From Wickerhamiella versatilis (Eukaryota), in the NCBI GenBank assembly GCA_030867685.1, contig JAQOWU010000007.1, positions 682,001 to 746,000 of the forward strand: a DNA stretch of 64,000 nucleotides, given 5' to 3'. This document shows, piece after piece, positions 1 to 64,000 of this stretch (within the stretch, counting starts at the first letter, position 1; every line of letters begins with the position of its first letter). The translations under genes were made by a program, and so were the position numbers. The notes beneath the pieces were generated by a model that was given only the letters and a program-made list of their open reading frames with translations, did not search any database and was not told where the DNA came from.

Positions 1-403
1 TCTCGGTTTGCAATGAGGGCAATGCAGTAAATATAGTACTGTAATAAGATTCTGTCTCTCCAGGATCGGTTACAGTGTATGTGATCGCGGAGGCATATGT
101 AGAGCTACCTCCTTCAGTAACGGTAGTGTAAGAGGTAGACTTCTGTGCTGTAGAAACAACTGTGGTCGGTCCACCCACGGGAATGGTGCTTGATGCTGTA
201 TCGGATACTTCGCTGTAAGAAGTGGATACGGCGCTGCTTGTTTGCCAGTATGGTGTACTATAGGTATCAAAGGATGGGGTTGGCTCATAGGATGGTGTCT
301 CCAATGAATTCTTATGATGAAACCACCATTTTTCTTGAATTTCAGAGGAGGCAGCTGCATTCACAGGTACATATAATGCGGAAAATAGAGAAATGAGCAA
401 CAT
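1..403 (-). CDS. Secreted Ser/Thr-rich (cell wall/adhesin-like) protein, 5' part; runs off the left edge
   Basis: Not in the ORF track. Manual translation from ATG 403 is open to position 1: MLLISLFSALYVPVNAAASSEIQEKWWFHHKNSLETPSYEPTPSFDTYSTPYWQTSSAVSTSYSEVSDTASSTIPVGGPTTVVSTAQKSTSYTTVTEGGSSTYASAITYTVT... Signal-peptide-like N-terminus followed by an S/T-rich stalk. Confidence 0.75.
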   Translation of the reverse strand, partial: MLLISLFSALYVPVNAAASSEIQEKWWFHHKNSLETPSYEPTPSFDTYSTPYWQTSSAVSTSYSEVSDTASSTIPVGGPTTVVSTAQKSTSYTTVTEGGSSTYASAITYTVTDPGETESYYSTIFTALPSLQTE

Positions 404-866
404 TTCAGTTCGGATCTTATTTCAGTGAAGACCTTCTTATATGACTACCACAGTTGGGTACTACGACTGTTTAAGTGAAGCTTGGAATCTTAAAATGGAA
501 TAAAATACATACCTAAATGCTTGTAAAAAATACGAGATTTTTCAGACGGAAGTGCTAACGAATCAAGATTCATATCATTAAACCAATAAGTTCTTCACTT
601 AACAGTTCCACACAATTCATGCAGTTAAGCGACATTCTTAGCCATAGTTAGCTCTGAAACTTTAAATATTATTGCGTATATGGAGCGAAACCTAGTTAAC
701 ATTTGCAAAATATTATGCCACCTGTTTTAAGAAAGTTTTTCGCACACTGTAATGACGCCTTTAGCTTAGAAGAATCTATTACTTAGGACCTAAAAGCATC
801 CTAAACTTTGGCAACAGCCTCTAAAGCAGACTGCCGGGAGTAGGATATACGATAATCGATGATATT

Positions 867-2495
867 CTAAGGGCGGACTCTCTTTGGGTCGCGTGGGAAC
901 AAAGACGCGCGACGAATGTTCTTCAAGTCCAGGAAAAACATAACCACACGCTCCAGTCCAATACCACCGCCTGCATGTGGCGGGGCACCATATTCAAATG
1001 CTCTGACGTAGTCCTTAATACCATCTTGTTCAGGGTCAATCTCGTGCGCCTTCAAACGCTCTCGAAGAAGATCCGCATCATGGACACGCTGAGCACCACT
1101 TAGGATTTCCTCACCACGCATGAAGAAATCATAAGAATTAGAATACCGAGGATCCTCGGGATCTGGCATGGTGTAGAAAGGCCTGATATTCAAGGGGAAT
1201 TTATCAAGAATGTAGAAGTCCGAATGGTAGGTGTCACGCACAATTTTTCCAAGAGCTTTCTCCTGTTCGGTAGAAAGGTCCTCAAAGTCTGAAATATCAG
1301 GATAACCATTTTCACGCAGCAGCTTCATCGCCTGTGGATAATGAAGGCGAGGGATTTCATCAGGTACCAGGAACTCCTCAACAGGGAACTGCTTGCGTAC
1401 AACAGCTATGTCATCGGCATACCTATTTTTCAGCTCCTTAAAAATGAACACAAACATGTCGCTAAGTAGCTTCACTACTTCGTCGTAATGTTCATTAAAT
1501 GCCATTTCCATATCGAGTCCTACAAATTCTGTCATATGTCGATGTGTGTTGCTGTTTTCTGCACGAAAGATGGGAGCTATCTCAAAGACTTTGTCAAAAT
1601 CTGCAGAAACAAGCATCTGCTTGTAAAACTGTGGAGATTGCGCCAAGAAAGCATTTCCCTTGAAGTAATCTACCTTAAAGACGTTGGCGCCACCTTCGGA
1701 GGAAGCACCAAGCAGCTTGGGTGTATGAATTTCAGTGAAATAGTGTTTCATCAAAAACTCACGGAATAGAGCACACACAGCAGCTTGGATACGGAAAATG
1801 GATTGATTTACAGGCGTTCGAAGGTCAATTGTACGTGAGTCAAGCCTAGTATCGAGGTTGACCACTGGCAGGCCAAGCGCCTCTGCTTCTGCATCAGACC
1901 GGGACGCATCCTCTACCAAAATTGGCATTTGAGAGGGCGTGATGCATTGCGCATGTATTTCACCTATATGAATTTCGACATCCTGCACTGATGCACTTGT
2001 GACAGGTTCTGGAGTTGCAGCCACAGTTCCCTTCACAATCACGATACTTTCGAGTGGTAATGAGCCTGCCCATTTGACCATTTGCTTTGAGACCTTATCA
2101 CCCACAACAAGGAGTCCTTGAACAATAGCTGATTGTTGTCGCAAAGCCAAAAAGCACATCTTATTACCCTGAAGACGAGAAGTATGTATACGAGCGCGGA
2201 AAACAACTTCCTTGCCCGAATCAGCTTTAGACAAGGCACCAATAGATACGTAATTATTTCCCTTCTTGTCGGAGGACTTAGACTGTTGTAGTGGAAGCTT
2301 TCCGTACAGTCCTTCACTTACATCTGGTTCGTTGTCCTTAGCACGCTTTTCTGCTTCAGCCTTAGCATCAGAAGCAGCCTTTCGAGCAGCCTTTTCCTGT
2401 TCTTTGGCCAGCTTCTTCAAAGCGCTTTTGCTAAGAGGCTTACCCTCCGCGTCAAGTTTCAACTCTTCAGTCTTTTTCGTCACTTCTTCACTCAT
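867..2495 (-). CDS. DPS1: Cytosolic aspartyl-tRNA synthetase
   Basis: Lys-rich N-extension (LSKSALKKL), OB fold, class II motifs [32 protein letters not shown]-terminal FPRDPKR. Confidence 0.97.
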
Positions 2496-2927
2496 TTGTA
2501 TGACTCATCGATATTGATACCTAGTCACCTTATTATGATGGGGTGGGACTCGTAGTGGATTATAAGAAGCTCGAATTGAATTCAAAATATTCTGAAGAAG
2601 TTTCATTCTTATTCTTTATATTGGTATGACTGTACGGGTTTCTCCAGAATTGGTGCAAGGACTGTTTAAGACAGTGTCTTCATCGATTCAATTTCGCTTC
2701 AATGCCGAGATGAAAACACCCTGAAGTAAGAACTCACTTGTTATACTTCATCAAATTAGAAAGTGGCTTTAAGTCTTTGATGTAACTTTATGCTTAGCCT
2801 AGTGATCTTCGTAAGATTCTGACTATATTCTAAATGTCATGGGATCTTTTACAAGTCTTGCATGTGGATCAACCTGTTGTATCAGAATATATACCAGCGA
2901 TTTGCATACTTGATATTAACCTAGACT

Positions 2928-4676
2928 TTAGCTAGGGGATAGAACATTTTCTTTCAGAGTCTCTAATCCATTTTCTCTCTCTCTCACTCTTTTAGAGACT
3001 TTGAGATTATCAAACCATGGCTTAAATGCATCTGCGACCAGCGCAAAAGCATATTGAGCATCTTCCCCTAGATCCTCCAGCAATGATAGGTCTACTTCAT
3101 CATTTTCCACAGTCCAATGAACAGGTGGTTTGTTAATTTGTTTCTGTAACAAGGATAAAAACTTGTCGAGCAATTCGAGATTCTGAGCAACTGTTGTTTG
3201 AACATATCCGACAGTATCATCTTCAATGCTATCCACCATTAGTGCACCAACTGATCGCATTGCTATCTCCAGCACATCAGCATTTGGCAAAAGAATATTG
3301 AGCTGCCGCGCAGTTGTCCTTCGAAACGGGTACCCAATAGGCGAGGCAAGAAACAACTTTACGCGATGATTTTTCCAATGAGTGAATGCATGTTCTGCCG
3401 ATGTCACCTTTTTTTGCGCTTCGATTCCTTTACTGTGCATGTCATCTTGTAATTTTTCAACTAAGCGAACGCCAACTGAGGGCTTCTCGATGAAAAAGAC
3501 GTTTTTCCCATGAATCGTGTGAAGTTCTGGGAGCTTATGTGTAGATATACTTCCATCATTAATACGTAGATCCTTCAAATTTGAATTTTCAACTGCCTTT
3601 TTCTTCTTGGGCTTCGTCGACATATCAAGATTGTCGATGGCAGTATTTAACAAGCTTTGATATGACTCATATACAAGTTTCCAGACAATTCTATCGCTAT
3701 CAGCATCATTGAATAACGACTGACGCCTTTTTGGAATCTGTTCAGCTATCAGAAGTAGCTCATGCCAAGCCATCACTTGTGCCAATGACCCATGCTTTGC
3801 TTGAAGCCCTTGTGCAAGCGAACCATTTGGATCTTGCGAGATTTCAGAAATTGTACGGCCATGGTGAATTGGACCGAGAGAAATGTAAGTTTGAAAGAAG
3901 CCATGGGATATTTCCCATAAGAGTGGTAGCAAGGACCATCGCAATGGCGTGGTAAGGAGAGTTAAGAATCTTGGATTCGAAGTTGTATGGGTGAATTCAA
4001 TACCAAAAAAAATGAGGGGCCAACTTATGGATGTAACTATCCACAGAAACAATGCCCTTGTAAGAATCCCTCGTGCTCGTCGCTGAATTCTTGGCAGAGG
4101 ACCAAGCCTAAATTCCTCAGGGATAAACGCAACCACATTCCTATCAAAACCGACATATATCCCAGCCATCACCAGAGACAAATATGCAGTGTAACCAGTT
4201 GGGTAAAGCCACTGCGCATTGAACACTGTAATGTCGTGTTGAACCAACTCCCTAGGAAGACCTGGTGGGATTTCGCGCGGGCCAAACTGTAAGGTTATTG
4301 TCTTTGGTTCCGGTCCCCAAACTGCCTGCTGGTAGAGCAATCCACTAATCAAGTAAAGGGATATCACGAGTACGAGGTGAGGTGAAGAAAGTCTTGCTTT
4401 CCAGTCCTCAAAAAGGCTAGCTCTTGGGATAGCTCGAGCTGTAATAGTATATTTCTGCATAAATAGGATAACAGCAATAGCCAAGAAGATGTGTATGGCT
4501 ACGTATAAGGGTGCCAAGCTCCTTGTTATTATGGATGCAAGAGTCCATGAGAGAAACAGCACTAATTTTAATAGAACTGAAAAACGTGAAAAAAGGACTC
4601 GAGCCAGCAGAACATCATACTGAGCTGTCTTACGCTCAACCGGACGGCGAGACAGAAGACGGATGCCTGTAGCCAT
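2928..4676 (-). CDS. NDC1: Transmembrane nucleoporin Ndc1
   Basis: Several N-terminal TM segments, then Ndc1-like motifs (ISEISQDPNGSL..GL, MAWHELLLIA..RRQSLF, SIEDDTVGYVQ). Confidence 0.75.
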   Translation of the reverse strand: MATGIRLLSRRPVERKTAQYDVLLARVLFSRFSVLLKLVLFLSWTLASIITRSLAPLYVAIHIFLAIAVILFMQKYTITARAIPRASLFEDWKARLSSPHLVLVISLYLISGLLYQQAVWGPEPKTITLQFGPREIPPGLPRELVQHDITVFNAQWLYPTGYTAYLSLVMAGIYVGFDRNVVAFIPEEFRLGPLPRIQRRARGILTRALFLWIVTSISWPLIFFGIEFTHTTSNPRFLTLLTTPLRWSLLPLLWEISHGFFQTYISLGPIHHGRTISEISQDPNGSLAQGLQAKHGSLAQVMAWHELLLIAEQIPKRRQSLFNDADSDRIVWKLVYESYQSLLNTAIDNLDMSTKPKKKKAVENSNLKDLRINDGSISTHKLPELHTIHGKNVFFIEKPSVGVRLVEKLQDDMHSKGIEAQKKVTSAEHAFTHWKNHRVKLFLASPIGYPFRRTTARQLNILLPNADVLEIAMRSVGALMVDSIEDDTVGYVQTTVAQNLELLDKFLSLLQKQINKPPVHWTVENDEVDLSLLEDLGEDAQYAFALVADAFKPWFDNLKVSKRVRERENGLETLKENVLSPS

Positions 4677-4712
4677 TCAGTGCTGACGTAAGGCTAAACA
4701 CACCAGCTGCGC

Positions 4713-7106
4713 ATGGCTGTGAATCGTCCTCTTGCAGCTCAACTCGGGGAGCTTTTAGAGGCTTCTTTCAACCTTCCTAATGCAACATGCGAACTCGGTC
4801 GCGTTGAGCTGGGCCCAGAGGAATTAGAAGCTGTTTCTAAAGCAGCTACGCCGGGGCATGGTGTAGATGCTAAGGCCCACTACTTGCTGGCTGGTTCCGG
4901 TTTTAATGCAGAAAAAGTTCTTTCGAAAATAGGTATGATCCATTTTGCTCATCGGCAAGCTGCTCAGCCTAAATCTGTTGAAGGATTCCTGAGCTCTAAG
5001 AAAGATAAAACTGTCTATTCTAGCGTGGATCAGCTAGTTGCACAGAGCTGTCAGGAATTTGAGAACTATATCCATGACCAAGTTCACACTGATTGGAAAG
5101 CAAGGAAGCAGGAAATATATGCAACACTTGGGCTCGTTCAGAAACAACAGGATATGAAACGGCCTCAAAGAATCGAATGGGGCCGTCGGCTCACAGGACC
5201 CCTTGTATTGGGTGCCGTTGAAAGTGTTCCTATGTCTTTGCAGATGGCACATCGAGCCAGGGATTTTGCAAATGTAATTTCAGAATACAATGACGCTCGC
5301 TTATGCTCTTCCGAATACCATCTCGTGAGTAAGTTAGGAGAGACTGCTAAAAGGTTTGACTGGGGTGCTCCGCAGTTTCAAGACGTGTGGGACTTCTTGC
5401 ATTTACTTGAGTCCACCAAAGATCCGTCTAAAACTGCGTTGCGTTATCTCGAGACACAGTATCGTGCATTTATTGATTCTGAAATAGACTCACATCGCCA
5501 GGATGCAAAGATCGGTGGCATACCATCATTTTTCTACAAGGTAAAGGCTTTTGTAGCTTTGAAACACTGTCCTGGAGGAGTTTGGGACGAAAATCTAACT
5601 CTTATCAACAAAACACCAATCTGGGTTTACCTCTACTACCTTGTTCGCTGTGGTTGCTATAAGGAAGCACTGCAACTAGTTTTGGAGCGCTCCGATATTT
5701 TTGAATTGATTGGATCGAGTTTTGCAGCTTACTTTAAAGCATGGATCCAATCACCAGACCACATCCTGAGCCCACACTTTCAAGAACTGATACACAGTGA
5801 ATACGCACAAGAGTTCAGACCTGGCCAGTCGTTTGATCCTTACAGGCAAGCTCTTTATAAAATCATTGGTCGTTGTGATCTACAGCATCGCTCACTTCCT
5901 GAAGTGGCTACCACTACGGAAGACTGGATATGGCTTCAGTTGGTCTTAATTAGACAGACTCCTGCAGAGTTCCGTAGTGAACGCTATGATCTTGCCGAAC
6001 TCCAACAAGGGATTCTCAGTATTGGCGCTGAATATTTTGATCCTACTGGAACTCAGCCAGCTAAGCTTTTTTCAGTATTGCTCTTAACAGGACAGTTTGA
6101 ATTTGCTTTGAACTATTTAAGAAGCTCTCCTATTCCTGAGCATGAGTTGATAGCAACTCATGTGGCCATAGCTTTGGAGTCTCTTGGTGCGCTGAACATC
6201 GAAATTAATCCCAAAACTTCTGACTACCTTGTTGATACAACAAAATTGAACTACTCAGTGTTTGTAGGCCATTACACCCGTTTTTTCCGTCAATCGAAGC
6301 CTGCGGCAGCTGTTGATTATCTTGTGCTATTGCCAAATCATGTTGCTCGAGAAGCGCTTCAGGAATTGGTATTAGAAACGCGTGCCTTCGGTGAATTACT
6401 AGGAGATGTGGGTGTATATACCGGTGCTATTGAACGGCGTATGGAGCTTATCGGCATAAATGATAGGAAGTCTTTCTGTCGTGACATTGCATTTGCGGCA
6501 GCTGAGAAAGCCGAATCAGATGGGCGTACTCTCGATGCAATCTTGTTGTATCGCCTTGCGGAGGAGTACGATCGTGTCCTTCAGATGATAAATCGCTCGT
6601 TAGGGCAGTCGCTTAGCCAGATTGAGTTGGGTCAACCCTTAGACAGTCTTGATACTCTGCAGCTTGCACGCAACTTGATGCGGCTTCCCGATCAGAAGCC
6701 ATCCGAAAGTCGTAATACCTGTCTTACCCTGCTAGGCGTGGGTGATGCGCTTAGTCTTCTGGCAGCCAGCCAATATGAACGATGCCTGGAACAAATATCC
6801 TCGACCGGATTATTACCTCTTTCTCCAGATGCATCCGTGACACTGGTAAGAGAAATGGCCCAGCAATTCACACGATATGATGACTCTATTGCACGGACTA
6901 TCCCAAATCTCCTATTAGCAGCTATGACTTGCTGTATTCGCATTAGCCATTCGCTCAAGGATTCTGAAAGTCCTATGGCAGCTTCTCTTTATGGTGAGTT
7001 CCAGCACCGTGCTAACAATTGTATGATGTATGCAGGTCTCATACAGTATCGTATGCCTCGTGTTGTTTATTCGCGTCTTACGCAGATGGAAGCACAGCTT
7101 TCCTAA
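4713..7106 (+). CDS. NIC96: Nucleoporin Nic96/Nup93
   Basis: AKAHYLLAGSG, LRYLETQY, PIWVYLYYLVRCG, DPYRQALYKIIGRCD, TEDWIWLQL, C-terminal MMYAGLIQYRMP. Confidence 0.92.
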   Translation: MAVNRPLAAQLGELLEASFNLPNATCELGRVELGPEELEAVSKAATPGHGVDAKAHYLLAGSGFNAEKVLSKIGMIHFAHRQAAQPKSVEGFLSSKKDKTVYSSVDQLVAQSCQEFENYIHDQVHTDWKARKQEIYATLGLVQKQQDMKRPQRIEWGRRLTGPLVLGAVESVPMSLQMAHRARDFANVISEYNDARLCSSEYHLVSKLGETAKRFDWGAPQFQDVWDFLHLLESTKDPSKTALRYLETQYRAFIDSEIDSHRQDAKIGGIPSFFYKVKAFVALKHCPGGVWDENLTLINKTPIWVYLYYLVRCGCYKEALQLVLERSDIFELIGSSFAAYFKAWIQSPDHILSPHFQELIHSEYAQEFRPGQSFDPYRQALYKIIGRCDLQHRSLPEVATTTEDWIWLQLVLIRQTPAEFRSERYDLAELQQGILSIGAEYFDPTGTQPAKLFSVLLLTGQFEFALNYLRSSPIPEHELIATHVAIALESLGALNIEINPKTSDYLVDTTKLNYSVFVGHYTRFFRQSKPAAAVDYLVLLPNHVAREALQELVLETRAFGELLGDVGVYTGAIERRMELIGINDRKSFCRDIAFAAAEKAESDGRTLDAILLYRLAEEYDRVLQMINRSLGQSLSQIELGQPLDSLDTLQLARNLMRLPDQKPSESRNTCLTLLGVGDALSLLAASQYERCLEQISSTGLLPLSPDASVTLVREMAQQFTRYDDSIARTIPNLLLAAMTCCIRISHSLKDSESPMAASLYGEFQHRANNCMMYAGLIQYRMPRVVYSRLTQMEAQLS

Positions 7107-7776
7107 AACATAAAAGAATACTTAAGATAATAGGGCCGAAGTAAAGTAGTATAGTGGTGTTTTTAATGTGACCTTGGTCACTGTGGGATGTGAATAGCTG
7201 TATACGAACATCAAAGAATGAAAATCCACGCATATGTAGGAGTTGGAACGACACATGGTAGTATTGAATTGATTGATCAAGCATCACCGTATCTGACATT
7301 CGTCGACGAAAAGACTTTCAAGTATCATAGTGAAATTAAGGGGTGGACTGTCCATGATGTGTGCTCCGGGAAGAGTTGAACACGCCCAAAAATTGGTTGA
7401 CGATCATCAAATTACCCGATGTCCATTCTTTTCTTGTCGATCTTCCCCGAGGATTGCTCGACCTAATAAACCAAATAGAGTTAGATTTGTGTGGTATCTG
7501 TCCCTTGTCGAAGTTTATCTATAATTTTAAGTGAAAGCAGTGCTAACTCTTTCATCCGCCTTTCACTGTGTATAACTAGTCGGTAAAACTGCTAGAGGTG
7601 ATGAAATTAAGGGGTTTATTGTGATATGGTTCTCCAAAAGTAGTACTCTCAGATATCATGTCATTATATTTCAGTCAAGCGAAACGGATTCCAGTTTGGA
7701 CATATAATGCTCTCTCGGTTAATTGTGATTCTGGGGGAGACTTAATGGGTTAGGGCGCGAGTAGCACATCTTGAGT

Positions 7777-8628
7777 ATGAGCAATCCAACTGGAAGTACG
7801 TTGCCTACTGGGGGGAAACCACCAGCATATTATTCGGTGGCAGAACAGCGTAGTATCCAGCTTGCCAAAGAATTTTATTCTGCAGATAAGCAACTGGATG
7901 CTGGGGAGCGAAAGCAACTTTCGCAACTATTCCATAATAAGGCTAGATACTGGCCCTTTCTATCATTGCCTGTATGCTATGGCTTCATTACAGCACCTAA
8001 TTGGCTGCAACGTGTGAAATTGGTGAAGCCTCGTCCTTCATGGCGTTACTGGCAGGTTGCTCTTGGGTTCGCCGGAATATTTGTAGGTCTTGGCTTTGCT
8101 AGCAGTGTTGCCACCTCGGTCCAGTCCAAAACATTGGGTGACAAGCCGAATATGCTAAATGCGTATCGGATACTTGCACCCTATCCCGCTCAATTAGGGG
8201 CTCGTTATTATCAACTTACATCTCAAAGACCAGACCTTGCGATGCAGGACCCAGAAAAAATCGACTGGTCTAAGGAAATTCTATTTCCAATGATTTTGAT
8301 TTTTAGCAGAAATAATATACATGCTGCTAAGGAGCAGGCTGAGAAGTTAGAACAACGACGATCAGGAATGAACCCCAAATCTTCTTCTGAGCCTACCCAT
8401 TCATCTTGGGATAAGGTTATAGAGCAGGGATCGGCACCTAAGTCACCCTCGCCAGTTCAAACTGAAGATCAATTGCAGTTCGACAAATTTGTTGAGAACA
8501 CAAAGCCAGATACTTATGAACGGGAACTTACCAATGACCAGAAAGCTTTTGATCAGCTTGTAGAGCGTGAACGTGAGGGAGAAAATGTTCAGGATGACTT
8601 CTCGGAGAGTGAGAAGCGGTGGTCTTAA
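7777..8628 (+). CDS. Uncharacterised two-TM fungal protein, resembles DUF1689 / YIL077C-like
   Basis: First ATG at 7777 (track starts at TTG 7771). Two hydrophobic segments, SSWDKV motif and C-terminal QKAFDQLVERER; family assignment tentative. Confidence 0.55.
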   Translation: MSNPTGSTLPTGGKPPAYYSVAEQRSIQLAKEFYSADKQLDAGERKQLSQLFHNKARYWPFLSLPVCYGFITAPNWLQRVKLVKPRPSWRYWQVALGFAGIFVGLGFASSVATSVQSKTLGDKPNMLNAYRILAPYPAQLGARYYQLTSQRPDLAMQDPEKIDWSKEILFPMILIFSRNNIHAAKEQAEKLEQRRSGMNPKSSSEPTHSSWDKVIEQGSAPKSPSPVQTEDQLQFDKFVENTKPDTYERELTNDQKAFDQLVEREREGENVQDDFSESEKRWS

Positions 8629-8816
8629 ATGGGCCTGTGATATATAGTTTTGCATACCTCATGTATATAAAACTGGAAAAAAATAACAATTCTAAAAATA
8701 AGAATTTAAAGCAGGAAAAAGGCGTATGTATACAGAAAAGTACAACTATTCACCGCTTCTTAGTGCATGTAACCCGAACAACAGGGTATCGCGTATCTGA
8801 TTTAGTCATCGTCAAC

Positions 8817-9803
8817 ATGTCCAGTGGCCTACAGCGGCGACGGGGTCAGGCTGGCCACAACCCGCCGAGCGCTGGGTCGGCAACCACAGCCGAGGAAACC
8901 CCACATGTTATTGGATACGATCCCAAGGATGTAGCACAGAGCGCAGAGGGTGATTCGCGACCACCGCTTACCCTTATGGAGGAGCTCCTCCTGATAGGGC
9001 TTGATGATGACGAGGGTGTGTTGTCAATGTGGAATGACAGTATCTCATATGTTCTTCGAGGTTGTATCCTTATTGAACTTGCATTGCGAGGAAATATCAA
9101 AATGACTGCTGATTCTGCTCGAAAACGCGTCGCTTTGCCAGACAGGCTTATTGAGTTGGTGAGCGATCGGCAAACAGGCGAGGCTCTTTTGGACGAAACT
9201 ATTAAACTGATGAGAGACTGTGAGCCAATGAGTGTGACGGGGTGGGTAGATTGCCTTAGTGGGGAGACCTGGAACTTCACTAAAATTGGCTATCAACTTA
9301 AGCAAGTGAGAGAACGACTGGCAAAGGGGCTCGTTGACAAAGGAATATGCCGTACTGAAAAGCGCAACTACTTCTTATTTGATATGGCAACTCACCCTAT
9401 GGCCGATTTTTCTGCCAAGGATGGAATCAGGCGTCGCATCGTTACTCTGCTAACTCAGACAACTACTAATGCTGTTACTGAAAACAACACCTCCAAGTGG
9501 TTCCCCGCAAAAATGCCTTTCCGCATGTTGAGAACCCTTGCTGTGGCATTGTCCGCATATGTTGCCAACGTAATAGAGAATTTATTTAGCACGATGTCTT
9601 ATGATACCCGTGATGCAGCCCTACTGCGTGTCGATGAGATGCTTTCAGACTATGCCGAGTACCCCTTTTTGAACAGGAAGACTGGCTGGGCATCTGCCAC
9701 TCACCAGCAAATAATGGATGAATGCAGTGGCTTGGATAATCGGACGGTAGAAGTAGTAGCAGCCGTGTTTTCTGTGTATACACAGTTAGATGCCGTGCTC
9801 TAG
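8817..9803 (+). CDS. VPS74: Golgi phosphoprotein 3 / Vps74 (GPP34)
   Basis: Starts MSSGLQRRR at ATG 8817; LTLMEELLLIGL, WNDSISYVLRGCILIELALRG, LSGETWN, FLFDMATHP. Confidence 0.95.
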   Translation: MSSGLQRRRGQAGHNPPSAGSATTAEETPHVIGYDPKDVAQSAEGDSRPPLTLMEELLLIGLDDDEGVLSMWNDSISYVLRGCILIELALRGNIKMTADSARKRVALPDRLIELVSDRQTGEALLDETIKLMRDCEPMSVTGWVDCLSGETWNFTKIGYQLKQVRERLAKGLVDKGICRTEKRNYFLFDMATHPMADFSAKDGIRRRIVTLLTQTTTNAVTENNTSKWFPAKMPFRMLRTLAVALSAYVANVIENLFSTMSYDTRDAALLRVDEMLSDYAEYPFLNRKTGWASATHQQIMDECSGLDNRTVEVVAAVFSVYTQLDAVL

Positions 9804-10076
9804 GTGCCTTAATTGGCTCTCTCTCCCCCCGGCAGAGATTTCAAAAACATTCGGTAAATCTAAAAGCACTGGTTACTTGGAATGGTATAAATGGGTAAGG
9901 TGCTGAATTCATAGTTAACCAGCAGATATGAAGATAGTAAAGGGGTGCCTAAATGGTAAGCAACACTATTCTACAGATTTTTTTAAGTCCTTTTTGTCAC
10001 ACTTAGAGCCACACAGGGGATATGAAAAAGGCATTTTAAGTGTTAATTGTTTCCTACTTAGCTACTTAGCTATTAG

Positions 10077-13034
10077 CTAGACTTTTTCACTTTCCTGCAT
10101 TCCAGCTAGCAGGTCCTCACGGATAAAAACTAAGTAATAAGGCGTTGCAAGATTTTGAGGGGAAAAATCCATTACTTCATCTTTTGTAACTTGTGTGACG
10201 AGTTCGTCGTTGAATTTTGAGAAGGTACCAGTGACAAGATCACGAATATAGATCCAATAGTGGCCAAATCCTGCTTGTCCACGATGAATGAAAATCGCGT
10301 GCACCCGGTATCCCAACTGTGAAAATTCCGTAAATTGACGCGCAAGTGCTGCCTGCAGCTCCTCTTGGCGCAGAGTGAACTTTTCCCGTTGAGCAACCAG
10401 CACCTGGTAGACTTCTGTTATTACACGTAAAGTTTCATTGCTGGGCTTCACATCTTCAGGAACATCCGGATCTTTCATCCATGCAGCTACAAAAGGTAAT
10501 GAGGCATTGCTAGGCGAATCAATCTCTGCTAACTTGCTCTTGACCTCTTCCAGCTCCTGACGCCATATTTTTGCTTGTTTACGTTTTTCAAGTAAGTTCG
10601 GATCATCCGTTTCCATATACCTATCAAGATAAATGGTTTCGGGAAAAGGGAGAGGTTCAGTTGTTTTGTAAGGCATGAATGTTTGACGATCGAATTGCAC
10701 GCGCTGAATTTGTATTTGCAGAATGGGAGGTAACTCCTTGATCGTAACAGATCTTACAGTATCACCTCCTTCAAGACTTAACACTTCATCTGCGAAGTGT
10801 TTGTCCAAGGCATCATATATATCAGCTCCTCCACCAGGCACATCAATCAGGAGCGAAGAAAACCTTTCAACTTTAGTACGCTTGTTTCCGTCCGCAAGCT
10901 TTTCAAGTGTTTGCATCATCCTTCCGTAGAACAAATCCTTCACTAGGTCCTCCTGCTCGCCCTCGCTATCAGTACGCGTAAGTGGGCATGATGCTTCTAG
11001 CTGAAACAAGACATTTTCAATACATTCAGTAACATCCTGCTGCCGCTGAAGTGCTATTTGCAGTTTTTCACTTGATAGTTCTGGTGCTGGAGAGTTGACA
11101 AGATCTACAACGCCATCTGAAGTGGAAGATTCCTCAGGTTCAGCTACAATATCATCTGTGTCTTCTTGAGGTGGAACCAATGCCATATAAGCCAAAATTA
11201 GTGAAGGCGTCACATAGGATGCTGTCGTACTGCGCATCTCTTTGTACAACTCACCAAGGGCACATACAAATTTCTCCGACCTTTTCACTTCAGAATAAGG
11301 CACAAAACGGCTTCCCACTTTTTTTTGGCTCAGCGATCCATCATTTTCCTGTTGAGGGACTAAACCATCAGCAACTGCAACGGCGTAATCACGAACTGGC
11401 TTCACAGTGTAGTACAATTGTAGAAGAGAGTTTAGATAGCATGTACTCCCTATATTCCAAAGCCCCACAGTACCCCCCGTGGCAGGTTTCTCAGCTTCAC
11501 CAGTTTCAAGATATCTTGTCAACGCATCTGATCTTCTTGCCTGAGCAATTGATCGTAGATATCTTCGTAATTTCAAAAGCTGAGAAACATCTTCGTTAAT
11601 GCCCATATCGACAACAGCAGCAATATCAGTATCGCTCATAGAATTAGAAACACCCAGAGCCGAATACGCTTCCTCAGTGCTCGGAATCCTGGAAGGAAAC
11701 ATTTCTTCAAACGCACACAGAATTGCAGAAGATCGCCTTGAGGCACCAAGTACCGCTAGCTCAGCTCTTGCCTCGAGAACGCCAAGCGGGCCTAACGAGT
11801 AGCTCTGTTTCGAACCACTGACGATCGAGTCATCGCTCGCCGCAGCATTCAAGCCTAATAATGCAAGTGCCTCCTCACTGGAAAGGCCAGAAGTTGCTGT
11901 TGCTGCACGACGTAAGGTAGAGCTATTTCTGCTTTCAGCTATAAGTGACAAATGATGCGCAAGCTGTTTTCCACAATCTGGATCCATAGCGAGCATATCT
12001 GATGCAATTTCAAGAACTGCCGCATCAGTTGGATTGTCACCAACTTCCAATCCCAGAAACCTATAAGCCTCACGAAGAGAGGACGCGTCAGGAACACCAA
12101 GGGACACATATTTCATAACTTCCATTTCCAGCTCTTCAGATTGACGAGTCTGCGCTAATTCCTTTAGCGCATCTAAATATTGAGCAGAATTTATGGAATC
12201 ATTGCGAGATTGAAATTCATACCGATCTATTAGAGCTTCGTCCGACTGCACAGCAGAAGCGCCAAGTATCCCATATGGTTGAGAAGAGAGCCGTGTGTTT
12301 ACATTAATCCCACCAAAAAAATCGCTGAAAGCCTTTTGGAAATTTTCTGCGTGTTGAAATGGGTTTAACTGATGCAATAATATCTGTACTTCCACCAACA
12401 GCCGACGAAGCCGGGAAGAGGGTTCTGGTGGAATGAGCCATTCGTCTTCAATCGTGAAGCCTACTAATTGCGTTAAGAGATCTGAGCCAAGTCTTACTGC
12501 AGCCACCTTATTTTGCAATGGTATGCGTCTTGGTTCAACAGTATTTGACAAAATATCTGTGATGACACGAGCAAGAGTCTCGATACACAATTTGCGAGAT
12601 GGTACATCTGTGACATCATTTAGAGCAGCACGTTTTTCAATGGCCTCAATATCGAGCAATTCACTGTAAGACCTAGTGATGAGAGGCTCCATTATCTGGA
12701 TACTTAGTTGCGTATTGTTCACAGTGTCTAGAAATGACGCGCACACCAGTCTCTCGTTCTCGTTCTCGTTAGAAGCAAGATGCCAATCCGTGACCCTACC
12801 AGGAATAGCACTCAAATTCAGCTGAATGTGGGAGAATGTGTCTGGGTATATCGCATTGAGCTGGTAATTCGAGTTACTCCCTGGAAGCTCATACGCCACC
12901 AGCGAGTGAACACCACTATTAGACAGATCAGTGGCAGCTTCAATTGGTGTCAAAAGAAAACTCGCTTGACCAGGCCTCCATGCTGTTAACTCCTCTACCA
13001 AGCGCTCAGAGGAGCGTCCGGCGCCTTGTTCCAT
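10077..13034 (-). CDS. UBP2: Ubiquitin-specific protease, Ubp2-like
   Basis: Cys box GLWNIGSTCYLNSLLQ, QQDVTECIENVLFQ, His box FIHRGQAGFGHYWIYIRD; repeated EAY/EAL..LG helical units typical of Ubp2. Confidence 0.9.
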   Translation of the reverse strand: MEQGAGRSSERLVEELTAWRPGQASFLLTPIEAATDLSNSGVHSLVAYELPGSNSNYQLNAIYPDTFSHIQLNLSAIPGRVTDWHLASNENENERLVCASFLDTVNNTQLSIQIMEPLITRSYSELLDIEAIEKRAALNDVTDVPSRKLCIETLARVITDILSNTVEPRRIPLQNKVAAVRLGSDLLTQLVGFTIEDEWLIPPEPSSRLRRLLVEVQILLHQLNPFQHAENFQKAFSDFFGGINVNTRLSSQPYGILGASAVQSDEALIDRYEFQSRNDSINSAQYLDALKELAQTRQSEELEMEVMKYVSLGVPDASSLREAYRFLGLEVGDNPTDAAVLEIASDMLAMDPDCGKQLAHHLSLIAESRNSSTLRRAATATSGLSSEEALALLGLNAAASDDSIVSGSKQSYSLGPLGVLEARAELAVLGASRRSSAILCAFEEMFPSRIPSTEEAYSALGVSNSMSDTDIAAVVDMGINEDVSQLLKLRRYLRSIAQARRSDALTRYLETGEAEKPATGGTVGLWNIGSTCYLNSLLQLYYTVKPVRDYAVAVADGLVPQQENDGSLSQKKVGSRFVPYSEVKRSEKFVCALGELYKEMRSTTASYVTPSLILAYMALVPPQEDTDDIVAEPEESSTSDGVVDLVNSPAPELSSEKLQIALQRQQDVTECIENVLFQLEASCPLTRTDSEGEQEDLVKDLFYGRMMQTLEKLADGNKRTKVERFSSLLIDVPGGGADIYDALDKHFADEVLSLEGGDTVRSVTIKELPPILQIQIQRVQFDRQTFMPYKTTEPLPFPETIYLDRYMETDDPNLLEKRKQAKIWRQELEEVKSKLAEIDSPSNASLPFVAAWMKDPDVPEDVKPSNETLRVITEVYQVLVAQREKFTLRQEELQAALARQFTEFSQLGYRVHAIFIHRGQAGFGHYWIYIRDLVTGTFSKFNDELVTQVTKDEVMDFSPQNLATPYYLVFIREDLLAGMQESEKV

Positions 13035-13072
13035 GCCTGAGGTAACGATCTAATTTAGTAATCTCACTAAAG

Positions 13073-14308
13073 ATGGAGAGCATAAGTGCATACTTGGAAG
13101 GTAATCCATACTTTTCCGCTGGATTTGGGCTCATGGGATTAGGTGCTGGCCTTGCGATGGCTCGTAAAGGGGTCAGTCGTATAGGACACCTTGCTTATCG
13201 TCATATGCTATGTGAACTCGAGATCGTCTCTAAGGATAAATCATATGACTGGTTTTTGGAATGGATGGCTAAACATCCACGACGAAATTCGAGAAACTTT
13301 GCGGTCGAAACTAACTATCAAAAGCATGAGAACGGATCAATCACGGCAAATTTTGAATTAGTCCCAGGACCCGGTACGCATCTTGTAAAATACAAAAACG
13401 CTTGGATTTGGGTAAAGCGTGAGCGCTCTGGGCGACTTATGGACATTACGCATGGTTCACCTTTTGAAACGATCACTTTAAAAACACTCTACATGGACAG
13501 ATGGGTGTTTCGAGAAATGCTTGATGTTGCCCGTAAATCAGCACAAGTTAAACAAGAGGGTAAAACTGTCATATATACGTCATATGGCCCTGAATGGCGC
13601 CCCTTTGGTCTTCCTCGGCGTAGGAGAGCCCTCGGTAGTGTTGTCTTGGCTCGCGGAGTCAGCGAGCGGATAGTGAATGACCTCAAGGACTTTCTCCACA
13701 GCCACCAATGGTATTCAGAACGTGGAATACCCTATCGGAGAGGTTATCTCCTGTATGGTCCACCAGGTAGCGGGAAAACAAGTTTGATACAAGCATTGGC
13801 TGGTGAGCTTGATTACAACATTTGCATATTGAATCTCGCGGAGCAGACATTGACTGATGATAGGCTAAATCATCTCATGAACAATATCCCGGCCCGCTCT
13901 ATACTTTTACTCGAAGATGTTGATTCGGCATTCAGTGAACGCAAACAATCCTCTGAGCAAGGATACTTCAGTGGAGTGACCTTTAGTGGTCTACTCAATG
14001 CACTCGATGGGGTTGCATCGGCAGATGAACGAATAATTTTCATGACTACGAATCACCCGGAGAGGTTAGATCCTGCTCTAATAAGGCCAGGTCGCGTTGA
14101 TGTGAAAGAATTACTAGACAATGCTACGGGAGACCAAATATATCGTATGTTCGAGAGATTCTACGGCGACAAAACAATGGCACATACCTTCGTAGAAAAG
14201 GTGATGGATAAAGGCCATCCAGTGAGTATGGCACAGCTTCAAGGGTTGTTCGTCTTCCATAAAGATGATCCAAAGGCTGCTTTGACAACAGTGGAAAAAA
14301 TGGATTAA
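13073..14308 (+). CDS. BCS1: Mitochondrial AAA chaperone Bcs1
   Basis: [56 protein letters not shown]. Confidence 0.97.
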
Positions 14309-14420
14309 AACGCCGATAGTTGGACCCGAAATGTATATGTATATATAATCTAGGGATATGTTTCAAAATATCAAGCAACAGTTGCAGTAACTATTGCTTA
14401 GTAACATAGCCTAATGAATT

Positions 14421-16868
14421 ATGGACTGGCTGGGCATCGGGCATGAGCCTAGCCTGATCCTAAGAGTTAACGAGGTCCGCTTCACCCAAGGTGTGGCACG
14501 CCTACACCGCGTAGGTCTTACCTTAGATGTCTGTGGTCAACGTTTCAGCTCTCCACAGAGTCAACCTGAGCCTGCGGATCCTGTAAGTCACCGTTTTCGG
14601 GCATCCTGGCATGGTGCAGAAGTACGTATACCTGCTGACTCGATTATCGATGATGATATCGCAAATATTTGTATATTAGATCGTCCTGGAAGGACGCGAC
14701 TACGATCGACTATTGCTGCATTCGAACTTCCTCTAAGAACAGCATTGGCAAGTGCGCTGAGCAGCAAAAATGGAATTTTTTATGAAACTCTGAATGCTTC
14801 CAACTCTATTAATGAGTCATTGCATGTCAAGGTAGATGTGGAACTTCATGTCGAATCTCCGCTTGACAGTTGTTGGAATAGTTGGCGTACTTTGGTTGCT
14901 CCTCAGTCTGAGGAATATTCGTTACAAACTTCTGTTGAAACATCGGAAAAATTAGCTATGTCACCTCCACCTAATAGCCATACCTTTATGCTGAGCACTG
15001 ATGTGGTAGGCGTTCTTTTTCTCGAAATTGTCGGTTGCACTAATCTGCCAAAATTTCGCACGCTTACAGGTATTTCCTTTGATATGGACCCTTTCCTCGT
15101 TGTTAGCTTTGGGCATCGGACTTTCAAAACTCGATATCGCCGTCATACCTTGAATCCGACGTTCCAAGAACGTTTGCTAATCGATGTTGGCAAGCATGAA
15201 CAAAACTGGGATGTTATTTTCAATGTCTGGGATAAGGACAGAATCACTCTTAATGACAAAGTTGCCACAGCTCAAGTAAATGTCCACGATTTTGCCTCAA
15301 AAGCGCCACAGCAAGATCCCTCCACTCTGCTCTACGATCTGGATAGCTATGCGCCAACCGTCATGTCAATCCCACTCAATATTCCAGGTAGTGATCTTCT
15401 GGTTAAGGTAATGTATTACCCGTATCCTGCGATTAGACAAAGACTCTGGCGTAGTGTAATTCACCTTTACGAAAATGGAGACGAGGGCTGTTTAGATTAC
15501 GAAAGTGTTGTCCAAATGCTTAACGCTCTTGGCTCGACGCTATCTCCTGATGATATTGCAAATTTCTGGGCTATTTTAAAGGTGCCTGAAGGTAAGAAAT
15601 TAGCTGTCGATGACCTAGTGAGAGTACTTGAGCATGAAGCTATCACAGACCGAGTAGTTTTTTTCCGAGTATGTCCATTTTGCCGTGAACATGCGCGTGT
15701 AAAAAAGCAGTCAGACTCACTTCGACATCTTGTTGTCTGTGCATCACGACATTGGGTGACCGATTCGGGAATATTGCAAAATCGATACGTGTCTTCGGAG
15801 CAAGCATCTAGGCGATGGTATGTGTCATTTTTGTCTAAGTTTTCCTATGGGAATTATCAAATAGGAGCCAATTCTGCAAATATATTGGTGCAGGATCGAA
15901 TCACAGGGCAGATCGTTGAAGAGAAAATTGCGGCACATGTAAGACTGGCGATCCGCATTATCTATGCTGTTGGTCCTGTTAAAAAGCACAGCTTTCAGAG
16001 AATGTTGAAGAAATACACATTGAGGCAGGGTATTAAGTACAACTCACCCAGTAGTGCGGCTTACATCAAGCCATTTATTAGATTTCACTCACTTGATATG
16101 TCTGATGTTGCAGAGCCTCTAGAGGACTTCAAGACGTTCAATCAATTTTTTTATAGGAAGCTCCGGTACGATGCTCGTCCCTGTGAGAATGCCGATGAGC
16201 CACGTACAGTCGTCTCTCCTGCAGACTGTCGAGCAACAGTTTTCAGAACTGTGGATGAGGCCAAAAAAATCTGGATTAAAGGTAAAGACTTTACAGTTGC
16301 TGAGCTCTTAGATTGTGATAATGTCAATGTTGAGAGTCTTCTGATATTCCGATTGGCCCCGCAGGATTACCATCGTGTCCACGTTCCTGTTGACGGGATT
16401 TTGGGGGAGCCCCGCAAAATAGATGGTCAATACTACACTGTCAACCCAATGGCTATTCGATCCAGCCTCAATGTTTTTGGAGAGAATACCAGATTAATAG
16501 TTCCTATCGAGTCACCGATTTATGGCACTGTCTGGGTTGTCATGGTCGGGGCCATGATGGTAGGATCCTGTATACTCACAGCCAAACCAGGTACTGAAGT
16601 AAATCGTACAGATGAGCTTGGCTACTTTGCATTTGGTGGCTCGACAGTTGTAGTATTATTTCCTCCCAATGCCGTGGTGCTTGACTCGGACCTCTTAGCC
16701 AATTCAGAACGGCGTATAGAGACTCTTGTTAAGGTTGGTATGTCTGTTGCACATACGCCAGATACAACTGAGTACGTGAGATCGTATGATACGCGTCTCA
16801 ATCAAATCAGGCGTGCTCGCAGGAGTATTGCTGGTGGTGGTTCATACCTTCCATTCGCATTGGATTAA
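14421..16868 (+). CDS. PSD2: Phosphatidylserine decarboxylase 2 (C2 domain-containing)
   Basis: C2 domain (FDMDPFLVVSFG..RHTLNP), FNQFFYRKL, FRLAPQDYHR, autocleavage motif FGGST. Confidence 0.93.
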   Translation: MDWLGIGHEPSLILRVNEVRFTQGVARLHRVGLTLDVCGQRFSSPQSQPEPADPVSHRFRASWHGAEVRIPADSIIDDDIANICILDRPGRTRLRSTIAAFELPLRTALASALSSKNGIFYETLNASNSINESLHVKVDVELHVESPLDSCWNSWRTLVAPQSEEYSLQTSVETSEKLAMSPPPNSHTFMLSTDVVGVLFLEIVGCTNLPKFRTLTGISFDMDPFLVVSFGHRTFKTRYRRHTLNPTFQERLLIDVGKHEQNWDVIFNVWDKDRITLNDKVATAQVNVHDFASKAPQQDPSTLLYDLDSYAPTVMSIPLNIPGSDLLVKVMYYPYPAIRQRLWRSVIHLYENGDEGCLDYESVVQMLNALGSTLSPDDIANFWAILKVPEGKKLAVDDLVRVLEHEAITDRVVFFRVCPFCREHARVKKQSDSLRHLVVCASRHWVTDSGILQNRYVSSEQASRRWYVSFLSKFSYGNYQIGANSANILVQDRITGQIVEEKIAAHVRLAIRIIYAVGPVKKHSFQRMLKKYTLRQGIKYNSPSSAAYIKPFIRFHSLDMSDVAEPLEDFKTFNQFFYRKLRYDARPCENADEPRTVVSPADCRATVFRTVDEAKKIWIKGKDFTVAELLDCDNVNVESLLIFRLAPQDYHRVHVPVDGILGEPRKIDGQYYTVNPMAIRSSLNVFGENTRLIVPIESPIYGTVWVVMVGAMMVGSCILTAKPGTEVNRTDELGYFAFGGSTVVVLFPPNAVVLDSDLLANSERRIETLVKVGMSVAHTPDTTEYVRSYDTRLNQIRRARRSIAGGGSYLPFALD

Positions 16869-16892
16869 TTCTTCCAAGCTGCACAGCACATT

Positions 16893-16915
16893 TATATATA
16901 TGTATATATATATGT
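16893..16915. terminator. TA(Y)RTA-rich 3'-end formation (efficiency) element between convergent PSD2 and MSM1
   Basis: tatatatatgtatatatatatgt tract in the 108-bp convergent gap; similar tracts follow BCS1 (~14332) and NOB1 (~31236). Confidence 0.5.
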
Positions 16916-16976
16916 ATTCTGAAATAGATTTAAAATGGTGCATTATCTTTTGTATATTCTACTTTCTTTCCCTAGC

Positions 16977-18491
16977 CTATTTCTCAAATGGGTTCTGTAG
17001 ACGTTGGATAATATGCCCACCTTTGTAGTTTACATCGACACCATACTTCTTATCAGCGCCTACTGCTGCGAACTCTGATGTTCGTGAGTCTTCAGGGACC
17101 CCTAGACGATCCAAAAATTTCTTGGAGTAGGTCGGGCAAATAGGTTGTAACATCAAAGTAACAATACGACAGGCTTCCGCACAAGAAGCCACCGCAACTG
17201 TCGGATCAGATGCCCAGGGCTGTGAATCCTGAAATACTTGATTAGCCCACATACATATCTCATTCAAATGTTGAACCATTTTCTGTGGTGCGTGATTGTC
17301 CATATGAGCATCACTAGAGGATATGATCGAATCAAGCTGCTCAAGAAGCTTGGGTTCCAGTGCAGGATTACGATCCAGCGATACCCTAACATTAAATTTC
17401 GGCCCACAAACCCTCGAGATCAGGTTACCCAGTTTATTCACAATATTAACATTATGTCTTTCGACTAAACGGGCATAGGAGAATGGCACATCTCGTGTCA
17501 GTGAACAGTCATGCATAAGAAAATATCTTAAAGTATCCACACCAAATCTTTGCATACAATCCCTAGGGTCCACCACATTCCCATGGGACTTAGACATTTT
17601 CGAGCCTTCCAGCGTCCAGTGACTATGAACTACCACGTGTGCCGGCAGATCATATCCGGAGGCAAGAAGAAAAGCTGGCCAGTATATTGCATGGAATCGT
17701 ACAATGTCCTTACCTACAATATGAGCTGCTGCTGGCCAACTTCCAGTAAACCCTTTAGATACTGTCAAATAGTTGAACAAAGCATCAAACCAAACATACA
17801 TCGTCTGACTGTCGTCACCAGGAACAGGGATTCCCCAAGGGCAACGTGAAGAGGGTCGTGATATGGACAAGTCTTCGAGCATATTCGCTTCTAGTTCCGA
17901 CAACAAGGCCTCATGACGAGCTACTGGTCTCACGAAATCTCGCTGGTTTTTGAAATGATCTATGAGTTGTTGACGAAAAGCACTCAGCTTAAAGAAATAG
18001 TTTGGCTCCTCGTACCATTCAACCGGATTCTTACTCTCCTTAGAAAAGAGTTTTCCAGTTCCTTCGTCGTGTATCAACTCTGTCTCGGGGTAGAACGTTT
18101 CATCACTTACACAGTACCATCCTCGGTGTACACCTCGATATATTAATCCAGATTCCTCGAGCCTTTTCCATACTCGCCTCGTTAGTTGAATATGATCACT
18201 GTCTGTGGTACGAATGAAGCGAGTCACGTTGATATTTGCTTCTTTCGACAAGATGTCAAATGATTTTGAGACTCTGTCGACAAAAGGTTTCGGTGATTCT
18301 CCCGCTTTTGCTGCAGCCTCCGCTACTTTCATGCCGTGTTCGTCTGTACCCGTTGACAATATCGATCGCTGACCACGGAACAATGCGTATCGATGAAGCA
18401 CATCAGTGAGTACCATGGAATGCAGGTGACCAAGATGTGGCCGTGCATTTACATAAAAAATTGGGGTGGTAAAGTACTTAATTGCGCTCAT
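16977..18491 (-). CDS. MSM1: Methionyl-tRNA synthetase, mitochondrial type
   Basis: TTPIFYVNARPHLGH (HIGH), GTDEHG, GWYCVSDETFY, YVWFDAL, KMSKS. Confidence 0.92.
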   Translation of the reverse strand: MSAIKYFTTPIFYVNARPHLGHLHSMVLTDVLHRYALFRGQRSILSTGTDEHGMKVAEAAAKAGESPKPFVDRVSKSFDILSKEANINVTRFIRTTDSDHIQLTRRVWKRLEESGLIYRGVHRGWYCVSDETFYPETELIHDEGTGKLFSKESKNPVEWYEEPNYFFKLSAFRQQLIDHFKNQRDFVRPVARHEALLSELEANMLEDLSISRPSSRCPWGIPVPGDDSQTMYVWFDALFNYLTVSKGFTGSWPAAAHIVGKDIVRFHAIYWPAFLLASGYDLPAHVVVHSHWTLEGSKMSKSHGNVVDPRDCMQRFGVDTLRYFLMHDCSLTRDVPFSYARLVERHNVNIVNKLGNLISRVCGPKFNVRVSLDRNPALEPKLLEQLDSIISSSDAHMDNHAPQKMVQHLNEICMWANQVFQDSQPWASDPTVAVASCAEACRIVTLMLQPICPTYSKKFLDRLGVPEDSRTSEFAAVGADKKYGVDVNYKGGHIIQRLQNPFEK

Positions 18492-18653
18492 TCATCTCAC
18501 CCCGATCTATGGACGGTCAGTGTGTTACTAACTCACTCGCACTTATCAAAAATTGATACTTTCACACAGTTGGCTCCCTTTTTTAAAAAATTACTTTTAT
18601 TTATTGATTCAAGTATTTTAAATGTTAAATTTACAATCATTAGAATGCCCAAG

Positions 18654-19367
18654 CTATTTATCAGAGAAAAGCGTCATCAGTGTAAAAATTCCGTAGAATA
18701 ATGTCAAGGGATATGCTACTAATGCTCGCATTTGAGACAGCTGTAAGTACGAGACAAATATGCCAGACGAAGAATACGTACACCAGGCCACTGCAGAAAG
18801 ACCGAGCGCGTATCCAAGTATGTTGTTGAGGTTCACGATGACGCCTATAAATGCCGTCGCTACAAGTGGGAGGAGACAATATCCCAGAACAGACATAGTA
18901 CGCGTGAAATCGATGTAAGACAATGCCATGAGATTCAACACAGCCCACTGCGCTGACGTCCCAACCAAGCCAAACCCATAGACATAGCCAAAATGGGCTT
19001 TTCCGTTGAGAAGAAGCGAAAGTCCAAATAACAGGAAGAAAAGCAATGGGCCTGCGAGGTCAGACTCGTCCATGATGTGGGTGCTGATTGCGCCGAACGG
19101 ATTCAGTACAACCTTCGTCTTTTGCAGTATGTGACCAAAATTAATACCAAGTTCTTCCAGCAGTGGTGGCTCGCCCGGATACCCCGAAGTACCGAAAGCT
19201 GCCAATACACCTGTAGAAAGGCGCTGTCCCGTCATATCACCATACGCCTGCTCGCCAGCAGTGCTTGACATAGATCCCATGCTGCCAACATTATAACCAC
19301 CATATTCTGACGCGTAAAATTGTTGGCTGCTTGTCGGAGCACTGGAAACATAAGGGTTATATGCCAT
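18654..19367 (-). CDS. YIP1: Yip1 Golgi/ER membrane protein
   Basis: EPPLLEELGINFGHI, DLAGPLLF, SVLGYCLLP, LVAYPL.LFY. Confidence 0.95.
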   Translation of the reverse strand: MAYNPYVSSAPTSSQQFYASEYGGYNVGSMGSMSSTAGEQAYGDMTGQRLSTGVLAAFGTSGYPGEPPLLEELGINFGHILQKTKVVLNPFGAISTHIMDESDLAGPLLFFLLFGLSLLLNGKAHFGYVYGFGLVGTSAQWAVLNLMALSYIDFTRTMSVLGYCLLPLVATAFIGVIVNLNNILGYALGLSAVAWCTYSSSGIFVSYLQLSQMRALVAYPLTLFYGIFTLMTLFSDK

Positions 19368-19632
19368 CGCTCACGAATGCTCACCTGCCTAGTGATGACA
19401 AATATGGGTGTGTATATGACAGGAGCGCGTAGGACAAACTGATCTATGAATTCCTACAAGCGATATGCAAAATACCTTTTTCTTTCTTTATCAACAGTTT
19501 CAGTAAGAGACCGATTTGACCTCTTCCTTCCTTTTAGTCATTATATACTAGATCATGATGTGTTATTATTAGTCGAGAAGCTAAAAGCAGTTTTGAGGAA
19601 GATTGAGATTATTTAGTTGTAAGCTCGGTTCA

Positions 19633-19995
19633 TCATTTCTTAGCTTTACGTTTGGATCTGTAAGTTTCCTGCGGCTTTTTCCTCTTTCTCCCAACGCTTG
19701 TACGCGACTCTTCTTCATCACTGTCGCTGCTTTCTTTGCGGGACTCCACTACTTGATGGCGATCTTTATTTTTTGGTTTCAGCTTCTGTAGAATTTTAGA
19801 AGGTGGTTCTTGTTTTTTAGGAGCAACAGCTCCTAGTCCCTGACCTCCCCAGCCTGTTATGACTCCAAACTCAGGTTCTGGATCATTATCCTCAGAGTCA
19901 CTATCACCAATCCATGACGCAACAAGCGCCTTTGCATCAGAGATACTCACCTTGAGGCGAGCATTCTCACTTTCTGCATCGTCTAAATCTCTCAT
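19633..19995 (-). CDS. Small basic, probably nuclear/nucleolar protein (DUF3245-like)
   Basis: ATG 19995; AKALVASW and GLGA motifs, acidic DSDEEESRTS patch, basic KRKK tail; family tentative. Confidence 0.6.
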   Translation of the reverse strand: MRDLDDAESENARLKVSISDAKALVASWIGDSDSEDNDPEPEFGVITGWGGQGLGAVAPKKQEPPSKILQKLKPKNKDRHQVVESRKESSDSDEEESRTSVGRKRKKPQETYRSKRKAKK

Positions 19996-20178
19996 CACAT
20001 GACTTATGTAAGGATCCGGGTCTGGCTTTCTACTAAAACAGCAGCTGATGTTATATATTTATGCGTCGACACAGAAGAATGCCCCCCAATCTACAGAGAT
20101 ACTCCACTTCTAATCATCTAGCATAATACTTTAGGGAAAAGCACGTATATTCCCCAACATTTGTAACACCGAACCAAT

Positions 20179-21477
20179 CTACTTGGGAAGAGTGAAGGAT
20201 ACCTCCAAACCAGCAGCACGTGCCTCTGTCACGATATTTGACATTTTGGCGACAGTATTTGCGGCAGCATCAAGGTCAGTGAAGCTGAAAATCTTCAATC
20301 CAGATTGTTCAATGAGCTCCTTTGCGCGCTCAAAGTTGGTACCTTGGAGACGAGCGACAACAGGGATCTGGAGGTTCATATTCTTGGCAGTAGCAATGAG
20401 ACCTTCAGCAATAGCATCGCAACGCACAATACCACCAAAGATGTTTACAAAGATGGCGCTCACGCTCTTCTCAGTGAGAATCAGCTCAAATGCCTTTTGA
20501 ATTGATTCTGGGGTGGCACCACCACCACAATCGAGGAAGTTTGCCGGGTTTCCACCATTTAGCTTGATAATATCCATGGTAGCCATGGCAAGACCAGCAC
20601 CATTTACCAGACAGCCAATTGTACCATCCAGTTTGATGAAATTGAGACCATACCTAGAGGCTTCTACCTCATCAGGGTCCTCCTGGGAAAGGTCACGGTA
20701 TTGCCAGATATCACCTTGGCGGTATTCAGCAGAATTATCGAAGCTCAGCTTAGCATCCATAGCAAGCACACGATGATCAACAGTCTCAGATAGAGGGTTG
20801 ATCTCTACCAAGGTGCAGTCGCGTTTGTCAAACAGCTTCCACAAGTCCAACACAGTTTGAGCTGCAGCATCTTGAGCCTTGGAGCTGTATCCTAGAGCTG
20901 CGGCAACCTCCTTTGCCTGCTCAGGTGTTACGCCTGTATGAATATCGACAGCAAAGGTCTTGATTGCTTCTGGGGTTGCTGCTGCAACACCCTCGATGTC
21001 CATACCACCCTGGGACGATGCAACAATCAAGGGTTTCTGGGAGCCACGGTCATAGAGAATAGAGATGTAGGCTTCGCGACGGGCAAACTCCCGCTCAACG
21101 ATATATACGGCACTTACTTTCTTGCCAGCTGCGCCTGTCTGCTTCGTGATAAGCTTGTGACCCACCATCTTGTCAGCCAAATCTTTTGCCTCAGCAGGGG
21201 TACTTGCCATCTTTACACCGCCTTGAAGACCACTATCGAAATGACCTTTGCCACGACCACCAGTGAGGGCCTGGGCTTTGACTACGAAATCGTCTGATCC
21301 AAGCTGCTCTGCCACCTCAGCAGCTTCGGCACCGTTAAAGGCAGGACCTCCAGGAGGAACACCAACACCATACTGCTTCAACAAAGCCGCACTGCGGAAC
21401 TCATGAAGACTCAAAAAACGCTTCTGTATCAACTGTCTAGCTGGCTTGAGCTGACCACGCAAACTGGCACGAATCAT
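20179..21477 (-). CDS. LSC2: Succinyl-CoA ligase beta subunit, mitochondrial
   Basis: Presequence then RFLSLHE, KAQALTGGRGKG, NGAGLAMATMDII, ANFLDCGG, NIFGGIVRCD. Confidence 0.97.
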   Translation of the reverse strand: MIRASLRGQLKPARQLIQKRFLSLHEFRSAALLKQYGVGVPPGGPAFNGAEAAEVAEQLGSDDFVVKAQALTGGRGKGHFDSGLQGGVKMASTPAEAKDLADKMVGHKLITKQTGAAGKKVSAVYIVEREFARREAYISILYDRGSQKPLIVASSQGGMDIEGVAAATPEAIKTFAVDIHTGVTPEQAKEVAAALGYSSKAQDAAAQTVLDLWKLFDKRDCTLVEINPLSETVDHRVLAMDAKLSFDNSAEYRQGDIWQYRDLSQEDPDEVEASRYGLNFIKLDGTIGCLVNGAGLAMATMDIIKLNGGNPANFLDCGGGATPESIQKAFELILTEKSVSAIFVNIFGGIVRCDAIAEGLIATAKNMNLQIPVVARLQGTNFERAKELIEQSGLKIFSFTDLDAAANTVAKMSNIVTEARAAGLEVSFTLPK

Positions 21478-21916
21478 GTAGCTACTTGTATAATGCTTGG
21501 TAAGAAGTTCTGGGGCAAGCGACCTTGACTTGTCTGTGCTGACAAATTATCATCCCCCGCATAGCTTCTCAATCGGGGATCGGCAGTGATAAATTCGAAA
21601 ATCGGCCGAGACTGCAGGAATATCCCCTAAGGGACTTGAAATATTTTGATTTCCTTGCTCTGGATATATTAAAATTATTGAGACTTGGCTAAAAAGTTAT
21701 AGCAAATGAATTGCCGTCCAATTCCGCGATCACTACCCTTTGATGGTTAAAACCTTCAAGAATCAAATAATCCATGGAGGAGGTTGTTGAGAACGTTAAT
21801 GTTACCTATTATTGTTCCTTACAGACTCAGCAAAAACCAATAGTCTTTATTCGAGTGAGTTTAAATAAAATTTAGACCACCTTTGGAATAACACTAAAAT
21901 TACTAGACCAGCTAGC

Positions 21917-23737
21917 CTACATCAGAAAGAGTGCTTTTTGGTGAAGAATGCGGATACCAAGAAATTCCCACTCACGTCTAGATATCCACATTTCTTCCCC
22001 AATTTTTAGACGCGAATAAACTGCTGCCCCTTTCCATAGGATCATTGTCGGGTCGAGATCACGGGGAATTGGCAAAACGGCGATGTCACCATGATCCTTT
22101 GTGACCTTTGGAGCCCACATACCTAAGCGATCTGATAGCAAATTATGGAAATCAGGTATATTAGCACCTCCGCCCACTACCAACACATTTTCGTAATATG
22201 TTTTGGGTGAGCCCCCTGATTTTGTCGCCTGTGTTATTGATTCGACAATAGCATGATCAAGGGGGGCAACAACAGCCTTCCGAGGATCAAAAAGCTCCTC
22301 GGATTCAGTCTGAGGGTCTCCTGATTTAGGCCCTTGATTCTGGGTGCTTGACGGCTTGGTGTGAGCAGCATCGGGTGCTGGTGTCGATTTTGAATCTTCA
22401 TCATCAGTTCCTCCAACCTCAGACGCAGGTTCACTTCCAGGTTCTGCCGGTTTATTTGTGTTTGAGCTCAACTCGGATGCGAAAGACTGGCCATTCACAG
22501 CAAGTTGGCCATGACAGACATTGAGTTGGGCATCACTCAACTGATCATCAACGTGGCCTTCGTAAGGGTCGACTGGACGGTGAAAAAGCCTGTGTTTGTA
22601 GATTCTTTTTTGAGAATTAGAAAATAATTGAGGATAGAAAAGCCCAAGGACGGGTAGCATCACTTCATTGTAGACTTTAAAGTCAAATTTTCGTTGACCA
22701 ACCGTAGCCGAATAGAGCTGGATTTCAATATCATCATTATTTGCTGTGCAAAACTTCCTCTTAAGACTGTCCGAATCCTTATATGCCATGTCTTCGATCG
22801 GAAATGCGATCCGCTTAAGAAGCCTTGTGAAGGCCTCCGTAATATCATCACCGCCAATGTCCAAATATACACGCGAATGAGGCACACAAACGCCTTCATC
22901 AATACAAGCTATTTTGGTGGTCTCTGCACCGACATCCACTACACAGGCACTAGAAATTCCTGCCCCAAATGTCGCAGCTACCGATTCCTGCAGAATAAGC
23001 TGATGGCGAAATCCCAAATCGAACAATATTTGCATTATAGTTGAGATTTGGTTTCTATCAAATGTGTCAGGAACAAGAAGAACAGCGTCAGATTCCCTGG
23101 GATCCCTAGGCATGACGCATTGCAAGTATGTCGTGAGGTCATCAATGACTTGTTGAGAGCTAGCGTAGCAAGAATCCTCTGTGAGTCCACCCTGCTGCAG
23201 CAGCCATATTATGTTAAACTTGGAGCTATCAGTATTAAGAGCACCATAACCGTAAAAGGCTTCATCACCGACATCCTCATCATCGACTGATTCTCCTTTT
23301 TGACGTGCATTAAAATTGCTACACATCTCTGTGGCATTTTTAGCAACATTTATTTTATAAAACCGCATTCTTTCGCGAAAATCGGCCTCAGTTACTTCGA
23401 CAGCATGCTGCCACTCTGGAATATCGCCTTCTCTGGGATCTTGCTGCGGCTTCATTTCATCTTTTGGTTTTGCAATACAAAGAGGTATTTCTCGCGGATT
23501 TACATCACTAGCACACCCAATACGAAGGTATCGTGAGCCGAAATGAAGTACCACTGTGGATTCTGGCGTGAACTGCACATCCTCTGGCCGAGGCTGGTTT
23601 GCCAAAAGCTGAGCATCTCGCTTAAGATAACCAGTGAAATAGTTCTTCTGATTGATTGCCGGAACAAGGCGGAAACTTGTTTGACGCTGGCGGTTGTCCA
23701 CTTTATGCACCCGGGCCCCACCGCCTGTTGCTGACAT
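21917..23737 (-). CDS. ARP8: Actin-related protein 8 (INO80 complex)
   Basis: INQKNYFTGYLKRD, HFGSRYLRIG, QESVAATFGAGISSACVVDVGA, PRDLDP..WKG. Confidence 0.93.
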   Translation of the reverse strand: MSATGGGARVHKVDNRQRQTSFRLVPAINQKNYFTGYLKRDAQLLANQPRPEDVQFTPESTVVLHFGSRYLRIGCASDVNPREIPLCIAKPKDEMKPQQDPREGDIPEWQHAVEVTEADFRERMRFYKINVAKNATEMCSNFNARQKGESVDDEDVGDEAFYGYGALNTDSSKFNIIWLLQQGGLTEDSCYASSQQVIDDLTTYLQCVMPRDPRESDAVLLVPDTFDRNQISTIMQILFDLGFRHQLILQESVAATFGAGISSACVVDVGAETTKIACIDEGVCVPHSRVYLDIGGDDITEAFTRLLKRIAFPIEDMAYKDSDSLKRKFCTANNDDIEIQLYSATVGQRKFDFKVYNEVMLPVLGLFYPQLFSNSQKRIYKHRLFHRPVDPYEGHVDDQLSDAQLNVCHGQLAVNGQSFASELSSNTNKPAEPGSEPASEVGGTDDEDSKSTPAPDAAHTKPSSTQNQGPKSGDPQTESEELFDPRKAVVAPLDHAIVESITQATKSGGSPKTYYENVLVVGGGANIPDFHNLLSDRLGMWAPKVTKDHGDIAVLPIPRDLDPTMILWKGAAVYSRLKIGEEMWISRREWEFLGIRILHQKALFLM

Positions 23738-25130
23738 GAGAGTGAGGTCGTTTCACTGGAGTGCAAGGCTCTTAGGCTCCGAGGGTCTCCGTGATGCTCA
23801 GGAGATGCTTGGCTATGGATACTATCCACCAAGTAATATAATCTCTAAACGTGAGTATAATATATCACCTTCGCTTGTCAATTCTTACCGTCAGCAGATC
23901 CGAGGCGGGACCGGATTTCGAGACATTGCAATAATAAAACTACGCTCTGGGGATGGCGGAAATGGTAAAATCTCCTTTTTACGCGAGTCGGGGCGAGCAG
24001 TAGGTCCCCCGGATGGTGGTGACGGAGGTGAGGGTGGAAGAATTTATGTACAAGCACAAAACAATATAAGTGGACTGGGTCACCTTCGTCATATTTACAC
24101 AGCAGCAAACGGAAAATCAGGTGGTTCCACACAGCTTAGCGGCAAGAATGGCACCAACGTAGTGCTTCAGGTTCCTGTCGGCACTTCGATTTATTGGTCG
24201 CCTTCGCTGGATGATCTAAAGTCGGGTAATTTGACAACTACCGTTGACACGGTTCAAAACATATCAATCGGAAATGCTTCTTTGGACACTGCTATTCAGC
24301 TACACAGAGAATGTCATAAGGAAAATTGGTTGTTCAAGGAAAAAGATGAAGATTACTGGCGCCAGCAGCCCACATTCAAAAGACTTGCATCTCGGGTACA
24401 ACAACTCGATATTATATCACGTCGGACCGAGCGTGAAAGGGATATCTTCCCATTTCAAGGATTAGATCTTTCTACACCAAGTGATCCAATCCAGCTTCTC
24501 GGGGGTGGCATGGGTGGACTTGGAAATATGCACTTTCAGACACCTGAGTTGCGAAGCCCCCGTTTCGCCACGAAGGGTAGAGCCGGAATCGAGGGAACAT
24601 TCATATTTGAGCTTAAAATGCTAGCAGACGTAGGTCTTGTGGGATTGCCTAACGCTGGTAAATCTACACTGCTTCGAGCTATATCGGCCGCAAAACCACA
24701 GGTGGGTCATTGGGAATTTACTACGCTGGCTCCATCAATAGGGACTATATCACTAGGTTTGGGAGGGCCACAGTTCACTGTTGCGGATATTCCAGGTATA
24801 ATTGATGGTGCTTCAAAAAATAGGGGCTTAGGCCTTGGCTTTTTGAGACATATTGAAAGATCTAGAGGTATCACTTTTGTAATTGCATTGGATCGTGCAG
24901 ATCCCCGCGGTGACCTGGAAATTTTAATCTCCGAACTCGGAACAAGGATGAAAGACAAGAAGTGCCTTGTTGTGGCCACTAAGGCCGATCTACCTGGTAC
25001 AGAAACTGCGTATAATAACTTGAAATCCAGTCTCCCAGTCGGGTTTGATATCATTCCTTGTAGTGCCCAGGAAGGCGGAAACGTCGACGCAGTCATTGAG
25101 CGGATGGGTGCGATTGCCGGAGTTGAGTAG
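23736..25130 (+). CDS. MTG2: Mitochondrial Obg-family GTPase Mtg2
   Basis: First ATG at 23736 gives presequence-like MRVRSFHWSARLLG; Obg fold SGDGGNG..PPDGGDGGEGG; G-motifs GLPNAGKSTLL, FTTLAP, DIPG, TKAD. Confidence 0.92.
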   Translation: MRVRSFHWSARLLGSEGLRDAQEMLGYGYYPPSNIISKREYNISPSLVNSYRQQIRGGTGFRDIAIIKLRSGDGGNGKISFLRESGRAVGPPDGGDGGEGGRIYVQAQNNISGLGHLRHIYTAANGKSGGSTQLSGKNGTNVVLQVPVGTSIYWSPSLDDLKSGNLTTTVDTVQNISIGNASLDTAIQLHRECHKENWLFKEKDEDYWRQQPTFKRLASRVQQLDIISRRTERERDIFPFQGLDLSTPSDPIQLLGGGMGGLGNMHFQTPELRSPRFATKGRAGIEGTFIFELKMLADVGLVGLPNAGKSTLLRAISAAKPQVGHWEFTTLAPSIGTISLGLGGPQFTVADIPGIIDGASKNRGLGLGFLRHIERSRGITFVIALDRADPRGDLEILISELGTRMKDKKCLVVATKADLPGTETAYNNLKSSLPVGFDIIPCSAQEGGNVDAVIERMGAIAGVE

Positions 25131-25383
25131 TACAAATATTCATTGAGATGTATATAGTGTGGATGAGTGTATTTGAGTATTAATTTAGAGAAAACTATAA
25201 ATAAAAGAAATTTACCAGGTCTTGGCAACGTCTCGCTCAAAATAGCCCTAGCCGAGGTGTGTGGTGGTTGATGATGAGTATACTTTGCAAAATTGAAACT
25301 TATGAATATATTTTATGTTGTTCCAGATTTAAAATAATTAAGCAAATTTGATCGCCTGCGCCTGCACAGACTGCAAAAAAAAA

Positions 25384-26220
25384 CTAATAGTTCTCCAGAG
25401 AGAAGGCATCACTAGGGCGCCAAACTCTGGTGAAATTAGGATAACGACGTTTGTCGCTAAGATGAATTGATGGTGTTGCCGATGTGGATGGAGTTGCAAC
25501 ACTTTCAACACTTGTCAAGCTCGAGAGACTTGAGGAAGCGCTCAAACCAGGTGTTGCTATAGGAGTAACCTCTCTAGGCTTGGCTCTAATAGGCTTGGAC
25601 CGCATCTGCAAAGGACGGACTGGTTTCTGATAGAACGCCTGTGGCGGTGACTGCTCAAGACCCATTTGCATTTTAACCGGAAATAAGAGGGGAGCCAAGA
25701 AGTGGCATAAATCTTCCGTAGTGACTCTCAAATCCCAGTCGAGCAGACAAAGTAGCTGCTTCTCCATCAAATTAACTTCTGATATCGAAAACAATCCCTG
25801 TGTATACCGTGCCCAGTATTTATTTTTGGGGCTGCTATCGTTCACGTTCTTCGCTGCTAGAATAAGAGCAGCCAAGAACACTCTGTGACAAGTGCAGCTC
25901 ATGCCTTTAGCAGATGGAGGGAGCCTCGAGCGCAAGCGGGTTAGATATACCACCGATGTCATCAACGTCGGTGTCTGTACATGAGAACGTGAGACCAAGG
26001 TAAGAATAAATTGTCCCAGAGACTCGAGTGTCGGCTCAGGCGCCGACAGTTGTCCTTTTCCATTAAACTCACCAGCGGGTGAAGTAGGTGGAGTCGCAAG
26101 TGGTGAAGACTCACACCTAATAACTGTAAGTGTCGTCGAAGCGAGATAGGAAATCATCGCCTTAGACACTGGCTGGCGGATGAACACCTCGAGTGCAGAA
26201 GTGTCCATCGAAGATGACAT
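25384..26220 (-). CDS. PCL1: Pho85 cyclin, Pcl1/Pcl2 family
   Basis: ATG 26220; SHVQTPTLM..VYL.RLRS.LP..AKG, HRVFLAALILAAKNVNDSSPKNKYW, EVNLMEKQLL.LLDWDL. Confidence 0.88.
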   Translation of the reverse strand: MSSSMDTSALEVFIRQPVSKAMISYLASTTLTVIRCESSPLATPPTSPAGEFNGKGQLSAPEPTLESLGQFILTLVSRSHVQTPTLMTSVVYLTRLRSRLPPSAKGMSCTCHRVFLAALILAAKNVNDSSPKNKYWARYTQGLFSISEVNLMEKQLLCLLDWDLRVTTEDLCHFLAPLLFPVKMQMGLEQSPPQAFYQKPVRPLQMRSKPIRAKPREVTPIATPGLSASSSLSSLTSVESVATPSTSATPSIHLSDKRRYPNFTRVWRPSDAFSLENY

Positions 26221-26275
26221 CTGCGTCAAACAAAAATATAATATGCAGTTTGTTGGTAATGACAGGAGTGCCTGA

Positions 26276-26730
26276 TTTATATATATATGTAAGGGTCTTC
26301 TGGCGGCTGGAGCCCATGGAGGGAGGGGGCTGCGCGGGTTAGGTTTATGCGTGCGACCATTTTATCAGCCATCCTTTAGCCAATTTAATGACGCGCGCAG
26401 CAAAAGCATTTTTTTTAGGTGTAAACTCAAATATACTAACGTTTATTCAATAGAAGTTGTTTCACATGCGAAGTTAGATATGGGGTGGTTGGATGAGGGG
26501 ACCAGCCACAGTTTCCAAATTTCGCGAGTGCTCACGCGTTCGGCCCTCACCCTAACCCATTATTATATTACCTTCCAGCGTAGGCTTCATAAACCACTTT
26601 TTGCGGATCATGAATTATAAAAAAACTGTCTCATACTATTAATTCACTTTGTCTCCGCGTGGTTATTGCGCTTTTTCTTTGTTGATACTATAGTCCGAAA
26701 TAACTCCAACCCCTTTCAGTGACGCGACAG
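26276..26730 (-). promoter_or_regulatory. PCL1 promoter with TATA and G1/S (SCB/MCB) elements
   Basis: TATA-like tract ~26277-26288; ACGCG at 26391; TTTCGCG (SCB CGCGAAA, reverse) 26520-26526; ACGCGT (MCB) 26534-26539; further CGCG cores near 26656 and 26722. Pcl1/2 genes are known SBF/MBF targets. Confidence 0.6.
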
Positions 26731-27124
26731 GGCTGATTAATTTTGTGGGACTAGTTATCTCCTGTCTATTACGGCAATTTTTTTTAAACTTGGAATATTT
26801 GAACTCCCTAGACTTGAATTTTTTATTGCTGCCTGTGCACATAAATGATGCAACGCAATGCAAGAGCTTAGAACCACTTCGGGAAATGTCTTAGCTTAGT
26901 TGTTGAAGAAATATTTAATGTACGCAACTTATCCGCATTTACTTCCAGTGCATATCAGTTGACCATCGTAATTTACCGAGAAGCTCATAATGTGATTTAA
27001 GTAAACTTCTATCATTTAAACCTTCTAAAAGAAGTAGCGAAATTACTATTGTTACACAAGGTAAGGGTAAAACAACGGCAACTAGGGCCCACAGAGCAAA
27101 TTTTAGACACTTTATTAACGACGT

Positions 27125-28180
27125 CTAATTGCCCTTCTGCTCGGCGTTGCTGAACCAGAACGTCGATGAAATAACCATGGTAGCACCAAGGAGGAATACG
27201 GCAGTGATTGGCGTTCCAAATAAGTAATAAGAAGCCACGGCACTCAATAGAATTGACAACGATGTAGCAAAATTCTTGAGAATATTATCAGCGTATTTCA
27301 CCACAAGAGCTACAATAATTCCGCCTGCTGCCTGGAGGAAGATAACACACCAAACAATAGTTGTGTACCCAAAGAAGAAGCCCTTCTGCGTAACGTGCTC
27401 ATAGTCCTGGACCAAACAGCCAAGGAAAAACGCGGGGAACAACGAGTAGAAAGAGAGCTGGATATTACACACCCACAAACTCACGTTCTTGGAACCCTTT
27501 TTGAGGACCTTTTCAAAATAAATTCCGGCGAGTCCACTGAGAATACAGGCAATCGTCACCGCCATTAGCCCTACAACTTGAGTTCGAGCGCCCTCCTTGC
27601 TCGCGGTAGCGCTGCTGGCAGTTCCCTTGAAGAAGTCAGGGGGAAGCTGCACCACGGCAACACCAAGTGTCAGCAGCAAGAGAGCAAGCCATTGCTGCAA
27701 TTGGAGCCTCTTGTGTAATATAGTAACAGCAAAAAAAGCCGTGGTTAAGATCTTCAACTGATAAGTCACCTGGAAGGTTGCTGCCTCTAGGTTAGTGGCG
27801 GCAACATACTGCAAGTTGTTCTGCAAGGTGTATAGAGCAGCAGGAATTGCTAGCTTCCAGTGACCAGGGCCAAACGTCTCTGATAGTGTCTCTCTCCATC
27901 CCGAGTCGTAACACGACTTCGAAATGCATATTATGATTTTAAGAACCTCGTTCATCACGACAGCTGTCGCAGCACTATACTTTGCATCAACACGCGACTT
28001 CCTCATGGTCAGAATCAGAATAGAGCTCTGCAACATCAGCACAAGAAGGGCGGCATATTTGATTTTCTTGTTCTCCTGGGGAGGAGGAGCTGAAGGTACT
28101 GCTTCCCCAGCCTTTCCTTGGATGTTCTTTTCCAAGGTTTCCTCGATAGGCTTCGGTTCGTTGCTACCAGCAGAACTCAT
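27125..28180 (-). CDS. Nucleotide-sugar transporter, UDP-galactose type (SLC35A / S. pombe Gms1-like)
   Basis: AIPAALYTLQNNLQY, TFQVTYQLKILTTA, SGLAGIYFEKVLK, VVKYADNILKNFATS. Confidence 0.9.
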   Translation of the reverse strand: MSSAGSNEPKPIEETLEKNIQGKAGEAVPSAPPPQENKKIKYAALLVLMLQSSILILTMRKSRVDAKYSAATAVVMNEVLKIIICISKSCYDSGWRETLSETFGPGHWKLAIPAALYTLQNNLQYVAATNLEAATFQVTYQLKILTTAFFAVTILHKRLQLQQWLALLLLTLGVAVVQLPPDFFKGTASSATASKEGARTQVVGLMAVTIACILSGLAGIYFEKVLKKGSKNVSLWVCNIQLSFYSLFPAFFLGCLVQDYEHVTQKGFFFGYTTIVWCVIFLQAAGGIIVALVVKYADNILKNFATSLSILLSAVASYYLFGTPITAVFLLGATMVISSTFWFSNAEQKGN

Positions 28181-28795
28181 TCTTCGCGAGCTTCAAGGAC
28201 ACGAGATAGATCTTTGCTGACTAGGCGACTATTTAATACACGTGCAGTGGTTATGTGGCTCTGAACGGAATCTGCTAAGCCACAGTTTCAAAAATCATGG
28301 TAAAGAATTATTTATTTTTCCGGTATACAATTTAAATTGGTCAAGAAATGAATCTAGGTGTTCGTTTAACCCATTCCAAATATAATTTGTGAAAAAGTGC
28401 TTAGCCTACTATGAGTCATCAACATTCCGTCTGTCGCACGTCAAAGTAAGTAAGATTTGCAGCGGTTTCTTAAAATAAACGCAGATTGATTTCTGCCGTT
28501 TGAAAGACTGAGAATGTGAAGACGATTAGCTTATATCGCGTGGATATATAGCAATTAGCGACAACTATTTTTGATTTTTGACTTTTGATTCTCGCGTCTG
28601 ACAGATGTGTAAAATATTGCATAATGGGAAAGAGCTACGCCATTGATGACCCACAGGCCATTGCATGTGCGTATCCAAACCATCAGACGGTAAACCATTC
28701 AGCCTAATTTATTTATTGAAAACAATGCGTCTTACTTATAATAAATATTTACATTAAAGCACATATAGGCGGAATGTGACAAATTGTGACAACCT

Positions 28796-29815
28796 CTAGC
28801 TAACAGGAACGTCTTCCATGTCCTCGTCAACATCAACATCTTCCAGTTCTTCATCTGAATTACCAGTTCCTGGAGGAGCCTGTTGGACCATCGAAGCTAC
28901 ACTGGCACCTGAAGTTTGGAGTTGCTTAAATTCGTCACGTAGCCCATATTTGGATGCTTGAGGACCACGCTTTTTAAGGACAGCAATGGCCTCAAGCACA
29001 TCTCTGAGGTAAACCTCAGGTTGACGGGTACGCTCGCGAAGAGATTTAAGGGACCAATACTCGGATTGTTCGAATAGGCGAAACAACAAATCCAACAGTT
29101 CGTTCCGTGGGATACGTGTGGCCTTGCCTTCCTGGTTTCGTTGAATTGCCCTACGCTGCTGCTGTGGGCGGAGCCAAGAAGCCTTTTGAGCTCGTAAGGT
29201 AGCACCATACTTGACACCACCAACGCCAGCCGTACCGTCGAGAAGAGTAGTTTGGGTATCGGCCGTGGGAAGCTCCATTTGCCTGCGTTTGGCCAAAACC
29301 CGCGAATAGTCGGGGTCATTAAAGTCAGGTATCAAGTTGCACTCATGCGCGACTTGCCCAACCAGGGAAGTACGCTTAGGTGTCTGTTTCACCTGCGGTG
29401 TATATTTGTCGTAGTGCTGCTTCTGGCTATCCTGCTGTGGCTTGGTCCGCCTTGGCAAATCCTGCTCGCGGAATACAAATGCTGAATTCACTTGTGGATG
29501 GGTGACACCCAAATTGAAATTATGAGGAATATTTTGGAACGCCTTGAGATCATTCAGCTTCAGTCGCACTTTACCGACCGCTTGCTGCTGCTGGCGGATG
29601 CGAACCTTTCCAATTTCTTGGCCTGCAAGGCTCTGTTTGTCTTCTTTCAGGGCATCCATGAGATATCGAGGCATGCGCACGAGCCAGACTTTGCTATGGC
29701 TCTGTGAGGTATCGAGATCTAAAGAATCTTCATACCTGTCCTCATCTTCCATTCCTGGCTCTTGCTTCGGAGATCTTGGGCTCACACTAACGTCGCTCTC
29801 GAATCCACCTTCCAT
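28796..29815 (-). CDS. TFG2: TFIIF beta (middle) subunit
   Basis: KVWLVRMPRYL, G.VAHEC, winged helix RIPRNELLDLLFRLF..YWSLK.LRERTRQPE.YL. Confidence 0.92.
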   Translation of the reverse strand: MEGGFESDVSVSPRSPKQEPGMEDEDRYEDSLDLDTSQSHSKVWLVRMPRYLMDALKEDKQSLAGQEIGKVRIRQQQQAVGKVRLKLNDLKAFQNIPHNFNLGVTHPQVNSAFVFREQDLPRRTKPQQDSQKQHYDKYTPQVKQTPKRTSLVGQVAHECNLIPDFNDPDYSRVLAKRRQMELPTADTQTTLLDGTAGVGGVKYGATLRAQKASWLRPQQQRRAIQRNQEGKATRIPRNELLDLLFRLFEQSEYWSLKSLRERTRQPEVYLRDVLEAIAVLKKRGPQASKYGLRDEFKQLQTSGASVASMVQQAPPGTGNSDEELEDVDVDEDMEDVPVS

Positions 29816-30047
29816 CGCTAACGAGCGTTGCCTTGTCTTACTAAAGTAATACTAAGTCTGAAGACCTGGGCCCAGTTGGTAATAAACTGGAAACGGAAAT
29901 GAAAGAGGTTGATGATATCACTCGCTTAATTTAACAATTTCTGAATGACGCTGCTATTGAAAATTTCTAAGCACTCGTGGTCTTAATGTATTACTTTAGG
30001 CTGAGAAACAAGAAAATATATACACTGACTAATAAATATTTTTCTTT

Positions 30048-31223
30048 ATGCCTGCGAAGGTCGAAAAACTCGTTCTTGATGCGGGTCCATTAATCAACCA
30101 AACCAGAGAGGAAATACTTTCTAGAGCAAATGAAATCTATACCACGCCTTCTGTGCTGGCAGAGGTCAAGGATGAGTCTGCCCGTCAACGACTCGAACTC
30201 CTCCGGGACGATCTCAAAGTTAAGCAACCGTCTACCGACTCTTCAAAGTTCGTTAATAGTTTTGCAGCTAAAACCGGTGATTCTCTTGTATTATCAGTGC
30301 AAGATATAGAGATCATTGCATTAGCATATGAGCTTCATCCAAATAAGGAAGCACTACGCACTGCACCAGAAATAGCCAAGCCCACCAGTGGCAAAGCAGT
30401 GGTTCATCATCCGCAAAACAACGTGCCAACTGAAGATAAGGAGAAGGAGGAAAACGATGATGAATGGGAGGTTGTCAAACCAAAAGCCCGAGGGCGTAAG
30501 CAGCAAACACGCAAGCATCAACCACCACCACCACCAAAGCAGGAGGACAATTCAGAAAAGCCTCATGATGAGGATGACGATTCAGACTGGTCTGATGATG
30601 GCTGGATAACCACTGAAAACGTCCAAGAGAAACTAACACATGATGGTGCTGAAGTTTCCGAGCTGGACAAACCTGCTCCAGTCGCCTTGGCTTCCCGCGA
30701 CTTCGCTGTTCAGAATGTCACACTCCAGATAGGAATTATTCTTGTCAATGAGAACGGGCTGGTGGTGAAGCAACTTAAGAATTTCATGCAGCGCTGTCAT
30801 GCTTGCTTCAAGCTAATACCGTTGATAGGAAAGCCCCGTCAATTCTGTCCTCGTTGTGGTGGCCATACGCTTACAAGAGTGACAGTTTCTGTCAAAGATG
30901 GTAAACTTCAAGTTCATCTAAAGCGCAACATGCAATGGCATACGCGAGGTGATCGTTACTCGCTACCAAACCCGCAGTCGCGCCGTGCCCGCCGGCTCCA
31001 GCATGACGACAAAGTAGAATTATACGCCGAGGACCAGCCAGAATATGAAAAGGCGGTGAAGCATCAGAGCTGGCAGGAACGAAGGGATGCAAAGACCGTT
31101 GAGGATTGGACGGGCCCCACGTCTGTAGCTAGCGCAGTGTCACCATTCGCAATGAAAAGAGAACCGCGTCGGCAGGTCCGAGTGGGAAGAGGACGCTATG
31201 CCAATGCCGCGAAACGAAAGTAA
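30048..31223 (+). CDS. NOB1: 20S pre-rRNA endonuclease Nob1
   Basis: PIN domain LVLDAGPLI, TGDSLVLSVQD, DFAVQNV; Zn ribbon RCHACF..FCPRCGG. Confidence 0.95.
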   Translation: MPAKVEKLVLDAGPLINQTREEILSRANEIYTTPSVLAEVKDESARQRLELLRDDLKVKQPSTDSSKFVNSFAAKTGDSLVLSVQDIEIIALAYELHPNKEALRTAPEIAKPTSGKAVVHHPQNNVPTEDKEKEENDDEWEVVKPKARGRKQQTRKHQPPPPPKQEDNSEKPHDEDDDSDWSDDGWITTENVQEKLTHDGAEVSELDKPAPVALASRDFAVQNVTLQIGIILVNENGLVVKQLKNFMQRCHACFKLIPLIGKPRQFCPRCGGHTLTRVTVSVKDGKLQVHLKRNMQWHTRGDRYSLPNPQSRRARRLQHDDKVELYAEDQPEYEKAVKHQSWQERRDAKTVEDWTGPTSVASAVSPFAMKREPRRQVRVGRGRYANAAKRK

Positions 31224-31339
31224 TAGTCCACATAAATATATATATTGTTATATGTAGTCAACGAATGACTGAGTGCAAGCCAAGGTCGGATTAGTATGAG
31301 TAAGCATTTATTGTGCTTCTTGTCCTTGACTTTTTTCGC

Positions 31340-32668
31340 ATGGAGAACTTTCTTCAGTCAGTGAGCGACAACATAGAAAACATCCCTGGTTATGGAATTG
31401 TATCTGAATTGTATGAAGACAAGGCAGAAGAACACTTTCATACCAAGGATCCATTTTACCAGAAAGTTCCAGGAAAAGACGATAAGACAGTAAGAAGAAG
31501 ACCCCCCGATGGAATTACAGAAAAGCAGAGAAAGCTGTGGAAGAAAATCATCAAACGAGCCTGGTATCACGATCGAAATTTCTGCAATTGTACGCCATTG
31601 GACATAGGACTCGGCATGATCCCCGTTGTAAGTATATTCCCAATTATAGGGCCAATAATTGCATACTACATGCACGGAAAAATGACCAAGCTTGTCATCC
31701 AGGCTGGTGGACCTGCGTCTCTCGTAGCAAAGATGGCGGGAAACGTGGCTTCTGACTTTTTTATCAGTCTTATACCTGTGTTAGGCACAATCTTCTCGTG
31801 GATGTTTGCAGCGTCCACACGCAATGCAGCATTATTTGACACCTGGCTTCGTAAGTCTACTGCGCAATCAAGGAACAAACAAGAAGCTGTGGTCACAGGT
31901 CAAAGACAACAACAAGCAGCTCTACAGGCTGATGTCGCAAGAAGAAGAGCGCAGGGTGGTTATGAGCCTAGTTCTGACCCGCCCCCACCCCAAGCAGCAG
32001 CAAAACCAGGTACCGTGCAACATACTTATCAGCCCACCAATCCCTATGCAACGACAAGTTTTGAATCTAGAGGAATGCGAGAGGCACATCCTGGCTACTC
32101 ACCTGGCGTGAATAACCGTGTTCCATCACGGCCAGCACCACCTCCAGTGCCTGGTGTAAGTCCACGGGTGCCGCCGCAGAGCCCCCCACCACAACCACCC
32201 CCTCATGGTATCCCGCAAAGCCCCAGATATCAGTCGCCTTACTATAATTCGAGACAAGCACCATCGCAAGCCCTGCCTCAACAACCGCTAAATCATCAAT
32301 ACGTGCATGGGTCCCAGCAGGTCCCACAACAACGGTTGACGCCATCACATAGTATCCCCGACCAGGACCCGGAGGATGAGGACCTGGAAATGGCTATGCT
32401 GTTATCACGTCAGACTGCAGAAAAGGACGAGGAAAGAAGAAGGATGGCGGGAATCAATGGGTCTGGTGGCATGTTTCAGACTCAGCCTCCGCTTCACCAG
32501 CATGCATACCATCAGAACCCAAGTCCATCTTCGCATTCCACAACGCATCATGCTGTAGAGTCACAGCATCATAAAGTTCACCGGCGTCCTGTGCCAAATA
32601 TGCACAACTATCCTGCTCCAAACACTTTACACATGCCATCTCCTTCTCTCGATAATACCTATAACTAA
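31340..32668 (+). CDS. DUF4112-like membrane protein with long Pro/Gln-rich tail and UIM
   Basis: ATG 31340; KDPFY, KRAWYHD, PIIGP, KMAGNVASDFFISLIPVLG..TRNAALF; UIM-like EDEDLEMAMLLSRQ. Confidence 0.75.
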   Translation: MENFLQSVSDNIENIPGYGIVSELYEDKAEEHFHTKDPFYQKVPGKDDKTVRRRPPDGITEKQRKLWKKIIKRAWYHDRNFCNCTPLDIGLGMIPVVSIFPIIGPIIAYYMHGKMTKLVIQAGGPASLVAKMAGNVASDFFISLIPVLGTIFSWMFAASTRNAALFDTWLRKSTAQSRNKQEAVVTGQRQQQAALQADVARRRAQGGYEPSSDPPPPQAAAKPGTVQHTYQPTNPYATTSFESRGMREAHPGYSPGVNNRVPSRPAPPPVPGVSPRVPPQSPPPQPPPHGIPQSPRYQSPYYNSRQAPSQALPQQPLNHQYVHGSQQVPQQRLTPSHSIPDQDPEDEDLEMAMLLSRQTAEKDEERRRMAGINGSGGMFQTQPPLHQHAYHQNPSPSSHSTTHHAVESQHHKVHRRPVPNMHNYPAPNTLHMPSPSLDNTYN

Positions 32669-32825
32669 TATAGCTAGCTACCAGTAGCACAGCCATGAGA
32701 ATTGCATATAATTGACCCATATATAAGCATGCAACTTACCACAGTAACAAGACTATAAATCATGGATGAGGGCGAAGATGTAATTTTAGACTGTCTAATA
32801 TCTAATTTACAGTCTGAGACTACGC

Positions 32826-33953
32826 TTAAGGGCAGCGGCGGTGAACAACCTCCGGACCAGTCTCGTCGTATTCCTGCTTCGAGATCCACATCTGCTGGAA
32901 TGTTCCAAGACTGGACAGGATGGAGCCACCCATCCAGACCATGTACTTACGCTCAGGAAGAGCAATAAGCTTCGTCTTCATGGAAGATGGAGCCAGAGCA
33001 GTGATCTCCTTCTGGAGACGCTCAGGGATACCATGATACATAGTAGTACCACCAGAAAGAACGATGTTACCGTACAACTCCTTTCTAACATCAACATCAC
33101 ACTTGATGATAGAGTTGTAGGTAGTCTCATGGATACCTGGAGTTTCCAGACCAAGAACGTTGGGGTGGAACAGAGCCTCAGGGCAACGGAAGCGCTCGTT
33201 ACCAATAGTGATAACCTGGCCATCAGGAAGCTCGTAGTTCTTCTCGAGACTAGATGACTGGGCAGCGGTCTGCATCTCCTGCTCGAAGTCGAGGGCGACG
33301 TAGCAAAGCTTCTCCTTGATTTCACGCACGATTTCACGCTCGGCTGAGTTGGTGAAGCTGAAACCACGCTCGGTCAGCAGCTTCATGAGGTACTCAGTAA
33401 GGTCACGGCCGGCCAAGTCAATACGCTTGATGGCATGGGGCATGGAGAAACCGCTATAGATAGGGACGACGTGGGTTACACCATCACCACTGTCTACAAC
33501 AATACCGGTGACACGACCAGTGGCGTACAGAGAAAGCACGGCCTGAATCGAGACGTAGAATGCAGGGGCATTGAAGGTCTCGAAGATGATCTGGGTCATC
33601 TTTTCACGGTTACTCTTAGGGTTAACCGGAGCTTCAGTGAGAAGAATCGGGTGCTCCTCAGGCTGGCGACGAAGCTCATTGAAGAAGGTGTGGTACCAGA
33701 TCTTCTCCATATCGTCCCAGTTGGTGACGATACCGTGTTCAATAGGGTACCTCAAGGTCAAGATACCACGCTTGGACTGAGCATCATCACCTACGTAGGC
33801 GTCCTTTTGGTTCATTCCCACCATCATACCTGGGTGGCGAGGTCGGCCAACTACGGATGGAAAGACAGCACTTGGTGCTTCTTCACCACCGAAACCGGCC
33901 TTACACATACCAGAACCGTTGTCAACAACGAGGGCATAAGAATCGTCTGTCAT
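32826..33953 (-). CDS. ACT1: Actin (divergent, intronless)
   Basis: 375 aa, collinear with conventional actin: [48 protein letters not shown]. Confidence 0.95.
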
Positions 33954-34891
33954 GGTTAGTTCCTTGCTTCTGTCTTAGTCACATTGCGATTGCTGAGCTG
34001 GCCGACAGGGCACCTTAGCCAACGCCACCACAACGCGTTGACTTATAACAGTCAACCGCGTTTAAATGGCAAACTAAGGTGTATGTAGACCAGCCCAAGT
34101 GACCAGGTACAGCCGACACGTCGGCTTGTACTCCAAAAACTTACCCTGCATGGTGGATGATACCTTGGATAGGTGAGATGGGAGAGGAGGCGGGTTTATG
34201 TCAGACAATAGCTAGAGATAGTTGGGTTTGGGTTGAGACTAAAAGTCTCGTCGGCTCGTCGAATTGGTTGCCTGCTCATTCCGCGTGTCAGATTTTGTGG
34301 AATTTCCGTGATTTCTATTAATGATAAAACTCTCCCAGTAGCCAGTAGCGTTTCTAGTGATGGCCATGCTGTAGTGCATATGTAATTTCTTTTATCCAAC
34401 CTTATCTCGGCGTAGACATACCAAGAAATGTCTTGGCATCTGATAAAACATCAGCACGTTGGGCCGACACAGCGATAGGGTTTCATGAGGATATGAGCTC
34501 TATCGACTTCCGTACCCTCGAACAGATTTAAAGGGACTCAAGATGGCGACCTAGCCAGCATTAATCCTGGCCTCCTCCTCCAGGCACTAAGAATTTAGGA
34601 CGTGACAGAACTTTAAGGTTGACTTGCGAGTGTTTACCGCCAGGAGGACTGTTTGAGAGTGTGACAAATAGATCTACAGATGAGAGAATTTATGGCTTCC
34701 GCAAGCGGGAATAGAATGATAGTATGTATGAAAAAAAAATGGTCAGTCACTGGACATGAGTTAAGTAAATCTAGCACTAACACTTCCTCAACCCCTCAAC
34801 CTTTCAAAATATTTAACACTATCTACATGGGCAATACTGCAGCGTTACCGTTCAGCACGTGCTCTGCACTACATGACATAATCCTGTACTT

Positions 34892-35734
34892 ATGGTACTA
34901 CTTGGAGAATCTACAATGAGAGATGGAAGCGTTGTTGCCTCGTCAGTACCATCCGAATCGCCCTTTCAATCTAGGGATATGTCGGATCGCGATAGCAATG
35001 AACCTGACCCGGCCCCAGAGGGCACAGGTGAGGCTGTAGAGCCTATACCAATGAGCGAAATAATTTCACAATTCCGCGAGAGACACATTCAAGATATAAT
35101 GAGGCGTGTCTCTGCTATGCTTGAGAAACTTATAGAAGTAAATGATCAAATTCCCTTTGATGGTAGTTTTCTCACACGCTTTCATAGTCGTACTCCACCT
35201 GGTATCAGTGTGCATGATTATCTTCTTCGTATAATCAAGTTTTGCAGCCTAGATAAGGTTGTTTTACTTGTGCTACTTTATTATATTGACCTCTTATCAC
35301 AAAGCTACCCTGGTTTCAGCATTAATTCCTTAACCGTTCACAGGTTCATTATTACTTCGGTGACCGTCGCTTCAAAAGGCCTTTGTGATGCATTTTGTAC
35401 AAATACTTATTATGCTAAAGTTGGAGGTGTTTCAAAATTGGAACTCAATCTACTCGAGGTGGATTTCCTAACCCGCACAAATTATTCTATTGTTCCGCCG
35501 TACGGAATTTTGAGAGAGATATTTACGAGATTACTGACTCTTCCCGTATCAATTTTAGATCAAGGAGCTGACCAGCAATTGCCTGGACGGTCGCCATCCA
35601 GTAGGGGCAATACACCAGGATCTAGTGATACCACTGGCTCCCAGCATCCTAAATCGGTAAGCAAGCTCCGATCTGTCAGGGGTACCATGAATCGTATGCT
35701 GCATCCGTCAAAGAAGCAAAAAGGTGATGTTTAA
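34892..35734 (+). CDS. PHO80: Pho85 cyclin Pho80
   Basis: LTRFHSRTPPGISVHDYL, SLTVHRFII..VASKGLCDAFCTN.YYAKVGG; start could be 34892, 34916 or 34979. Confidence 0.88.
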   Translation: MVLLGESTMRDGSVVASSVPSESPFQSRDMSDRDSNEPDPAPEGTGEAVEPIPMSEIISQFRERHIQDIMRRVSAMLEKLIEVNDQIPFDGSFLTRFHSRTPPGISVHDYLLRIIKFCSLDKVVLLVLLYYIDLLSQSYPGFSINSLTVHRFIITSVTVASKGLCDAFCTNTYYAKVGGVSKLELNLLEVDFLTRTNYSIVPPYGILREIFTRLLTLPVSILDQGADQQLPGRSPSSRGNTPGSSDTTGSQHPKSVSKLRSVRGTMNRMLHPSKKQKGDV

Positions 35735-36173
35735 CCCAGCGGGCTGGGGATATTAGGCGATGTTGGGGAGGAACGAACCATTCCATTGTAAAAAGTGCAT
35801 TATTTTATGCCTGGAACAGCATTCTTGTTAGGCATTTCGCTTTTCTTTTTTTTTATTTCTCAGGACGTCACAATATGAAATTATTTTGTGAGAACTGAAC
35901 CATGTTCCAGGAACCTGAGTTACACCGATTATAGATTGTAAGGCAAGGGTTCGGAAGAGTAGCTTTTGCATCAAAGTAATTCAGTCGCATACTATCTTAC
36001 TTTTATGAATAAATAGACTAGTAGGATATTCTTTAATGCTTTGAGGAGATATTTATGCTTCTTCTTATAGTTTATGTCTCACCAACTGACAGGAAACTTA
36101 CCCTACCCGAGTAAACTCGGGTCACTCATTCACCCGGGTTTACCCTTACTCTGACTTATTTCTCCACCCCAAT

Positions 36174-39047
36174 ATGCTTCGCAAATCGGTTTTGCGGCTT
36201 AATTGTGCAATAGGTTGTCGCACGTTTGCGGAATCATCAGCACTGAAACCATTGGACACGTATGAGAGACGTCATTTAGGGGCTCAAGGGGTTGAGGTCG
36301 ATGAAATACTAAAAACAGTTGGGTCGACATCAACTGAAGATTTTGTGAAATCGGTGATCCCTGAGGACGTCTATACAAATAGAAAGCTCAGAATTGAACC
36401 GTCTTCAGGTTATAGCGAAAGTGAGCTTTTGCAAAGGCTGGGTAGTTTGGCAAGAAAAAACAATATTTCGGTAAAATCCCTAATTGGTCGTGGATATTAT
36501 GGAACACATTTACCACCGGTTATCCAAAGAAACCTTTTAGAAAACCCGCAATGGTATACTAGCTACACCCCGTATCAAGCAGAAGTTTCTCAAGGCCGTC
36601 TGGAATCCCTCTTAAATTTCCAGACATTGGTCACTGACCTTACTGGCATGGACATTGCGAATTGTTCTCTATTAGACGAAGCTTCTGCAGCAGCAGAAGC
36701 TATGGTACTTTCCTTTTCATCCGCTAAGAAGCGTTCGTATTATTATGTCGATGAGAATACGCTTCCTCAAACAAAGCAGGTCATGCTTGGACGAGCAAAG
36801 GGTCTAGGAATCAAAGTTATATTTGGAATGCCATCATCAGAAGATGAATGGAAAAATACTTGTGGAATACTACTGAGCTATCCTGGGTCAAATGGGAGCA
36901 TCACTGATTTTAGACAACTTTCATTAGATGCCCGTAATCATGGTGCAACTGTATGTGTTACGTCTGATTTGCTTGCGCTCACCATCCTAGAGCCACCTAA
37001 GTGGGCTGACGTTGTGGTCGGATCTGCCCAGCGATTTGGTGTGCCCATGGGATACGGAGGACCACATGCAGCCTTTTTTGCAGCTAGAGATCAATTCAAG
37101 CGACGAATTCCTGGAAGAATCGTAGGTATCACCAAGGATCGACTTGGAAATCAAGCGTACAGGTTGGCCTTGCAAACACGCGAACAGCATATCAGGAGAG
37201 ATAAGGCTACCTCGAATATTTGTACTGCTCAAGCCTTGCTGGCTAATATTTCGGCTATGTACGCATGCTACCATGGTCCTCAAGGACTAACTGATATAGC
37301 AAAACGCGTCCACTCCCTCACATCGACTCTAGCAGCAGTGGTTGAGGCATCGGGATATGAGCTCGTAAACAAGACATTCTTTGACACATTGACGATTCGT
37401 GTATCATCTGTGGATGAATTCCTGGCAAAGGCTAGGAAGAACGGATTTAATCTTTATGGAAAGGGAGATGTCGTTGCTGTTTCCTTGGATGAAACCGTCA
37501 CATCTGAAGACTTTCAAAAGCTTTGCGATCTTTTTGGTGCAAATTGGAAAGAGCCAAAGATGTCTATATCGAGTGAGAGATTATTGTTCCCGCGTACCAG
37601 TCCATTCCTGCGCCATCCAGTATTCAATAGTTATCATTCAGAGACAGAAATGCTGCGCTATATGAATAGGTTACAGTCAAAGGATCTGTCACTGGCCAAT
37701 TCCATGATTCCTCTTGGGTCCTGTACGATGAAACTTAATGCTGCTGTAACAATGCAGGGAATTACTTGGCCGGAGTTCTCAAGTTTGCACCCTTTCGTGC
37801 CAAAAGATCAAGCAGATGGCTACACTGAGCTAATCCAAGAGCTTGAAGCAGATCTAGCGGAGATCACCGGTTTCCATTCTGTCTCAGTGCAGCCAAATTC
37901 GGGAGCTCAAGGAGAATACACTGGCTTACGGGTAATCAGAGCTTACCAGTCCGCGCAGAACGAGGGCCACCGTAATGTATGCCTGATTCCTATTAGTGCA
38001 CATGGAACTAATCCAGCTAGTGCAGCCGTTGCTGGGATGAAGATTGTCGTGGTCAAATGTTTGCCATCGGGTGAACTTGATCTGGAGGATCTTAAGGCGA
38101 AAGCTCAGAAGCACGCAGCAAACTTGTCAGCGTTTATGGTTACCTATCCTTCAACTTTCGGAGTTTATGAACCAGGTATCCGTAAAGCCATCGAAATTGT
38201 CCACGAATTTGGCGGACAGGTATACATGGATGGCGCTAATATGAATGCGCAAGTTGGTCTAACTTCCCCTGGAGATTTAGGCGCTGACGTATGCCATCTA
38301 AATCTACACAAGACATTCTGTATTCCTCACGGTGGTGGTGGTCCTGGAGTTGGTCCGGTATGCGTCGCCAAACATCTGTCACCATATCTTCCCGGAGCCT
38401 CCTCAGGGGTCGAACCAACCAGTGCAGCCCCATTTGGATCAGCAAGCATTTTGAGTATATCTTGGGCATACATCAAGCTCATGGGACCACAAGGTTTGAA
38501 GAATGCGTCGATCATGTCTATGCTCAATGCGAACTATATGGCCAGCCGCTTGAGAAAGCATTACAAGCTGGCTTATGAAGGCCGCTGTGCACACGAATTC
38601 ATTTTAGATCTTCGTCCATTCAAGGCTGCTGGTGTGGAAGCTGCAGATGTGGCTAAAAGACTCCAAGATTATGGATTCCACGCGCCCACAATGTCGTGGC
38701 CAGTCGCCGGAACGCTCATGATAGAGCCCACAGAGTCTGAATCTAAGGCTGAACTCGATCGTTTCTGTGATGCTATGATAAGTATTCGCCAAGAGATCCA
38801 AGAAATTTTGGATGGTAAGGTGGATGTAAAAGCTTCAGTACTCGCTAATGCGCCACATACGGCAGAAGATCTCCTGCAAAGTGAATGGGATCGTTCTTAC
38901 ACTCGCGAGCAAGCTGCATATCCATTGGAATTTGTCAAGAAATCCAAGTTTTGGCCAAGTGTGACTCGAGTTGACGATTCTTACGGCGACATGAATTTGT
39001 TCTGTACCTGTAGCCCCGTTGAGGAATATTCCAGCCTCGAGGATTAG
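36174..39047 (+). CDS. GCV2: Glycine decarboxylase P-protein, mitochondrial
   Basis: [38 protein letters not shown]-lysine motif [31 protein letters not shown]. Confidence 0.97.
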
Positions 39048-39260
39048 TTGACTAGTTAGCGAATTGATTTTTTGTAGTTTTGGATTGAGAAAGTAATACC
39101 TGACGTTGTCTAAAAATTTTGCTGCTGTGACCTCTAATTACCGTTCGTAGTTTCTACTTAAAATGACCAGCCTAGATATTTGAATTTTCTCTATTTTTAC
39201 CTTTTAATAAAAAGAGGCCAGACAAATATGCATTTTACATGTTACGTGCTTTTTTTCTTA

Positions 39261-39572
39261 GGAGGGATTCCCTCCATGAGCCACTTAATGTCCTGATACT
39301 TCACCAGACCTTTCAGACCCCGAGTAGAGCCAAACCAAGCCTCCTTGATGCGGAAATAGAGCTCGTACGTTGTTCTATTATGCTAGAGTGCGAAATATCG
39401 CGCAACTACAATATTAGCAACTTATTATGTACGAGACAGGTCTTAGCAGGACTGCCACCTTGGCAGCACTGGATAGGGACGTGCCTCCACCTTTCACTGG
39501 CTTTTTTACTCTGAGGCTTGCTCTAGCACGGCCTGAGGGTGGCTCAACAAGAACCGTGACTCTGAGCGCCTG
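39261..39572 (-). ncRNA. Putative structured non-coding RNA of unassigned class
   Basis: Several mutually compatible nested helices inside a 690-bp convergent gap (see findings); G-U pairing slightly favours the minus strand; no credible ORF. Confidence 0.5.
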
Positions 39573-39737
39573 TAAGCTTTGTGTGAAAAAAGAATAACTT
39601 AGTCATTATTTGCCTTATATACGTATCACTGTAGACATACCAATTATTCAAAGCGTGCACTGTCGTAAACGAATTAGTTTCTCGAGATATCATGTATGCC
39701 TGAGAGAATATATTGATAAATTAAAGACAGTAAATCA

Positions 39738-42700
39738 TCAGTTTTTGTGCTCGACTGGTGTAGGATTCCAGCCACCGACAGCACCACTAACAACTATAGG
39801 CGCCATCAAAGCAGTCAAACTAGAAGACCTACTCTGTCTCGCCGAGCTATCAAAGGACGGTCTCAAATGAGTGATCGACGGCGTATGTCGTACTATCATC
39901 TCCTTAGTCTGGTGAATCGGAAACAGCTGTTGCAGTCTGCCTCCACGAAGACGCTTGATCAATCGTAACTCACCAATCGACTGCTCAATGCCAGGTGCCC
40001 AGATATAATCGTATCCTGGCGACTTCTCGTCAATATTATTCACATTTTGTTCCTTGGGAGGTGGATTCTTCCCTTGTACCTTGTAAAACAGCCAAACACA
40101 GCCAAAAGCCATTGCGTCCCATAGCCATCCTACCGGAGTCATGAGCCACAAGAAGCCTGTATTAACTCTATCAATGATCCACAGGAAAAAGTTTACTAGA
40201 CGTCGGGGATAAATGACCATAACCCAACTGTCCGGGATCACTTTGATCAGCATTGCAACAGGAATGGATACTAGTCCGCAAATTATACCGGTGGCCCACA
40301 TCGCGGGTCTCTTTGTATTTTGGTGGCCATTACAACTGTTGAAACAAGTAACCTGGAACACTTTGCCTCCTAGGAACATAATCAAAATTTCAACCCCACC
40401 AATGATAATGGTAATCAACCAGAAGAAGATGTTACGCTGTGCCCCAGAGAGTAAGTTCATCTTATTATCAATCCGCCGGTTGACGAACATATTGAAAAAT
40501 TGCATCCACACAAACACATTAAACACCATTGCTGTTAACACTTGTCCATCTCGGTCATATGCCTGGTCCACAGCATCCTCGCTAAGGTAGCTTGGGTAGT
40601 CGGCTTTGCTGGTGGGATAGTTAAACAACTGACGACCAGCAAAGTGTAGAACGAATGTTACAGCCAGTTGGTAGATAGTCTGTCCAAATATCATTTTCCA
40701 CATTGTTGGTGTGATCAAACTTACTTTACGCGAATCAGGCTTGCGGTAAAGACATTCCTCTGTTGGGGCGTCCGTAGCCAGTGCCAACGCAGCTAAAGTG
40801 TCCATGATTAAATTTACCCAGAGTAGCTGTACGGAGGTGAGAACCGACTCGTTGAATCGGGACGCAACCGAAGAGACAAATGTAAGCGCCACAGCTGTTA
40901 CATTGACCGTGAGCTGGAATTGTAGGAACTTTTTTACCGCATCGTTAACTGTGCGTCCCCACATCATAGCGTTCACAATCGAAGAGAAGTTATCATCCAT
41001 AATGATGATATCCGAAGCCTCTTTCGCTACCTCAGTACCTGAAATACCCATACTAAAACCAACGTCTGCTAGCTTCAAAGCAGGAGCATCATTAGTACCA
41101 TCTCCCGTGACCGCCACAGTTTCACCGTGAAGCTTTAGATATTCGACGAGCCTCCGTTTGTCTTCGGGACTAGAGCGAGCCAAAACCCTTAATCTTGGCA
41201 CAACATTCGCCATCTCATTGTTCGAGAGTTTTCTGAATTCAGGACCCTCAAAAACGCAAGTCCTTGCATCTTCTGCACTAACAATTCCGGCATTGATCGC
41301 AATCGCGCGAGCGGTACGAAGGTTATCACCTGTGACCATTCGAACGCAAACACCAGCCCGAAGACATTGTGCCACTGCATGTGCTACTCCCGGCCTCAGA
41401 GGGTCCTTTATACCGAACAAGCCTAAGAACGTCAAACTTGATATGTCGATGTCTTCTGGTTTAAGGCCTTCTATTCCCTTAGATGCTGTGAAATCTTTGT
41501 ATCCAATTCCAATAACCCGAAGCGCATCATCTGCATAATCATCTAATCGGTGCAGAAACACGTTTCGCGACTCAGGCGTGAACTCAGTACCGGAGTCTTT
41601 CAAAGCAGTGGAGGAATTCATGATAATTTCTGCTGCGCCCTTAACAAGCATGCGGTATCCAGACCCATGTTTTCTAATGGTGACCATATACTTTCTCGCT
41701 GAATCAAACGGCAATACGAACTCGCAAGGCCGCTCATCGCGGTATGTTTTTAGTGTTCCTGAACTCACACCCAAAAATCGCCTGGCAAAACCGACGAGGG
41801 CCATTTCAGTTTTTGAACCAATAAGTGTATCAGGATTATCTACCTGCTCATAAACAGAAGAATTGAGGCATATTGAGTCTGCTATAACCTCACCAAACTC
41901 CTTATCATCGAAGGTGGGCTCGTGGTCTTGCCCTTCTTTCCATGTCTCGGTTCCAATACTTGAGGCAACCACGGTCATCTTGTTCTCGGTAAGTGTTCCA
42001 GTTTTATCAGAACAAACCGTCGTGGCATTTCCCATGGTCTCACAGCTCTTAAGCACACGTACTAAACAATTATCCTTGATCATGCGTTTAGTCGCAAATG
42101 CAAGCGCAAGCGTTACCGCGAGGGGGAGACCCTCTGGCACGGCAACAACAATAATAGTAATAGCAATAATAAAAATGTTCATGAAAAGATTTCCCTTCAT
42201 TGCTGAAGTGACATGTCTTGGGTCATCAGCGTAGAAAACACCCTCCGACACCTTGATTAGATAGTGACCTGTTACTCGTACACAAAATCGAATAAATAAC
42301 ACAATAAACAGAATTATTGCAGACCATACGCCAAAGATGGCTATTCCATCGGCAATGCGGTTCAACTTTTCTTGCAATGGGGTGACCTCAGATCCTCCTT
42401 GGAGTGACATAAGAGTGCGCCCATACATACTACTCTGACCAACAGCAGTAACCATGTAGACACCACTTCCTTGCATTACTTTAGAGCCAGATATCATGAC
42501 GCAATCAATTTTCTTGTCATTCGTCTGACCCCCATCCATTAGTTTGAGGGCATTAAATGCGGACACTTTTACAAGATTATCTGACTCTCCAGTAACAGAC
42601 GACTCGTCGCATTGGACGTCATTAGCCTCAAGCAGAACACCATCAACTGGGAGCACGTCTCCGGGTTGTATCACGGCCAAGTCACCGACCTCGAGCTCTC

Positions 42701-43367
42701 GTATATTTATTTGACATTTCTGGCCATTGCGTACCACTTCTACGAGACGGTCCTCTTTTTTGCGATTCAGTTTAGCAAACTGCCGCTCTTTTTGCCAATC
42801 ATTTACACTTCCTACGAGCGTAACAACAATGACAGCAACAAGAATAGCAAGGCCTTCAACCCAATCAGTAGGATAGTCTCCATCTGGATGAGGTTGGCCA
42901 ACAGCCTCATATATACCCAAGGACAACGCTATAATTGCGGCTATAACAAGTACGATCAGGACCTTGTCATTGAGCGTCATAAGTACTATTTTGAAAAATC
43001 CATCCAAGTCCTTCTCTGGGATTTCATTACGTCCGTACCTCTTTTCACGATGGCCTAGCTCCGCTTCGGAAAGCTGGGCATCAACTAATCCTTGATGTGG
43101 GTCACTACCTAGTCTGTGTGAGAGACCACTCACACCTCCCATCACCTTGATCATAAACGGATTCTTCGGATCTACGATGCAATCCAATTGCCCAGGCGAG
43201 AGGCTGAAAACACCATCGCCACTCGTATCCCCGTGATCATTGAAAAGCGATTCAGCGTCATGTAAACGATCCTCTGCCTCCGACGATACATCCTTTGAAG
43301 CGTCCTTCCCATTTACTTCAATCTTGGGAGTATGCCGAGTTTCGACAGCGGGTGTAGCGTCTGACAT
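39738..43367 (-). CDS. PMC1: Vacuolar Ca2+ P-type ATPase (PMCA type)
   Basis: TGES, VAVPEGLPLAVTLALA, CSDKTGTLT, TGDGTNDAPAL, KFLQFQLTVN, QLLWVNLIMDT. Confidence 0.96.
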   Translation of the reverse strand: MSDATPAVETRHTPKIEVNGKDASKDVSSEAEDRLHDAESLFNDHGDTSGDGVFSLSPGQLDCIVDPKNPFMIKVMGGVSGLSHRLGSDPHQGLVDAQLSEAELGHREKRYGRNEIPEKDLDGFFKIVLMTLNDKVLIVLVIAAIIALSLGIYEAVGQPHPDGDYPTDWVEGLAILVAVIVVTLVGSVNDWQKERQFAKLNRKKEDRLVEVVRNGQKCQINIRELEVGDLAVIQPGDVLPVDGVLLEANDVQCDESSVTGESDNLVKVSAFNALKLMDGGQTNDKKIDCVMISGSKVMQGSGVYMVTAVGQSSMYGRTLMSLQGGSEVTPLQEKLNRIADGIAIFGVWSAIILFIVLFIRFCVRVTGHYLIKVSEGVFYADDPRHVTSAMKGNLFMNIFIIAITIIVVAVPEGLPLAVTLALAFATKRMIKDNCLVRVLKSCETMGNATTVCSDKTGTLTENKMTVVASSIGTETWKEGQDHEPTFDDKEFGEVIADSICLNSSVYEQVDNPDTLIGSKTEMALVGFARRFLGVSSGTLKTYRDERPCEFVLPFDSARKYMVTIRKHGSGYRMLVKGAAEIIMNSSTALKDSGTEFTPESRNVFLHRLDDYADDALRVIGIGYKDFTASKGIEGLKPEDIDISSLTFLGLFGIKDPLRPGVAHAVAQCLRAGVCVRMVTGDNLRTARAIAINAGIVSAEDARTCVFEGPEFRKLSNNEMANVVPRLRVLARSSPEDKRRLVEYLKLHGETVAVTGDGTNDAPALKLADVGFSMGISGTEVAKEASDIIIMDDNFSSIVNAMMWGRTVNDAVKKFLQFQLTVNVTAVALTFVSSVASRFNESVLTSVQLLWVNLIMDTLAALALATDAPTEECLYRKPDSRKVSLITPTMWKMIFGQTIYQLAVTFVLHFAGRQLFNYPTSKADYPSYLSEDAVDQAYDRDGQVLTAMVFNVFVWMQFFNMFVNRRIDNKMNLLSGAQRNIFFWLITIIIGGVEILIMFLGGKVFQVTCFNSCNGHQNTKRPAMWATGIICGLVSIPVAMLIKVIPDSWVMVIYPRRLVNFFLWIIDRVNTGFLWLMTPVGWLWDAMAFGCVWLFYKVQGKNPPPKEQNVNNIDEKSPGYDYIWAPGIEQSIGELRLIKRLRGGRLQQLFPIHQTKEMIVRHTPSITHLRPSFDSSARQSRSSSLTALMAPIVVSGAVGGWNPTPVEHKN

Positions 43368-43511
43368 GCCTCACCCAAAGTGAAGAAAATCGACAGTTCT
43401 CAATAGGAGAGATAGTGTTGAGGATTAGGGTAAGAGTGGCTGAGTTAAATTAACATACGTCAAAGGTCGGGCTAAGTCCTACATGTACATAATTATAAGG
43501 AAGAATTAGGC

Positions 43512-44480
43512 TTAAAACATTATTGTAGCCATGAGGCATAGATGGTCGCTTGGATATCCACCACGAGGCAGAGAACCGCTGATATCTGAAGACGATGGCA
43601 AGGTCAGGAGCTCACGCACTGTAACACACCCGCCTTTGATCAAAATATAGTCCAAAGTAGCCTTGAAATCATCAGTCCAAGTTGTAAATTCGGGTACTGG
43701 ATCGTAAGCAGATATCATAGTAAGAGGCTTGGCTTCGAGGATTTGTGAAAGCGCCCGCTCCGGATCGGCGAGTTTTGACATTCGGGCATTTGCCTGCGGA
43801 GCACTGGTTGGCGAAATATCCAAGCCAAATCCCTTGGTATTAGCACTCCGCCGTAGTTCGTTTTTCGCAGACTCAGTTAGTTTCTTTCCCGTGGCGAGTA
43901 GGTAGGCAGCTGAGTCTGGAGTTGAGTTGAAATCGCCAGCAACTATTACCTCACTAAAGCCCTCTATGGCTTTTAGCAGACATAGCATTTGCCGTGCTCT
44001 CTCATAATCTGCATCCGGATGCCAGTACAAATGTGTTGTTGCGACTAAGAATGTGCCATGGTAATCTTCGAATTCAATCAGAGCTGCTAAATTTCCTGTC
44101 TCAACCTGCGAGATAGGTTCTGAGATATTGTCAAAGTCTAGATGCCACTTTTTTTTTGGGACAAACTTGTTTCGGAGCCATGCAATCAGGAGTCCGTGTC
44201 GCTTACCAGGTGTATGCTGAAACCACGCATCCATTCCCAGATTTTTCAAAACTCCTAGCCACCACTCCTTCAGGTATACATCCACCTCTTGAAAAACAGC
44301 GATGTCGGGACTATAAGCAGCAAGTTCCGGTCCAAACGCTTTAGAGCGAAAGCCCCATTTTATGCATTGACCATTGGTGGGATAGCGTTCACGCTTTGCC
44401 AGTGACTGTGCGAGAACATTATAGCTTAGAACCCTGATTATTCTGTTTTTCGCCTTGATATCCCTGATAGTCGCTTGCAT
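43512..44480 (-). CDS. NGL2: Ccr4/Ngl-family EEP RNase (Ngl2/3-like)
   Basis: ATG 44480; SYNVLAQSL, FQEVD, TTHLYWHP..ERARQ, AGDFNS, LDYI, PSDH. Confidence 0.8.
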   Translation of the reverse strand: MQATIRDIKAKNRIIRVLSYNVLAQSLAKRERYPTNGQCIKWGFRSKAFGPELAAYSPDIAVFQEVDVYLKEWWLGVLKNLGMDAWFQHTPGKRHGLLIAWLRNKFVPKKKWHLDFDNISEPISQVETGNLAALIEFEDYHGTFLVATTHLYWHPDADYERARQMLCLLKAIEGFSEVIVAGDFNSTPDSAAYLLATGKKLTESAKNELRRSANTKGFGLDISPTSAPQANARMSKLADPERALSQILEAKPLTMISAYDPVPEFTTWTDDFKATLDYILIKGGCVTVRELLTLPSSSDISGSLPRGGYPSDHLCLMATIMF

Positions 44481-44527
44481 CAATCGACAATGCCAAGAAT
44501 CCCTGTTACATAATTGTATATCTAGTT

Positions 44528-45163
44528 ATGTCGAAGGCAGATTTTTTGGAGGCCGCGCTGGCCTGTGATGCTCTTCGCTTCGGAAGCTATACCCTTAAAA
44601 GTGGAAGAAAAAGCCCGTATTTTTTCAATCTGGGAAGCTTTTGTTCCGGCACTGCGCTTTCCACCCTCGCCGAGGCTTATGCACGTACAATTCTTTCGTC
44701 GGGCATTAAATTCGATGTATTATTTGGCCCAGCTTACAAGGGTATCCCCCTTGCGGCTCTTGTGGTTGCAAAAATCGCAGAAATTGAACCATCAAAGGGT
44801 CACCTTCAATATTCTTTCAACCGGAAAGAAGCCAAGGATCACGGTGAGGGAGGCAATATTGTAGGTGCCCCTTTGAAGGGACGTCGGGTGCTTGTCATAG
44901 ACGATGTTATGACCGCCGGAACTGCAGTAACAGAGGCACAGGATATCATTACCTCTGCAGGCGGCACACTTATCGGAATTATCGTGGCCCTGGATCGACA
45001 GGAACGTATGACTGAAGAGCCAAAATCCACCGTTCAACTGGTTTCTGAGAAGTTTGGCATCAAGGTTTTTTCCATCATTAACCTTGATGATATCATCCAC
45101 TTTCTGAAGAACCCTGAGGAAGTTGAGGCTGTTAAAGCGTACAAAGCTCAATATGGTGCTTGA
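44528..45163 (+). CDS. URA5: Orotate phosphoribosyltransferase
   Basis: LKSGRKSPYFFN, FGPAYKGIP, NRKEAKDHGEGG, IDDVMTAGTA. Confidence 0.97.
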   Translation: MSKADFLEAALACDALRFGSYTLKSGRKSPYFFNLGSFCSGTALSTLAEAYARTILSSGIKFDVLFGPAYKGIPLAALVVAKIAEIEPSKGHLQYSFNRKEAKDHGEGGNIVGAPLKGRRVLVIDDVMTAGTAVTEAQDIITSAGGTLIGIIVALDRQERMTEEPKSTVQLVSEKFGIKVFSIINLDDIIHFLKNPEEVEAVKAYKAQYGA

Positions 45164-45387
45164 TGTATATAAATTAATGTGATTCTTTTTGCTGCCTACG
45201 CAACCACTAGTAGAGGGAAAGTAATAATCTCAGTGTTGCTTCAGGACAAATTTATATACTCAAGCTGTGGGATGAGAAAGAAGGGGATATCTCTATCTCG
45301 CCCCCTCATATGATAATTGACATTAGAAACTAGATGCTCTCTATAACTTATAAATATAAATGAGATAAAATGGGCTTGCTCACAAAC

Positions 45388-46197
45388 TTATTCAATCACA
45401 CGTACTAATGCCCAGGCCGCACCAGCTGCAAACCCACCGGTAAAGAGCATGCTAAAGCCATTGACCCAGCGCTGATGGTAGCTGACATCCGTGCCAAGGC
45501 TGGCAATAGTTTTAACCCACCCAAACAAAAACAAGGTCACGGCCATTAGGATGCATGATGCAATAAATCCGGTCTCAACAACATGCGCAAAGAAGTAGGG
45601 AATCAGAGGTACAAATCCACCAAAAAAGTAAGAAAGTCCGATAGTAAGGGCACTGGTAAATTCACGGTCGGTGGCGGGCTCCTCACAGCCCCGAACAACC
45701 TTCACCATGAAGTGGCTTAAAATATCATCGTTTCTCTCCAGATCCGCCACCATTACCTTGATGGTTTCCGTGGAAATTTTGTATTCGGAGAGGGCCTCAT
45801 GGATATCCTCAATGATACTCTCTGGGTTTTCCTCGTAGTTCTGACGCTCTCTCACCAATTGGCCCTCGAAGTACTCAGCCTCACTTTTTGCTGCCAAGAA
45901 ACCTCCGAGACCCATGGAAATCGCACCAGAGACCAGCTCGGCCATGCCACCCGTGATAACTAGCTTTGAATCACCCAATGATGATAGGCCTGCGGTCAAT
46001 GCAAACGGAACCGTGAGGCCATCACTGAGACCAATAATAACATCTGATACTACACGGGGATTGGACACACCCTCATACGACATCATGGATGAGAAGGAGC
46101 TACTATTATCATCCGTAGCGTTGTAGCCATCAGGCGAGGACCTTGGAAGTAGGGGCTTATTTTCACCAAACAAGAGCTTTTTCAGAGTAACAATCAT
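45388..46197 (-). CDS. CCC1: Vacuolar Fe/Mn transporter (VIT1/Ccc1)
   Basis: SDVIIGLSDGLTVPFALTAGLS, ELVSGAISMGLGG, YFFGGFVPLIPY. Confidence 0.95.
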   Translation of the reverse strand: MIVTLKKLLFGENKPLLPRSSPDGYNATDDNSSSFSSMMSYEGVSNPRVVSDVIIGLSDGLTVPFALTAGLSSLGDSKLVITGGMAELVSGAISMGLGGFLAAKSEAEYFEGQLVRERQNYEENPESIIEDIHEALSEYKISTETIKVMVADLERNDDILSHFMVKVVRGCEEPATDREFTSALTIGLSYFFGGFVPLIPYFFAHVVETGFIASCILMAVTLFLFGWVKTIASLGTDVSYHQRWVNGFSMLFTGGFAAGAAWALVRVIE

Positions 46198-46654
46198 AAT
46201 TAGAATTGGCTAGGCTCCTGTGAATATAATAAGGTAGAGGTCAGAGAATTTGGCTCAAGCTTCCAATTCGATAGCGACGTTACACTTATTTTTTATTTCT
46301 TACTTTTCTCTACATATAATATAACCCCACTAGTTACAAGGGTTAGGGTGTACTTAAAACGTCAGATATACATAATGTCCCATTGGGCAATCAAATTAGT
46401 GGCTCATCATTGGTCCATAGGGGGTCTAGGCTGACCTCCCGCTTAACATTCTGATTTGGCGGTAAACTTGCCTGAATTGGTATCAGCATTACGGTTTATA
46501 GCAGTTTATGCATTCAAAACGGGCTATGAATACTTGAATCCAATCTCAGAATACCTCATTAAACTCAGTTTCGCCTTATAGAGCTCTAGCTTTTGATAAT
46601 AGGGTTATGCAACATGGGTTTCGCTAATTTTATTTTATTCAATCGCTCAGTCCG

Positions 46655-47500
46655 TCAGTCATGCTTAGTATTATATTTCCTTTCGCAAACAGGTAGGAAC
46701 CCCAACTTCCATACATAGCGAAATTCGTGCTCAACACCCATGACAAACATATGAAGGTATTCTAGGTACTGCATGTAGCTGTATACACCAAGACACGTGA
46801 AAATATGCCATGCGGCATGCATCTCTAAAAAGAAACCATATGGCATACCAATAGCATGCCTGATACTGCGGTAGAACTGGCAGAAATGGACGTCCGTATT
46901 CCATAGAAACCATCCAAACAGGAATTCACCCACCCCAAGTGCCAAGGTATACCGAAGATTGCGCTTAGCCACGGGATCGCGGACAAATTGGTTCGTTTGA
47001 AGAACACTTTTGACAATGATGAACACATTTAGGAGGCCGTATGCAGCCTGGTGTAAAGTTGGATCTTTTTGCCATAGGTAGATAGCGGTTAGGAGGAGAG
47101 CACCTGCGGCGATCGACAAACCTATCAGTGTAGAACCACTGCGGGAGCGGTCATAGGAAAACATGCTCCAAAGGGGTATACATGTCGCATATATCATCGG
47201 AAGCTCGTCCAATAATTGAAACTCATACCACAGTGTCATGTGAAACAGCCAGGAGCCAATTCCTACCAAAATGAAACCACAGCCGGCAATAACGAACCGC
47301 TTTTCAAACTGGTATCGAATTGCGTTACGCAAGGCGTAGCCAGCCAGAAGGACGAATGTAAAATTCGTTGCCGTGTTCATTGCTTCGGCCACATACGGTG
47401 TCACAACGTAATTCTCCTCACACCAATCAATAGTAGATGTGACTGGTCCCCAAAAGCCCTCTCGAGCATCATCGGGATATGGAACGGCCCAAGGAAACAT
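46655..47500 (-). CDS. YPC1: Alkaline ceramidase (Ypc1/Ydc1 family)
   Basis: ATG 47500; WGPVTSTIDWCEENY, GSWLFHMTL, QLLDELPM, HAAWH. Confidence 0.93.
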   Translation of the reverse strand: MFPWAVPYPDDAREGFWGPVTSTIDWCEENYVVTPYVAEAMNTATNFTFVLLAGYALRNAIRYQFEKRFVIAGCGFILVGIGSWLFHMTLWYEFQLLDELPMIYATCIPLWSMFSYDRSRSGSTLIGLSIAAGALLLTAIYLWQKDPTLHQAAYGLLNVFIIVKSVLQTNQFVRDPVAKRNLRYTLALGVGEFLFGWFLWNTDVHFCQFYRSIRHAIGMPYGFFLEMHAAWHIFTCLGVYSYMQYLEYLHMFVMGVEHEFRYVWKLGFLPVCERKYNTKHD

Positions 47501-47923
47501 GCTGTCGTATGCTGACAACCTTCTTTGTCATCGGACCTCCGACTTATCTACGTGTGTGCAGCCATGGGGTCAGAGAAGCAGGTACAAATATAAGTGTGAA
47601 AGCTACAGTTCAATAATCATTGGCGTTGTACCTACGTTTGTGAATAGAATCTAGAGAGACACTTAGGGAAAAAGAAAGAAATATCAGGAGAGCAAGGGCG
47701 TTTTGCGGGTTGACTACGATTCACATGCTCAAATGCGAGATTTTTTTCGGGAGAGACGATTCAATGTCTATGCCAGAATGGAATCATGAAGTAAAACCTC
47801 CATTTCCTTGAGTTATATGTTGAGACCGGTTAGCACAGTATCCTTGGAATATGGGTTAGGGCTGGTTCAGTTTGTAAACAAAACCATACGCGCGTTCCCA
47901 CCACAAATCCACTTTTCACCAGA

Positions 47924-49288
47924 ATGAGAGAGATAATCCACATCTCTGCTGGCCAGTGCGGTAACCAAATTGGAAATAAATTTTGGCAAACAATCAGTGA
48001 GGAGCATGGTATTGATATGAAAGGTCGGCCCACACGCCAGCATGACCTGAAACAGGAGAAGCTGGATGTTTACTATCAGGAAACAGGCAAGCGGTACGTG
48101 CCACGTGCTGTTTTGGTTGACTTGGAGCCAGGTACCTTGGATGGTATCCGGGCTGGGCCATGTGGTGATCTGTTCCGCCCTGACAATTTTGTGAATTCCT
48201 TGAGCTCAGCAGGAAACAATTGGGCCAAGGGCCATTACACAGATGGTGCCGAACTGGTTGATCAGGTTCTTGAGGTTGTTCGACGTGAGGCTGAAGTCTG
48301 TGAAAGCCTTCAGGGGTTTCAGATGACCCACTCCCTTGGTGGTGGAACAGGATCTGGCTTGGGTACGTTATTGGCGGAACGAATTCACGACGAGTATTCC
48401 GATCGCATGTTTGCAACATATAGTGTAGCGCCATCGTCCGATTCCGATGCTGTGGTGGAACCGTATAATTCAATTTTGGCCTTGAACCAATTAGCGGACA
48501 ACACCAATGAGAACTTCTGCTTCGACAACCAGTCACTATACAACATCTACCAGAAAGTGCTCAAGGTTCCTCACCCCAAGTATGATGACCTGAACTCGCT
48601 TGTGGCCACCGTAATGTCTGGCGTGACTACCTCATTGCGCTATCCGTCTCAACTTAATAGTGACCTGCGTAAACTTGCTGTCAACCTTGTTCCATTTACC
48701 CGACTCCACTTCTTCAGCGTCTCCTATGCACCACTGACCTCCCGAGGATCCCGTAAGTTCTCCTCCACATCGGTTCCTGAAATCACCCAGCAGCTCTTTG
48801 ATGGCCGTAACGTGATGGCAGGTGCGGACCCGCGAAGTGGGAAATACATTGCATGCGCAGCCTTTTTCCGAGGAAAAGCATCAATCAAGGAAGTTGAGGA
48901 GCAAATGAGCCACTATAGACTTAAATACCGCGATACCTTTGTCCCCTTCATTGAGGACAGCGTCCAGACATCCTTGACCTCGGCTCCGCCAAAAGATACC
49001 GACCTTTGTGCCACGCTTGTGGCAAACACCTCAGCCATTACAAGACTATTTGAGCGAGTGGATGTGCAGTTTAACAAGATGTTCCGTCGTCGTGCTTTCC
49101 TCCACTGGTACACGGCTGAGGGAATGGAGGAAACTGAGTTCACCGAGGCCGAGGCCAATGTTCGTGATGTAATGCAGGAGTATGCCCAATACCAAGAGGA
49201 TACTGGCATTGAGGATGAGCCACAAGAAGTAATCGATGAGGGCGAGATCATGTATGGCGACGAACAGTCAATGATGGTCGAGGCATGA
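47924..49288 (+). CDS. TUB2: Beta-tubulin (highly divergent, intronless)
   Basis: MREI start, [46 protein letters not shown]. Confidence 0.93.
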
Positions 49289-49314
49289 GCCTAATTTTAT
49301 GTATAAGTTATAAG

Positions 49315-51066
49315 CTAATTGTTTTTCACGCGACATATTTCCACCCTGACTCCGAGTTCGAGGAGAAATTGAAGCCAGCAGCGCTGATTGTCACTCAGCG
49401 TATCTTTCGTCGACTTAACCTCGACAAAACTCACTTCTTTATGATTCCATAACGTAAGGTCAGGAAATCCAGACTGATAAAGACGATAATTTGATCGAAG
49501 ATGTTCGAGCACAGGCCCTAGAAAGCTATCGAGGCCTGTGATTATTGATCGCAATGCGGTTTCAGGAATATCCCAGTTAATCCCAATAATTTGAGGGAAA
49601 CCATCTTTACTCAGGGCCTCACGATTTTCAATTATGATCTGTGCTAAACGCGAATTGTTAAGGCGTTCCTTGACACGAATATCGTTGATTGAGTCTTGGA
49701 TGCTTAAAGGGGCCGACTGAAAACGGCATCGAAACTGAGAAACCTGTGAAAAAATGAGATCCGACACCGACAGCCAGAATAATGTGTGAATAGAACTATT
49801 TTCAAGATGCATACCTTCCCACGAGTCCCTGGAATAATGCTCAAGTGCGGCTTCCTCCACGGTACAGTGGTCAATTCCCCATTTAGTTCTCGACTTGGTA
49901 CTGGACGATTGGAGATCTGCGCGGATCTCACATTCATGAACAGAAAACTTTTTCGATGCCTGCAGTAATGGTGGAGCACTCACATTCGCCAATTTCAGCT
50001 CCCTCCACAGCTTTGTCCCTTTACGCTCCAAATCAATACGTTCAATTTCACTGACAACAATCTCAGCCTCATAGTAACTGTTTAACGATCTATGAAGCCA
50101 GCTAGGACTCTTTGTTTCCTTCCATAATCGGATCTCTAGCAGGATTTTGCGAATGATTGCCTCTCCAAGTTTTGAACGATGGGCTGTTTGGTTAATATAT
50201 ATATCCAGCCAATCATACTCTGCTTGAAAATCATGCATCTTAGCCAGAATTTGACTTATTTTGAATGCAGCACGCCCGTATGTTCTCGCAGCAAGGCCAG
50301 TGGTTGACAACAAGCCCTCTCTTACCATGTCGAGCACCTCACTGTCGACAGAATTTGCATCCTCAAGTGGGAAACAAATCTGATGTGCCAGAAACCAAGA
50401 TTCGAATGCATCCCGGTCAGCAAAAATGGGGGCATCTTTTTGAGGTATATAGTTATATTCAGGAAACCGTAATAAACCCATGTTTGCTCGCACCATCACA
50501 TCTATACCAACACCACCTGCAGGATATAAAAACATAGACTCTAATCTTTTGAAGAGTTCCAAAATCCAACCGCTGAGAACCACAGGATGGCCTCCGCCTA
50601 TTTCCAGCTCGAGGCGGGCCTGAATCTTCGGCTCAAAAGGGCCCCCAAACCACCGCTTTTGCTTTACAAGGGACTTGATACTATTAACTATAACTGATCT
50701 GCCAGCCAATCGTTGTCGAATTCCGAAATGTTGAGCTACATTCGTCAGTTCTTTCACCGAGGCAACAGCGCAGAGCTCCTCAACGGATCTGCCTTGCTCA
50801 ATCGCTTTGGCAGCAGCTAATTCTGTTAGCACCTCTTCAAGTATCTCTGGTGAAAGATAGTTAAGCAATTCTGACCGACGGACCCATCTTACTTGGCGAC
50901 AGTATAATCTTGTCAGAAGATATCGGGCTTCCAAGGATAAGAGCTGATAAATTCTTATACTATTTTTCTCGCAGAGATTATGGTCGATTTCATTCAATAT
51001 CTCGTCAAATATACGGACATAGGCATCATTGTCGAGGATCTTCCAATACTCAGGCTTCGGACCCAT
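49315..51066 (-). CDS. FAN1: FAN1-like structure-specific nuclease (VRR-NUC)
   Basis: [10 protein letters not shown] near N-terminus, [24 protein letters not shown]-terminal [23 protein letters not shown]. Confidence 0.88.
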
Positions 51067-51085
51067 CCATAGTCATCAACGAAGG

Positions 51086-51931
51086 ATGGGAAAAAGCAGT
51101 AAGGATAAGCGTGATATCTATTATCGCAAGGCAAAGGAAGAGGGATGGCGTGCTAGATCCGCATTCAAACTGCTGCAGCTTGATGAAGAGTTCCGTTTTC
51201 TTGACTCCTTTGAACGTGTGGTAGATCTTTGTGCAGCACCCGGATCATGGTCTCAGGTACTAGCCAGGGCAACTCAGGGCCGCCAGCGGCAAATAGTGAG
51301 TGTAGACCTTCAACCAATAGCTCCCATTGATGATGTGGTAGCCATTCAAGCAGATATTACCCACCCAGCAACGATTCAGCAAATTTTACATGAGTTCCAC
51401 GGTGAAAAAGCGGATCTTGTGGTTAGTGACGGTGCTCCTGATGTTACGGGATTGCATGATTTGGATGAATACGTGCAAGCACAGTTGGTATATGCTGCAC
51501 TTCAGCTGGCCACGGCTGTTCTGAAGCCAGGCGGCATGTTCATAGCCAAGATTTTTCGTGGCAGGGATATTGATTTAATGTATGCCCAGTTAGGGCGTCT
51601 ATTTAAGCGTGTAACATGCGCAAAGCCTCGTTCGTCAAGAGCCTCGTCACTTGAAGCATTTATTGTTTGTGAAGACTATGTGCCGCGGGATGGGTGGGAC
51701 CCGATAAAGCAAGTGGAGGAATCGACACACGATTACTTCAAAAATATGAATCTTCCAGTGGAAGAACGTGTTGTGGCTCCGTTTTTGGCATGTGGAGACT
51801 TGAGTGCCTACGATAGCGATGCCACTTACCCAGCCCCTGTTGGTGAGTCGCTCGATCCTGTCAGAAGTCCAATATCACCTCCATATAAACATGCATTAGA
51901 GCTCAAACGACATGGCCTCATCAGTAAATAA
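51086..51931 (+). CDS. TRM7: tRNA 2'-O-methyltransferase Trm7 (FtsJ)
   Basis: Starts [29 protein letters not shown] at ATG 51086; [23 protein letters not shown]. Confidence 0.97.
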
Positions 51932-52044
51932 TAATTAGACAGTTGTCGTATTGAGGGCATATACTAATTCAGTATATCTATTATTGAGAATAGTTACTAT
52001 TTAGAAAAACCTCACATGAAATAACCTACGTGCGTGAGGATAGA

Positions 52045-53760
52045 TCAATTTATTTCTGGCTTCATCGCAGGGAACAAAAGCACCTCCTTGATGGTGTTAG
52101 AGTCAGTCAAGAACATAGTGAGTCGGTCAATACCAGAGCCCCAGCCAGCAGTGGGTGGGAGACCGTACTCGAGAGACTGGCAGAACGTTTCATCGATCAG
52201 TTGTGCTTCATCGTCACCCTGATCCTTTTGACGGGCCTGCTCCTCGAACCTTTGACGCTGGTCAAAAGGATCGTTCAACTCGGTATAAGCATTGACAATC
52301 TCCTTGGTACCGACAAATACCTCAAACCGCTCGCTCAAACCGGTGATACTGCGGTGATACTTGGCCAAAGGCGACATGACCTCGGGGTGACCGAATACGA
52401 AAGTAGGGTTGAAGCAATAGTCTTCAATGTAGTCGCCAATGAGTTTGTCCAGCATACGGGGGTTAGTGAGAGGCGGGGAGCAGTCAAGTCCGAGCTTCTT
52501 GAGTAGATCCTGAAGGAACTGATTGGTCTCCTTGGTGTGGAGCTCATGTGCAGGAGGGAACTTCACGCCCAATTTCTCTTCAAGTGTTGTAATGACATCC
52601 ACACGCTTCCAGGGGCGCGAAAAGTCAAGCTCCCACACCTTCTCAGTACCAGGACCATCTGGATGGTATGGAATCTTGTAGGAGCCACAGATCTCCTTGA
52701 CCATCTCGGAAATCATCAACTCGGTGGTGTCCATGAGGTCGTAGACATCGGCAAAGGCCTCGTAAAACTCACAGGTAGTGAACTCTGGGTTGTGTGTCAT
52801 GTCAATACCTTCATTACGGAATTGACGGCCAATCTCATATACACGGTTCAAGCCACCGACCACAAGTTCCTTCAAATAAAGCTCAGGAGCAATACGCATA
52901 AACAGATCCATGTTCAGATCATTGTGGTGGGTTACAAATGGTTTCGCAGTTGCACCTCCGGCGATTTGATTCATCATCGGAGTTTCAACTTCAATGAATC
53001 CACGCTCATCCAGGAAACGACGCATGAAAGAGATAATCTTGGACCTGACAACAAAACGGTCACGGGATTGACGGTTCATAACAAGATCCAAAAATCTCAT
53101 ACGGTATCGCTGCTCCTGATCCTTGAAACCAAAGTGTTCGGTTGGCAGCATATGCAAGCAAGGCGTCAACAACTCTACGTGCTCAACGAACAGAGAAAGT
53201 TCACCATCACCACCACGCTTAGGTGTGGTACGGAAGGGATATCCAGAGACACCAATGATATCACCACGACGAATAAGGTCATGAACGGGATCGATGTTGG
53301 CGCCATCAATTCCTTGGGCGACAACCTGCACCTGCTCACCGTCACCACTGAGCACGTAGAATTTCAGATTTGCTCCTGATTCACGCTTGGCAAACACACG
53401 TCCAGCAAAAGCCACCTTGTCCTCTTTCAACTGTTCACCACGCTTCAAGTGAGAAAACTTAGCCACAAACGCAGGAACCGACATCGTGGTCTGGAACTTG
53501 TGGGGATAAGGATTGGGAGATTTCGACTTTCGCAGTTCTGAAATTTGATTAGAGCGAATAGCGAAATATTCGTTCGGCGTTAGATTGTCTTCACGCTTCG
53601 ACCCACTCTTGGCAGGGGGTGCAGCAGCAGCTTTCTCAGCCCTCTTTTTTTCAAGCTCACGCTGCTTGGAACGCTTCTTGAGCTCGGTCTTAGAAACCAT
53701 TTCGCCCGAAGGCTCATCCAAATACAGCTTTTTTGTTGCGTCCGCTAGCTGATCAGCCAT
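52045..53760 (-). CDS. KRS1: Cytosolic lysyl-tRNA synthetase
   Basis: [52 protein letters not shown]. Confidence 0.97.
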
Positions 53761-53933
53761 TTTGTCAAAAAAGTGAGGGTTTTTGTCTTGCTTACGTTAA
53801 ATGTTCTAGCTAGAGTCATTGTTGGAGCCGGCAAGAGATAAGCTTAATATATGATATATACCTTTTCTGCTGTCATTAAAATAAATAAATAATCTGTCCC
53901 ACGAATTTGTAGCCTGTTCATCAACTCATTAGC

Positions 53934-54527
53934 TTAAGTTGACAGCAATGACGAGATAAATTTCACAGCATCTGCAATGGCTCTTCTCTTCGCCAGTTTA
54001 GCCTCACATTGCTTCGAAGCGTCACTAAGATTTTCATGAGTCTTGATACTAATGTTTAAAAGTCGTTCCGTGTCCTCAACTTGCTGAAGAAGATGACTCT
54101 CCTCCTGCTTCAGTAGTGTGAGCTCGGCCACTTTAATATCTCGGGCTAGTTTTGACTGCGAATTTGCCCTCTTACGCTTTAAATCTGCAATTTCAGACTC
54201 AATGCGCATACAGTCCTCATTGATCAAGCGCTCCGCATTGGGATCTGGGGGCGGTGTCATTGTCTGCTGTGCCTCAATTTTCTGCAGTTCAGCCTCTGCA
54301 GCTGCAATATCTTCTCCAACAATCGCCGTTGCAACCTCATAGGTCTCTTCAGCAATATCAGAAGCTTCACTACGAAGTATGGAATCATCGAAATTTCTAA
54401 CACCGATGGAGGTTAGACGGGAGGCCACTTCATGATACAAATCTCGCTCGGCACGAAGAAGAGCATACCATGCTAGTGTATCTTCGAATTCACGACGCGA
54501 CGACTTAGGCTCTGCCCGGTCACTCAT
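53934..54527 (-). CDS. Hypothetical coiled-coil protein
   Basis: ATG 54527; 197 aa, helical/heptad composition, fills the space between KRS1 and eIF3h; no family recognised. Confidence 0.65.
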   Translation of the reverse strand: MSDRAEPKSSRREFEDTLAWYALLRAERDLYHEVASRLTSIGVRNFDDSILRSEASDIAEETYEVATAIVGEDIAAAEAELQKIEAQQTMTPPPDPNAERLINEDCMRIESEIADLKRKRANSQSKLARDIKVAELTLLKQEESHLLQQVEDTERLLNISIKTHENLSDASKQCEAKLAKRRAIADAVKFISSLLST

Positions 54528-54576
54528 CAATACCTGAGTACGTAAGCCAACTGATACTTTTTTCGAAATTTGAAAA

Positions 54577-55518
54577 ATGGTTTCGCAGGTTATCCTCGAA
54601 GCTGGAACAATTTTTCAAATAACCCGACACTCACATGACTCCTATCCTGATGCGGCGTGCGGAGTTTTGCTTGGCTCCGAGCTGGGACCGGAGATAAGTG
54701 AGACATTCCCCCTGCTTCCTCAGGCCATGGACGGAAACGGAGCTAGCTTTCGCGACAAGGAGGTTACCGCATATGAAAGGCTTATGGTTTCTTCGTTGAA
54801 ATCTGTTGGTGCTGACTCGGTGGTCAAGGGATACTATCTGAGCACCACAAAGTCAGGACTGTTTGAAGCACCACTGCTTGACAACCTTTATCAAATTCAG
54901 CAGGCCAATAGAGAAGTCGTATTTTTGCAGCATGATGTGGCCCTCTCGCGTGCGTCAGGAACTCTGGAATTGCGAGCATATCAACTAAGTCCTGCCTTCC
55001 TAGAGGTTCGCCATCAAGGCAAGCATGGTGCCTTCAACACCGAAATAATGATCGAGGCTGGCCTTACTTACGAGTCTTGCTTCGTTGAGATTCCTGTGGT
55101 TATCCACAACTCGCATTTGGTTGATCTCGCTGCCCTTTCATTACCTGCCCCGAAGAAGCAGGAGCTCATCGTGCCAACTCAGTCACTCCTTGAGACTGAG
55201 AGCTCTGATATCATGGATGTAATTGACGACTTTAACTATGACCAAAATTCTTTCAGCCACTATCAGAGGCAGCTTGCTCGCGAAAAGCAAAAGGTGGTTG
55301 CCTGGCAACAACGCCGTGCCGCGGAAAATAGGGCACGCGATGCCGTGGACAAGCCTCTTCTTCCCACAGACGAATGGAAGACCATGTTCAAGCTTCCAGA
55401 TGAACCGTCGCGTGCCGAAAATCTGCTCACCAGTGGTCGACTGCAAAGTGATTGTGAACGGATGGAAGAACTAGTAGCACAAGCCGGAACAACACTGCTT
55501 GCTACACGAACAGAGTAA
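54577..55518 (+). CDS. EIF3H: Translation initiation factor eIF3 subunit H (MPN)
   Basis: MPN-like GVLLG..ETFP, LRAYQLSPAF, EIPVVIHNSHL, YQRQLAREK..WQQRR.AEN, FKLPDEPSR. Confidence 0.88.
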   Translation: MVSQVILEAGTIFQITRHSHDSYPDAACGVLLGSELGPEISETFPLLPQAMDGNGASFRDKEVTAYERLMVSSLKSVGADSVVKGYYLSTTKSGLFEAPLLDNLYQIQQANREVVFLQHDVALSRASGTLELRAYQLSPAFLEVRHQGKHGAFNTEIMIEAGLTYESCFVEIPVVIHNSHLVDLAALSLPAPKKQELIVPTQSLLETESSDIMDVIDDFNYDQNSFSHYQRQLAREKQKVVAWQQRRAAENRARDAVDKPLLPTDEWKTMFKLPDEPSRAENLLTSGRLQSDCERMEELVAQAGTTLLATRTE

Positions 55519-55646
55519 AGAACGTGGAAAAGTAAGATATGCTAGCAGATTCATTTAAGCTAAAGCTAAAGTTATAAAAGCGGTCACGTAGTTTAAGGTG
55601 ATCTTTTTCTTTGACCAGATATCGCTGACATTACACATACACGCAT

Positions 55647-57395
55647 ATGTCTGATGGTCCTCTGGCTCAGAAGATTGGGGCCCTTTTGGGGATGGCCTAT
55701 GCGGATAGCTCACTAAAGCATGAGTTGAACGTACTTGATGGGATACTGGCTGATTGGGAGCCTAACGAACGGCTAGTGCGTACACGTGTCGAGGAGGATT
55801 ATCTCGCGAAGACTCAGTTAGTACTGGACCGTTTTGAGCCTTTTTATGAGGGTATTCAAAGCACAAGCAGTAGTATTGACCAGGCAGAAGTCGTCTTAAA
55901 TAAAATGAAAGCCCTCATTTCTGATATGAATATGGGTGGGTTCATTAGAGATGCCCAGGCTTTACAGAAAGAGATTCAAACATTGGAGTCAAAATCTCAC
56001 ACATTAGAGGCATGGAACGAGAGTTTTGTCTTGAGTCCTCAAGATTTGGAAGCACTCGAGACTCACCCAGTGGATTCAGACACATTTTTCCAAGCTATCA
56101 CAAGGGCGCGCAATATTAATAGTAAGGCTGCTATTGTGCTGGCAGAATCCCCTGAGGCTGGGGAACGCATGATGAGTGACATCTCGAAGACTCTCGACTC
56201 GGTATATGCTCGGTTACAGACTGCCATCGACCAACGTATGACGTCCGTCGGAGTTGTGGAAGGAAGTGCAGGATTGGGAGCACTAAGAAAGTATATTGCA
56301 GTAATTGCTGAAGATAGACCTTTGGTATTCAAGCAACTTCTCAGTGGAGTATCTACCACGCGGAGGTCAGCCCTCGCAACGGAGTTTGCAAAAATGGACA
56401 CTGATGCAACGCAGCCTTTACGCACTCTAGGGGACATATTGGCATGGGTCCACTCTGCGATTGTCCAAGAATACGAATATCTCAGTCTGCTGGTGGCAGA
56501 TCCTGATTGGGATCCTCAGCAGACCCGCATGGCAGCGAGTCTTCTCAACTCCACGGACACTCACGATATTGTTGCTGAAATGGTTGGTCAGGTAACAGAG
56601 GTGCTAAATAGCCCCCTACGATTGCGGATAACCCAGATTACGGTCAATCAGAATAATCCAGTAACACTCGATCAATGTGAAGTGGTCCTCCGCTTTTATC
56701 AGGGGATGCTCATAAAATACAACCAAAGCGTACTAATTGAGGCATTGAAAGCCTCAGAACAGGCTATTGGTCGACAATTTCTGAGAGCCGTCAACTTAAT
56801 GCTAGAAAAACACACTACACAGTTTTCAAGGGAGCTGAAAGCGCCGCCGAGGCTAGAGGCAGCAGTAACGTTGCTTGCTGATATTCTACGAGCCCATGAG
56901 CATGGTCTCTCAAGCGACTTGAATGAGCGTATCGCACCCTTGTTGTTTTTACCCCTGCAACAGGCCCGTGAAGCTGCACGCCGTCTGCCTGAAGAGGACC
57001 GCGAGCTAGCTATTCTTAATTCACTGGATGCTGCACGCACAAGACTAGTCCCCTTCATCGAGACAGGTGGTGGCCCTGTTGCCGACGAGTGTGAGCGGAT
57101 TGAAGAAGAAATCATTGCGCACTCCAATGCACAAGGGGCTATCGAGGCTCGTAAACTCTGTGAGGACTCTGGTATTCTTGATGGCCTACCCGACAGTGAA
57201 TTTGCGGCGAAATTTGACCTCTTCCTGTCCTCTGCCAGCTTTGATCTGGCCCATAGATTGAGATATGTTGACTCGCCAACAATCGCAACTCAAATTACCC
57301 ACGCTGCTGTCACGCGTTTTATTGATGCGTATGCGCCACTGGCGGAGAGAGGAGCTCCCAGAAAGGTCGAGGATGTGCGTACATTGCTTCTTTAA
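55647..57395 (+). CDS. COG6: Conserved oligomeric Golgi complex subunit 6
   Basis: LRTLGDILAWVHSAIVQEYE, LRLRITQI, C-terminal VEDVRTLL. Confidence 0.85.
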   Translation: MSDGPLAQKIGALLGMAYADSSLKHELNVLDGILADWEPNERLVRTRVEEDYLAKTQLVLDRFEPFYEGIQSTSSSIDQAEVVLNKMKALISDMNMGGFIRDAQALQKEIQTLESKSHTLEAWNESFVLSPQDLEALETHPVDSDTFFQAITRARNINSKAAIVLAESPEAGERMMSDISKTLDSVYARLQTAIDQRMTSVGVVEGSAGLGALRKYIAVIAEDRPLVFKQLLSGVSTTRRSALATEFAKMDTDATQPLRTLGDILAWVHSAIVQEYEYLSLLVADPDWDPQQTRMAASLLNSTDTHDIVAEMVGQVTEVLNSPLRLRITQITVNQNNPVTLDQCEVVLRFYQGMLIKYNQSVLIEALKASEQAIGRQFLRAVNLMLEKHTTQFSRELKAPPRLEAAVTLLADILRAHEHGLSSDLNERIAPLLFLPLQQAREAARRLPEEDRELAILNSLDAARTRLVPFIETGGGPVADECERIEEEIIAHSNAQGAIEARKLCEDSGILDGLPDSEFAAKFDLFLSSASFDLAHRLRYVDSPTIATQITHAAVTRFIDAYAPLAERGAPRKVEDVRTLLL

Positions 57396-57830
57396 AAGTA
57401 CAAGCAGTAGGCCGCATCATTTCCAAGAGAGCAAACAATAACAAAAGTGCATCAAGAAAAGGTTGTTTTTCTTAGGGAACATCCTTGATTCACACCTCTA
57501 TTTATTCCCTTAGCTATATAAATTTGTCATGATAATACTATACAGACAACGCTCTACCTTCAAGGATGGCTTGATTTCTTGGAGTTTTTATCGCTTCCAT
57601 CTGAGATCAGCCCCAAAATGTCGCTTAACCTGCGCGTAAGGAGAACTTAGCTTTACATAATAGATGTGATTGATTGTATCATTATATAACACACCAATCC
57701 CGCCCTCCCAGTTAGAACTTCCTTGCTAACTTGAGCGACCAACTTCAACGAGGCAGAAGCAAGTCTTTTCCGATTCATTCTTGATTTTATTGCTTTTAGA
57801 GGCAAGAGGCATATTATACAACTCCAGTCC

Positions 57831-58478
57831 ATGTTAGGAATTGCACAACACGTTAGCTCATCGAATTTGCATCCTCAAGACTCATCCCCAAGTGGTATTG
57901 GAGACTTTGAGGGACTGGTGAGCAAAATCAAGCAAGTATTGGGTCCCTCATCAGGCCTTGACTCTTCAGATGTGGATGTCCCCAACTTGATGAGAATGAT
58001 ACGGTCATACGACGCCACCGCGAATCCCGCGGAATGGAGTCAGTATTCGTTTTTGGATCCCAATACTTCTTACACCCGCAATGGGGTCGATGATATCAAT
58101 TCTAAAGCTAATCTATTGATATTAGTATGGACTCCTGGTAAGGGTTCTGCTATCCATGACCACGCAAATGCTCATTGCATTGTTAAGGTATTAAAGGGTA
58201 CCCTTAGAGAAACGCTATACCACCAAGAAAAAGAAGGACAAAGACTCACAGTTAAACGAGTATCAGACTATAAGACTAACGAGGTGTCATACATGTCAGA
58301 TGAATTGGGGCTGCATAAGATGGAAAATCTCGGGACAGAACCTGTCGTTACACTTCATCTTTATACACCGCCCTATGCAGCAAAATTTGGATGCAACACT
58401 TATGATGAAATTTCTGGCACCGTTCACCATACGACCATGTCACTTTATTCGGACCATGGCGTTATTCGCCGCGATTGA
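57831..58478 (+). CDS. CDO1: Cysteine dioxygenase
   Basis: YTRN, LLILVWTPGKGSAIHDHANAHC (His and crosslink Cys), LGLHKM, LHLYTPP (crosslink Tyr). Confidence 0.93.
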   Translation: MLGIAQHVSSSNLHPQDSSPSGIGDFEGLVSKIKQVLGPSSGLDSSDVDVPNLMRMIRSYDATANPAEWSQYSFLDPNTSYTRNGVDDINSKANLLILVWTPGKGSAIHDHANAHCIVKVLKGTLRETLYHQEKEGQRLTVKRVSDYKTNEVSYMSDELGLHKMENLGTEPVVTLHLYTPPYAAKFGCNTYDEISGTVHHTTMSLYSDHGVIRRD

Positions 58479-58632
58479 AACGAGGCCAAGAAAACCACTG
58501 TGGGAACCGTAGGATAAAATACCCCAGTAATAATAAATCTAGTGACGAAATTCAATCTCAATGAAATGAATACAGTAGTACGACATACTTTTTTTTGAAT
58601 TATTTCACATAAAATAACGACTCATTTATATC

Positions 58633-59775
58633 CTAGAACCATGCAGGACGCTCTGTGCTGTCTAGGGTAGCGGGCGGTTGCTGAGGAGGTATGCTGCCAG
58701 GTTCAGCCGGCCCCGAGATCAGGTTGGCACGTTCATAAGGTGCTATTTGCCCCACGCCCTGGATAGGAGCAGGAGAAACCAGGCGTGTGGGCTGCGCCTC
58801 GTGTGGCACCTGAGGTGCCTGCGGCATCTGAGGTTCCTGGGGCTGTGGTGCAGCTTCTTTTGGCTGTCGTGACGTGTACTTACCATGATAAGTCCAATCG
58901 AAAATGTAGTCGTAGGTGAAGCCTTGGCGTACAAATAGGTCGCGTAGGATTCGCCGCAAATAAATATAGTCGGGCTTATCATCAAACCGCAGGTGACGTG
59001 CATAGGTGAGGAACACCGCGAACTCTCGGGGCAGACCCCGGCAGAGCGCTTCAACACCCGTTGTCAACTTACGCTCCATAATACGCTCGTACTTCTGCTT
59101 TTTCGTTTGAGCCTTCAGGCCCTGCCACGGTAGGCCACCTCGAACAAAGTAAATTAGCACGTAGGCCAACGACTCAAGGTCATCGCGGCGGGACTGCTCG
59201 ATGCCCAGGTGGGTATTGATGCTCGCATAACGCGCAGTGCCCGTCAGGTTCTTGTTTTCACGGTAGGGGATATGGAAGTAAGTACGCGGGTCACGGAAAC
59301 GCTTGGCAAGACCAAAATCGATCACGTTTACCTGATTACCCCGCCGGCCAGTGCCCATCAAGAAATTATCCGGCTTAATATCTCGATGAATGAATGACCT
59401 GGCATGCACAAACTCCAGCCGGCACACCAGCTGGTCGGCCAACAGTAGAGCCGTTTTATAGCTAAATTTGCGGCCACAGAAGTTGAAGAGGTCCTCGAGA
59501 GATGGACCCAACAGGTCGATGACCAGGGCATGATATCGGCCCTCTGTCCCATAGTAGCGCACAAATGGTATACCAACGCCGCCGCTAAGTGCCTTATATA
59601 CGCGCGACTCGTAGTCCAGCTGCGGGTGACGCGCGCGCACGCTCTCCAACTTGATTGCCACCTCCTCACCGCTAATAACGTTGACCCCCAGATAAATATC
59701 ACCAAAGCTTCCACTACCAATCCTTCGCAAAAGACGGTACTTCTTACCGACCTTCATATCTGTTTCGCCACTCAT
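58633..59775 (-). CDS. HRR25: Casein kinase I delta/epsilon type (Hrr25/Hhp1-like)
   Basis: ATG 59775; [54 protein letters not shown]-rich tail, no terminal CC. Confidence 0.9.
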
Positions 59776-60204
59776 TCTGGATGCTGGGTCGACCAAACGT
59801 GGGAAGGCCAAGAGGTCAACGTGCTTAGATAAGGGGTGCCAATCTTCACAATGCTGGCGACAGGAGCCGCCTGTGGTAGGGCAGGGGTTGTGTTCGATCA
59901 CGGCGACGCCAAGAAATTATTTTGCGAGTGACATTCACCAGAACAAACCAGTCTGATGGATCTTTTAGGGTATGATAAATAGTCAATAGTCAGCTTGTTG
60001 CCACTTATCTTCGCCGGTATAGCTTATTTATGGAAACCACTAGGAATTTATCTGTTTCATACAGGCCACGATCGTACATTACTTATTTGCCCGGCCAAAA
60101 GTACGAGCAGCAGCAAAATGGTGCATGCAGGTGAACGTTGCTGGTTTAGCTTAATTTAGCCTCTAGCTTAGCTGTGCAGGCTGCTGCTCTGCGAACCATT
60201 AGTC

Positions 60205-61071
60205 ATGGCATCTGCTGCTGCGTCGGCTGGTATACCGACGCAGACCCCAGAGCTCCCTGAACAAGTATACGAGTGGGTAGTGGAGCTTGTATATGGACCC
60301 AATCGTGAATATGCCCTGTTAGAGCTATCCAAGAAGCGTGAACAGTTCGATGACCTTGCACTTATCCTGTGGCATAGTCACGGGGTGATCACGGTCCTTC
60401 TGCAAGAAATTGTGAGCATATATCCCTTGTTGAGCCCGCCACATCTCACCATGACGGCATCAACCCGTATCTGCAATACGCTGGCGTTGTTGCAGTGCCT
60501 GTCGAGTCATCCCCAGACCCGCAATGCGTTTCTCAGAGCCCATATCCCGCTATTTCTGTATCCATTCCTGAACACAACGTCACGTTCAAGGGCCTTCGAG
60601 TACCTACGACTAACGTCGCTGGGCGTTATTGGTGCGTTGGTAAAGGACGACTCCAGTGAGGTTGTCTCGTTCCTGCTGTCAACAGAAATCATTCCCTTGT
60701 GTCTCCGTATCATCGAGACCGGCACCGAGCTTCCTAAGATGGTTGCTATATTCATAGTGCAGAAAATCTTGACCGATGATATGGGCCTGCAGTATGTCTG
60801 CCAGACTTACGAACGCTTCTATGCCGTTAGTGCAGTGCTCGCCAGTGTTGTCCAGCAACTCGTCATAATGGAGCCACCCTCTCCGCGGCTCCTGAAGCAT
60901 GTGGTGCGGTGCTACCTCCGCCTCAGTGATGACCCGAGAGCTCGAGAGTCGCTGCGTCAAGTTCTTCCTGAGCCCCTGCGAGATGCCACCTTCTCGTCCG
61001 TGCTTCGCCACGACCAGAGTACCCGACGATGCCTCACACAACTAATAATGCAGCTCCAAATTGGACAGTGA
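60205..61071 (+). CDS. CAF40: CCR4-NOT subunit Caf40/Rcd1
   Basis: [59 protein letters not shown]. Confidence 0.96.
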
Positions 61072-61156
61072 ATAGAATATGTATTAGAACAGAATATAGT
61101 TTTATGTACACAGTAAACTTATTTGGTAGATTGAATTTTTCATCACACCAACATGG

Positions 61157-63201
<2,045 letters not shown>

Positions 63202-63512
63202 ATATGCTTCTCTCTCCACAAAGTTGAGTATTATTCAGTAGCATTAGAACATTTTGCAGAAATACACCGGATAACGCCTCTGCCTGTGTGGATCGAAATC
63301 TCAAGTGTGGTTTTTAGCAGAGATAAATTTTTCCTTTGAGGTTTAAAATGACGATTGCTTTCTCTAAATTTATCTTATTAGTCTCCATACATATAATTTG
63401 TTGCTCTAACGGTATATCGTACACCCAACGGTCTTTATTTTTTATAGCCGTATCCTATCAGTCTGAGGCAAGTTTGTAAGCAACAAGTTGCTTGGGCACT
63501 AATTGGCCTCAG

Positions 63513-64000
63513 ATGTTCCATCTGGGAGGCAGTTTGTTGAAAGATGCAGATGAACGCAAAATCAAAAGAGAAGTGCCCAAGGCAACAAATAGAATTATTG
63601 ACAGCACCGTGGCACGCCTGTACGTGGCTTACCCTGACCCGACAAAATGGACTTATACGGGTCTCTCTGGAGCCATTTGCCTTGTTGATGACTTGGTAGG
63701 CCATACATTTTATCTTAAGCTCGTCGACATTGAAGGCAATAGAGGTGTCTTGTGGGATCAGGAACTATATGTTGGATTCCAGTACAATCAAGACCGAACG
63801 TACTTTCACAGTTTCGAGCTCGAGGACTGTCTGGCTGGTCTATTATTTGAGAGTAAGTCAGAGGCAGCTCATTTCCTAAAGAGAATGAATACTAGAAAGA
63901 AGCATGCATCAAAAGAAACTGCACATAATGATGCTGCTATTCCTCGTCAAAAAGCAGCTGGCTCTGCGGCAGGTCCGCCACCCCCAGCTCCACCCCCAGC
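63513..64000 (+). CDS. LAS17: WASP homologue Las17, 5' part; runs off the right edge
   Basis: Not in the ORF track. From ATG 63513: ..KIKREVPKATNRIIDSTVARLYVAYPDPTKWTYTGLSGAICLVDDLVGHTFYLKLVDI..LWDQELY..NQDRTYFHSFELEDC (WH1 domain), then polyproline begins. Confidence 0.93.
   Translation, partial: MFHLGGSLLKDADERKIKREVPKATNRIIDSTVARLYVAYPDPTKWTYTGLSGAICLVDDLVGHTFYLKLVDIEGNRGVLWDQELYVGFQYNQDRTYFHSFELEDCLAGLLFESKSEAAHFLKRMNTRKKHASKETAHNDAAIPRQKAAGSAAGPPPPAPPP

Follow-up and report, generated by a model that had tools for sequence, protein, structure and literature searches.

In Wickerhamiella versatilis, ARP8, which encodes actin-related protein 8, and MTG2, which encodes a mitochondrial Obg-family GTPase, diverge from a single CATG palindrome that contains the start codons of both genes. 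We consider it probable (roughly 0.65) that they form a head-to-head pair with crossing transcription starts, in which the promoter of each gene lies in the coding sequence (CDS) of its partner and both proteins are produced by cap-proximal AUG initiation. The pair is located in a stretch of 64,000 nucleotides from contig JAQOWU010000007.1 (positions 682,001 to 746,000), here called the window, and all coordinates, including those collected in Table 1, are counted from its first letter.

Table 1. Features at the ARP8/MTG2 junction.
Feature	Position	Strand	Description
ARP8 CDS	21917..23737	minus	606 aa plus stop; A of ATG at 23737
MTG2 CDS	23736..25130	plus	464 aa plus stop
CATG palindrome	23735..23738	both	holds plus ATG (23736-23738) and minus ATG (23737-23735)
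Main MTG2 mRNA 5' end	23736	plus	A of ATG, 0-nt leader; C at -1, A at +1
Main ARP8 mRNA 5' end	23743	minus	6-nt leader ACUCUC before AUG; C at -1, A at +1
Stretch in both main mRNAs	23736..23743	both	8 nt, the whole antisense overlap, from the two 5' ends
MTG2 codons 3-23 (VRSFHWSARLLGSEGLRDAQE)	23742..23804	plus	between in-frame ATG 1 and 2; probably coding, by homology
Out-of-frame ATG	23794..23796	plus	15-codon ORF running over the 23805 ATG
Second in-frame MTG2 ATG (MLGYG...)	23805..23807	plus	rival start
TATA-like AT-rich run TATAATATAT	23856..23865		in MTG2 codons 41-44; 113-122 nt upstream of the ARP8 5' end
Stretch free of SNPs between two strains	23673..23911		239 nt; ARP8 codons 1-21 and MTG2 codons 1-58

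The junction reads gctgaCATGagagtg, with C23735, A23736, T23737 and G23738. Direct reading and the ORF limits bear out a preliminary description of this DNA, which had claimed that the CATG is read as ATG on each strand and that ARP8 and MTG2 are separated by no intergenic DNA. The two CDSs share two bases (AT). Only G23738 is unique to the ATG of MTG2 and only C23735 to that of ARP8. The minus frame of ARP8 has a stop five codons upstream of the ATG (23753-23755) and the plus frame of MTG2 has one 17 codons upstream (23682-23684), with no intervening ATG, so that each ATG is the earliest possible in its frame; these two ATGs are the best-supported start codons. A non-AUG start of MTG2 upstream of 23736 was considered, as the open frame RWRLSTLCTRAPPPVAD up to the stop at 23682-23684 looks presequence-like, and was rejected because the main transcript does not include it; the chance expectation for 17 open codons is about 44%.

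Judged by homology, ARP8 and MTG2 are not a chance pair of ORFs, both having strong named orthologues and the expected Pfam domains. ARP8 matches Actin (PF00022, E 1.7e-24, 86.7 bits against a cut-off of 27) as well as Actin_micro and MreB_Mbl, and its Arp8-named matches in Sugiyamaella, Trichomonascus, Candida and Saccharomyces reach E values down to 0. From its sequence, the protein is a putative subunit of the INO80 complex. The N-terminal block (R/K)(V/I)(D/N)N...INQKNY(F/Y)T.YLK(R/K)D is preceded by 11-15 residues in Arp8 relatives (for example P0126, P0128 and P0130) and by 11 in the ARP8 of the window, where its INQKNY(F/Y)T.YLK(R/K)D part is present, with I28, N29, Q30, K31, N32, Y33, T35, Y37, L38 and D41 invariant in 18 of 18 aligned sequences; M1 is almost invariant in the Arp8 alignment A2. 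As had been claimed, ARP8 contains no further Met ahead of this block. The second AUG along its mRNA lies in another frame, and initiation at the following in-frame Met, codon 95, which falls past the first strand of the actin fold, would delete part of that fold, so the cap-proximal AUG would be forced. Gene callers that allow no 5' overlap shorten one partner, as in the database proteins P0124 and P0125, whose first residue corresponds to ARP8 codon 10.

MTG2 has the arrangement expected of the Obg family, an N-terminal Obg fold (GTP1_OBG, PF01018, E 2.2e-36, residues 63-154) followed by a GTPase domain (MMR_HSR1, PF01926, E 2.9e-20, residues 298-416). Named Mtg2 or Obg orthologues are found with E values down to 1e-230, and the identical 464-aa protein has been recorded from eight contigs.

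The zero spacing could in principle be an artefact, in which mis-assembly removed a spacer, or one of the ATGs is not the true start because a 5' intron or exon was overlooked. Such a reading could draw on the N-termini, which are longer in relatives of both proteins, and on an intron-like GTGAGT...CAG string at 23851-23897. However, removal of that candidate intron (23851 to 23894 or 23897, 44 or 47 nt) would break the frame, the frame upstream of it has a stop at 23839-23841, and none of the four RNA runs contains splice joints, insertions or deletions in 23300-24200. Four DNA data sets contain 97-100% of the words sampled from 22900-24600, and a second strain has the same 464-aa MTG2 ORF (P0004). 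The CATG arrangement is not an assembly artefact, and the artefact reading as a whole, already largely refuted, is extremely improbable. Rfam and tRNA scans found no RNA genes in the window.

The 5' ends of the transcripts were located with RNA reads from a different strain with the same species label, comprising four runs from two studies (X11 and X12 being poly(A) libraries), all unstranded except for end effects. This strain is about 3% divergent from the window, yet identical to it over 23673-23911. All four runs have a sharp depth trough at the CATG (bin 23734-23764); across it, X8 depth is 57.6/60.8, 22.7/22.2, 5/12.2 and 17.9/22.1. Reads carrying a tag identified as the SMARTer template-switch oligo place the oligo directly ahead of 23736 (10 reads in X11 and 6 in X12, 16 together) and its reverse complement directly behind 23743 (4 and 8 reads, 12 together). 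Depth changes at the same places: in X11/X12, plus-direction depth is 0/0 at 23672-23702, 0.23/4.1 at 23703-23733 and 15.8/18.9 at 23734-23764, while minus-direction depth falls from 7.2/11.2 at the ARP8 end to 2.65/4.74 in the next bin. Tagged reads, depth edges and troughs thus put the main 5' end of each mRNA at or within a few nucleotides of its AUG, and the two transcripts overlap at their 5' ends in divergent orientation, as in a head-to-head gene pair. An extra G at template-switch tags is reported to mark capped ends, and 'start tags' are reported to stem in some cases from decay ends (PMC9245221). In X11 the tag at the ARP8 end bears one extra C, corresponding to a cap-type extra G, and no extra G is evident in the tag consensus at the MTG2 end in X11 or X12. 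No genomic GGG precedes either 5' end, so that neither is a product of classical strand invasion. The genomic letters at 23734-23740 (ACATGAG) resemble the 3' end of the oligo (ACATGGG), a likeness that might in principle promote template switching at this place; where the reads are reported to be clipped (23736, with the full GGG in the loose part) argues against such an artefact. RNase III or Dicer cutting of an antisense duplex seems an unlikely source of the ends, as an 8-nt 5' overlap is not an expected product and upstream fragments were not seen.

These positions bear on the main reading of the preliminary description, in which each gene has its 5' untranslated region (UTR) inside the other's CDS and the mRNA 5' ends are antisense or leaderless. 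The reads favour leaderless, with 5' ends at 23736 and 23743; long antisense 5' UTRs are not supported, the overlap of the main mRNAs being 8 nt, nor are UTRs that reach into the partner CDS to any real extent, as the ARP8 leader covers two MTG2 codons and MTG2 has no leader. It is still conceivable that the proteins are made from longer, rarer transcripts that start in the partner CDS and carry antisense 5' UTRs; the forms that begin at 23736 and 23743, though abundant, would then be poorly translated or products of processing. Weak signs of longer transcripts are seen in the X12 plus-direction depth of 4.1 at 23703-23733 and in a minus-direction depth that stays near 3 between 23765 and 23950 in X11 and X12, seven fragment ends fall at 23715 (X9) and five at 23750 (X8), trough depth in X8 and X9 stays above zero (5-12), and oligo tags lacking the extra G can mark decay ends (PMC9245221). 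However, in X11 the plus-direction depth of 0-0.23 upstream of 23736, against 15.8 downstream, limits longer MTG2 forms to a few percent at most in that run, and, since the libraries are unstranded, distal ends of MTG2 fragments may account for the minus-direction reads to the right of 23743. The ARP8 end bears the cap-type extra G (X11) and both 5' ends fall on C-A initiator dinucleotides, and we regard translation from longer transcripts as improbable.

The start codon of MTG2 calls for closer consideration, since a transcript that begins exactly at its ATG makes use of the first AUG mechanistically unusual. Short leaders are reported to impair the fidelity of initiation and to raise leaky scanning (PMC3177215; Kozak 1991 as cited in PMC5124965). 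Initiation by scanning is poorly served by a leader of 0 nt, and use of the +1 AUG is putative. Mtg2 might instead be made mainly from the ATG at 23805 (MLGYG), which is the next in-frame Met, as the preliminary description had noted. The 69 nt from 23736 would then be an ordinary 5' leader, of a length normal in yeast, and the first 23 codons a recently retired piece of presequence, still similar to homologues through recency or through a role in the ARP8 promoter. The same description had named MTG2 transcripts that begin downstream of 23736 and initiate at 23805 as a finding that would speak against its first ATG. The transcripts begin exactly at 23736, and the start at 23805 stays a rival. 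This rival is favoured by the coincidence of the main 5' end with the A of the first ATG, given the reported tendency of scanning ribosomes to miss cap-proximal AUGs (same sources), by the possibility that DNA-level constraint on 23772-23804, 29-61 nt upstream of the ARP8 start, mimics protein conservation, and by P0005, a 75%-identical sister protein whose call begins 12 codons later than the MTG2 of the window.

The sequences of relatives speak against an ancestral start at 23805. In alignment A1 (20 rows), MTG2 residues 3-23 align with an N-terminal block of the form xRxFH...G(S/I)E, which is mostly or fully covered by residues in 14 of 19 homologues, distant ones included; P0005 and P0015 start within the block, P0016 where only three of its columns are left, and P0007, P0021 and P0029 beyond it. 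The BLOSUM62 sum for codons 3-23 is 232, against -251 +/- 73 for shuffled sequences, none of 5000 of which reach 232. P0005 itself keeps GSEGLRDIQE ahead of the second Met, with 9 of these 10 residues identical to the window. By crude measures, the N-terminus from the first ATG has four K+R, its first acidic residue at position 16 and a hydrophobic moment of 0.62, the moment in the 11 relatives measured being 0.28-0.89 (8 of the 11 at 0.58-0.84); the end that begins at Met24 (MLGYGYYPPS...), with two K+R and a moment of 0.35, is not presequence-like by the same measures and is unlike the presequences of relatives, whereas Mtg2 must enter mitochondria. Only two residues (MR) precede the conserved VRxFH block in the window, compared with about 15-25 in relatives. 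The end from the first ATG is a short candidate presequence with a putative function in mitochondrial targeting. Furthermore, the out-of-frame ATG at 23794, 11 nt ahead of 23805, would be an upstream AUG were 23805 the start and would intercept scanning ribosomes. Finally, ARP8 with its 6-nt leader has no alternative AUG, so cap-proximal initiation must work in this yeast anyway. Taken together, a main start at 23805 seems unlikely, if less so than translation from longer transcripts.

Because the 5' ends lie at 23736 and 23743 with no spacer between the genes, the DNA that recruits Pol II should sit in the 5' coding DNA of the partner. To this extent the 5' ends support the preliminary description, which had placed the core promoters, together with the 5' UTRs, inside the partner CDS; the UTR part is not supported. 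In S. cerevisiae the TATA element lies 40-120 nt from the transcription start, and the distance of the TATA-like run TATAATATAT from the ARP8 5' end fits this spacing, making the run a candidate site for assembly of the ARP8 pre-initiation complex. Comparison of the two strains gives 27 variant places in 23300-24200, 24 of them at third codon positions, and none in 23673-23911; the probability of a largest gap of at least 239 nt is 0.006 when all sites are counted and 0.012 for third positions. The stretch free of SNPs is a candidate zone of extra promoter or start-site constraint and fits promoters that lie in coding DNA.

We hypothesize that, in a highly compacted budding-yeast genome, the spacer between ARP8 and MTG2 has shrunk to nothing. 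Pol II, as the reads indicate, starts both genes inside one tiny, crossing initiation zone, and for each gene the placement of the polymerase would depend on DNA within about the first 40 codons of its partner. Both proteins would come from cap-proximal AUG initiation. In MTG2, only initiation at the first AUG would keep the conserved N-terminal block together with a short presequence-like end, and the ribosome would meet this AUG on the leaderless main mRNA or else on minor mRNAs whose 5' ends lie about 20 nt further upstream. In the usual view, budding-yeast promoters take up roughly 80-260 bp of non-coding DNA, and yeast ribosomes choose a start codon faithfully when the leader has about a dozen nucleotides. 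Here, a conserved housekeeping pair has no spacer, starts 8 bp apart in crossing orientation and leaders of 0 and 6 nt. If expression follows the pattern of the reads, coding DNA on both sides can carry the whole of core-promoter function, each polymerase must cross the initiation site of the partner, and cap-proximal initiation can sustain essential proteins in a yeast. For work on promoter-in-gene architecture, transcriptional interference and leaderless translation, this locus is a natural and genetically tractable test bed.

The surroundings of the pair are compact too. ORFs make up 81% of the window, and by the ORF calls the ATG-to-ATG gap is at most 49 bp in 6 of its 10 divergent pairs (-2 bp for ARP8/MTG2, 19-49 bp for the other five). 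The genes of these close pairs are conserved, and in four of them, namely those whose Pfam match begins at profile position 1-2, the domain begins 19-27 residues from the called ATG. Best matches place the yeast in the order Dipodascales, and the accessions of MTG2 and ARP8 follow one another directly in Sugiyamaella lignohabitans and differ by two in Trichomonascus vanleenenianus; judged by this order, the neighbourhood is old. A metagenome scan with the ARP8 alignment found no MTG2-like match in the flanks of 80 ARP8-like loci, all from distant fungi with 25-34% identity. Tentatively, and with considerable doubt, the pair may be the extreme of a genome-wide habit of this yeast lineage, a non-microsporidian fungus with microsporidia-like gene expression in which promoters routinely lie in neighbouring CDSs, transcription starts at or beside the ATG and cap-proximal AUGs are routinely used. 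If so, the 'minimal regulatory space' of 80-260 bp of other yeasts would be broken, and altered start-site scanning by Pol II and relaxed leader-length needs of the 43S complex would be implied.

Several known systems share parts of this arrangement. The TISU element is described as a start-codon element with a part in transcription start as well as in translation that is cap-proximal and scanning-free, with a median leader of 12 nt and enrichment in genes of basic functions including respiration (PMC3177215). The likeness would lie in an element at the start codon with this double role; the ARP8 and MTG2 leaders, at 0-6 nt, are unlike it, and its consensus SAASATGGCGGC, as given there, is unmatched at either ATG (by eye, 3 of 9 positions outside the ATG for TGACATGAGAGT on the plus strand and 4 of 9 for TCTCATGTCAGC on the minus strand). 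Leaderless mRNAs or mRNAs with a one-nt leader are known from Giardia, and likewise from an engineered yeast tcm1 (as cited in PMC5124965), and they show that a capped mRNA starting at or beside its AUG can be translated by eukaryotic ribosomes, those of yeast included; tcm1 is an engineered construct, whereas MTG2 is a natural gene. A literature search found no precedent for a natural leaderless nuclear mRNA encoding a conserved mitochondrial GTPase in a budding yeast. The msh3/dph3 pair of S. pombe was rejected as a precedent for a shared start codon, as its 268-bp spacer makes it not comparable.

Mammalian head-to-head overlaps such as INO80E/HIRIP3 (PMC11890862) also comprise divergent coding genes whose transcripts overlap at their 5' ends, but they do so through long 5' UTRs or first exons, whereas ARP8 and MTG2 have next to no UTR and share just 8 nt at the RNA level and 2 nt at the CDS level. 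With the bidirectional promoters surveyed in 11 yeasts (Chen, Wei & Lercher 2011, PMC3128071), the pair shares a divergent arrangement, one common initiation region and an old neighbourhood like that of the 'old, short' regions of the survey. That survey reports that inter-CDS regions with a promoter hardly ever fall short of about 80-260 bp, a minimum that ARP8/MTG2 and the five other close pairs of the window undercut. Also, in contrast to yeast bidirectional promoters, the starts cross, the plus start lying to the left of the minus start, instead of pointing outward from a common nucleosome-free spacer. The microsporidian Encephalitozoon cuniculi is reported to have 5' UTRs of less than 7 nt and transcription signals that adjoin the start codon, and correction of its start codons reduced head-to-head CDS overlaps from 129 to 9; its signals are intergenic (PMC2803860). 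Unlike the genes described there, ARP8 and MTG2 have no intergenic DNA at all, neither ATG is preceded by a CCC-like motif, and the host is a budding yeast of otherwise ordinary gene content; what the two systems have in common are leaders of 0-6 nt, very short spacers and transcription that starts effectively at the start codon.

ARP8, the minus-strand gene for actin-related protein 8, and MTG2, the plus-strand gene for a mitochondrial Obg-family GTPase, meet head to head at the junction gctgaCATGagagtg, in which the sequence read directly gives CATG at 23735-23738. In stop-to-stop frames, the ARP8 frame has an in-frame stop at 23753-23755, five codons upstream of the minus-strand ATG, and the MTG2 frame has a stop at 23682-23684, 17 codons upstream of the plus-strand ATG, with no ATG between. 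Together with the first ATGs these upstream stops give coding sequences that have two bases in common and zero intergenic DNA. G23738 is part of the MTG2 ATG only and is position -1 of ARP8, and C23735 is part of the ARP8 ATG only and is position -1 of MTG2. The ORF limits and upstream stops thus place both starts in the CATG, confirming the overlap proposed in the preliminary description, whose coordinates and peptide strings were all found correct on re-reading and translating the sequence. The MTG2 ORF contains the Pfam domains GTP1_OBG and MMR_HSR1, and its named best matches are budding-yeast MTG2/Obg proteins, including those of Sugiyamaella and Trichomonascus, at ~50% identity. The ARP8 ORF has the actin fold (Pfam) and named Arp8 matches; identity to the nearest relative is 75% for MTG2 and 76% for ARP8. 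These matches place the source among the Saccharomycotina, close to Trichomonascus and Sugiyamaella. The MTG2-ARP8 neighbourhood is old: the two accessions are consecutive in Sugiyamaella lignohabitans and two apart in Trichomonascus vanleenenianus. In ten further relatives the contigs that encode the two proteins are identical in length, which hints at linkage, short of proving adjacency.

Features of the ARP8/MTG2 junction (window positions)
Feature	Position	Strand	Details
MTG2 ORF	ATG 23736-23738, end 25130	+	464 codons, ORF call
ARP8 ORF	ATG = complement of 23737-23735, end 21917	-	606 codons, ORF call
AT-rich run TATAATATAT	23856-23865		candidate element, 113-122 nt upstream of ARP8 start

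In ARP8 relatives, 11-15 residues precede the conserved block (R/K)(V/I)(D/N)N...INQKNY(F/Y)T.YLK(R/K)D (examples of N-termini are MPKRSKEPLAYSRVNN and MAKKTKEPSAFPRVNN; the window ARP8 reads MSATGGGARVHKVDN). The next in-frame Met of ARP8 is codon 95, past the first actin-fold strand, and the next AUG of any frame along its mRNA is out of frame. The public ARP8 records P0124 (597 aa; from this species) and P0125 (598 aa; from the 75%-identical sister) begin at codon 10, with V read as M, and the sister MTG2 record P0005 starts 12 codons late. A gene caller that forbids 5' overlaps is probably the reason for these truncated starts, and public protein sets would consequently under-report such overlaps.

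For MTG2, a second in-frame ATG at 23805 (Met24, MLGYG...) is a rival start codon. The first-ATG N-terminus is short, having Met-Arg alone ahead of a conserved block that 15-25 more residues precede in relatives, and this speaks against the first ATG as the start. We nevertheless consider translation mainly from 23805 unlikely, since the 21 residues between the two ATGs, VRSFHWSARLLGSEGLRDAQE, align with the relatives' xRxFH...G(S/I)E(D/E) block, and an out-of-frame ATG at 23794, 11 nt before the 23805 ATG, opens a 15-codon ORF across it. The summed BLOSUM62 score of the 21-residue block is 232 versus -251 +/- 73 for shuffles, none of 5000 reaching 232, with the alignment columns having been fitted to the real sequence. 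Ahead of the second Met, nine of ten residues are retained in the 75% sister (GSEGLRDIQE); of the linker behind it, by our own count, ~62% is. By crude measures, the first-ATG N-terminus is like the relatives' presequences and the Met24 N-terminus unlike them. The 17 open codons of the MTG2 frame at 23685-23735, RWRLSTLCTRAPPPVAD, lack an ATG and resemble the missing part of the presequence; they may be a relic of an ancestral MTG2 N-terminus, overprinted by ARP8 codons 1-18, or may be due to chance.

Four raw RNA read runs from two studies, with a species label matching that of the DNA data sets, were aligned to 23300-24200. The reads are 95-99% alike to the window, and the RNA hence comes from another strain. 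The 27 variant places in 901 nt (~3%) recur across runs: the two paired runs show all of them, and 23 are seen in X11 and X12, the poly(A) runs. The amino-acid changes match P0124 and the MTG2 record P0004, so two fairly divergent lineages share one species label. None of the 27 variants falls within 23673-23911, so the CATG is identical in the RNA strain; likewise, no joints or indels were found across 23300-24200 in the four runs, and the locus therefore has no intron and no hidden spacer. A candidate intron inside the MTG2 coding sequence at 23851-23897 (GTGAGT...TTCTTAC...CAGCAG) is unspliced in 4/4 runs, and its splicing would break the frame. Depth collapses at 24137-24200 and 23331-23392, where variants are dense (e.g. 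24140, 24143, 24153); at these edges of the aligned stretch a 95% likeness filter, not a drop in expression, is most likely responsible.

All four runs have a depth trough at bin 23734-23764. Depth in run X8 passes from 57.6/60.8 through 22.7/22.2 and 5/12.2 to 17.9/22.1, and is ~40 by 23889. The plus-direction depth of the poly(A) single-end runs is 0/0 at 23672-23702, 0.23/4.1 at 23703-23733 and 15.8/18.9 at 23734-23764. Minus-direction reads mirror this pattern, an end effect that cDNA molecules ending at the junction should produce. The string ...CAACGCAGAGTACATGGG stands directly before 23736 in 10 + 6 reads, and its reverse complement directly behind 23743 in 4 + 8 reads. It was identified as the SMARTer template-switch oligo, and reads bearing this oligo mark RNA 5' ends, as described in PMC9245221. 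The main 5' end of the MTG2 mRNA is accordingly 23736, the A of its ATG, and that of the ARP8 mRNA 23743, 6 nt before its ATG (ACUCUC-AUG); both starts are an A with C before it, each on its own strand, and the two main mRNAs overlap by 8 nt. The mRNAs had been predicted to be antisense or leaderless: these tagged ends bear out the leaderless form and speak against long antisense UTRs. Oligo tags without an extra G may stem from decay ends (PMC9245221); the extra G is present in the X11 consensus for ARP8 and absent for MTG2. The genomic ACATGAG (23734-23740) happens to resemble the 3' end of the oligo, but strand invasion does not fit the clip position, which puts all of the GGG into the loose part, nor the genome upstream, which is GAC, not GGG. 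Minor signals allow for a minority of longer transcripts: in X12 the plus depth is 4.1 shortly before 23736, fragments end at 23715 in X9 and at 23750 in X8, and minus depth is ~3 right of 23743.

Third codon positions hold 24 of the 27 variant places. The longest variant-free run, 239 nt (23673-23911), spans ARP8 codons 1-21 and MTG2 codons 1-58; in this single comparison of two strains, the chance of a run this long is 0.6% with variants uniform over all sites and 1.2% with third positions only. Such a run fits extra non-coding information in the synonymous sites to either side of the CATG. With the plus start left of the minus start, the start sites would cross, so that upstream of each would lie the 5' part of the partner's coding sequence. 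MTG2 would then recruit polymerase through sequence that codes for the ARP8 N-terminus, most conserved motif included, and ARP8 through the codons of the MTG2 presequence and linker. The AT-rich candidate element lies within the typical TATA-to-start distance of S. cerevisiae. Each elongating polymerase would also traverse the initiation site of the other gene, and some interference is therefore to be expected; RNA depth of both genes is modest. ARP8 would be translated from an AUG at mRNA position 7; for MTG2 the AUG would be at position 1 or, on minor mRNAs, behind a leader of ~21 nt. Leaderless mRNA can be translated by eukaryotic ribosomes, including those of yeast (PMC5124965 and works cited there), and short leaders are reported normally to lower fidelity (PMC3177215). 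We favour, with a probability of about 0.65, a head-to-head pair with RNA starts at 23736 and 23743, putative promoters in the partner's coding sequence and probable initiation at cap-proximal AUGs.

Tight spacing is also seen elsewhere in the window. A map of ATG-to-stop ORFs (>=120 aa, overlapping ones discarded) accounts for 81% of the 64 kb, and its ten divergent pairs have ATG-to-ATG gaps of 36, 38, -2, 232, 938, 47, 423, 19, 49 and 429 bp, six of them <=49 bp. The tight pairs besides ARP8/MTG2 are 4676/4713, 13034/13073, 44480/44528, 51066/51086 and 54527/54577, and their genes are conserved (Ndc1/Nic96, UCH/BCS1, Exo_endo_phos/phosphoribosyltransferase, VRR_NUC/FtsJ and unknown/eIF3h). 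Four of these genes match Pfam from profile position 1-2, 19-27 residues past the called ATG, so those four called starts cannot be far off. The second-tightest divergent pair (51066-51086) couples a VRR_NUC (FAN1-like) gene with one for an FtsJ-type methyltransferase across a 19-bp spacer from ATG to ATG, and the Pfam profile of the latter begins at residue 21. One tandem gap is 32 bp (8628/8661) and one convergent gap 26 bp (49288/49315); at these, terminators and promoters must overlap neighbouring genes. The CATG pair is the extreme of a local pattern that is perhaps genome-wide.

A limited literature search found neither a description of a yeast gene pair with common start-codon bases nor a natural leaderless nuclear mRNA in budding yeast. 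In 11 other yeasts, practically no promoter-containing regions between coding sequences below ~80-260 bp are reported (PMC3128071), in contrast to the six of ten divergent gaps at or below 49 bp in the window. The closest parallel is found in microsporidia, with leaders of <7 nt, although real head-to-head overlaps of coding sequences are described there as very rare and signals as remaining intergenic (PMC2803860). Mammalian head-to-head overlapping pairs, as described, differ in that they overlap via long UTRs. TISU joins a transcription start to cap-proximal translation, but its consensus has no match at the ARP8/MTG2 junction. ARP8/MTG2 combines the short-leader expression of compact genomes with a bidirectional gene pair.

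What the first reader, a model, noticed from the sequence alone, without database searches (positions are those of the whole stretch)
32826..33953. Unusually divergent actin ending in Cys-Pro instead of the near-invariant Cys-Phe
Seen: the last codon is CCT (Pro), two changes from any Phe codon, so a single-base error is unlikely. A by-eye alignment to S. cerevisiae Act1 from memory gives roughly 65 differences (~82% identity), low for a fungal conventional actin. Changes hit normally fixed surface sites: D24E/D25E, R28S, Q41P, G48N, H87Y, V96R/A97Q, D211E (latrunculin pocket), P307H, A310P, P332L, S338M, F375P (profilin and filament contacts). The nucleotide-binding core is intact and codon usage looks strongly biased, suggesting high expression. 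It is either a fast-evolving sole actin or a specialised second actin (inference).
Basis: partly seen in the sequence, partly recalled or inferred. Interest (0 to 1): 0.7.

Follow-up and report, generated by a model that had tools for sequence, protein, structure and literature searches.

The report
Fast-evolving yeast actin ending in Cys-Pro
This is the ordinary housekeeping actin gene of a yeast from the Wickerhamiella/Starmerella group, a lineage known to evolve unusually fast, and its odd Cys-Pro ending is real but shared with its relatives rather than a mark of a special second actin.

Summary
A 375-codon actin ORF lies at 32826-33953 on the minus strand and ends Cys-Pro-stop (TGC CCT TAA). 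It shows 63 differences from S. cerevisiae actin over 371 aligned residues (about 83% identity, hand count).

The feature is not peculiar to this gene. [quoted passage not shown] Eleven of 212 retrieved actins end in Cys-Pro, and all eleven are these nearest relatives. Of 36 residues absent from seven canonical actins, 24 are shared with S. bombicola actin.

Relative-rate tests show 2.4-3.4 times more lineage-specific changes than in Yarrowia actin. Beta-tubulin in the same window is accelerated even more. A 2025 paper names the W/S clade as one of three faster-evolving yeast lineages.

The gene has the strongest codon bias of 34 long ORFs in the window. It probably has a 198-nt 5' intron, so the protein would start MQDDSY rather than MTDDSY.

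Best reading: the ACT1 orthologue of a fast-evolving lineage. Whether it is the only actin could not be tested, because no genome was held. Interest is modest.

The parts
32826..33946 (-). Actin exon 2: codon 3 (last two bases) to Pro375, plus stop TAA at 32826-32828. The last sense codon, CCT, is at 32829-32831.
   Evidence: ORF listing and translation. Pfam Actin 468 bits, residues 3-374. 1yag alignment. Sequence read.
33947..34144 (-). Probable 198-nt intron. Donor GTAAGT at 34144-34139, branch-site-like ACTAAC at 33960-33955, acceptor CAG ending at 33947. It contains the in-frame ATG (33953-33951) that the plain ORF call uses as its start.
   Evidence: Sequence. It is one of only 3 GTAAGT...ACTAAC...AG arrangements on both strands of the 64-kb window. 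Splicing keeps the frame and gives MQDDSY, like S. bombicola MQDDQY. No RNA evidence was obtained.
34145..34151 (-). Probable exon 1, coding part: ATGCAGG (Met, Gln and the first base of Asp3), with A at -3.
   Evidence: Sequence; inference from the splice signals and relatives' N-termini.

Best explanation
This is the conventional, highly expressed actin gene (the ACT1 orthologue) of a budding yeast in the Wickerhamiella/Starmerella clade of the Dipodascales. By sequence it is a normal filament-forming actin: 375 residues, no insertions or deletions relative to S. cerevisiae Act1, and an intact ATP/Mg site. It has collected about three times more amino-acid changes than the actins of neighbouring yeasts, because the whole lineage evolves fast. 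Most of the unusual residues, including the C-terminal Phe375-to-Pro change, arose before this species split from the Starmerella group and have been kept since. The Cys-Pro end is therefore a tolerated or compensated clade trait, not an error and not a mark of a second isoform. The changes lie mostly in subdomains 1 and 3, the barbed-end half, and in the D-loop. The D-loop meets the C-terminus of the next subunit in the filament. I infer that the longitudinal contact and the barbed-end groove have been remodelled together. The gene most likely has a short first exon (ATGCAGG) and a 198-nt intron, so the mature protein starts Met-Gln-Asp-Asp.
For: Shown by tool results:
- Pfam Actin full length, 468 bits.
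- The best solved relative is S. cerevisiae actin: 727.6 bits, gapless over 4-374.
- Nearest named proteins are S. bombicola actin (90%), W. sorbophila actin (89%) and Yarrowia actin (82-83%).
- ML tree: the W/S actins form a clade with 100/99 support, and window + P0052 are sister to the S. bombicola group with 100/98 support.
- Endings of the 212 retrieved proteins: 181 Cys-Phe, 11 Cys-Pro, 2 Cys-Tyr, 1 Cys-Gln, 1 Cys-Leu, 16 truncated or mis-predicted. All 11 Cys-Pro proteins are the query and its closest relatives. W. sorbophila keeps Phe; Yarrowia has Tyr.
- 24 of 36 residues absent from 7 canonical comparators are shared with S. bombicola. Only 6 of 36 are confined to the window and its 99% twin.
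- Tajima-type relative-rate tests: 31-37 against 10-15 unique changes, p 0.0002-0.007 in all 6 comparisons for the window. The S. bombicola actin is likewise significant, at p<0.01 in all 6 of its comparisons. Excess is milder in the other three W/S actins: P0085 reached p<0.05 in 6 of 6 comparisons, W. sorbophila and P0084 in 5 of 6 each.
- Beta-tubulin in the same window is 59-63% identical to non-W/S fungal beta-tubulins, which are 73-98% identical to each other. Unique changes: 85-128 against 12-33. So the acceleration is not specific to actin.
- Codon bias is the strongest of 34 long ORFs.
- 31 of 36 unusual residues fall in subdomains 1+3 (66% expected; binomial p 0.007).

From papers (passages read):
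- The W/S clade is one of three faster-evolving lineages of Saccharomycotina, with reduced DNA-repair gene sets. Starmerella is slightly faster than Wickerhamiella (PMC12629084).
- In S. cerevisiae, deleting Phe375 gives a temperature-sensitive but viable strain (PMC12081870, discussion).
- Phe375 meets the D-loop of the neighbouring subunit and is more exposed in yeast F-actin than in skeletal F-actin (bioRxiv 10.1101/2024.09.13.612689).
Against: - No whole genome was available, so a second, canonical actin elsewhere is not excluded by any search.
- No RNA data were obtained: the run finder did not answer in 10 tries. High expression rests on codon bias alone, and the intron rests on splice signals and relatives' N-termini alone.
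- The organism is inferred only from protein similarity to two named species.
- Subdomain boundaries used for the enrichment test are recalled, not taken from a tool.
- Whether Pro375 arose once with a reversal in W. sorbophila, or more than once, is unresolved because the basal W/S node is an open fork.
- A genome-wide rate increase explains many changes. It does not by itself explain why an almost invariant terminal residue changed by two bases and then stayed fixed.
Confidence: 0.85

Rival explanations
1. The changes at the C-terminus, the D-loop and the barbed-end groove are adaptive rather than a by-product of a high mutation rate. They might reflect co-evolution with the clade's profilin, cofilin, formins or WASP. 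Or they might lower binding of natural groove-binding toxins such as cytochalasins, which these flower- and insect-associated yeasts could meet.
For: - Phe375 is one of four residues with the largest buried area on cytochalasin D binding, and it flips to form the drug pocket (PMC12304888, passages).
- Phe375, Tyr143 and Phe169 line the groove where Las17/WASP polyproline peptides dock in models (PMC12081870).
- Lys373, Cys374 and Phe375 are part of the profilin-covered pocket (PMC9705415).
- Pro375 is kept in all 11 Cys-Pro actins despite 81-99% divergence among them.
- Unusual residues are enriched in subdomains 1+3.
Against: - No test of selection was possible, because there is no coding DNA of relatives.
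- Beta-tubulin is accelerated even more, and the clade is fast genome-wide, so no special force on actin is needed.
- W. sorbophila shares the D-loop changes but keeps Phe375, so the changes are not a single package.
- The ecological link to toxins is my inference only.
Confidence: 0.1
2. It is a specialised second actin isoform. A canonical Cys-Phe actin elsewhere in the genome does the housekeeping work.
For: Only that the genome could not be searched, and that the sequence is unusually divergent for a yeast actin.
Against: - It has the strongest codon bias of 34 long ORFs.
- The same type is the protein annotated simply as 'actin' in S. bombicola and W. sorbophila.
- The tree follows the expected species relationships.
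- It has an ACT1-like 5' intron.
- Only one conventional actin occurs in the 64-kb window; the other hit is Arp8.
- From general knowledge (recalled), budding yeasts normally carry a single actin gene.
Confidence: 0.04
3. The Cys-Pro ending is a sequencing or assembly error at the last codon.
For: None found.
Against: - Two base changes would be needed.
- A 99%-identical protein from another assembly has the identical ending, as do 9 further relatives.
- The exact protein is seen on 6 contigs.
Confidence: 0.01

Closest known systems
S. cerevisiae Act1 (PDB 1yag) and other conventional fungal actins
   Same: 375 residues, a gapless alignment over 4-374, about 83% identity, an intact nucleotide site, Cys374, and a short first exon followed by an intron near codon 3-4. 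The S. cerevisiae intron position is recalled.
   Different: 63 differences over 371 aligned residues. These include D-loop changes (Q41P, I43M, G48N, S52A), groove and C-terminal changes (I341M, A347S, T350G, K373R, F375P), and Y87/F91, which occur only in this species and its 99% twin.
Starmerella bombicola actin (UniProt A0A0U1YLH0) and unnamed Starmerella-type actins
   Same: 90-91% identity and the same HRRCP ending. They share 24 of the 36 residues absent from canonical actins, and the N-terminus MQDD matches the spliced model here.
   Different: This actin keeps Pro102, Glu117, Gln246 and Tyr337 where the Starmerella group changed. It has its own Y87, F91, Q97, T327 and V369.
Wickerhamiella sorbophila actin (XP_024665774)
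   Same: 89% identity, the same D-loop ([12 protein letters not shown]), His307, Arg373, and membership of the same strongly supported clade.
   Different: It retains the canonical terminal Phe, and Pro332, Ser338 and Ile341.
Yarrowia lipolytica actin (ACT_YARLI)
   Same: Same order of yeasts, and its C-terminal residue is also not Phe: it ends Cys-Tyr.
   Different: 82-83% identity. It evolves about three times more slowly than the window's actin in relative-rate tests.
Arp1/centractin and other actin-related proteins
   Same: They share the actin fold family (Pfam PF00022).
   Different: None appears among the 60 PDB matches shown. The only Arp in the window is Arp8, at 24% identity over partial matches.

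Membership tests
Conventional actin (ACT1 orthologue) | Full-length match to the Pfam Actin model | tested here: met
   PF00022: 468.2 bits, E 2.3e-140, residues 3-374 on profile positions 2-409 of 410.
Conventional actin (ACT1 orthologue) | About 80% or more identity to conventional actins across eukaryotes, same length, no indels | tested here: met
   83% to S. cerevisiae actin over a gapless 4-374 (hand count). 79-84% to 7 canonical comparators, including a primate cytoplasmic actin.
Conventional actin (ACT1 orthologue) | Nucleotide- and cation-binding residues (S14, G15, K18, Q137, D154, G156-G158, H161, K213, E214, G301-T303, K336) and His73 | tested here: met
   All are present in the translation. 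Most are invariant columns in the 27-sequence alignment. The residue list itself is recalled.
Conventional actin (ACT1 orthologue) | C-terminal Cys374-Phe375 | tested here: not met
   Cys374 is present, but residue 375 is Pro (CCT). 181 of the 212 retrieved proteins end Cys-Phe. This feature is near-invariant rather than defining: Yarrowia actin ends Cys-Tyr.
Conventional actin (ACT1 orthologue) | Groups with actins of related species, as the species tree predicts | tested here: met
   The W/S actin clade has 100/99 support and is nested beside an unnamed canonical yeast actin and Yarrowia.
Conventional actin (ACT1 orthologue) | Only conventional actin gene in the genome | not testable with these tools
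   No genome is held for this window. Within the window there is one actin plus Arp8.
Conventional actin (ACT1 orthologue) | High expression | tested here: inconclusive
   The effective number of codons is 40.2, the lowest of 34 ORFs. No RNA data were obtained; the run finder did not complete in 10 tries.
Conventional actin (ACT1 orthologue) | Polymerises into filaments | not testable with these tools
   Needs biochemistry. The structure prediction gave an unusable model, mean pLDDT 35.6.
Arp1/centractin | Closer to Arp1 than to actin | tested here: not met
   All 60 PDB matches shown are conventional actins or actin chimeras.
Gene of a Wickerhamiella/Starmerella faster-evolving-lineage genome | Nearest named relatives in the clade, and raised substitution rate in conserved proteins | tested here: met
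   Nearest named actins are S. bombicola and W. sorbophila. Among the beta-tubulin hits at 62-72% identity that are not long fused proteins, Starmerella bacillaris is one of the named ones. Relative-rate excess is seen in actin and beta-tubulin. The lineage is described in PMC12629084.

The most novel reading that the evidence does not exclude
The Phe375-to-Pro change, together with the altered D-loop and barbed-end groove, is a fixed functional redesign of the actin longitudinal contact and ligand groove in a whole yeast clade. It would change profilin, WASP or formin handling, and would make these yeasts naturally less sensitive to groove-binding toxins such as cytochalasin D. It would also show that the 'invariant' actin C-terminus can be replaced when its partners co-evolve.
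Probability: 0.1. Interest if true: 0.6.

Novelty: new member of a known kind. Interest (0 to 1): 0.3.

Why it matters
Actin is among the most conserved eukaryotic proteins, and its last residue is almost always Phe. That residue lies in the groove where the neighbouring subunit's D-loop, profilin, WASP-type peptides and cytochalasin D bind.

A whole clade of living yeasts with Pro at that position is a natural experiment on how much the barbed-end groove can change. Together with the still more divergent beta-tubulin next door, it shows how far a faster-evolving lineage can push core cytoskeletal proteins.

Practically, it warns that ACT1 used as a 'conserved' marker or qPCR reference in Starmerella and Wickerhamiella is atypical. 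It also warns that plain ORF-based gene calls mis-start this gene.

The gene itself is the expected housekeeping actin. The clade's fast evolution is already published, and Cys-Pro actin sequences are already in public databases.

Tried and rejected
- Whole-genome search for further actins: no genome is held.
- Public RNA/DNA runs, to test expression and the splice junction: the run finder did not answer in 10 tries of the same request. Read laying was therefore never used.
- Metagenome scan with a degenerate pattern for ...GPE[VI]VHRRCP-stop: 0 matches.
- The search for related loci in metagenomes: 583 of the 591 stretches that matched a pattern encode a relative, and 80 were kept. The best is only 85% identical and is a canonical Cys-Phe yeast actin with its own 5' intron. 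No W/S DNA was available for synteny or dN/dS.
- Structure prediction from a 27-sequence alignment: mean pLDDT 35.6, pTM 0.31. The model was unusable and no fold search was run on it.
- Cluster look-up for names of the unnamed Cys-Pro actins: none of them carried a name of its own; within the S. bombicola cluster a 283-aa member (P0213) is labelled as from a Macrococcus record, and the P0102 cluster holds a member named 'actin-related protein'.
- Synteny with the S. cerevisiae ACT1-YPT1-TUB2 neighbourhood (recalled): beta-tubulin lies 14 kb away. The ORFs I checked between the two genes are a PHO80-type cyclin, glycine decarboxylase, a P-type ATPase, an endonuclease/exonuclease/phosphatase-family (Pfam Exo_endo_phos) protein, orotate phosphoribosyltransferase, a VIT-family protein and a ceramidase, with no Rab. 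This is only weak support.
- Literature: searches for Starmerella + Wickerhamiella + actin (59 papers, 15 listed) and ACT1 + Starmerella (24 papers, 12 listed). In the listings I saw, and in the one paper I opened, actin is not the subject; the opened paper uses ACT1 as a qPCR reference. I found no paper discussing the Cys-Pro terminus. Supplements were not seen.
- Arp1 reading: rejected.
- Sequencing-error reading: rejected.

Full report
**What is there**

The window holds a 375-codon ORF at 32826-33953 on the minus strand. It matches the Pfam Actin model over its full length: 468 bits, residues 3-374. Its best solved relative is S. cerevisiae actin, PDB 1yag, at 727.6 bits. That alignment runs 4-374 against 4-374 without a gap.

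By my hand count the alignment has 63 differences in 371 columns, or 83% identity.

The gene ends CGC CGC TGC CCT TAA. The last residue is therefore Pro, and its codon is two changes away from either Phe codon. The nucleotide-site residues are intact.

**It is not an error**

A 99%-identical protein from another assembly (P0052) ends the same way. The exact protein is recorded on six contigs.

**Gene model**

The plain ORF start is probably not the true start. Upstream on the coding strand lies CACC ATG CAG G followed by GTAAGT at 34144. An ACTAAC sits at 33960-33955 and a CAG ends at 33947.

Splicing 34145 to 33946 removes 198 nt and keeps the frame. The N-terminus changes from MTDDSY to MQDDSY. 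The S. bombicola actin and four of its five close relatives compared here begin MQ[DE][DE]QY; the fifth, P0073, starts differently.

The donor/branch/acceptor arrangement is one of only three in the whole window on both strands. A tiny first exon followed by an intron is also the structure of S. cerevisiae ACT1 (recalled). I have no RNA evidence, because the run finder did not answer in ten tries.

**Who its relatives are**

Among the best 120 of 8000 scored database proteins, the closest are:
- unnamed proteins at 99% and 91% identity;
- S. bombicola actin at 90%;
- W. sorbophila actin at 89%;
- Yarrowia actin at 83%.

A maximum-likelihood tree of 30 actins puts the window's protein inside a clade with W. 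sorbophila and the Starmerella-type actins (support 100/99). Within it, the window's protein is sister to the S. bombicola group (100/98). An unnamed canonical yeast actin and Yarrowia lie just outside. This is the placement expected for the ACT1 orthologue of a Wickerhamiella/Starmerella (W/S) clade yeast.

All 60 PDB matches shown are conventional actins or actin chimeras, with no Arp1 among them.

**The odd residues are clade traits**

The 212 proteins retrieved in two searches end as follows:

| Ending | Number |
|---|---|
| Cys-Phe | 181 |
| Cys-Pro | 11 |
| Cys-Tyr | 2 |
| Cys-Gln | 1 |
| Cys-Leu | 1 |
| Truncated or mis-predicted | 16 |

The 11 Cys-Pro proteins are exactly the query and its closest relatives. 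W. sorbophila keeps Phe, and Yarrowia has Tyr.

36 positions carry a residue seen in none of seven canonical comparators. Of these, 24 are shared with S. bombicola actin, including E24, E25, R96, L332, M338, M341, R373 and P375. Only six are confined to the window and its 99% twin: T2, Y87, F91, Q97, T327 and V369. T2 disappears under the spliced model.

The D-loop changes ([12 protein letters not shown]) are also present in W. sorbophila, which still has Phe375. The changes therefore accumulated stepwise.

**Why it is so divergent**

Relative-rate tests were run against three outgroups:
- The window's actin has 31-37 lineage-specific changes against 10-15 in Yarrowia or the canonical yeast actin P0102 (p 0.0002-0.007, all 6 comparisons).
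- S. bombicola behaves the same way.
- P0085, W. sorbophila and P0084 show a milder excess, at p<0.05 in 6, 5 and 5 of 6 comparisons respectively.

The acceleration is not specific to actin. The beta-tubulin gene at 47924-49288 is only 59-63% identical to non-W/S fungal beta-tubulins. Those are 73-98% identical to one another. It has 85-128 lineage-specific changes against 12-33 in the comparators. Starmerella bacillaris beta-tubulin behaves alike.

This fits a 2025 paper, of which I read passages. It names the W/S clade as one of three faster-evolving lineages of budding yeasts, with reduced DNA-repair gene sets. It reports Starmerella as slightly faster than Wickerhamiella, and an onset about 253 million years ago (PMC12629084).

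**Main or second actin**

The gene has the strongest codon bias of the 34 ORFs of 250 aa or more in the window: effective number of codons 40.2, against 46.6-61 for the others. That points to high expression.

The only other actin-family gene in the window is Arp8. The same actin type is the one annotated as 'actin' in the two named relatives.

I could not search the genome, so 'sole actin' rests on these indirect points. It also rests on the general rule, recalled, that budding yeasts have one actin gene.

**How it most likely works**

By sequence it is a normal polymerising actin. The unusual residues concentrate in subdomains 1 and 3, with 31 of 36 against 66% expected (p 0.007). They avoid subdomain 4, with 2 of 36. 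The subdomain limits are recalled.

Passages I read say the following about Phe375:
- It contacts the neighbouring subunit's D-loop in skeletal F-actin, and is more exposed in yeast F-actin because of residue 43.
- It partly fills the hydrophobic cleft and is a main cytochalasin D contact.
- Its backbone is held by Arg116. Arg116 is conserved here.
- It lies in the pocket covered by profilin.
- It lies near docked WASP polyproline peptides.
- Deleting it in S. cerevisiae is viable but temperature-sensitive.

I infer that Pro375 is tolerated because the backbone and carboxylate contact remains, and because the D-loop (P41, M43, N48, A52) and groove residues (M341, S347, G350) changed with it.

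Whether this is drift under a high mutation rate or adaptation is open. I rate adaptation, including reduced binding of groove ligands, at about 0.1.

**Verdict**

The explanation is ordinary: this is the housekeeping actin of a lineage already known to evolve fast, and its strange ending is shared with relatives whose sequences are public. In my searches I found no paper that discusses the Cys-Pro terminus. A small piece of new description therefore remains, along with a corrected gene model.

Noticed in passing
window 47924-49288 (+): This beta-tubulin gene (best PDB match yeast Tub2, 608 bits) is only 59-63% identical to non-W/S fungal beta-tubulins, which are 73-98% identical among themselves. 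It is only 70% identical to its nearest database relatives. That is relatively more divergent than the actin, and its codon bias is weak (effective number of codons 56.5).
   Followed up: partly
window 21917-23737 (-): A 606-aa actin-related protein. Its best solved relatives are Arp8 of the INO80 complex (254.7 bits). It lies about 9 kb from the actin gene.
   Followed up: partly
window 32826-49288: Actin and beta-tubulin lie 14 kb apart, recalling the S. cerevisiae ACT1-YPT1-TUB2 neighbourhood (recalled). No Rab gene was found among the ORFs checked between them. Those ORFs are a cyclin, glycine decarboxylase P protein, a P-type ATPase, a protein of the endonuclease/exonuclease/phosphatase family (Pfam Exo_endo_phos), orotate phosphoribosyltransferase, a VIT-family protein and a ceramidase.
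   Followed up: partly
protein P0213 (cluster of S. bombicola actin): A 283-aa partial actin in the Starmerella actin cluster (90% identity level) is labelled in NCBI as coming from a Macrococcus caseolyticus record. This looks like yeast contamination of a bacterial assembly.
   Followed up: no
window 26126-26453 (+) and 51829-51416 (-): These are the only two other GTAAGT...ACTAAC...AG arrangements in the window. The first has a full TACTAAC branch site and may be a real intron. Neither was checked against a gene model.
   Followed up: no
protein P0073: A Starmerella-type actin with an animal-like N-terminus (MCDDDVAALV) on a 1.3-kb contig. It is possibly a chimeric assembly of two actins.
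   Followed up: no
window 31340-32668 (+) and 34892-35734 (+): The actin's immediate neighbours are a DUF4112 protein with a long Pro/Gln-rich tail and a PHO80-type cyclin. The cyclin is transcribed divergently from the actin promoter region.
   Followed up: no

Follow-up and report, generated by a model that had tools for sequence, protein, structure and literature searches.

The Locus and Its Transcript

The window, i.e., the whole stretch of 64,000 nucleotides analyzed here, is part of an 8-contig genome of 9.88 Mb and carries long genes, mostly single ORFs, with short gaps between them. The gap at 39048–39737 is flanked by the ORFs of a glycine cleavage P-protein (plus strand) and a P-type cation ATPase (minus strand). 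As pointed out in the initial annotation, in which the two genes were named GCV2 and PMC1, this convergent gap of 690 bp is unusually long; the other nine of the ten convergent gaps between ORFs of at least 150 aa span 26–273 bp. It contains a GC-rich island, with a G+C content of 0.51 in 39261–39572 vs 0.31 and 0.30 in the flanks. A TATA box (TATATAA, 39615–39621, minus strand), which had also been recognized earlier, is the sole TATAWAW within the 3451-base locus, where 1.84 would be expected by chance.

Three RNA runs (X6, X7, and X9; same species label, two samples) and one contig run have been employed, 24–48% of each RNA run being read. The RNA strain differs from the window at 53 of 1050 positions. 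In all three RNA runs the reads form an island at ~39235–39584, so that the discrete transcript asked for in the initial annotation does exist. The peak depths of the island are 107, 98, and 316, at or above those of the flanking coding regions, with troughs beside it at 39130–39164 (7, 16, and 11) and 39585–39619 (5, 15, and 38). Past 39584, 132 reads of X9 run into a foreign sequence. We take this sequence to be a template-switch oligo; its orientation indicates that a minus-strand RNA begins at 39584, 31 nt downstream of the TATA box. The read ends of X6 and X7 pile up at 39566, 18 nt inside, and not at 39584, which is probably a library effect and less likely a trimmed 5′ end.

A poly(A) junction near 39351 is indicated by 18 reads with a T run ahead of 39357, and the depth steps down near 39410 from 107 to 72 (X6) and from 98 to 68 (X7). 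Among the positions listed, there is no read-end pile-up at the predicted 3′ end of the mature RNA, 39425. The depth drops near 39235; because strain indels at 39206–39226 account for part of this fall through their effect on alignment, the end of the longer precursor is approximate. Read depth and the poly(A) junction place the transcribed 3′ trailer of the precursor at 39235–39424 (minus strand). Two classes of polyadenylated precursors are described as typical of independently transcribed yeast snoRNAs in the cited parts of two papers (PMC2593888; PMC12976264), and the transcript observed here fits this pattern. Precursors are probably over-represented in the reads because of the library selection for poly(A) or for long fragments.

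What had been proposed at first was a novel multi-helix RNA of ~290 nt. A minus-strand non-coding RNA gene behind a TATA box, with a discrete transcript, is retained from that proposal, but not one novel RNA of 290 nt. The structured and conserved part measures ~160 nt (39584–39425) and starts 12 nt outside the span noted then, and the other half is a trailer that diverges like intergenic DNA.

Anatomy and Class Assignment of the ~160-nt RNA

The predicted mature RNA (39425–39584, minus strand, as are its parts below) is delimited by the snR11 model, by the 5′ end from the reads, and by a putative 3′ end set 3 nt past the ACA box. It has the hairpin–hinge–hairpin–tail architecture of a box H/ACA snoRNA, with five stems at pair probabilities of 0.94–0.99. 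Hairpin 1 (39514–39571; 0.98–0.99 in the 160-nt RNA) consists of a lower stem, in which 39571–39564 pairs with 39523–39520 and 39517–39514, and an upper stem at 39557–39528; the pocket has the 5′ strand AGAGUC (39558–39563) and the 3′ strand GCUA (39524–39527). The H box AGAGUA (39507–39512), which fits ANANNA and is aligned with the H box of snR11, is found in a single-stranded hinge 1 nt past the stem, and the hinge between this box and hairpin 2 is A-rich. Hairpin 2 (39433–39487; 0.94–0.99) has a lower stem made of 39487–39478 and 39442–39433, an upper stem at 39470–39448, and pocket strands at 39471–39477 (5′, CCUAUCC) and 39441–39448 (3′). The ACA box (39428–39430) comes after hairpin 2, at the end of the model match.

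In folding, the 39584–39425 core beats 59 of 60 shuffles, one being as stable. The folding z-score suggested as a check for the 312-nt island turned out to be modest (−2.39 for the plus and −2.17 for the minus strand), and the excess is confined to 39584–39425 and does not extend to the trailer.

The Rfam search recommended in the initial annotation gave no match at the curated cut-offs in the window; below the cut-offs, the best match in 38900–39900 is that of the snR11 model (RF01260). It covers 39583–39425 of the minus strand and the whole model (positions 1–260) with 18.7 bits against a cut-off of 42. Since this score leaves the RNA outside RF01260, it is classed here as an snR11 orthologue by target and anatomy. 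The model has this one match only in the 9.88-Mb genome at E up to 10 (E 0.105; 24 of 328 candidates scored), though the score by itself proves nothing, as 4 of 14 prokaryote genomes used as controls match at the same level (E up to 10). The low score results from the lack of ~100 model positions in the hairpin 1 arm; the pocket, the H box, and the ACA box align, and the first model position falls 1 nt from the 5′ end seen in the reads (39584).

The SNORA3 model (RF00334, cut-off 51 bits) detected nothing at E up to 10, neither in the genome nor in the hairpins taken singly, and the snR9 model had no match in the genome. Signatures of SRP, RNase P/MRP, and U1–U6 had been looked for in vain, and indeed none of these is among the four Rfam matches at E up to 10 in 38900–39900, and neither are U3, snR30, and telomerase RNA. 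The weak matches of Afu_455 and p27_CRE in this region were rejected, as was SNORD14 (U14) at 39114–39187 (E 0.65), which is without box C and lies where the read depth is lowest and strain differences are many.

The absence from the window of any Rfam match at cut-off level would agree with a novel RNA of another class bearing H/ACA marks by chance, and a plus-strand ORF at 39239–39514 (91 aa) might instead encode a small protein. For the former, however, the boxes, their spacing, the target, the model ends, and the homologues must all coincide. The ORF, in turn, has no Pfam match, lies on the strand opposite to the observed 5′ end, and has lost 1 nt at 39502 in the RNA strain (79 of 85, 78 of 84, and 181 of 237 reads). 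Either possibility is, in our opinion, very improbable, and we conclude with high confidence that the minus strand of the locus encodes an independently transcribed box H/ACA snoRNA that is orthologous to snR11/SNORA3 and whose transcript includes a 3′ trailer. A DNA search revealed no second copy of this snoRNA in the genome, in which Cbf5 and Gar1-family genes are present.

Hairpin 1 and Its Predicted rRNA Target

Targets were searched in the rRNA taken from the yeast's own genome (5436 nt with 1382 uridines). Ten of the 1382 uridines permit 3 + 3 pairs with the hairpin 1 pocket. The best match by Watson–Crick pairs only, among all of them, is 25S U2347 with 6 + 3 pairs at 15 nt from the H box: AGAGUC forms six pairs with 25S 2349–2354, and GCUA forms three with 2344–2346. 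Nine pairs anywhere in the rRNA are reached by 8 of 1000 shuffled pockets. Hairpin 1 thus offers a bipartite pocket with at least 8 pairs, an unpaired UN, and ~15 nt to the box, and the guide rule given in the cited part of PMC6049503 is at least 8 pairs and ~15 nt to the box. The weak point is the 3′ arm of the pocket, which has three pairs only.

The context of U2347 is equal to that of human 28S Ψ3899, as printed in the cited part of PMC6182160. In S. cerevisiae, snR11 is given as the guide of 25S Ψ2416 (PMC5699541, part cited); the equivalent site is recorded as fully (100%) modified in the cited part of the S. pombe map (PMC4605285), and the human Ψ3899 site is likewise reported as 100% modified. 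From sequence, we infer that hairpin 1 would guide the pseudouridylation of U2347 in its own 25S rRNA, the counterpart of yeast Ψ2416 and human Ψ3899. The gene is very probably of an ordinary kind, i.e., a known type of guide for one large-rRNA pseudouridine.

If G–U pairs are allowed, U2358 outscores U2347 for hairpin 1 (7 + 7 pairs, or 6 + 4 within the open pocket; 3 of 1000 shuffles). A near tandem repeat follows U2347 in the 25S rRNA (2347–2366), and because of it the pocket also fits U2358, 11 nt downstream of U2347; half of the U2358 score is due to the resemblance of the two strands of the pocket to each other. The U2358-equivalent position is C in human, and no modification is listed for it in the cited part of the S. 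pombe map (PMC4605285). A second use of the hairpin 1 pocket, at U2358, is improbable.

Homologues and Known Systems

Metagenome loci were searched with a pattern derived from hairpin 1 plus the H box, in which three of the nine stem pairs and the 5′ strand of the pocket are fixed; it retrieved 33 loci. Two of them are SNORA3 above the cut-off, L016 with 80.9 bits and L027 with 73.1 bits; for the other 31, Rfam gave nothing at E up to 1, and we regard them as chance matches. The two SNORA3 copies, at 392–523 (L016) and 392–525 (L027), lie on contigs of one metagenome assembly and are probably animal DNA in the metagenome. A further match of L016 is to C. elegans ceN100 (46.1 bits, E 4.8e-06), which is not assigned to clan CL00022 but might be part of it. 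A search for syntenic relatives, in which metagenome contigs were compared with the C-terminal 220 aa of the ATPase, yielded 127 pattern matches, none of which was confirmed.

Covariation had been named as a further check, and hairpin 1 bears it out to a limited extent: against L016 and L027 it keeps nine of nine pairs, four of them by double changes, in a comparison of three sequences only, two of which were selected by the pattern. None of the four double changes lies among the three pairs fixed by the pattern, and slid structures, used as a control, pair at 19–44%. The whole-length alignment was employed for hairpin 1 only, since it misplaces hairpin 2, for which a separate alignment was made. 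The 5′ pocket strand AGAGUC is invariant in L016 and L027, where the pattern imposed it, and is also found in the snR11 consensus and in N. crassa ACA11. A predicted hairpin 1 target at yeast 2416/human 3899, conserved pocket strands, and compensated stems are found here, in keeping with the snR11/SNORA3 orthologous group (clan CL00022).

S. cerevisiae snR11 (RF01260, clan CL00022) is likewise a stand-alone H/ACA gene with an A-rich leader; its pocket 1 and upper-stem base are nearly identical to those described here, and by context its target is the same. It differs in length, the model having 260 positions against ~160 nt here. In the 3′ pocket strand, the fourth position is A here but C in snR11, which leaves three pairs instead of four. 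The pockets of hairpin 2, moreover, deviate from the model consensus.

With SNORA3/SNORA45 (RF00334; L016 and L027), the RNA shares the short hairpin 1 and an identical 3′ pocket strand, GUGCUAGAG. The hairpin 2 pocket aligns as well, CCUAUCC with CUUAUUC and, by hand, UGCUAA with CACCAA, by transitions only in each case, and in both RNAs hairpin 2 fits the uridine that lies 39 nt past the first target. In contrast to the vertebrate copies, which are intronic (SNORA45 in RPL27A), the gene stands alone with its own TATA box. Its hairpin 2 has a longer lower stem, with 17–18 nt to the ACA box vs 13 in L016, and its 3′ arm is degenerate to G–U pairs. On the whole, the second arm resembles the animal version more than that of baker's yeast.

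N. crassa ACA11 (EU780990) is described as an intergenic RNA of 176 nt verified by northern blot (PMC2780460, part cited) and has been equated with snR11 (PMC5824354, part cited). It is similar in size, intergenic, and A-C-A-rich at its 5′ end, and its pocket 1 and H box are alike, but by eye its hairpin 2 has no stretch matching a Ψ3938-type site in the part of the record cited. Among the literature matches listed, no paper on an snR11-type RNA in W/S-clade or Yarrowia-type yeasts was found; the species tables of PMC5824354 may already hold the RNA or the hairpin 2 target. The result is the correct annotation of a snoRNA missed by the Rfam cut-offs and a useful seed sequence, which links the long snR11 of Saccharomyces with the short SNORA3 of animals.

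The 3′ Trailer and the Long-Range Helices

The nested complementary segments on which the multi-helix RNA had been built are real as letters, all eight pairs checked being found at their coordinates. The right arms of the long-range helices (39513–39546) coincide with the 3′ strand of H/ACA hairpin 1, and the left arms lie in the trailer together with the small G/C hairpin at 39261–39275, close to the distal end of the precursor. As structures, these helices do not rise robustly above chance: the best colinear chain is reached in 14 of 500 shuffles with 6-nt seeds and in 125 of 300 with 5-nt seeds. One of the helices has a pair probability of 0 in the fold calculation, and the trailer alone (39424–39235) shows no folding signal, 21 of 60 shuffles being as stable.

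The same snoRNA might nevertheless have a long stable form (~230–350 nt), in which the trailer is kept or pairs with hairpin 1 as a switch, the precursor being inactive until trimmed. Read depth in the trailer is 36–73 (X6), 58–72 (X7), and 53–219 (X9). Furthermore, in the ensemble of the 350-nt precursor, hairpin 1 is replaced by long-range helices (−109.8 vs −99.5 kcal/mol), two of which form at 0.92 and 0.68; in the 234-nt form, hairpin 1 stands. Against this, shuffled trailers also displace hairpin 1 (14 of 100) and give an MFE as low (10 of 100), in addition to the seed dependence of the chain test.

The strain comparison bears on the same question; it rests on 40 of 76 differences listed, none beyond 39489, with hairpin 1 outside the comparison. 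Among these, substitutions amount to 16 of 190 nt in the trailer, equal to the intergenic stretch (16 of 187), and 5 of 198 in a coding stretch. Checked by hand, the changes at 39364 and 39389 break the inner helices of the initial annotation on the transcribed strand, and that at 39318 disrupts a long-range pair if the partner base is not itself changed among the unlisted differences. In the small hairpin at 39261–39275, which could mark termination, a double change at 39262/39274 keeps a pair, as the long form would have it, while the change at 39266 loses one and shortens the hairpin. Within hairpin 2, no substitution is listed in the 60 nt of stems, pockets, and ACA box, and two fall in the loop; this gives a Fisher p of 0.015 with a partition chosen after seeing the data, and with loop and hinge included (3 of 65) p is 0.42. 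Taken together, we consider a long stable form quite unlikely and have taken the long-range helices as chance. Hairpin 1, being synthesized first, would presumably be protein-bound before transcription reaches the trailer.

A second H/ACA snoRNA within the trailer would turn the locus into a two-gene transcript. Minus-strand ANANNA motifs at 39381, 39378, and 39376 (the H-like boxes being 39378 or 39376), an ACA at 39291, and a weak hairpin at 39421–39369 would suit it. The folding signal is missing there (z of 0.41 and −0.12, besides the 21 of 60 shuffles), an Rfam search of the trailer region gave no match at E up to 10, and four strain substitutions occur within the 9 nt at 39295–39303, its would-be pocket. 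We regard such a second gene as highly unlikely and keep to a single snoRNA with a trailer.

Proposed Maturation and Function

In the mechanism proposed for this single snoRNA, transcription, presumably by RNA polymerase II, would start behind the TATA box at 39584, the start and strand being given by the reads. The precursors carry 3′ extensions of ~75 and 190 nt or more and are at least partly polyadenylated. By analogy with S. cerevisiae, they would be trimmed back to 3 nt past the ACA box. Cbf5, Gar1, Nop10, and Nhp2 would bind both hairpins. The hairpin 1 pocket, with the pairing and geometry found above, would then pair on both sides of 25S U2347 and present the uridine for pseudouridylation.

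Hairpin 2 as a Possible Second Guide

The 5′ pocket strand of hairpin 2, CCUAUCC, forms seven of seven Watson–Crick pairs with 25S 2388–2394 beside U2386, and this 7-mer target occurs once in the 5436 nt of the yeast's own rRNA. U2386 sits 39 nt after U2347 and is the site of human Ψ3938. We assume SNORA3/ACA3 to be the guide for both human Ψ3899 and Ψ3938; a literature passage with this assignment was not found. By eye, the L016 pockets fit the human Ψ3938 context. In the alignment, CCUAUCC falls on the L016 and L027 pocket strand, from which it departs at two positions, both with a letter that matches the yeast's own rRNA. Human Ψ3938 itself lies 39 nt after Ψ3899 in the same context as U2386, according to the cited part of PMC6182160, and is reported as 93% modified. 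As far as the cited parts of the maps extend, the Ψ3938-type site is unmodified in S. cerevisiae and S. pombe, with no modification listed between 2421 and 2619 in the former (PMC5699541) or between 2509 and 2714 in the latter (PMC4605285).

The 3′ pocket strand pairs weakly at the U2386 flank, with one Watson–Crick and three G–U pairs (−1.3 kcal/mol) at 18 nt to the ACA box. If the stem base stays closed, the distance in this register is 17 nt and three target bases are unpaired. The same 3′ arm forms six Watson–Crick pairs and one G–U pair with the flank of 18S U1281, 17 nt from the ACA box, where the 5′ arm is weak. U1281 is the site of yeast Ψ1290, the guide of which, snR83, is reported as confined to Saccharomyces. 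Compared with the H/ACA pocket rule, hairpin 2 offers 10–11 pairs including G–U at 16–18 nt to the ACA box, and its target is ambiguous. Chance is a real rival here, 63 registers having been tried in choosing these.

Hairpin 2 may still guide modification at one of the two sites or at both, or it may be in decay. In our reading it stems from the pocket fitting Ψ3938 in animals; that it is still functional in this yeast is possible, though we would not call it likely. Similarly tentative is the more specific proposal that this yeast kept an animal-type double guide lost by both model yeasts, in which hairpin 2 would direct pseudouridylation at U2386 and its 5′ arm would have followed two rRNA changes. 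A still more daring extension is that each pocket might serve two sites, hairpin 2 also 18S U1281 and hairpin 1 also 25S U2358.

If hairpin 2 works, this would be a budding yeast with a human-type rRNA pseudouridine that neither the S. cerevisiae nor the S. pombe map contains, and the double guide would be ancestral to fungi and animals. It would also provide a simple host for deleting a Ψ3938-type modification and a test of how far the 15-nt rule and G–U pairs can be stretched.

Further Observations at the Locus and in the Genome

Read ends are found at 39617 (X9, 16 molecules) and 39612 (X6, five), near or on the TATA box of the snoRNA. They suggest that the end of the ATPase mRNA coincides with this box (39612–39621), in which case the ATPase terminator would overlap the snoRNA promoter. 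In addition, seven X9 reads with the same template-switch sequence end at 39757, in the last codons of the ATPase gene, and the X9 depth goes up in 39620–39724. Both perhaps reflect a short minus-strand transcript or a decay end.

Elsewhere in the window, an intron-less ORF of 375 aa (32826–33953) resembles what we take to be a rather divergent actin. The genome also contains two rDNA units at a distance of 7305 bp (G000:C8:287486–300226), the spacers of which are very short, and in these units of contig C8, ITS1, 5.8S, and ITS2 come to 372 nt in total.
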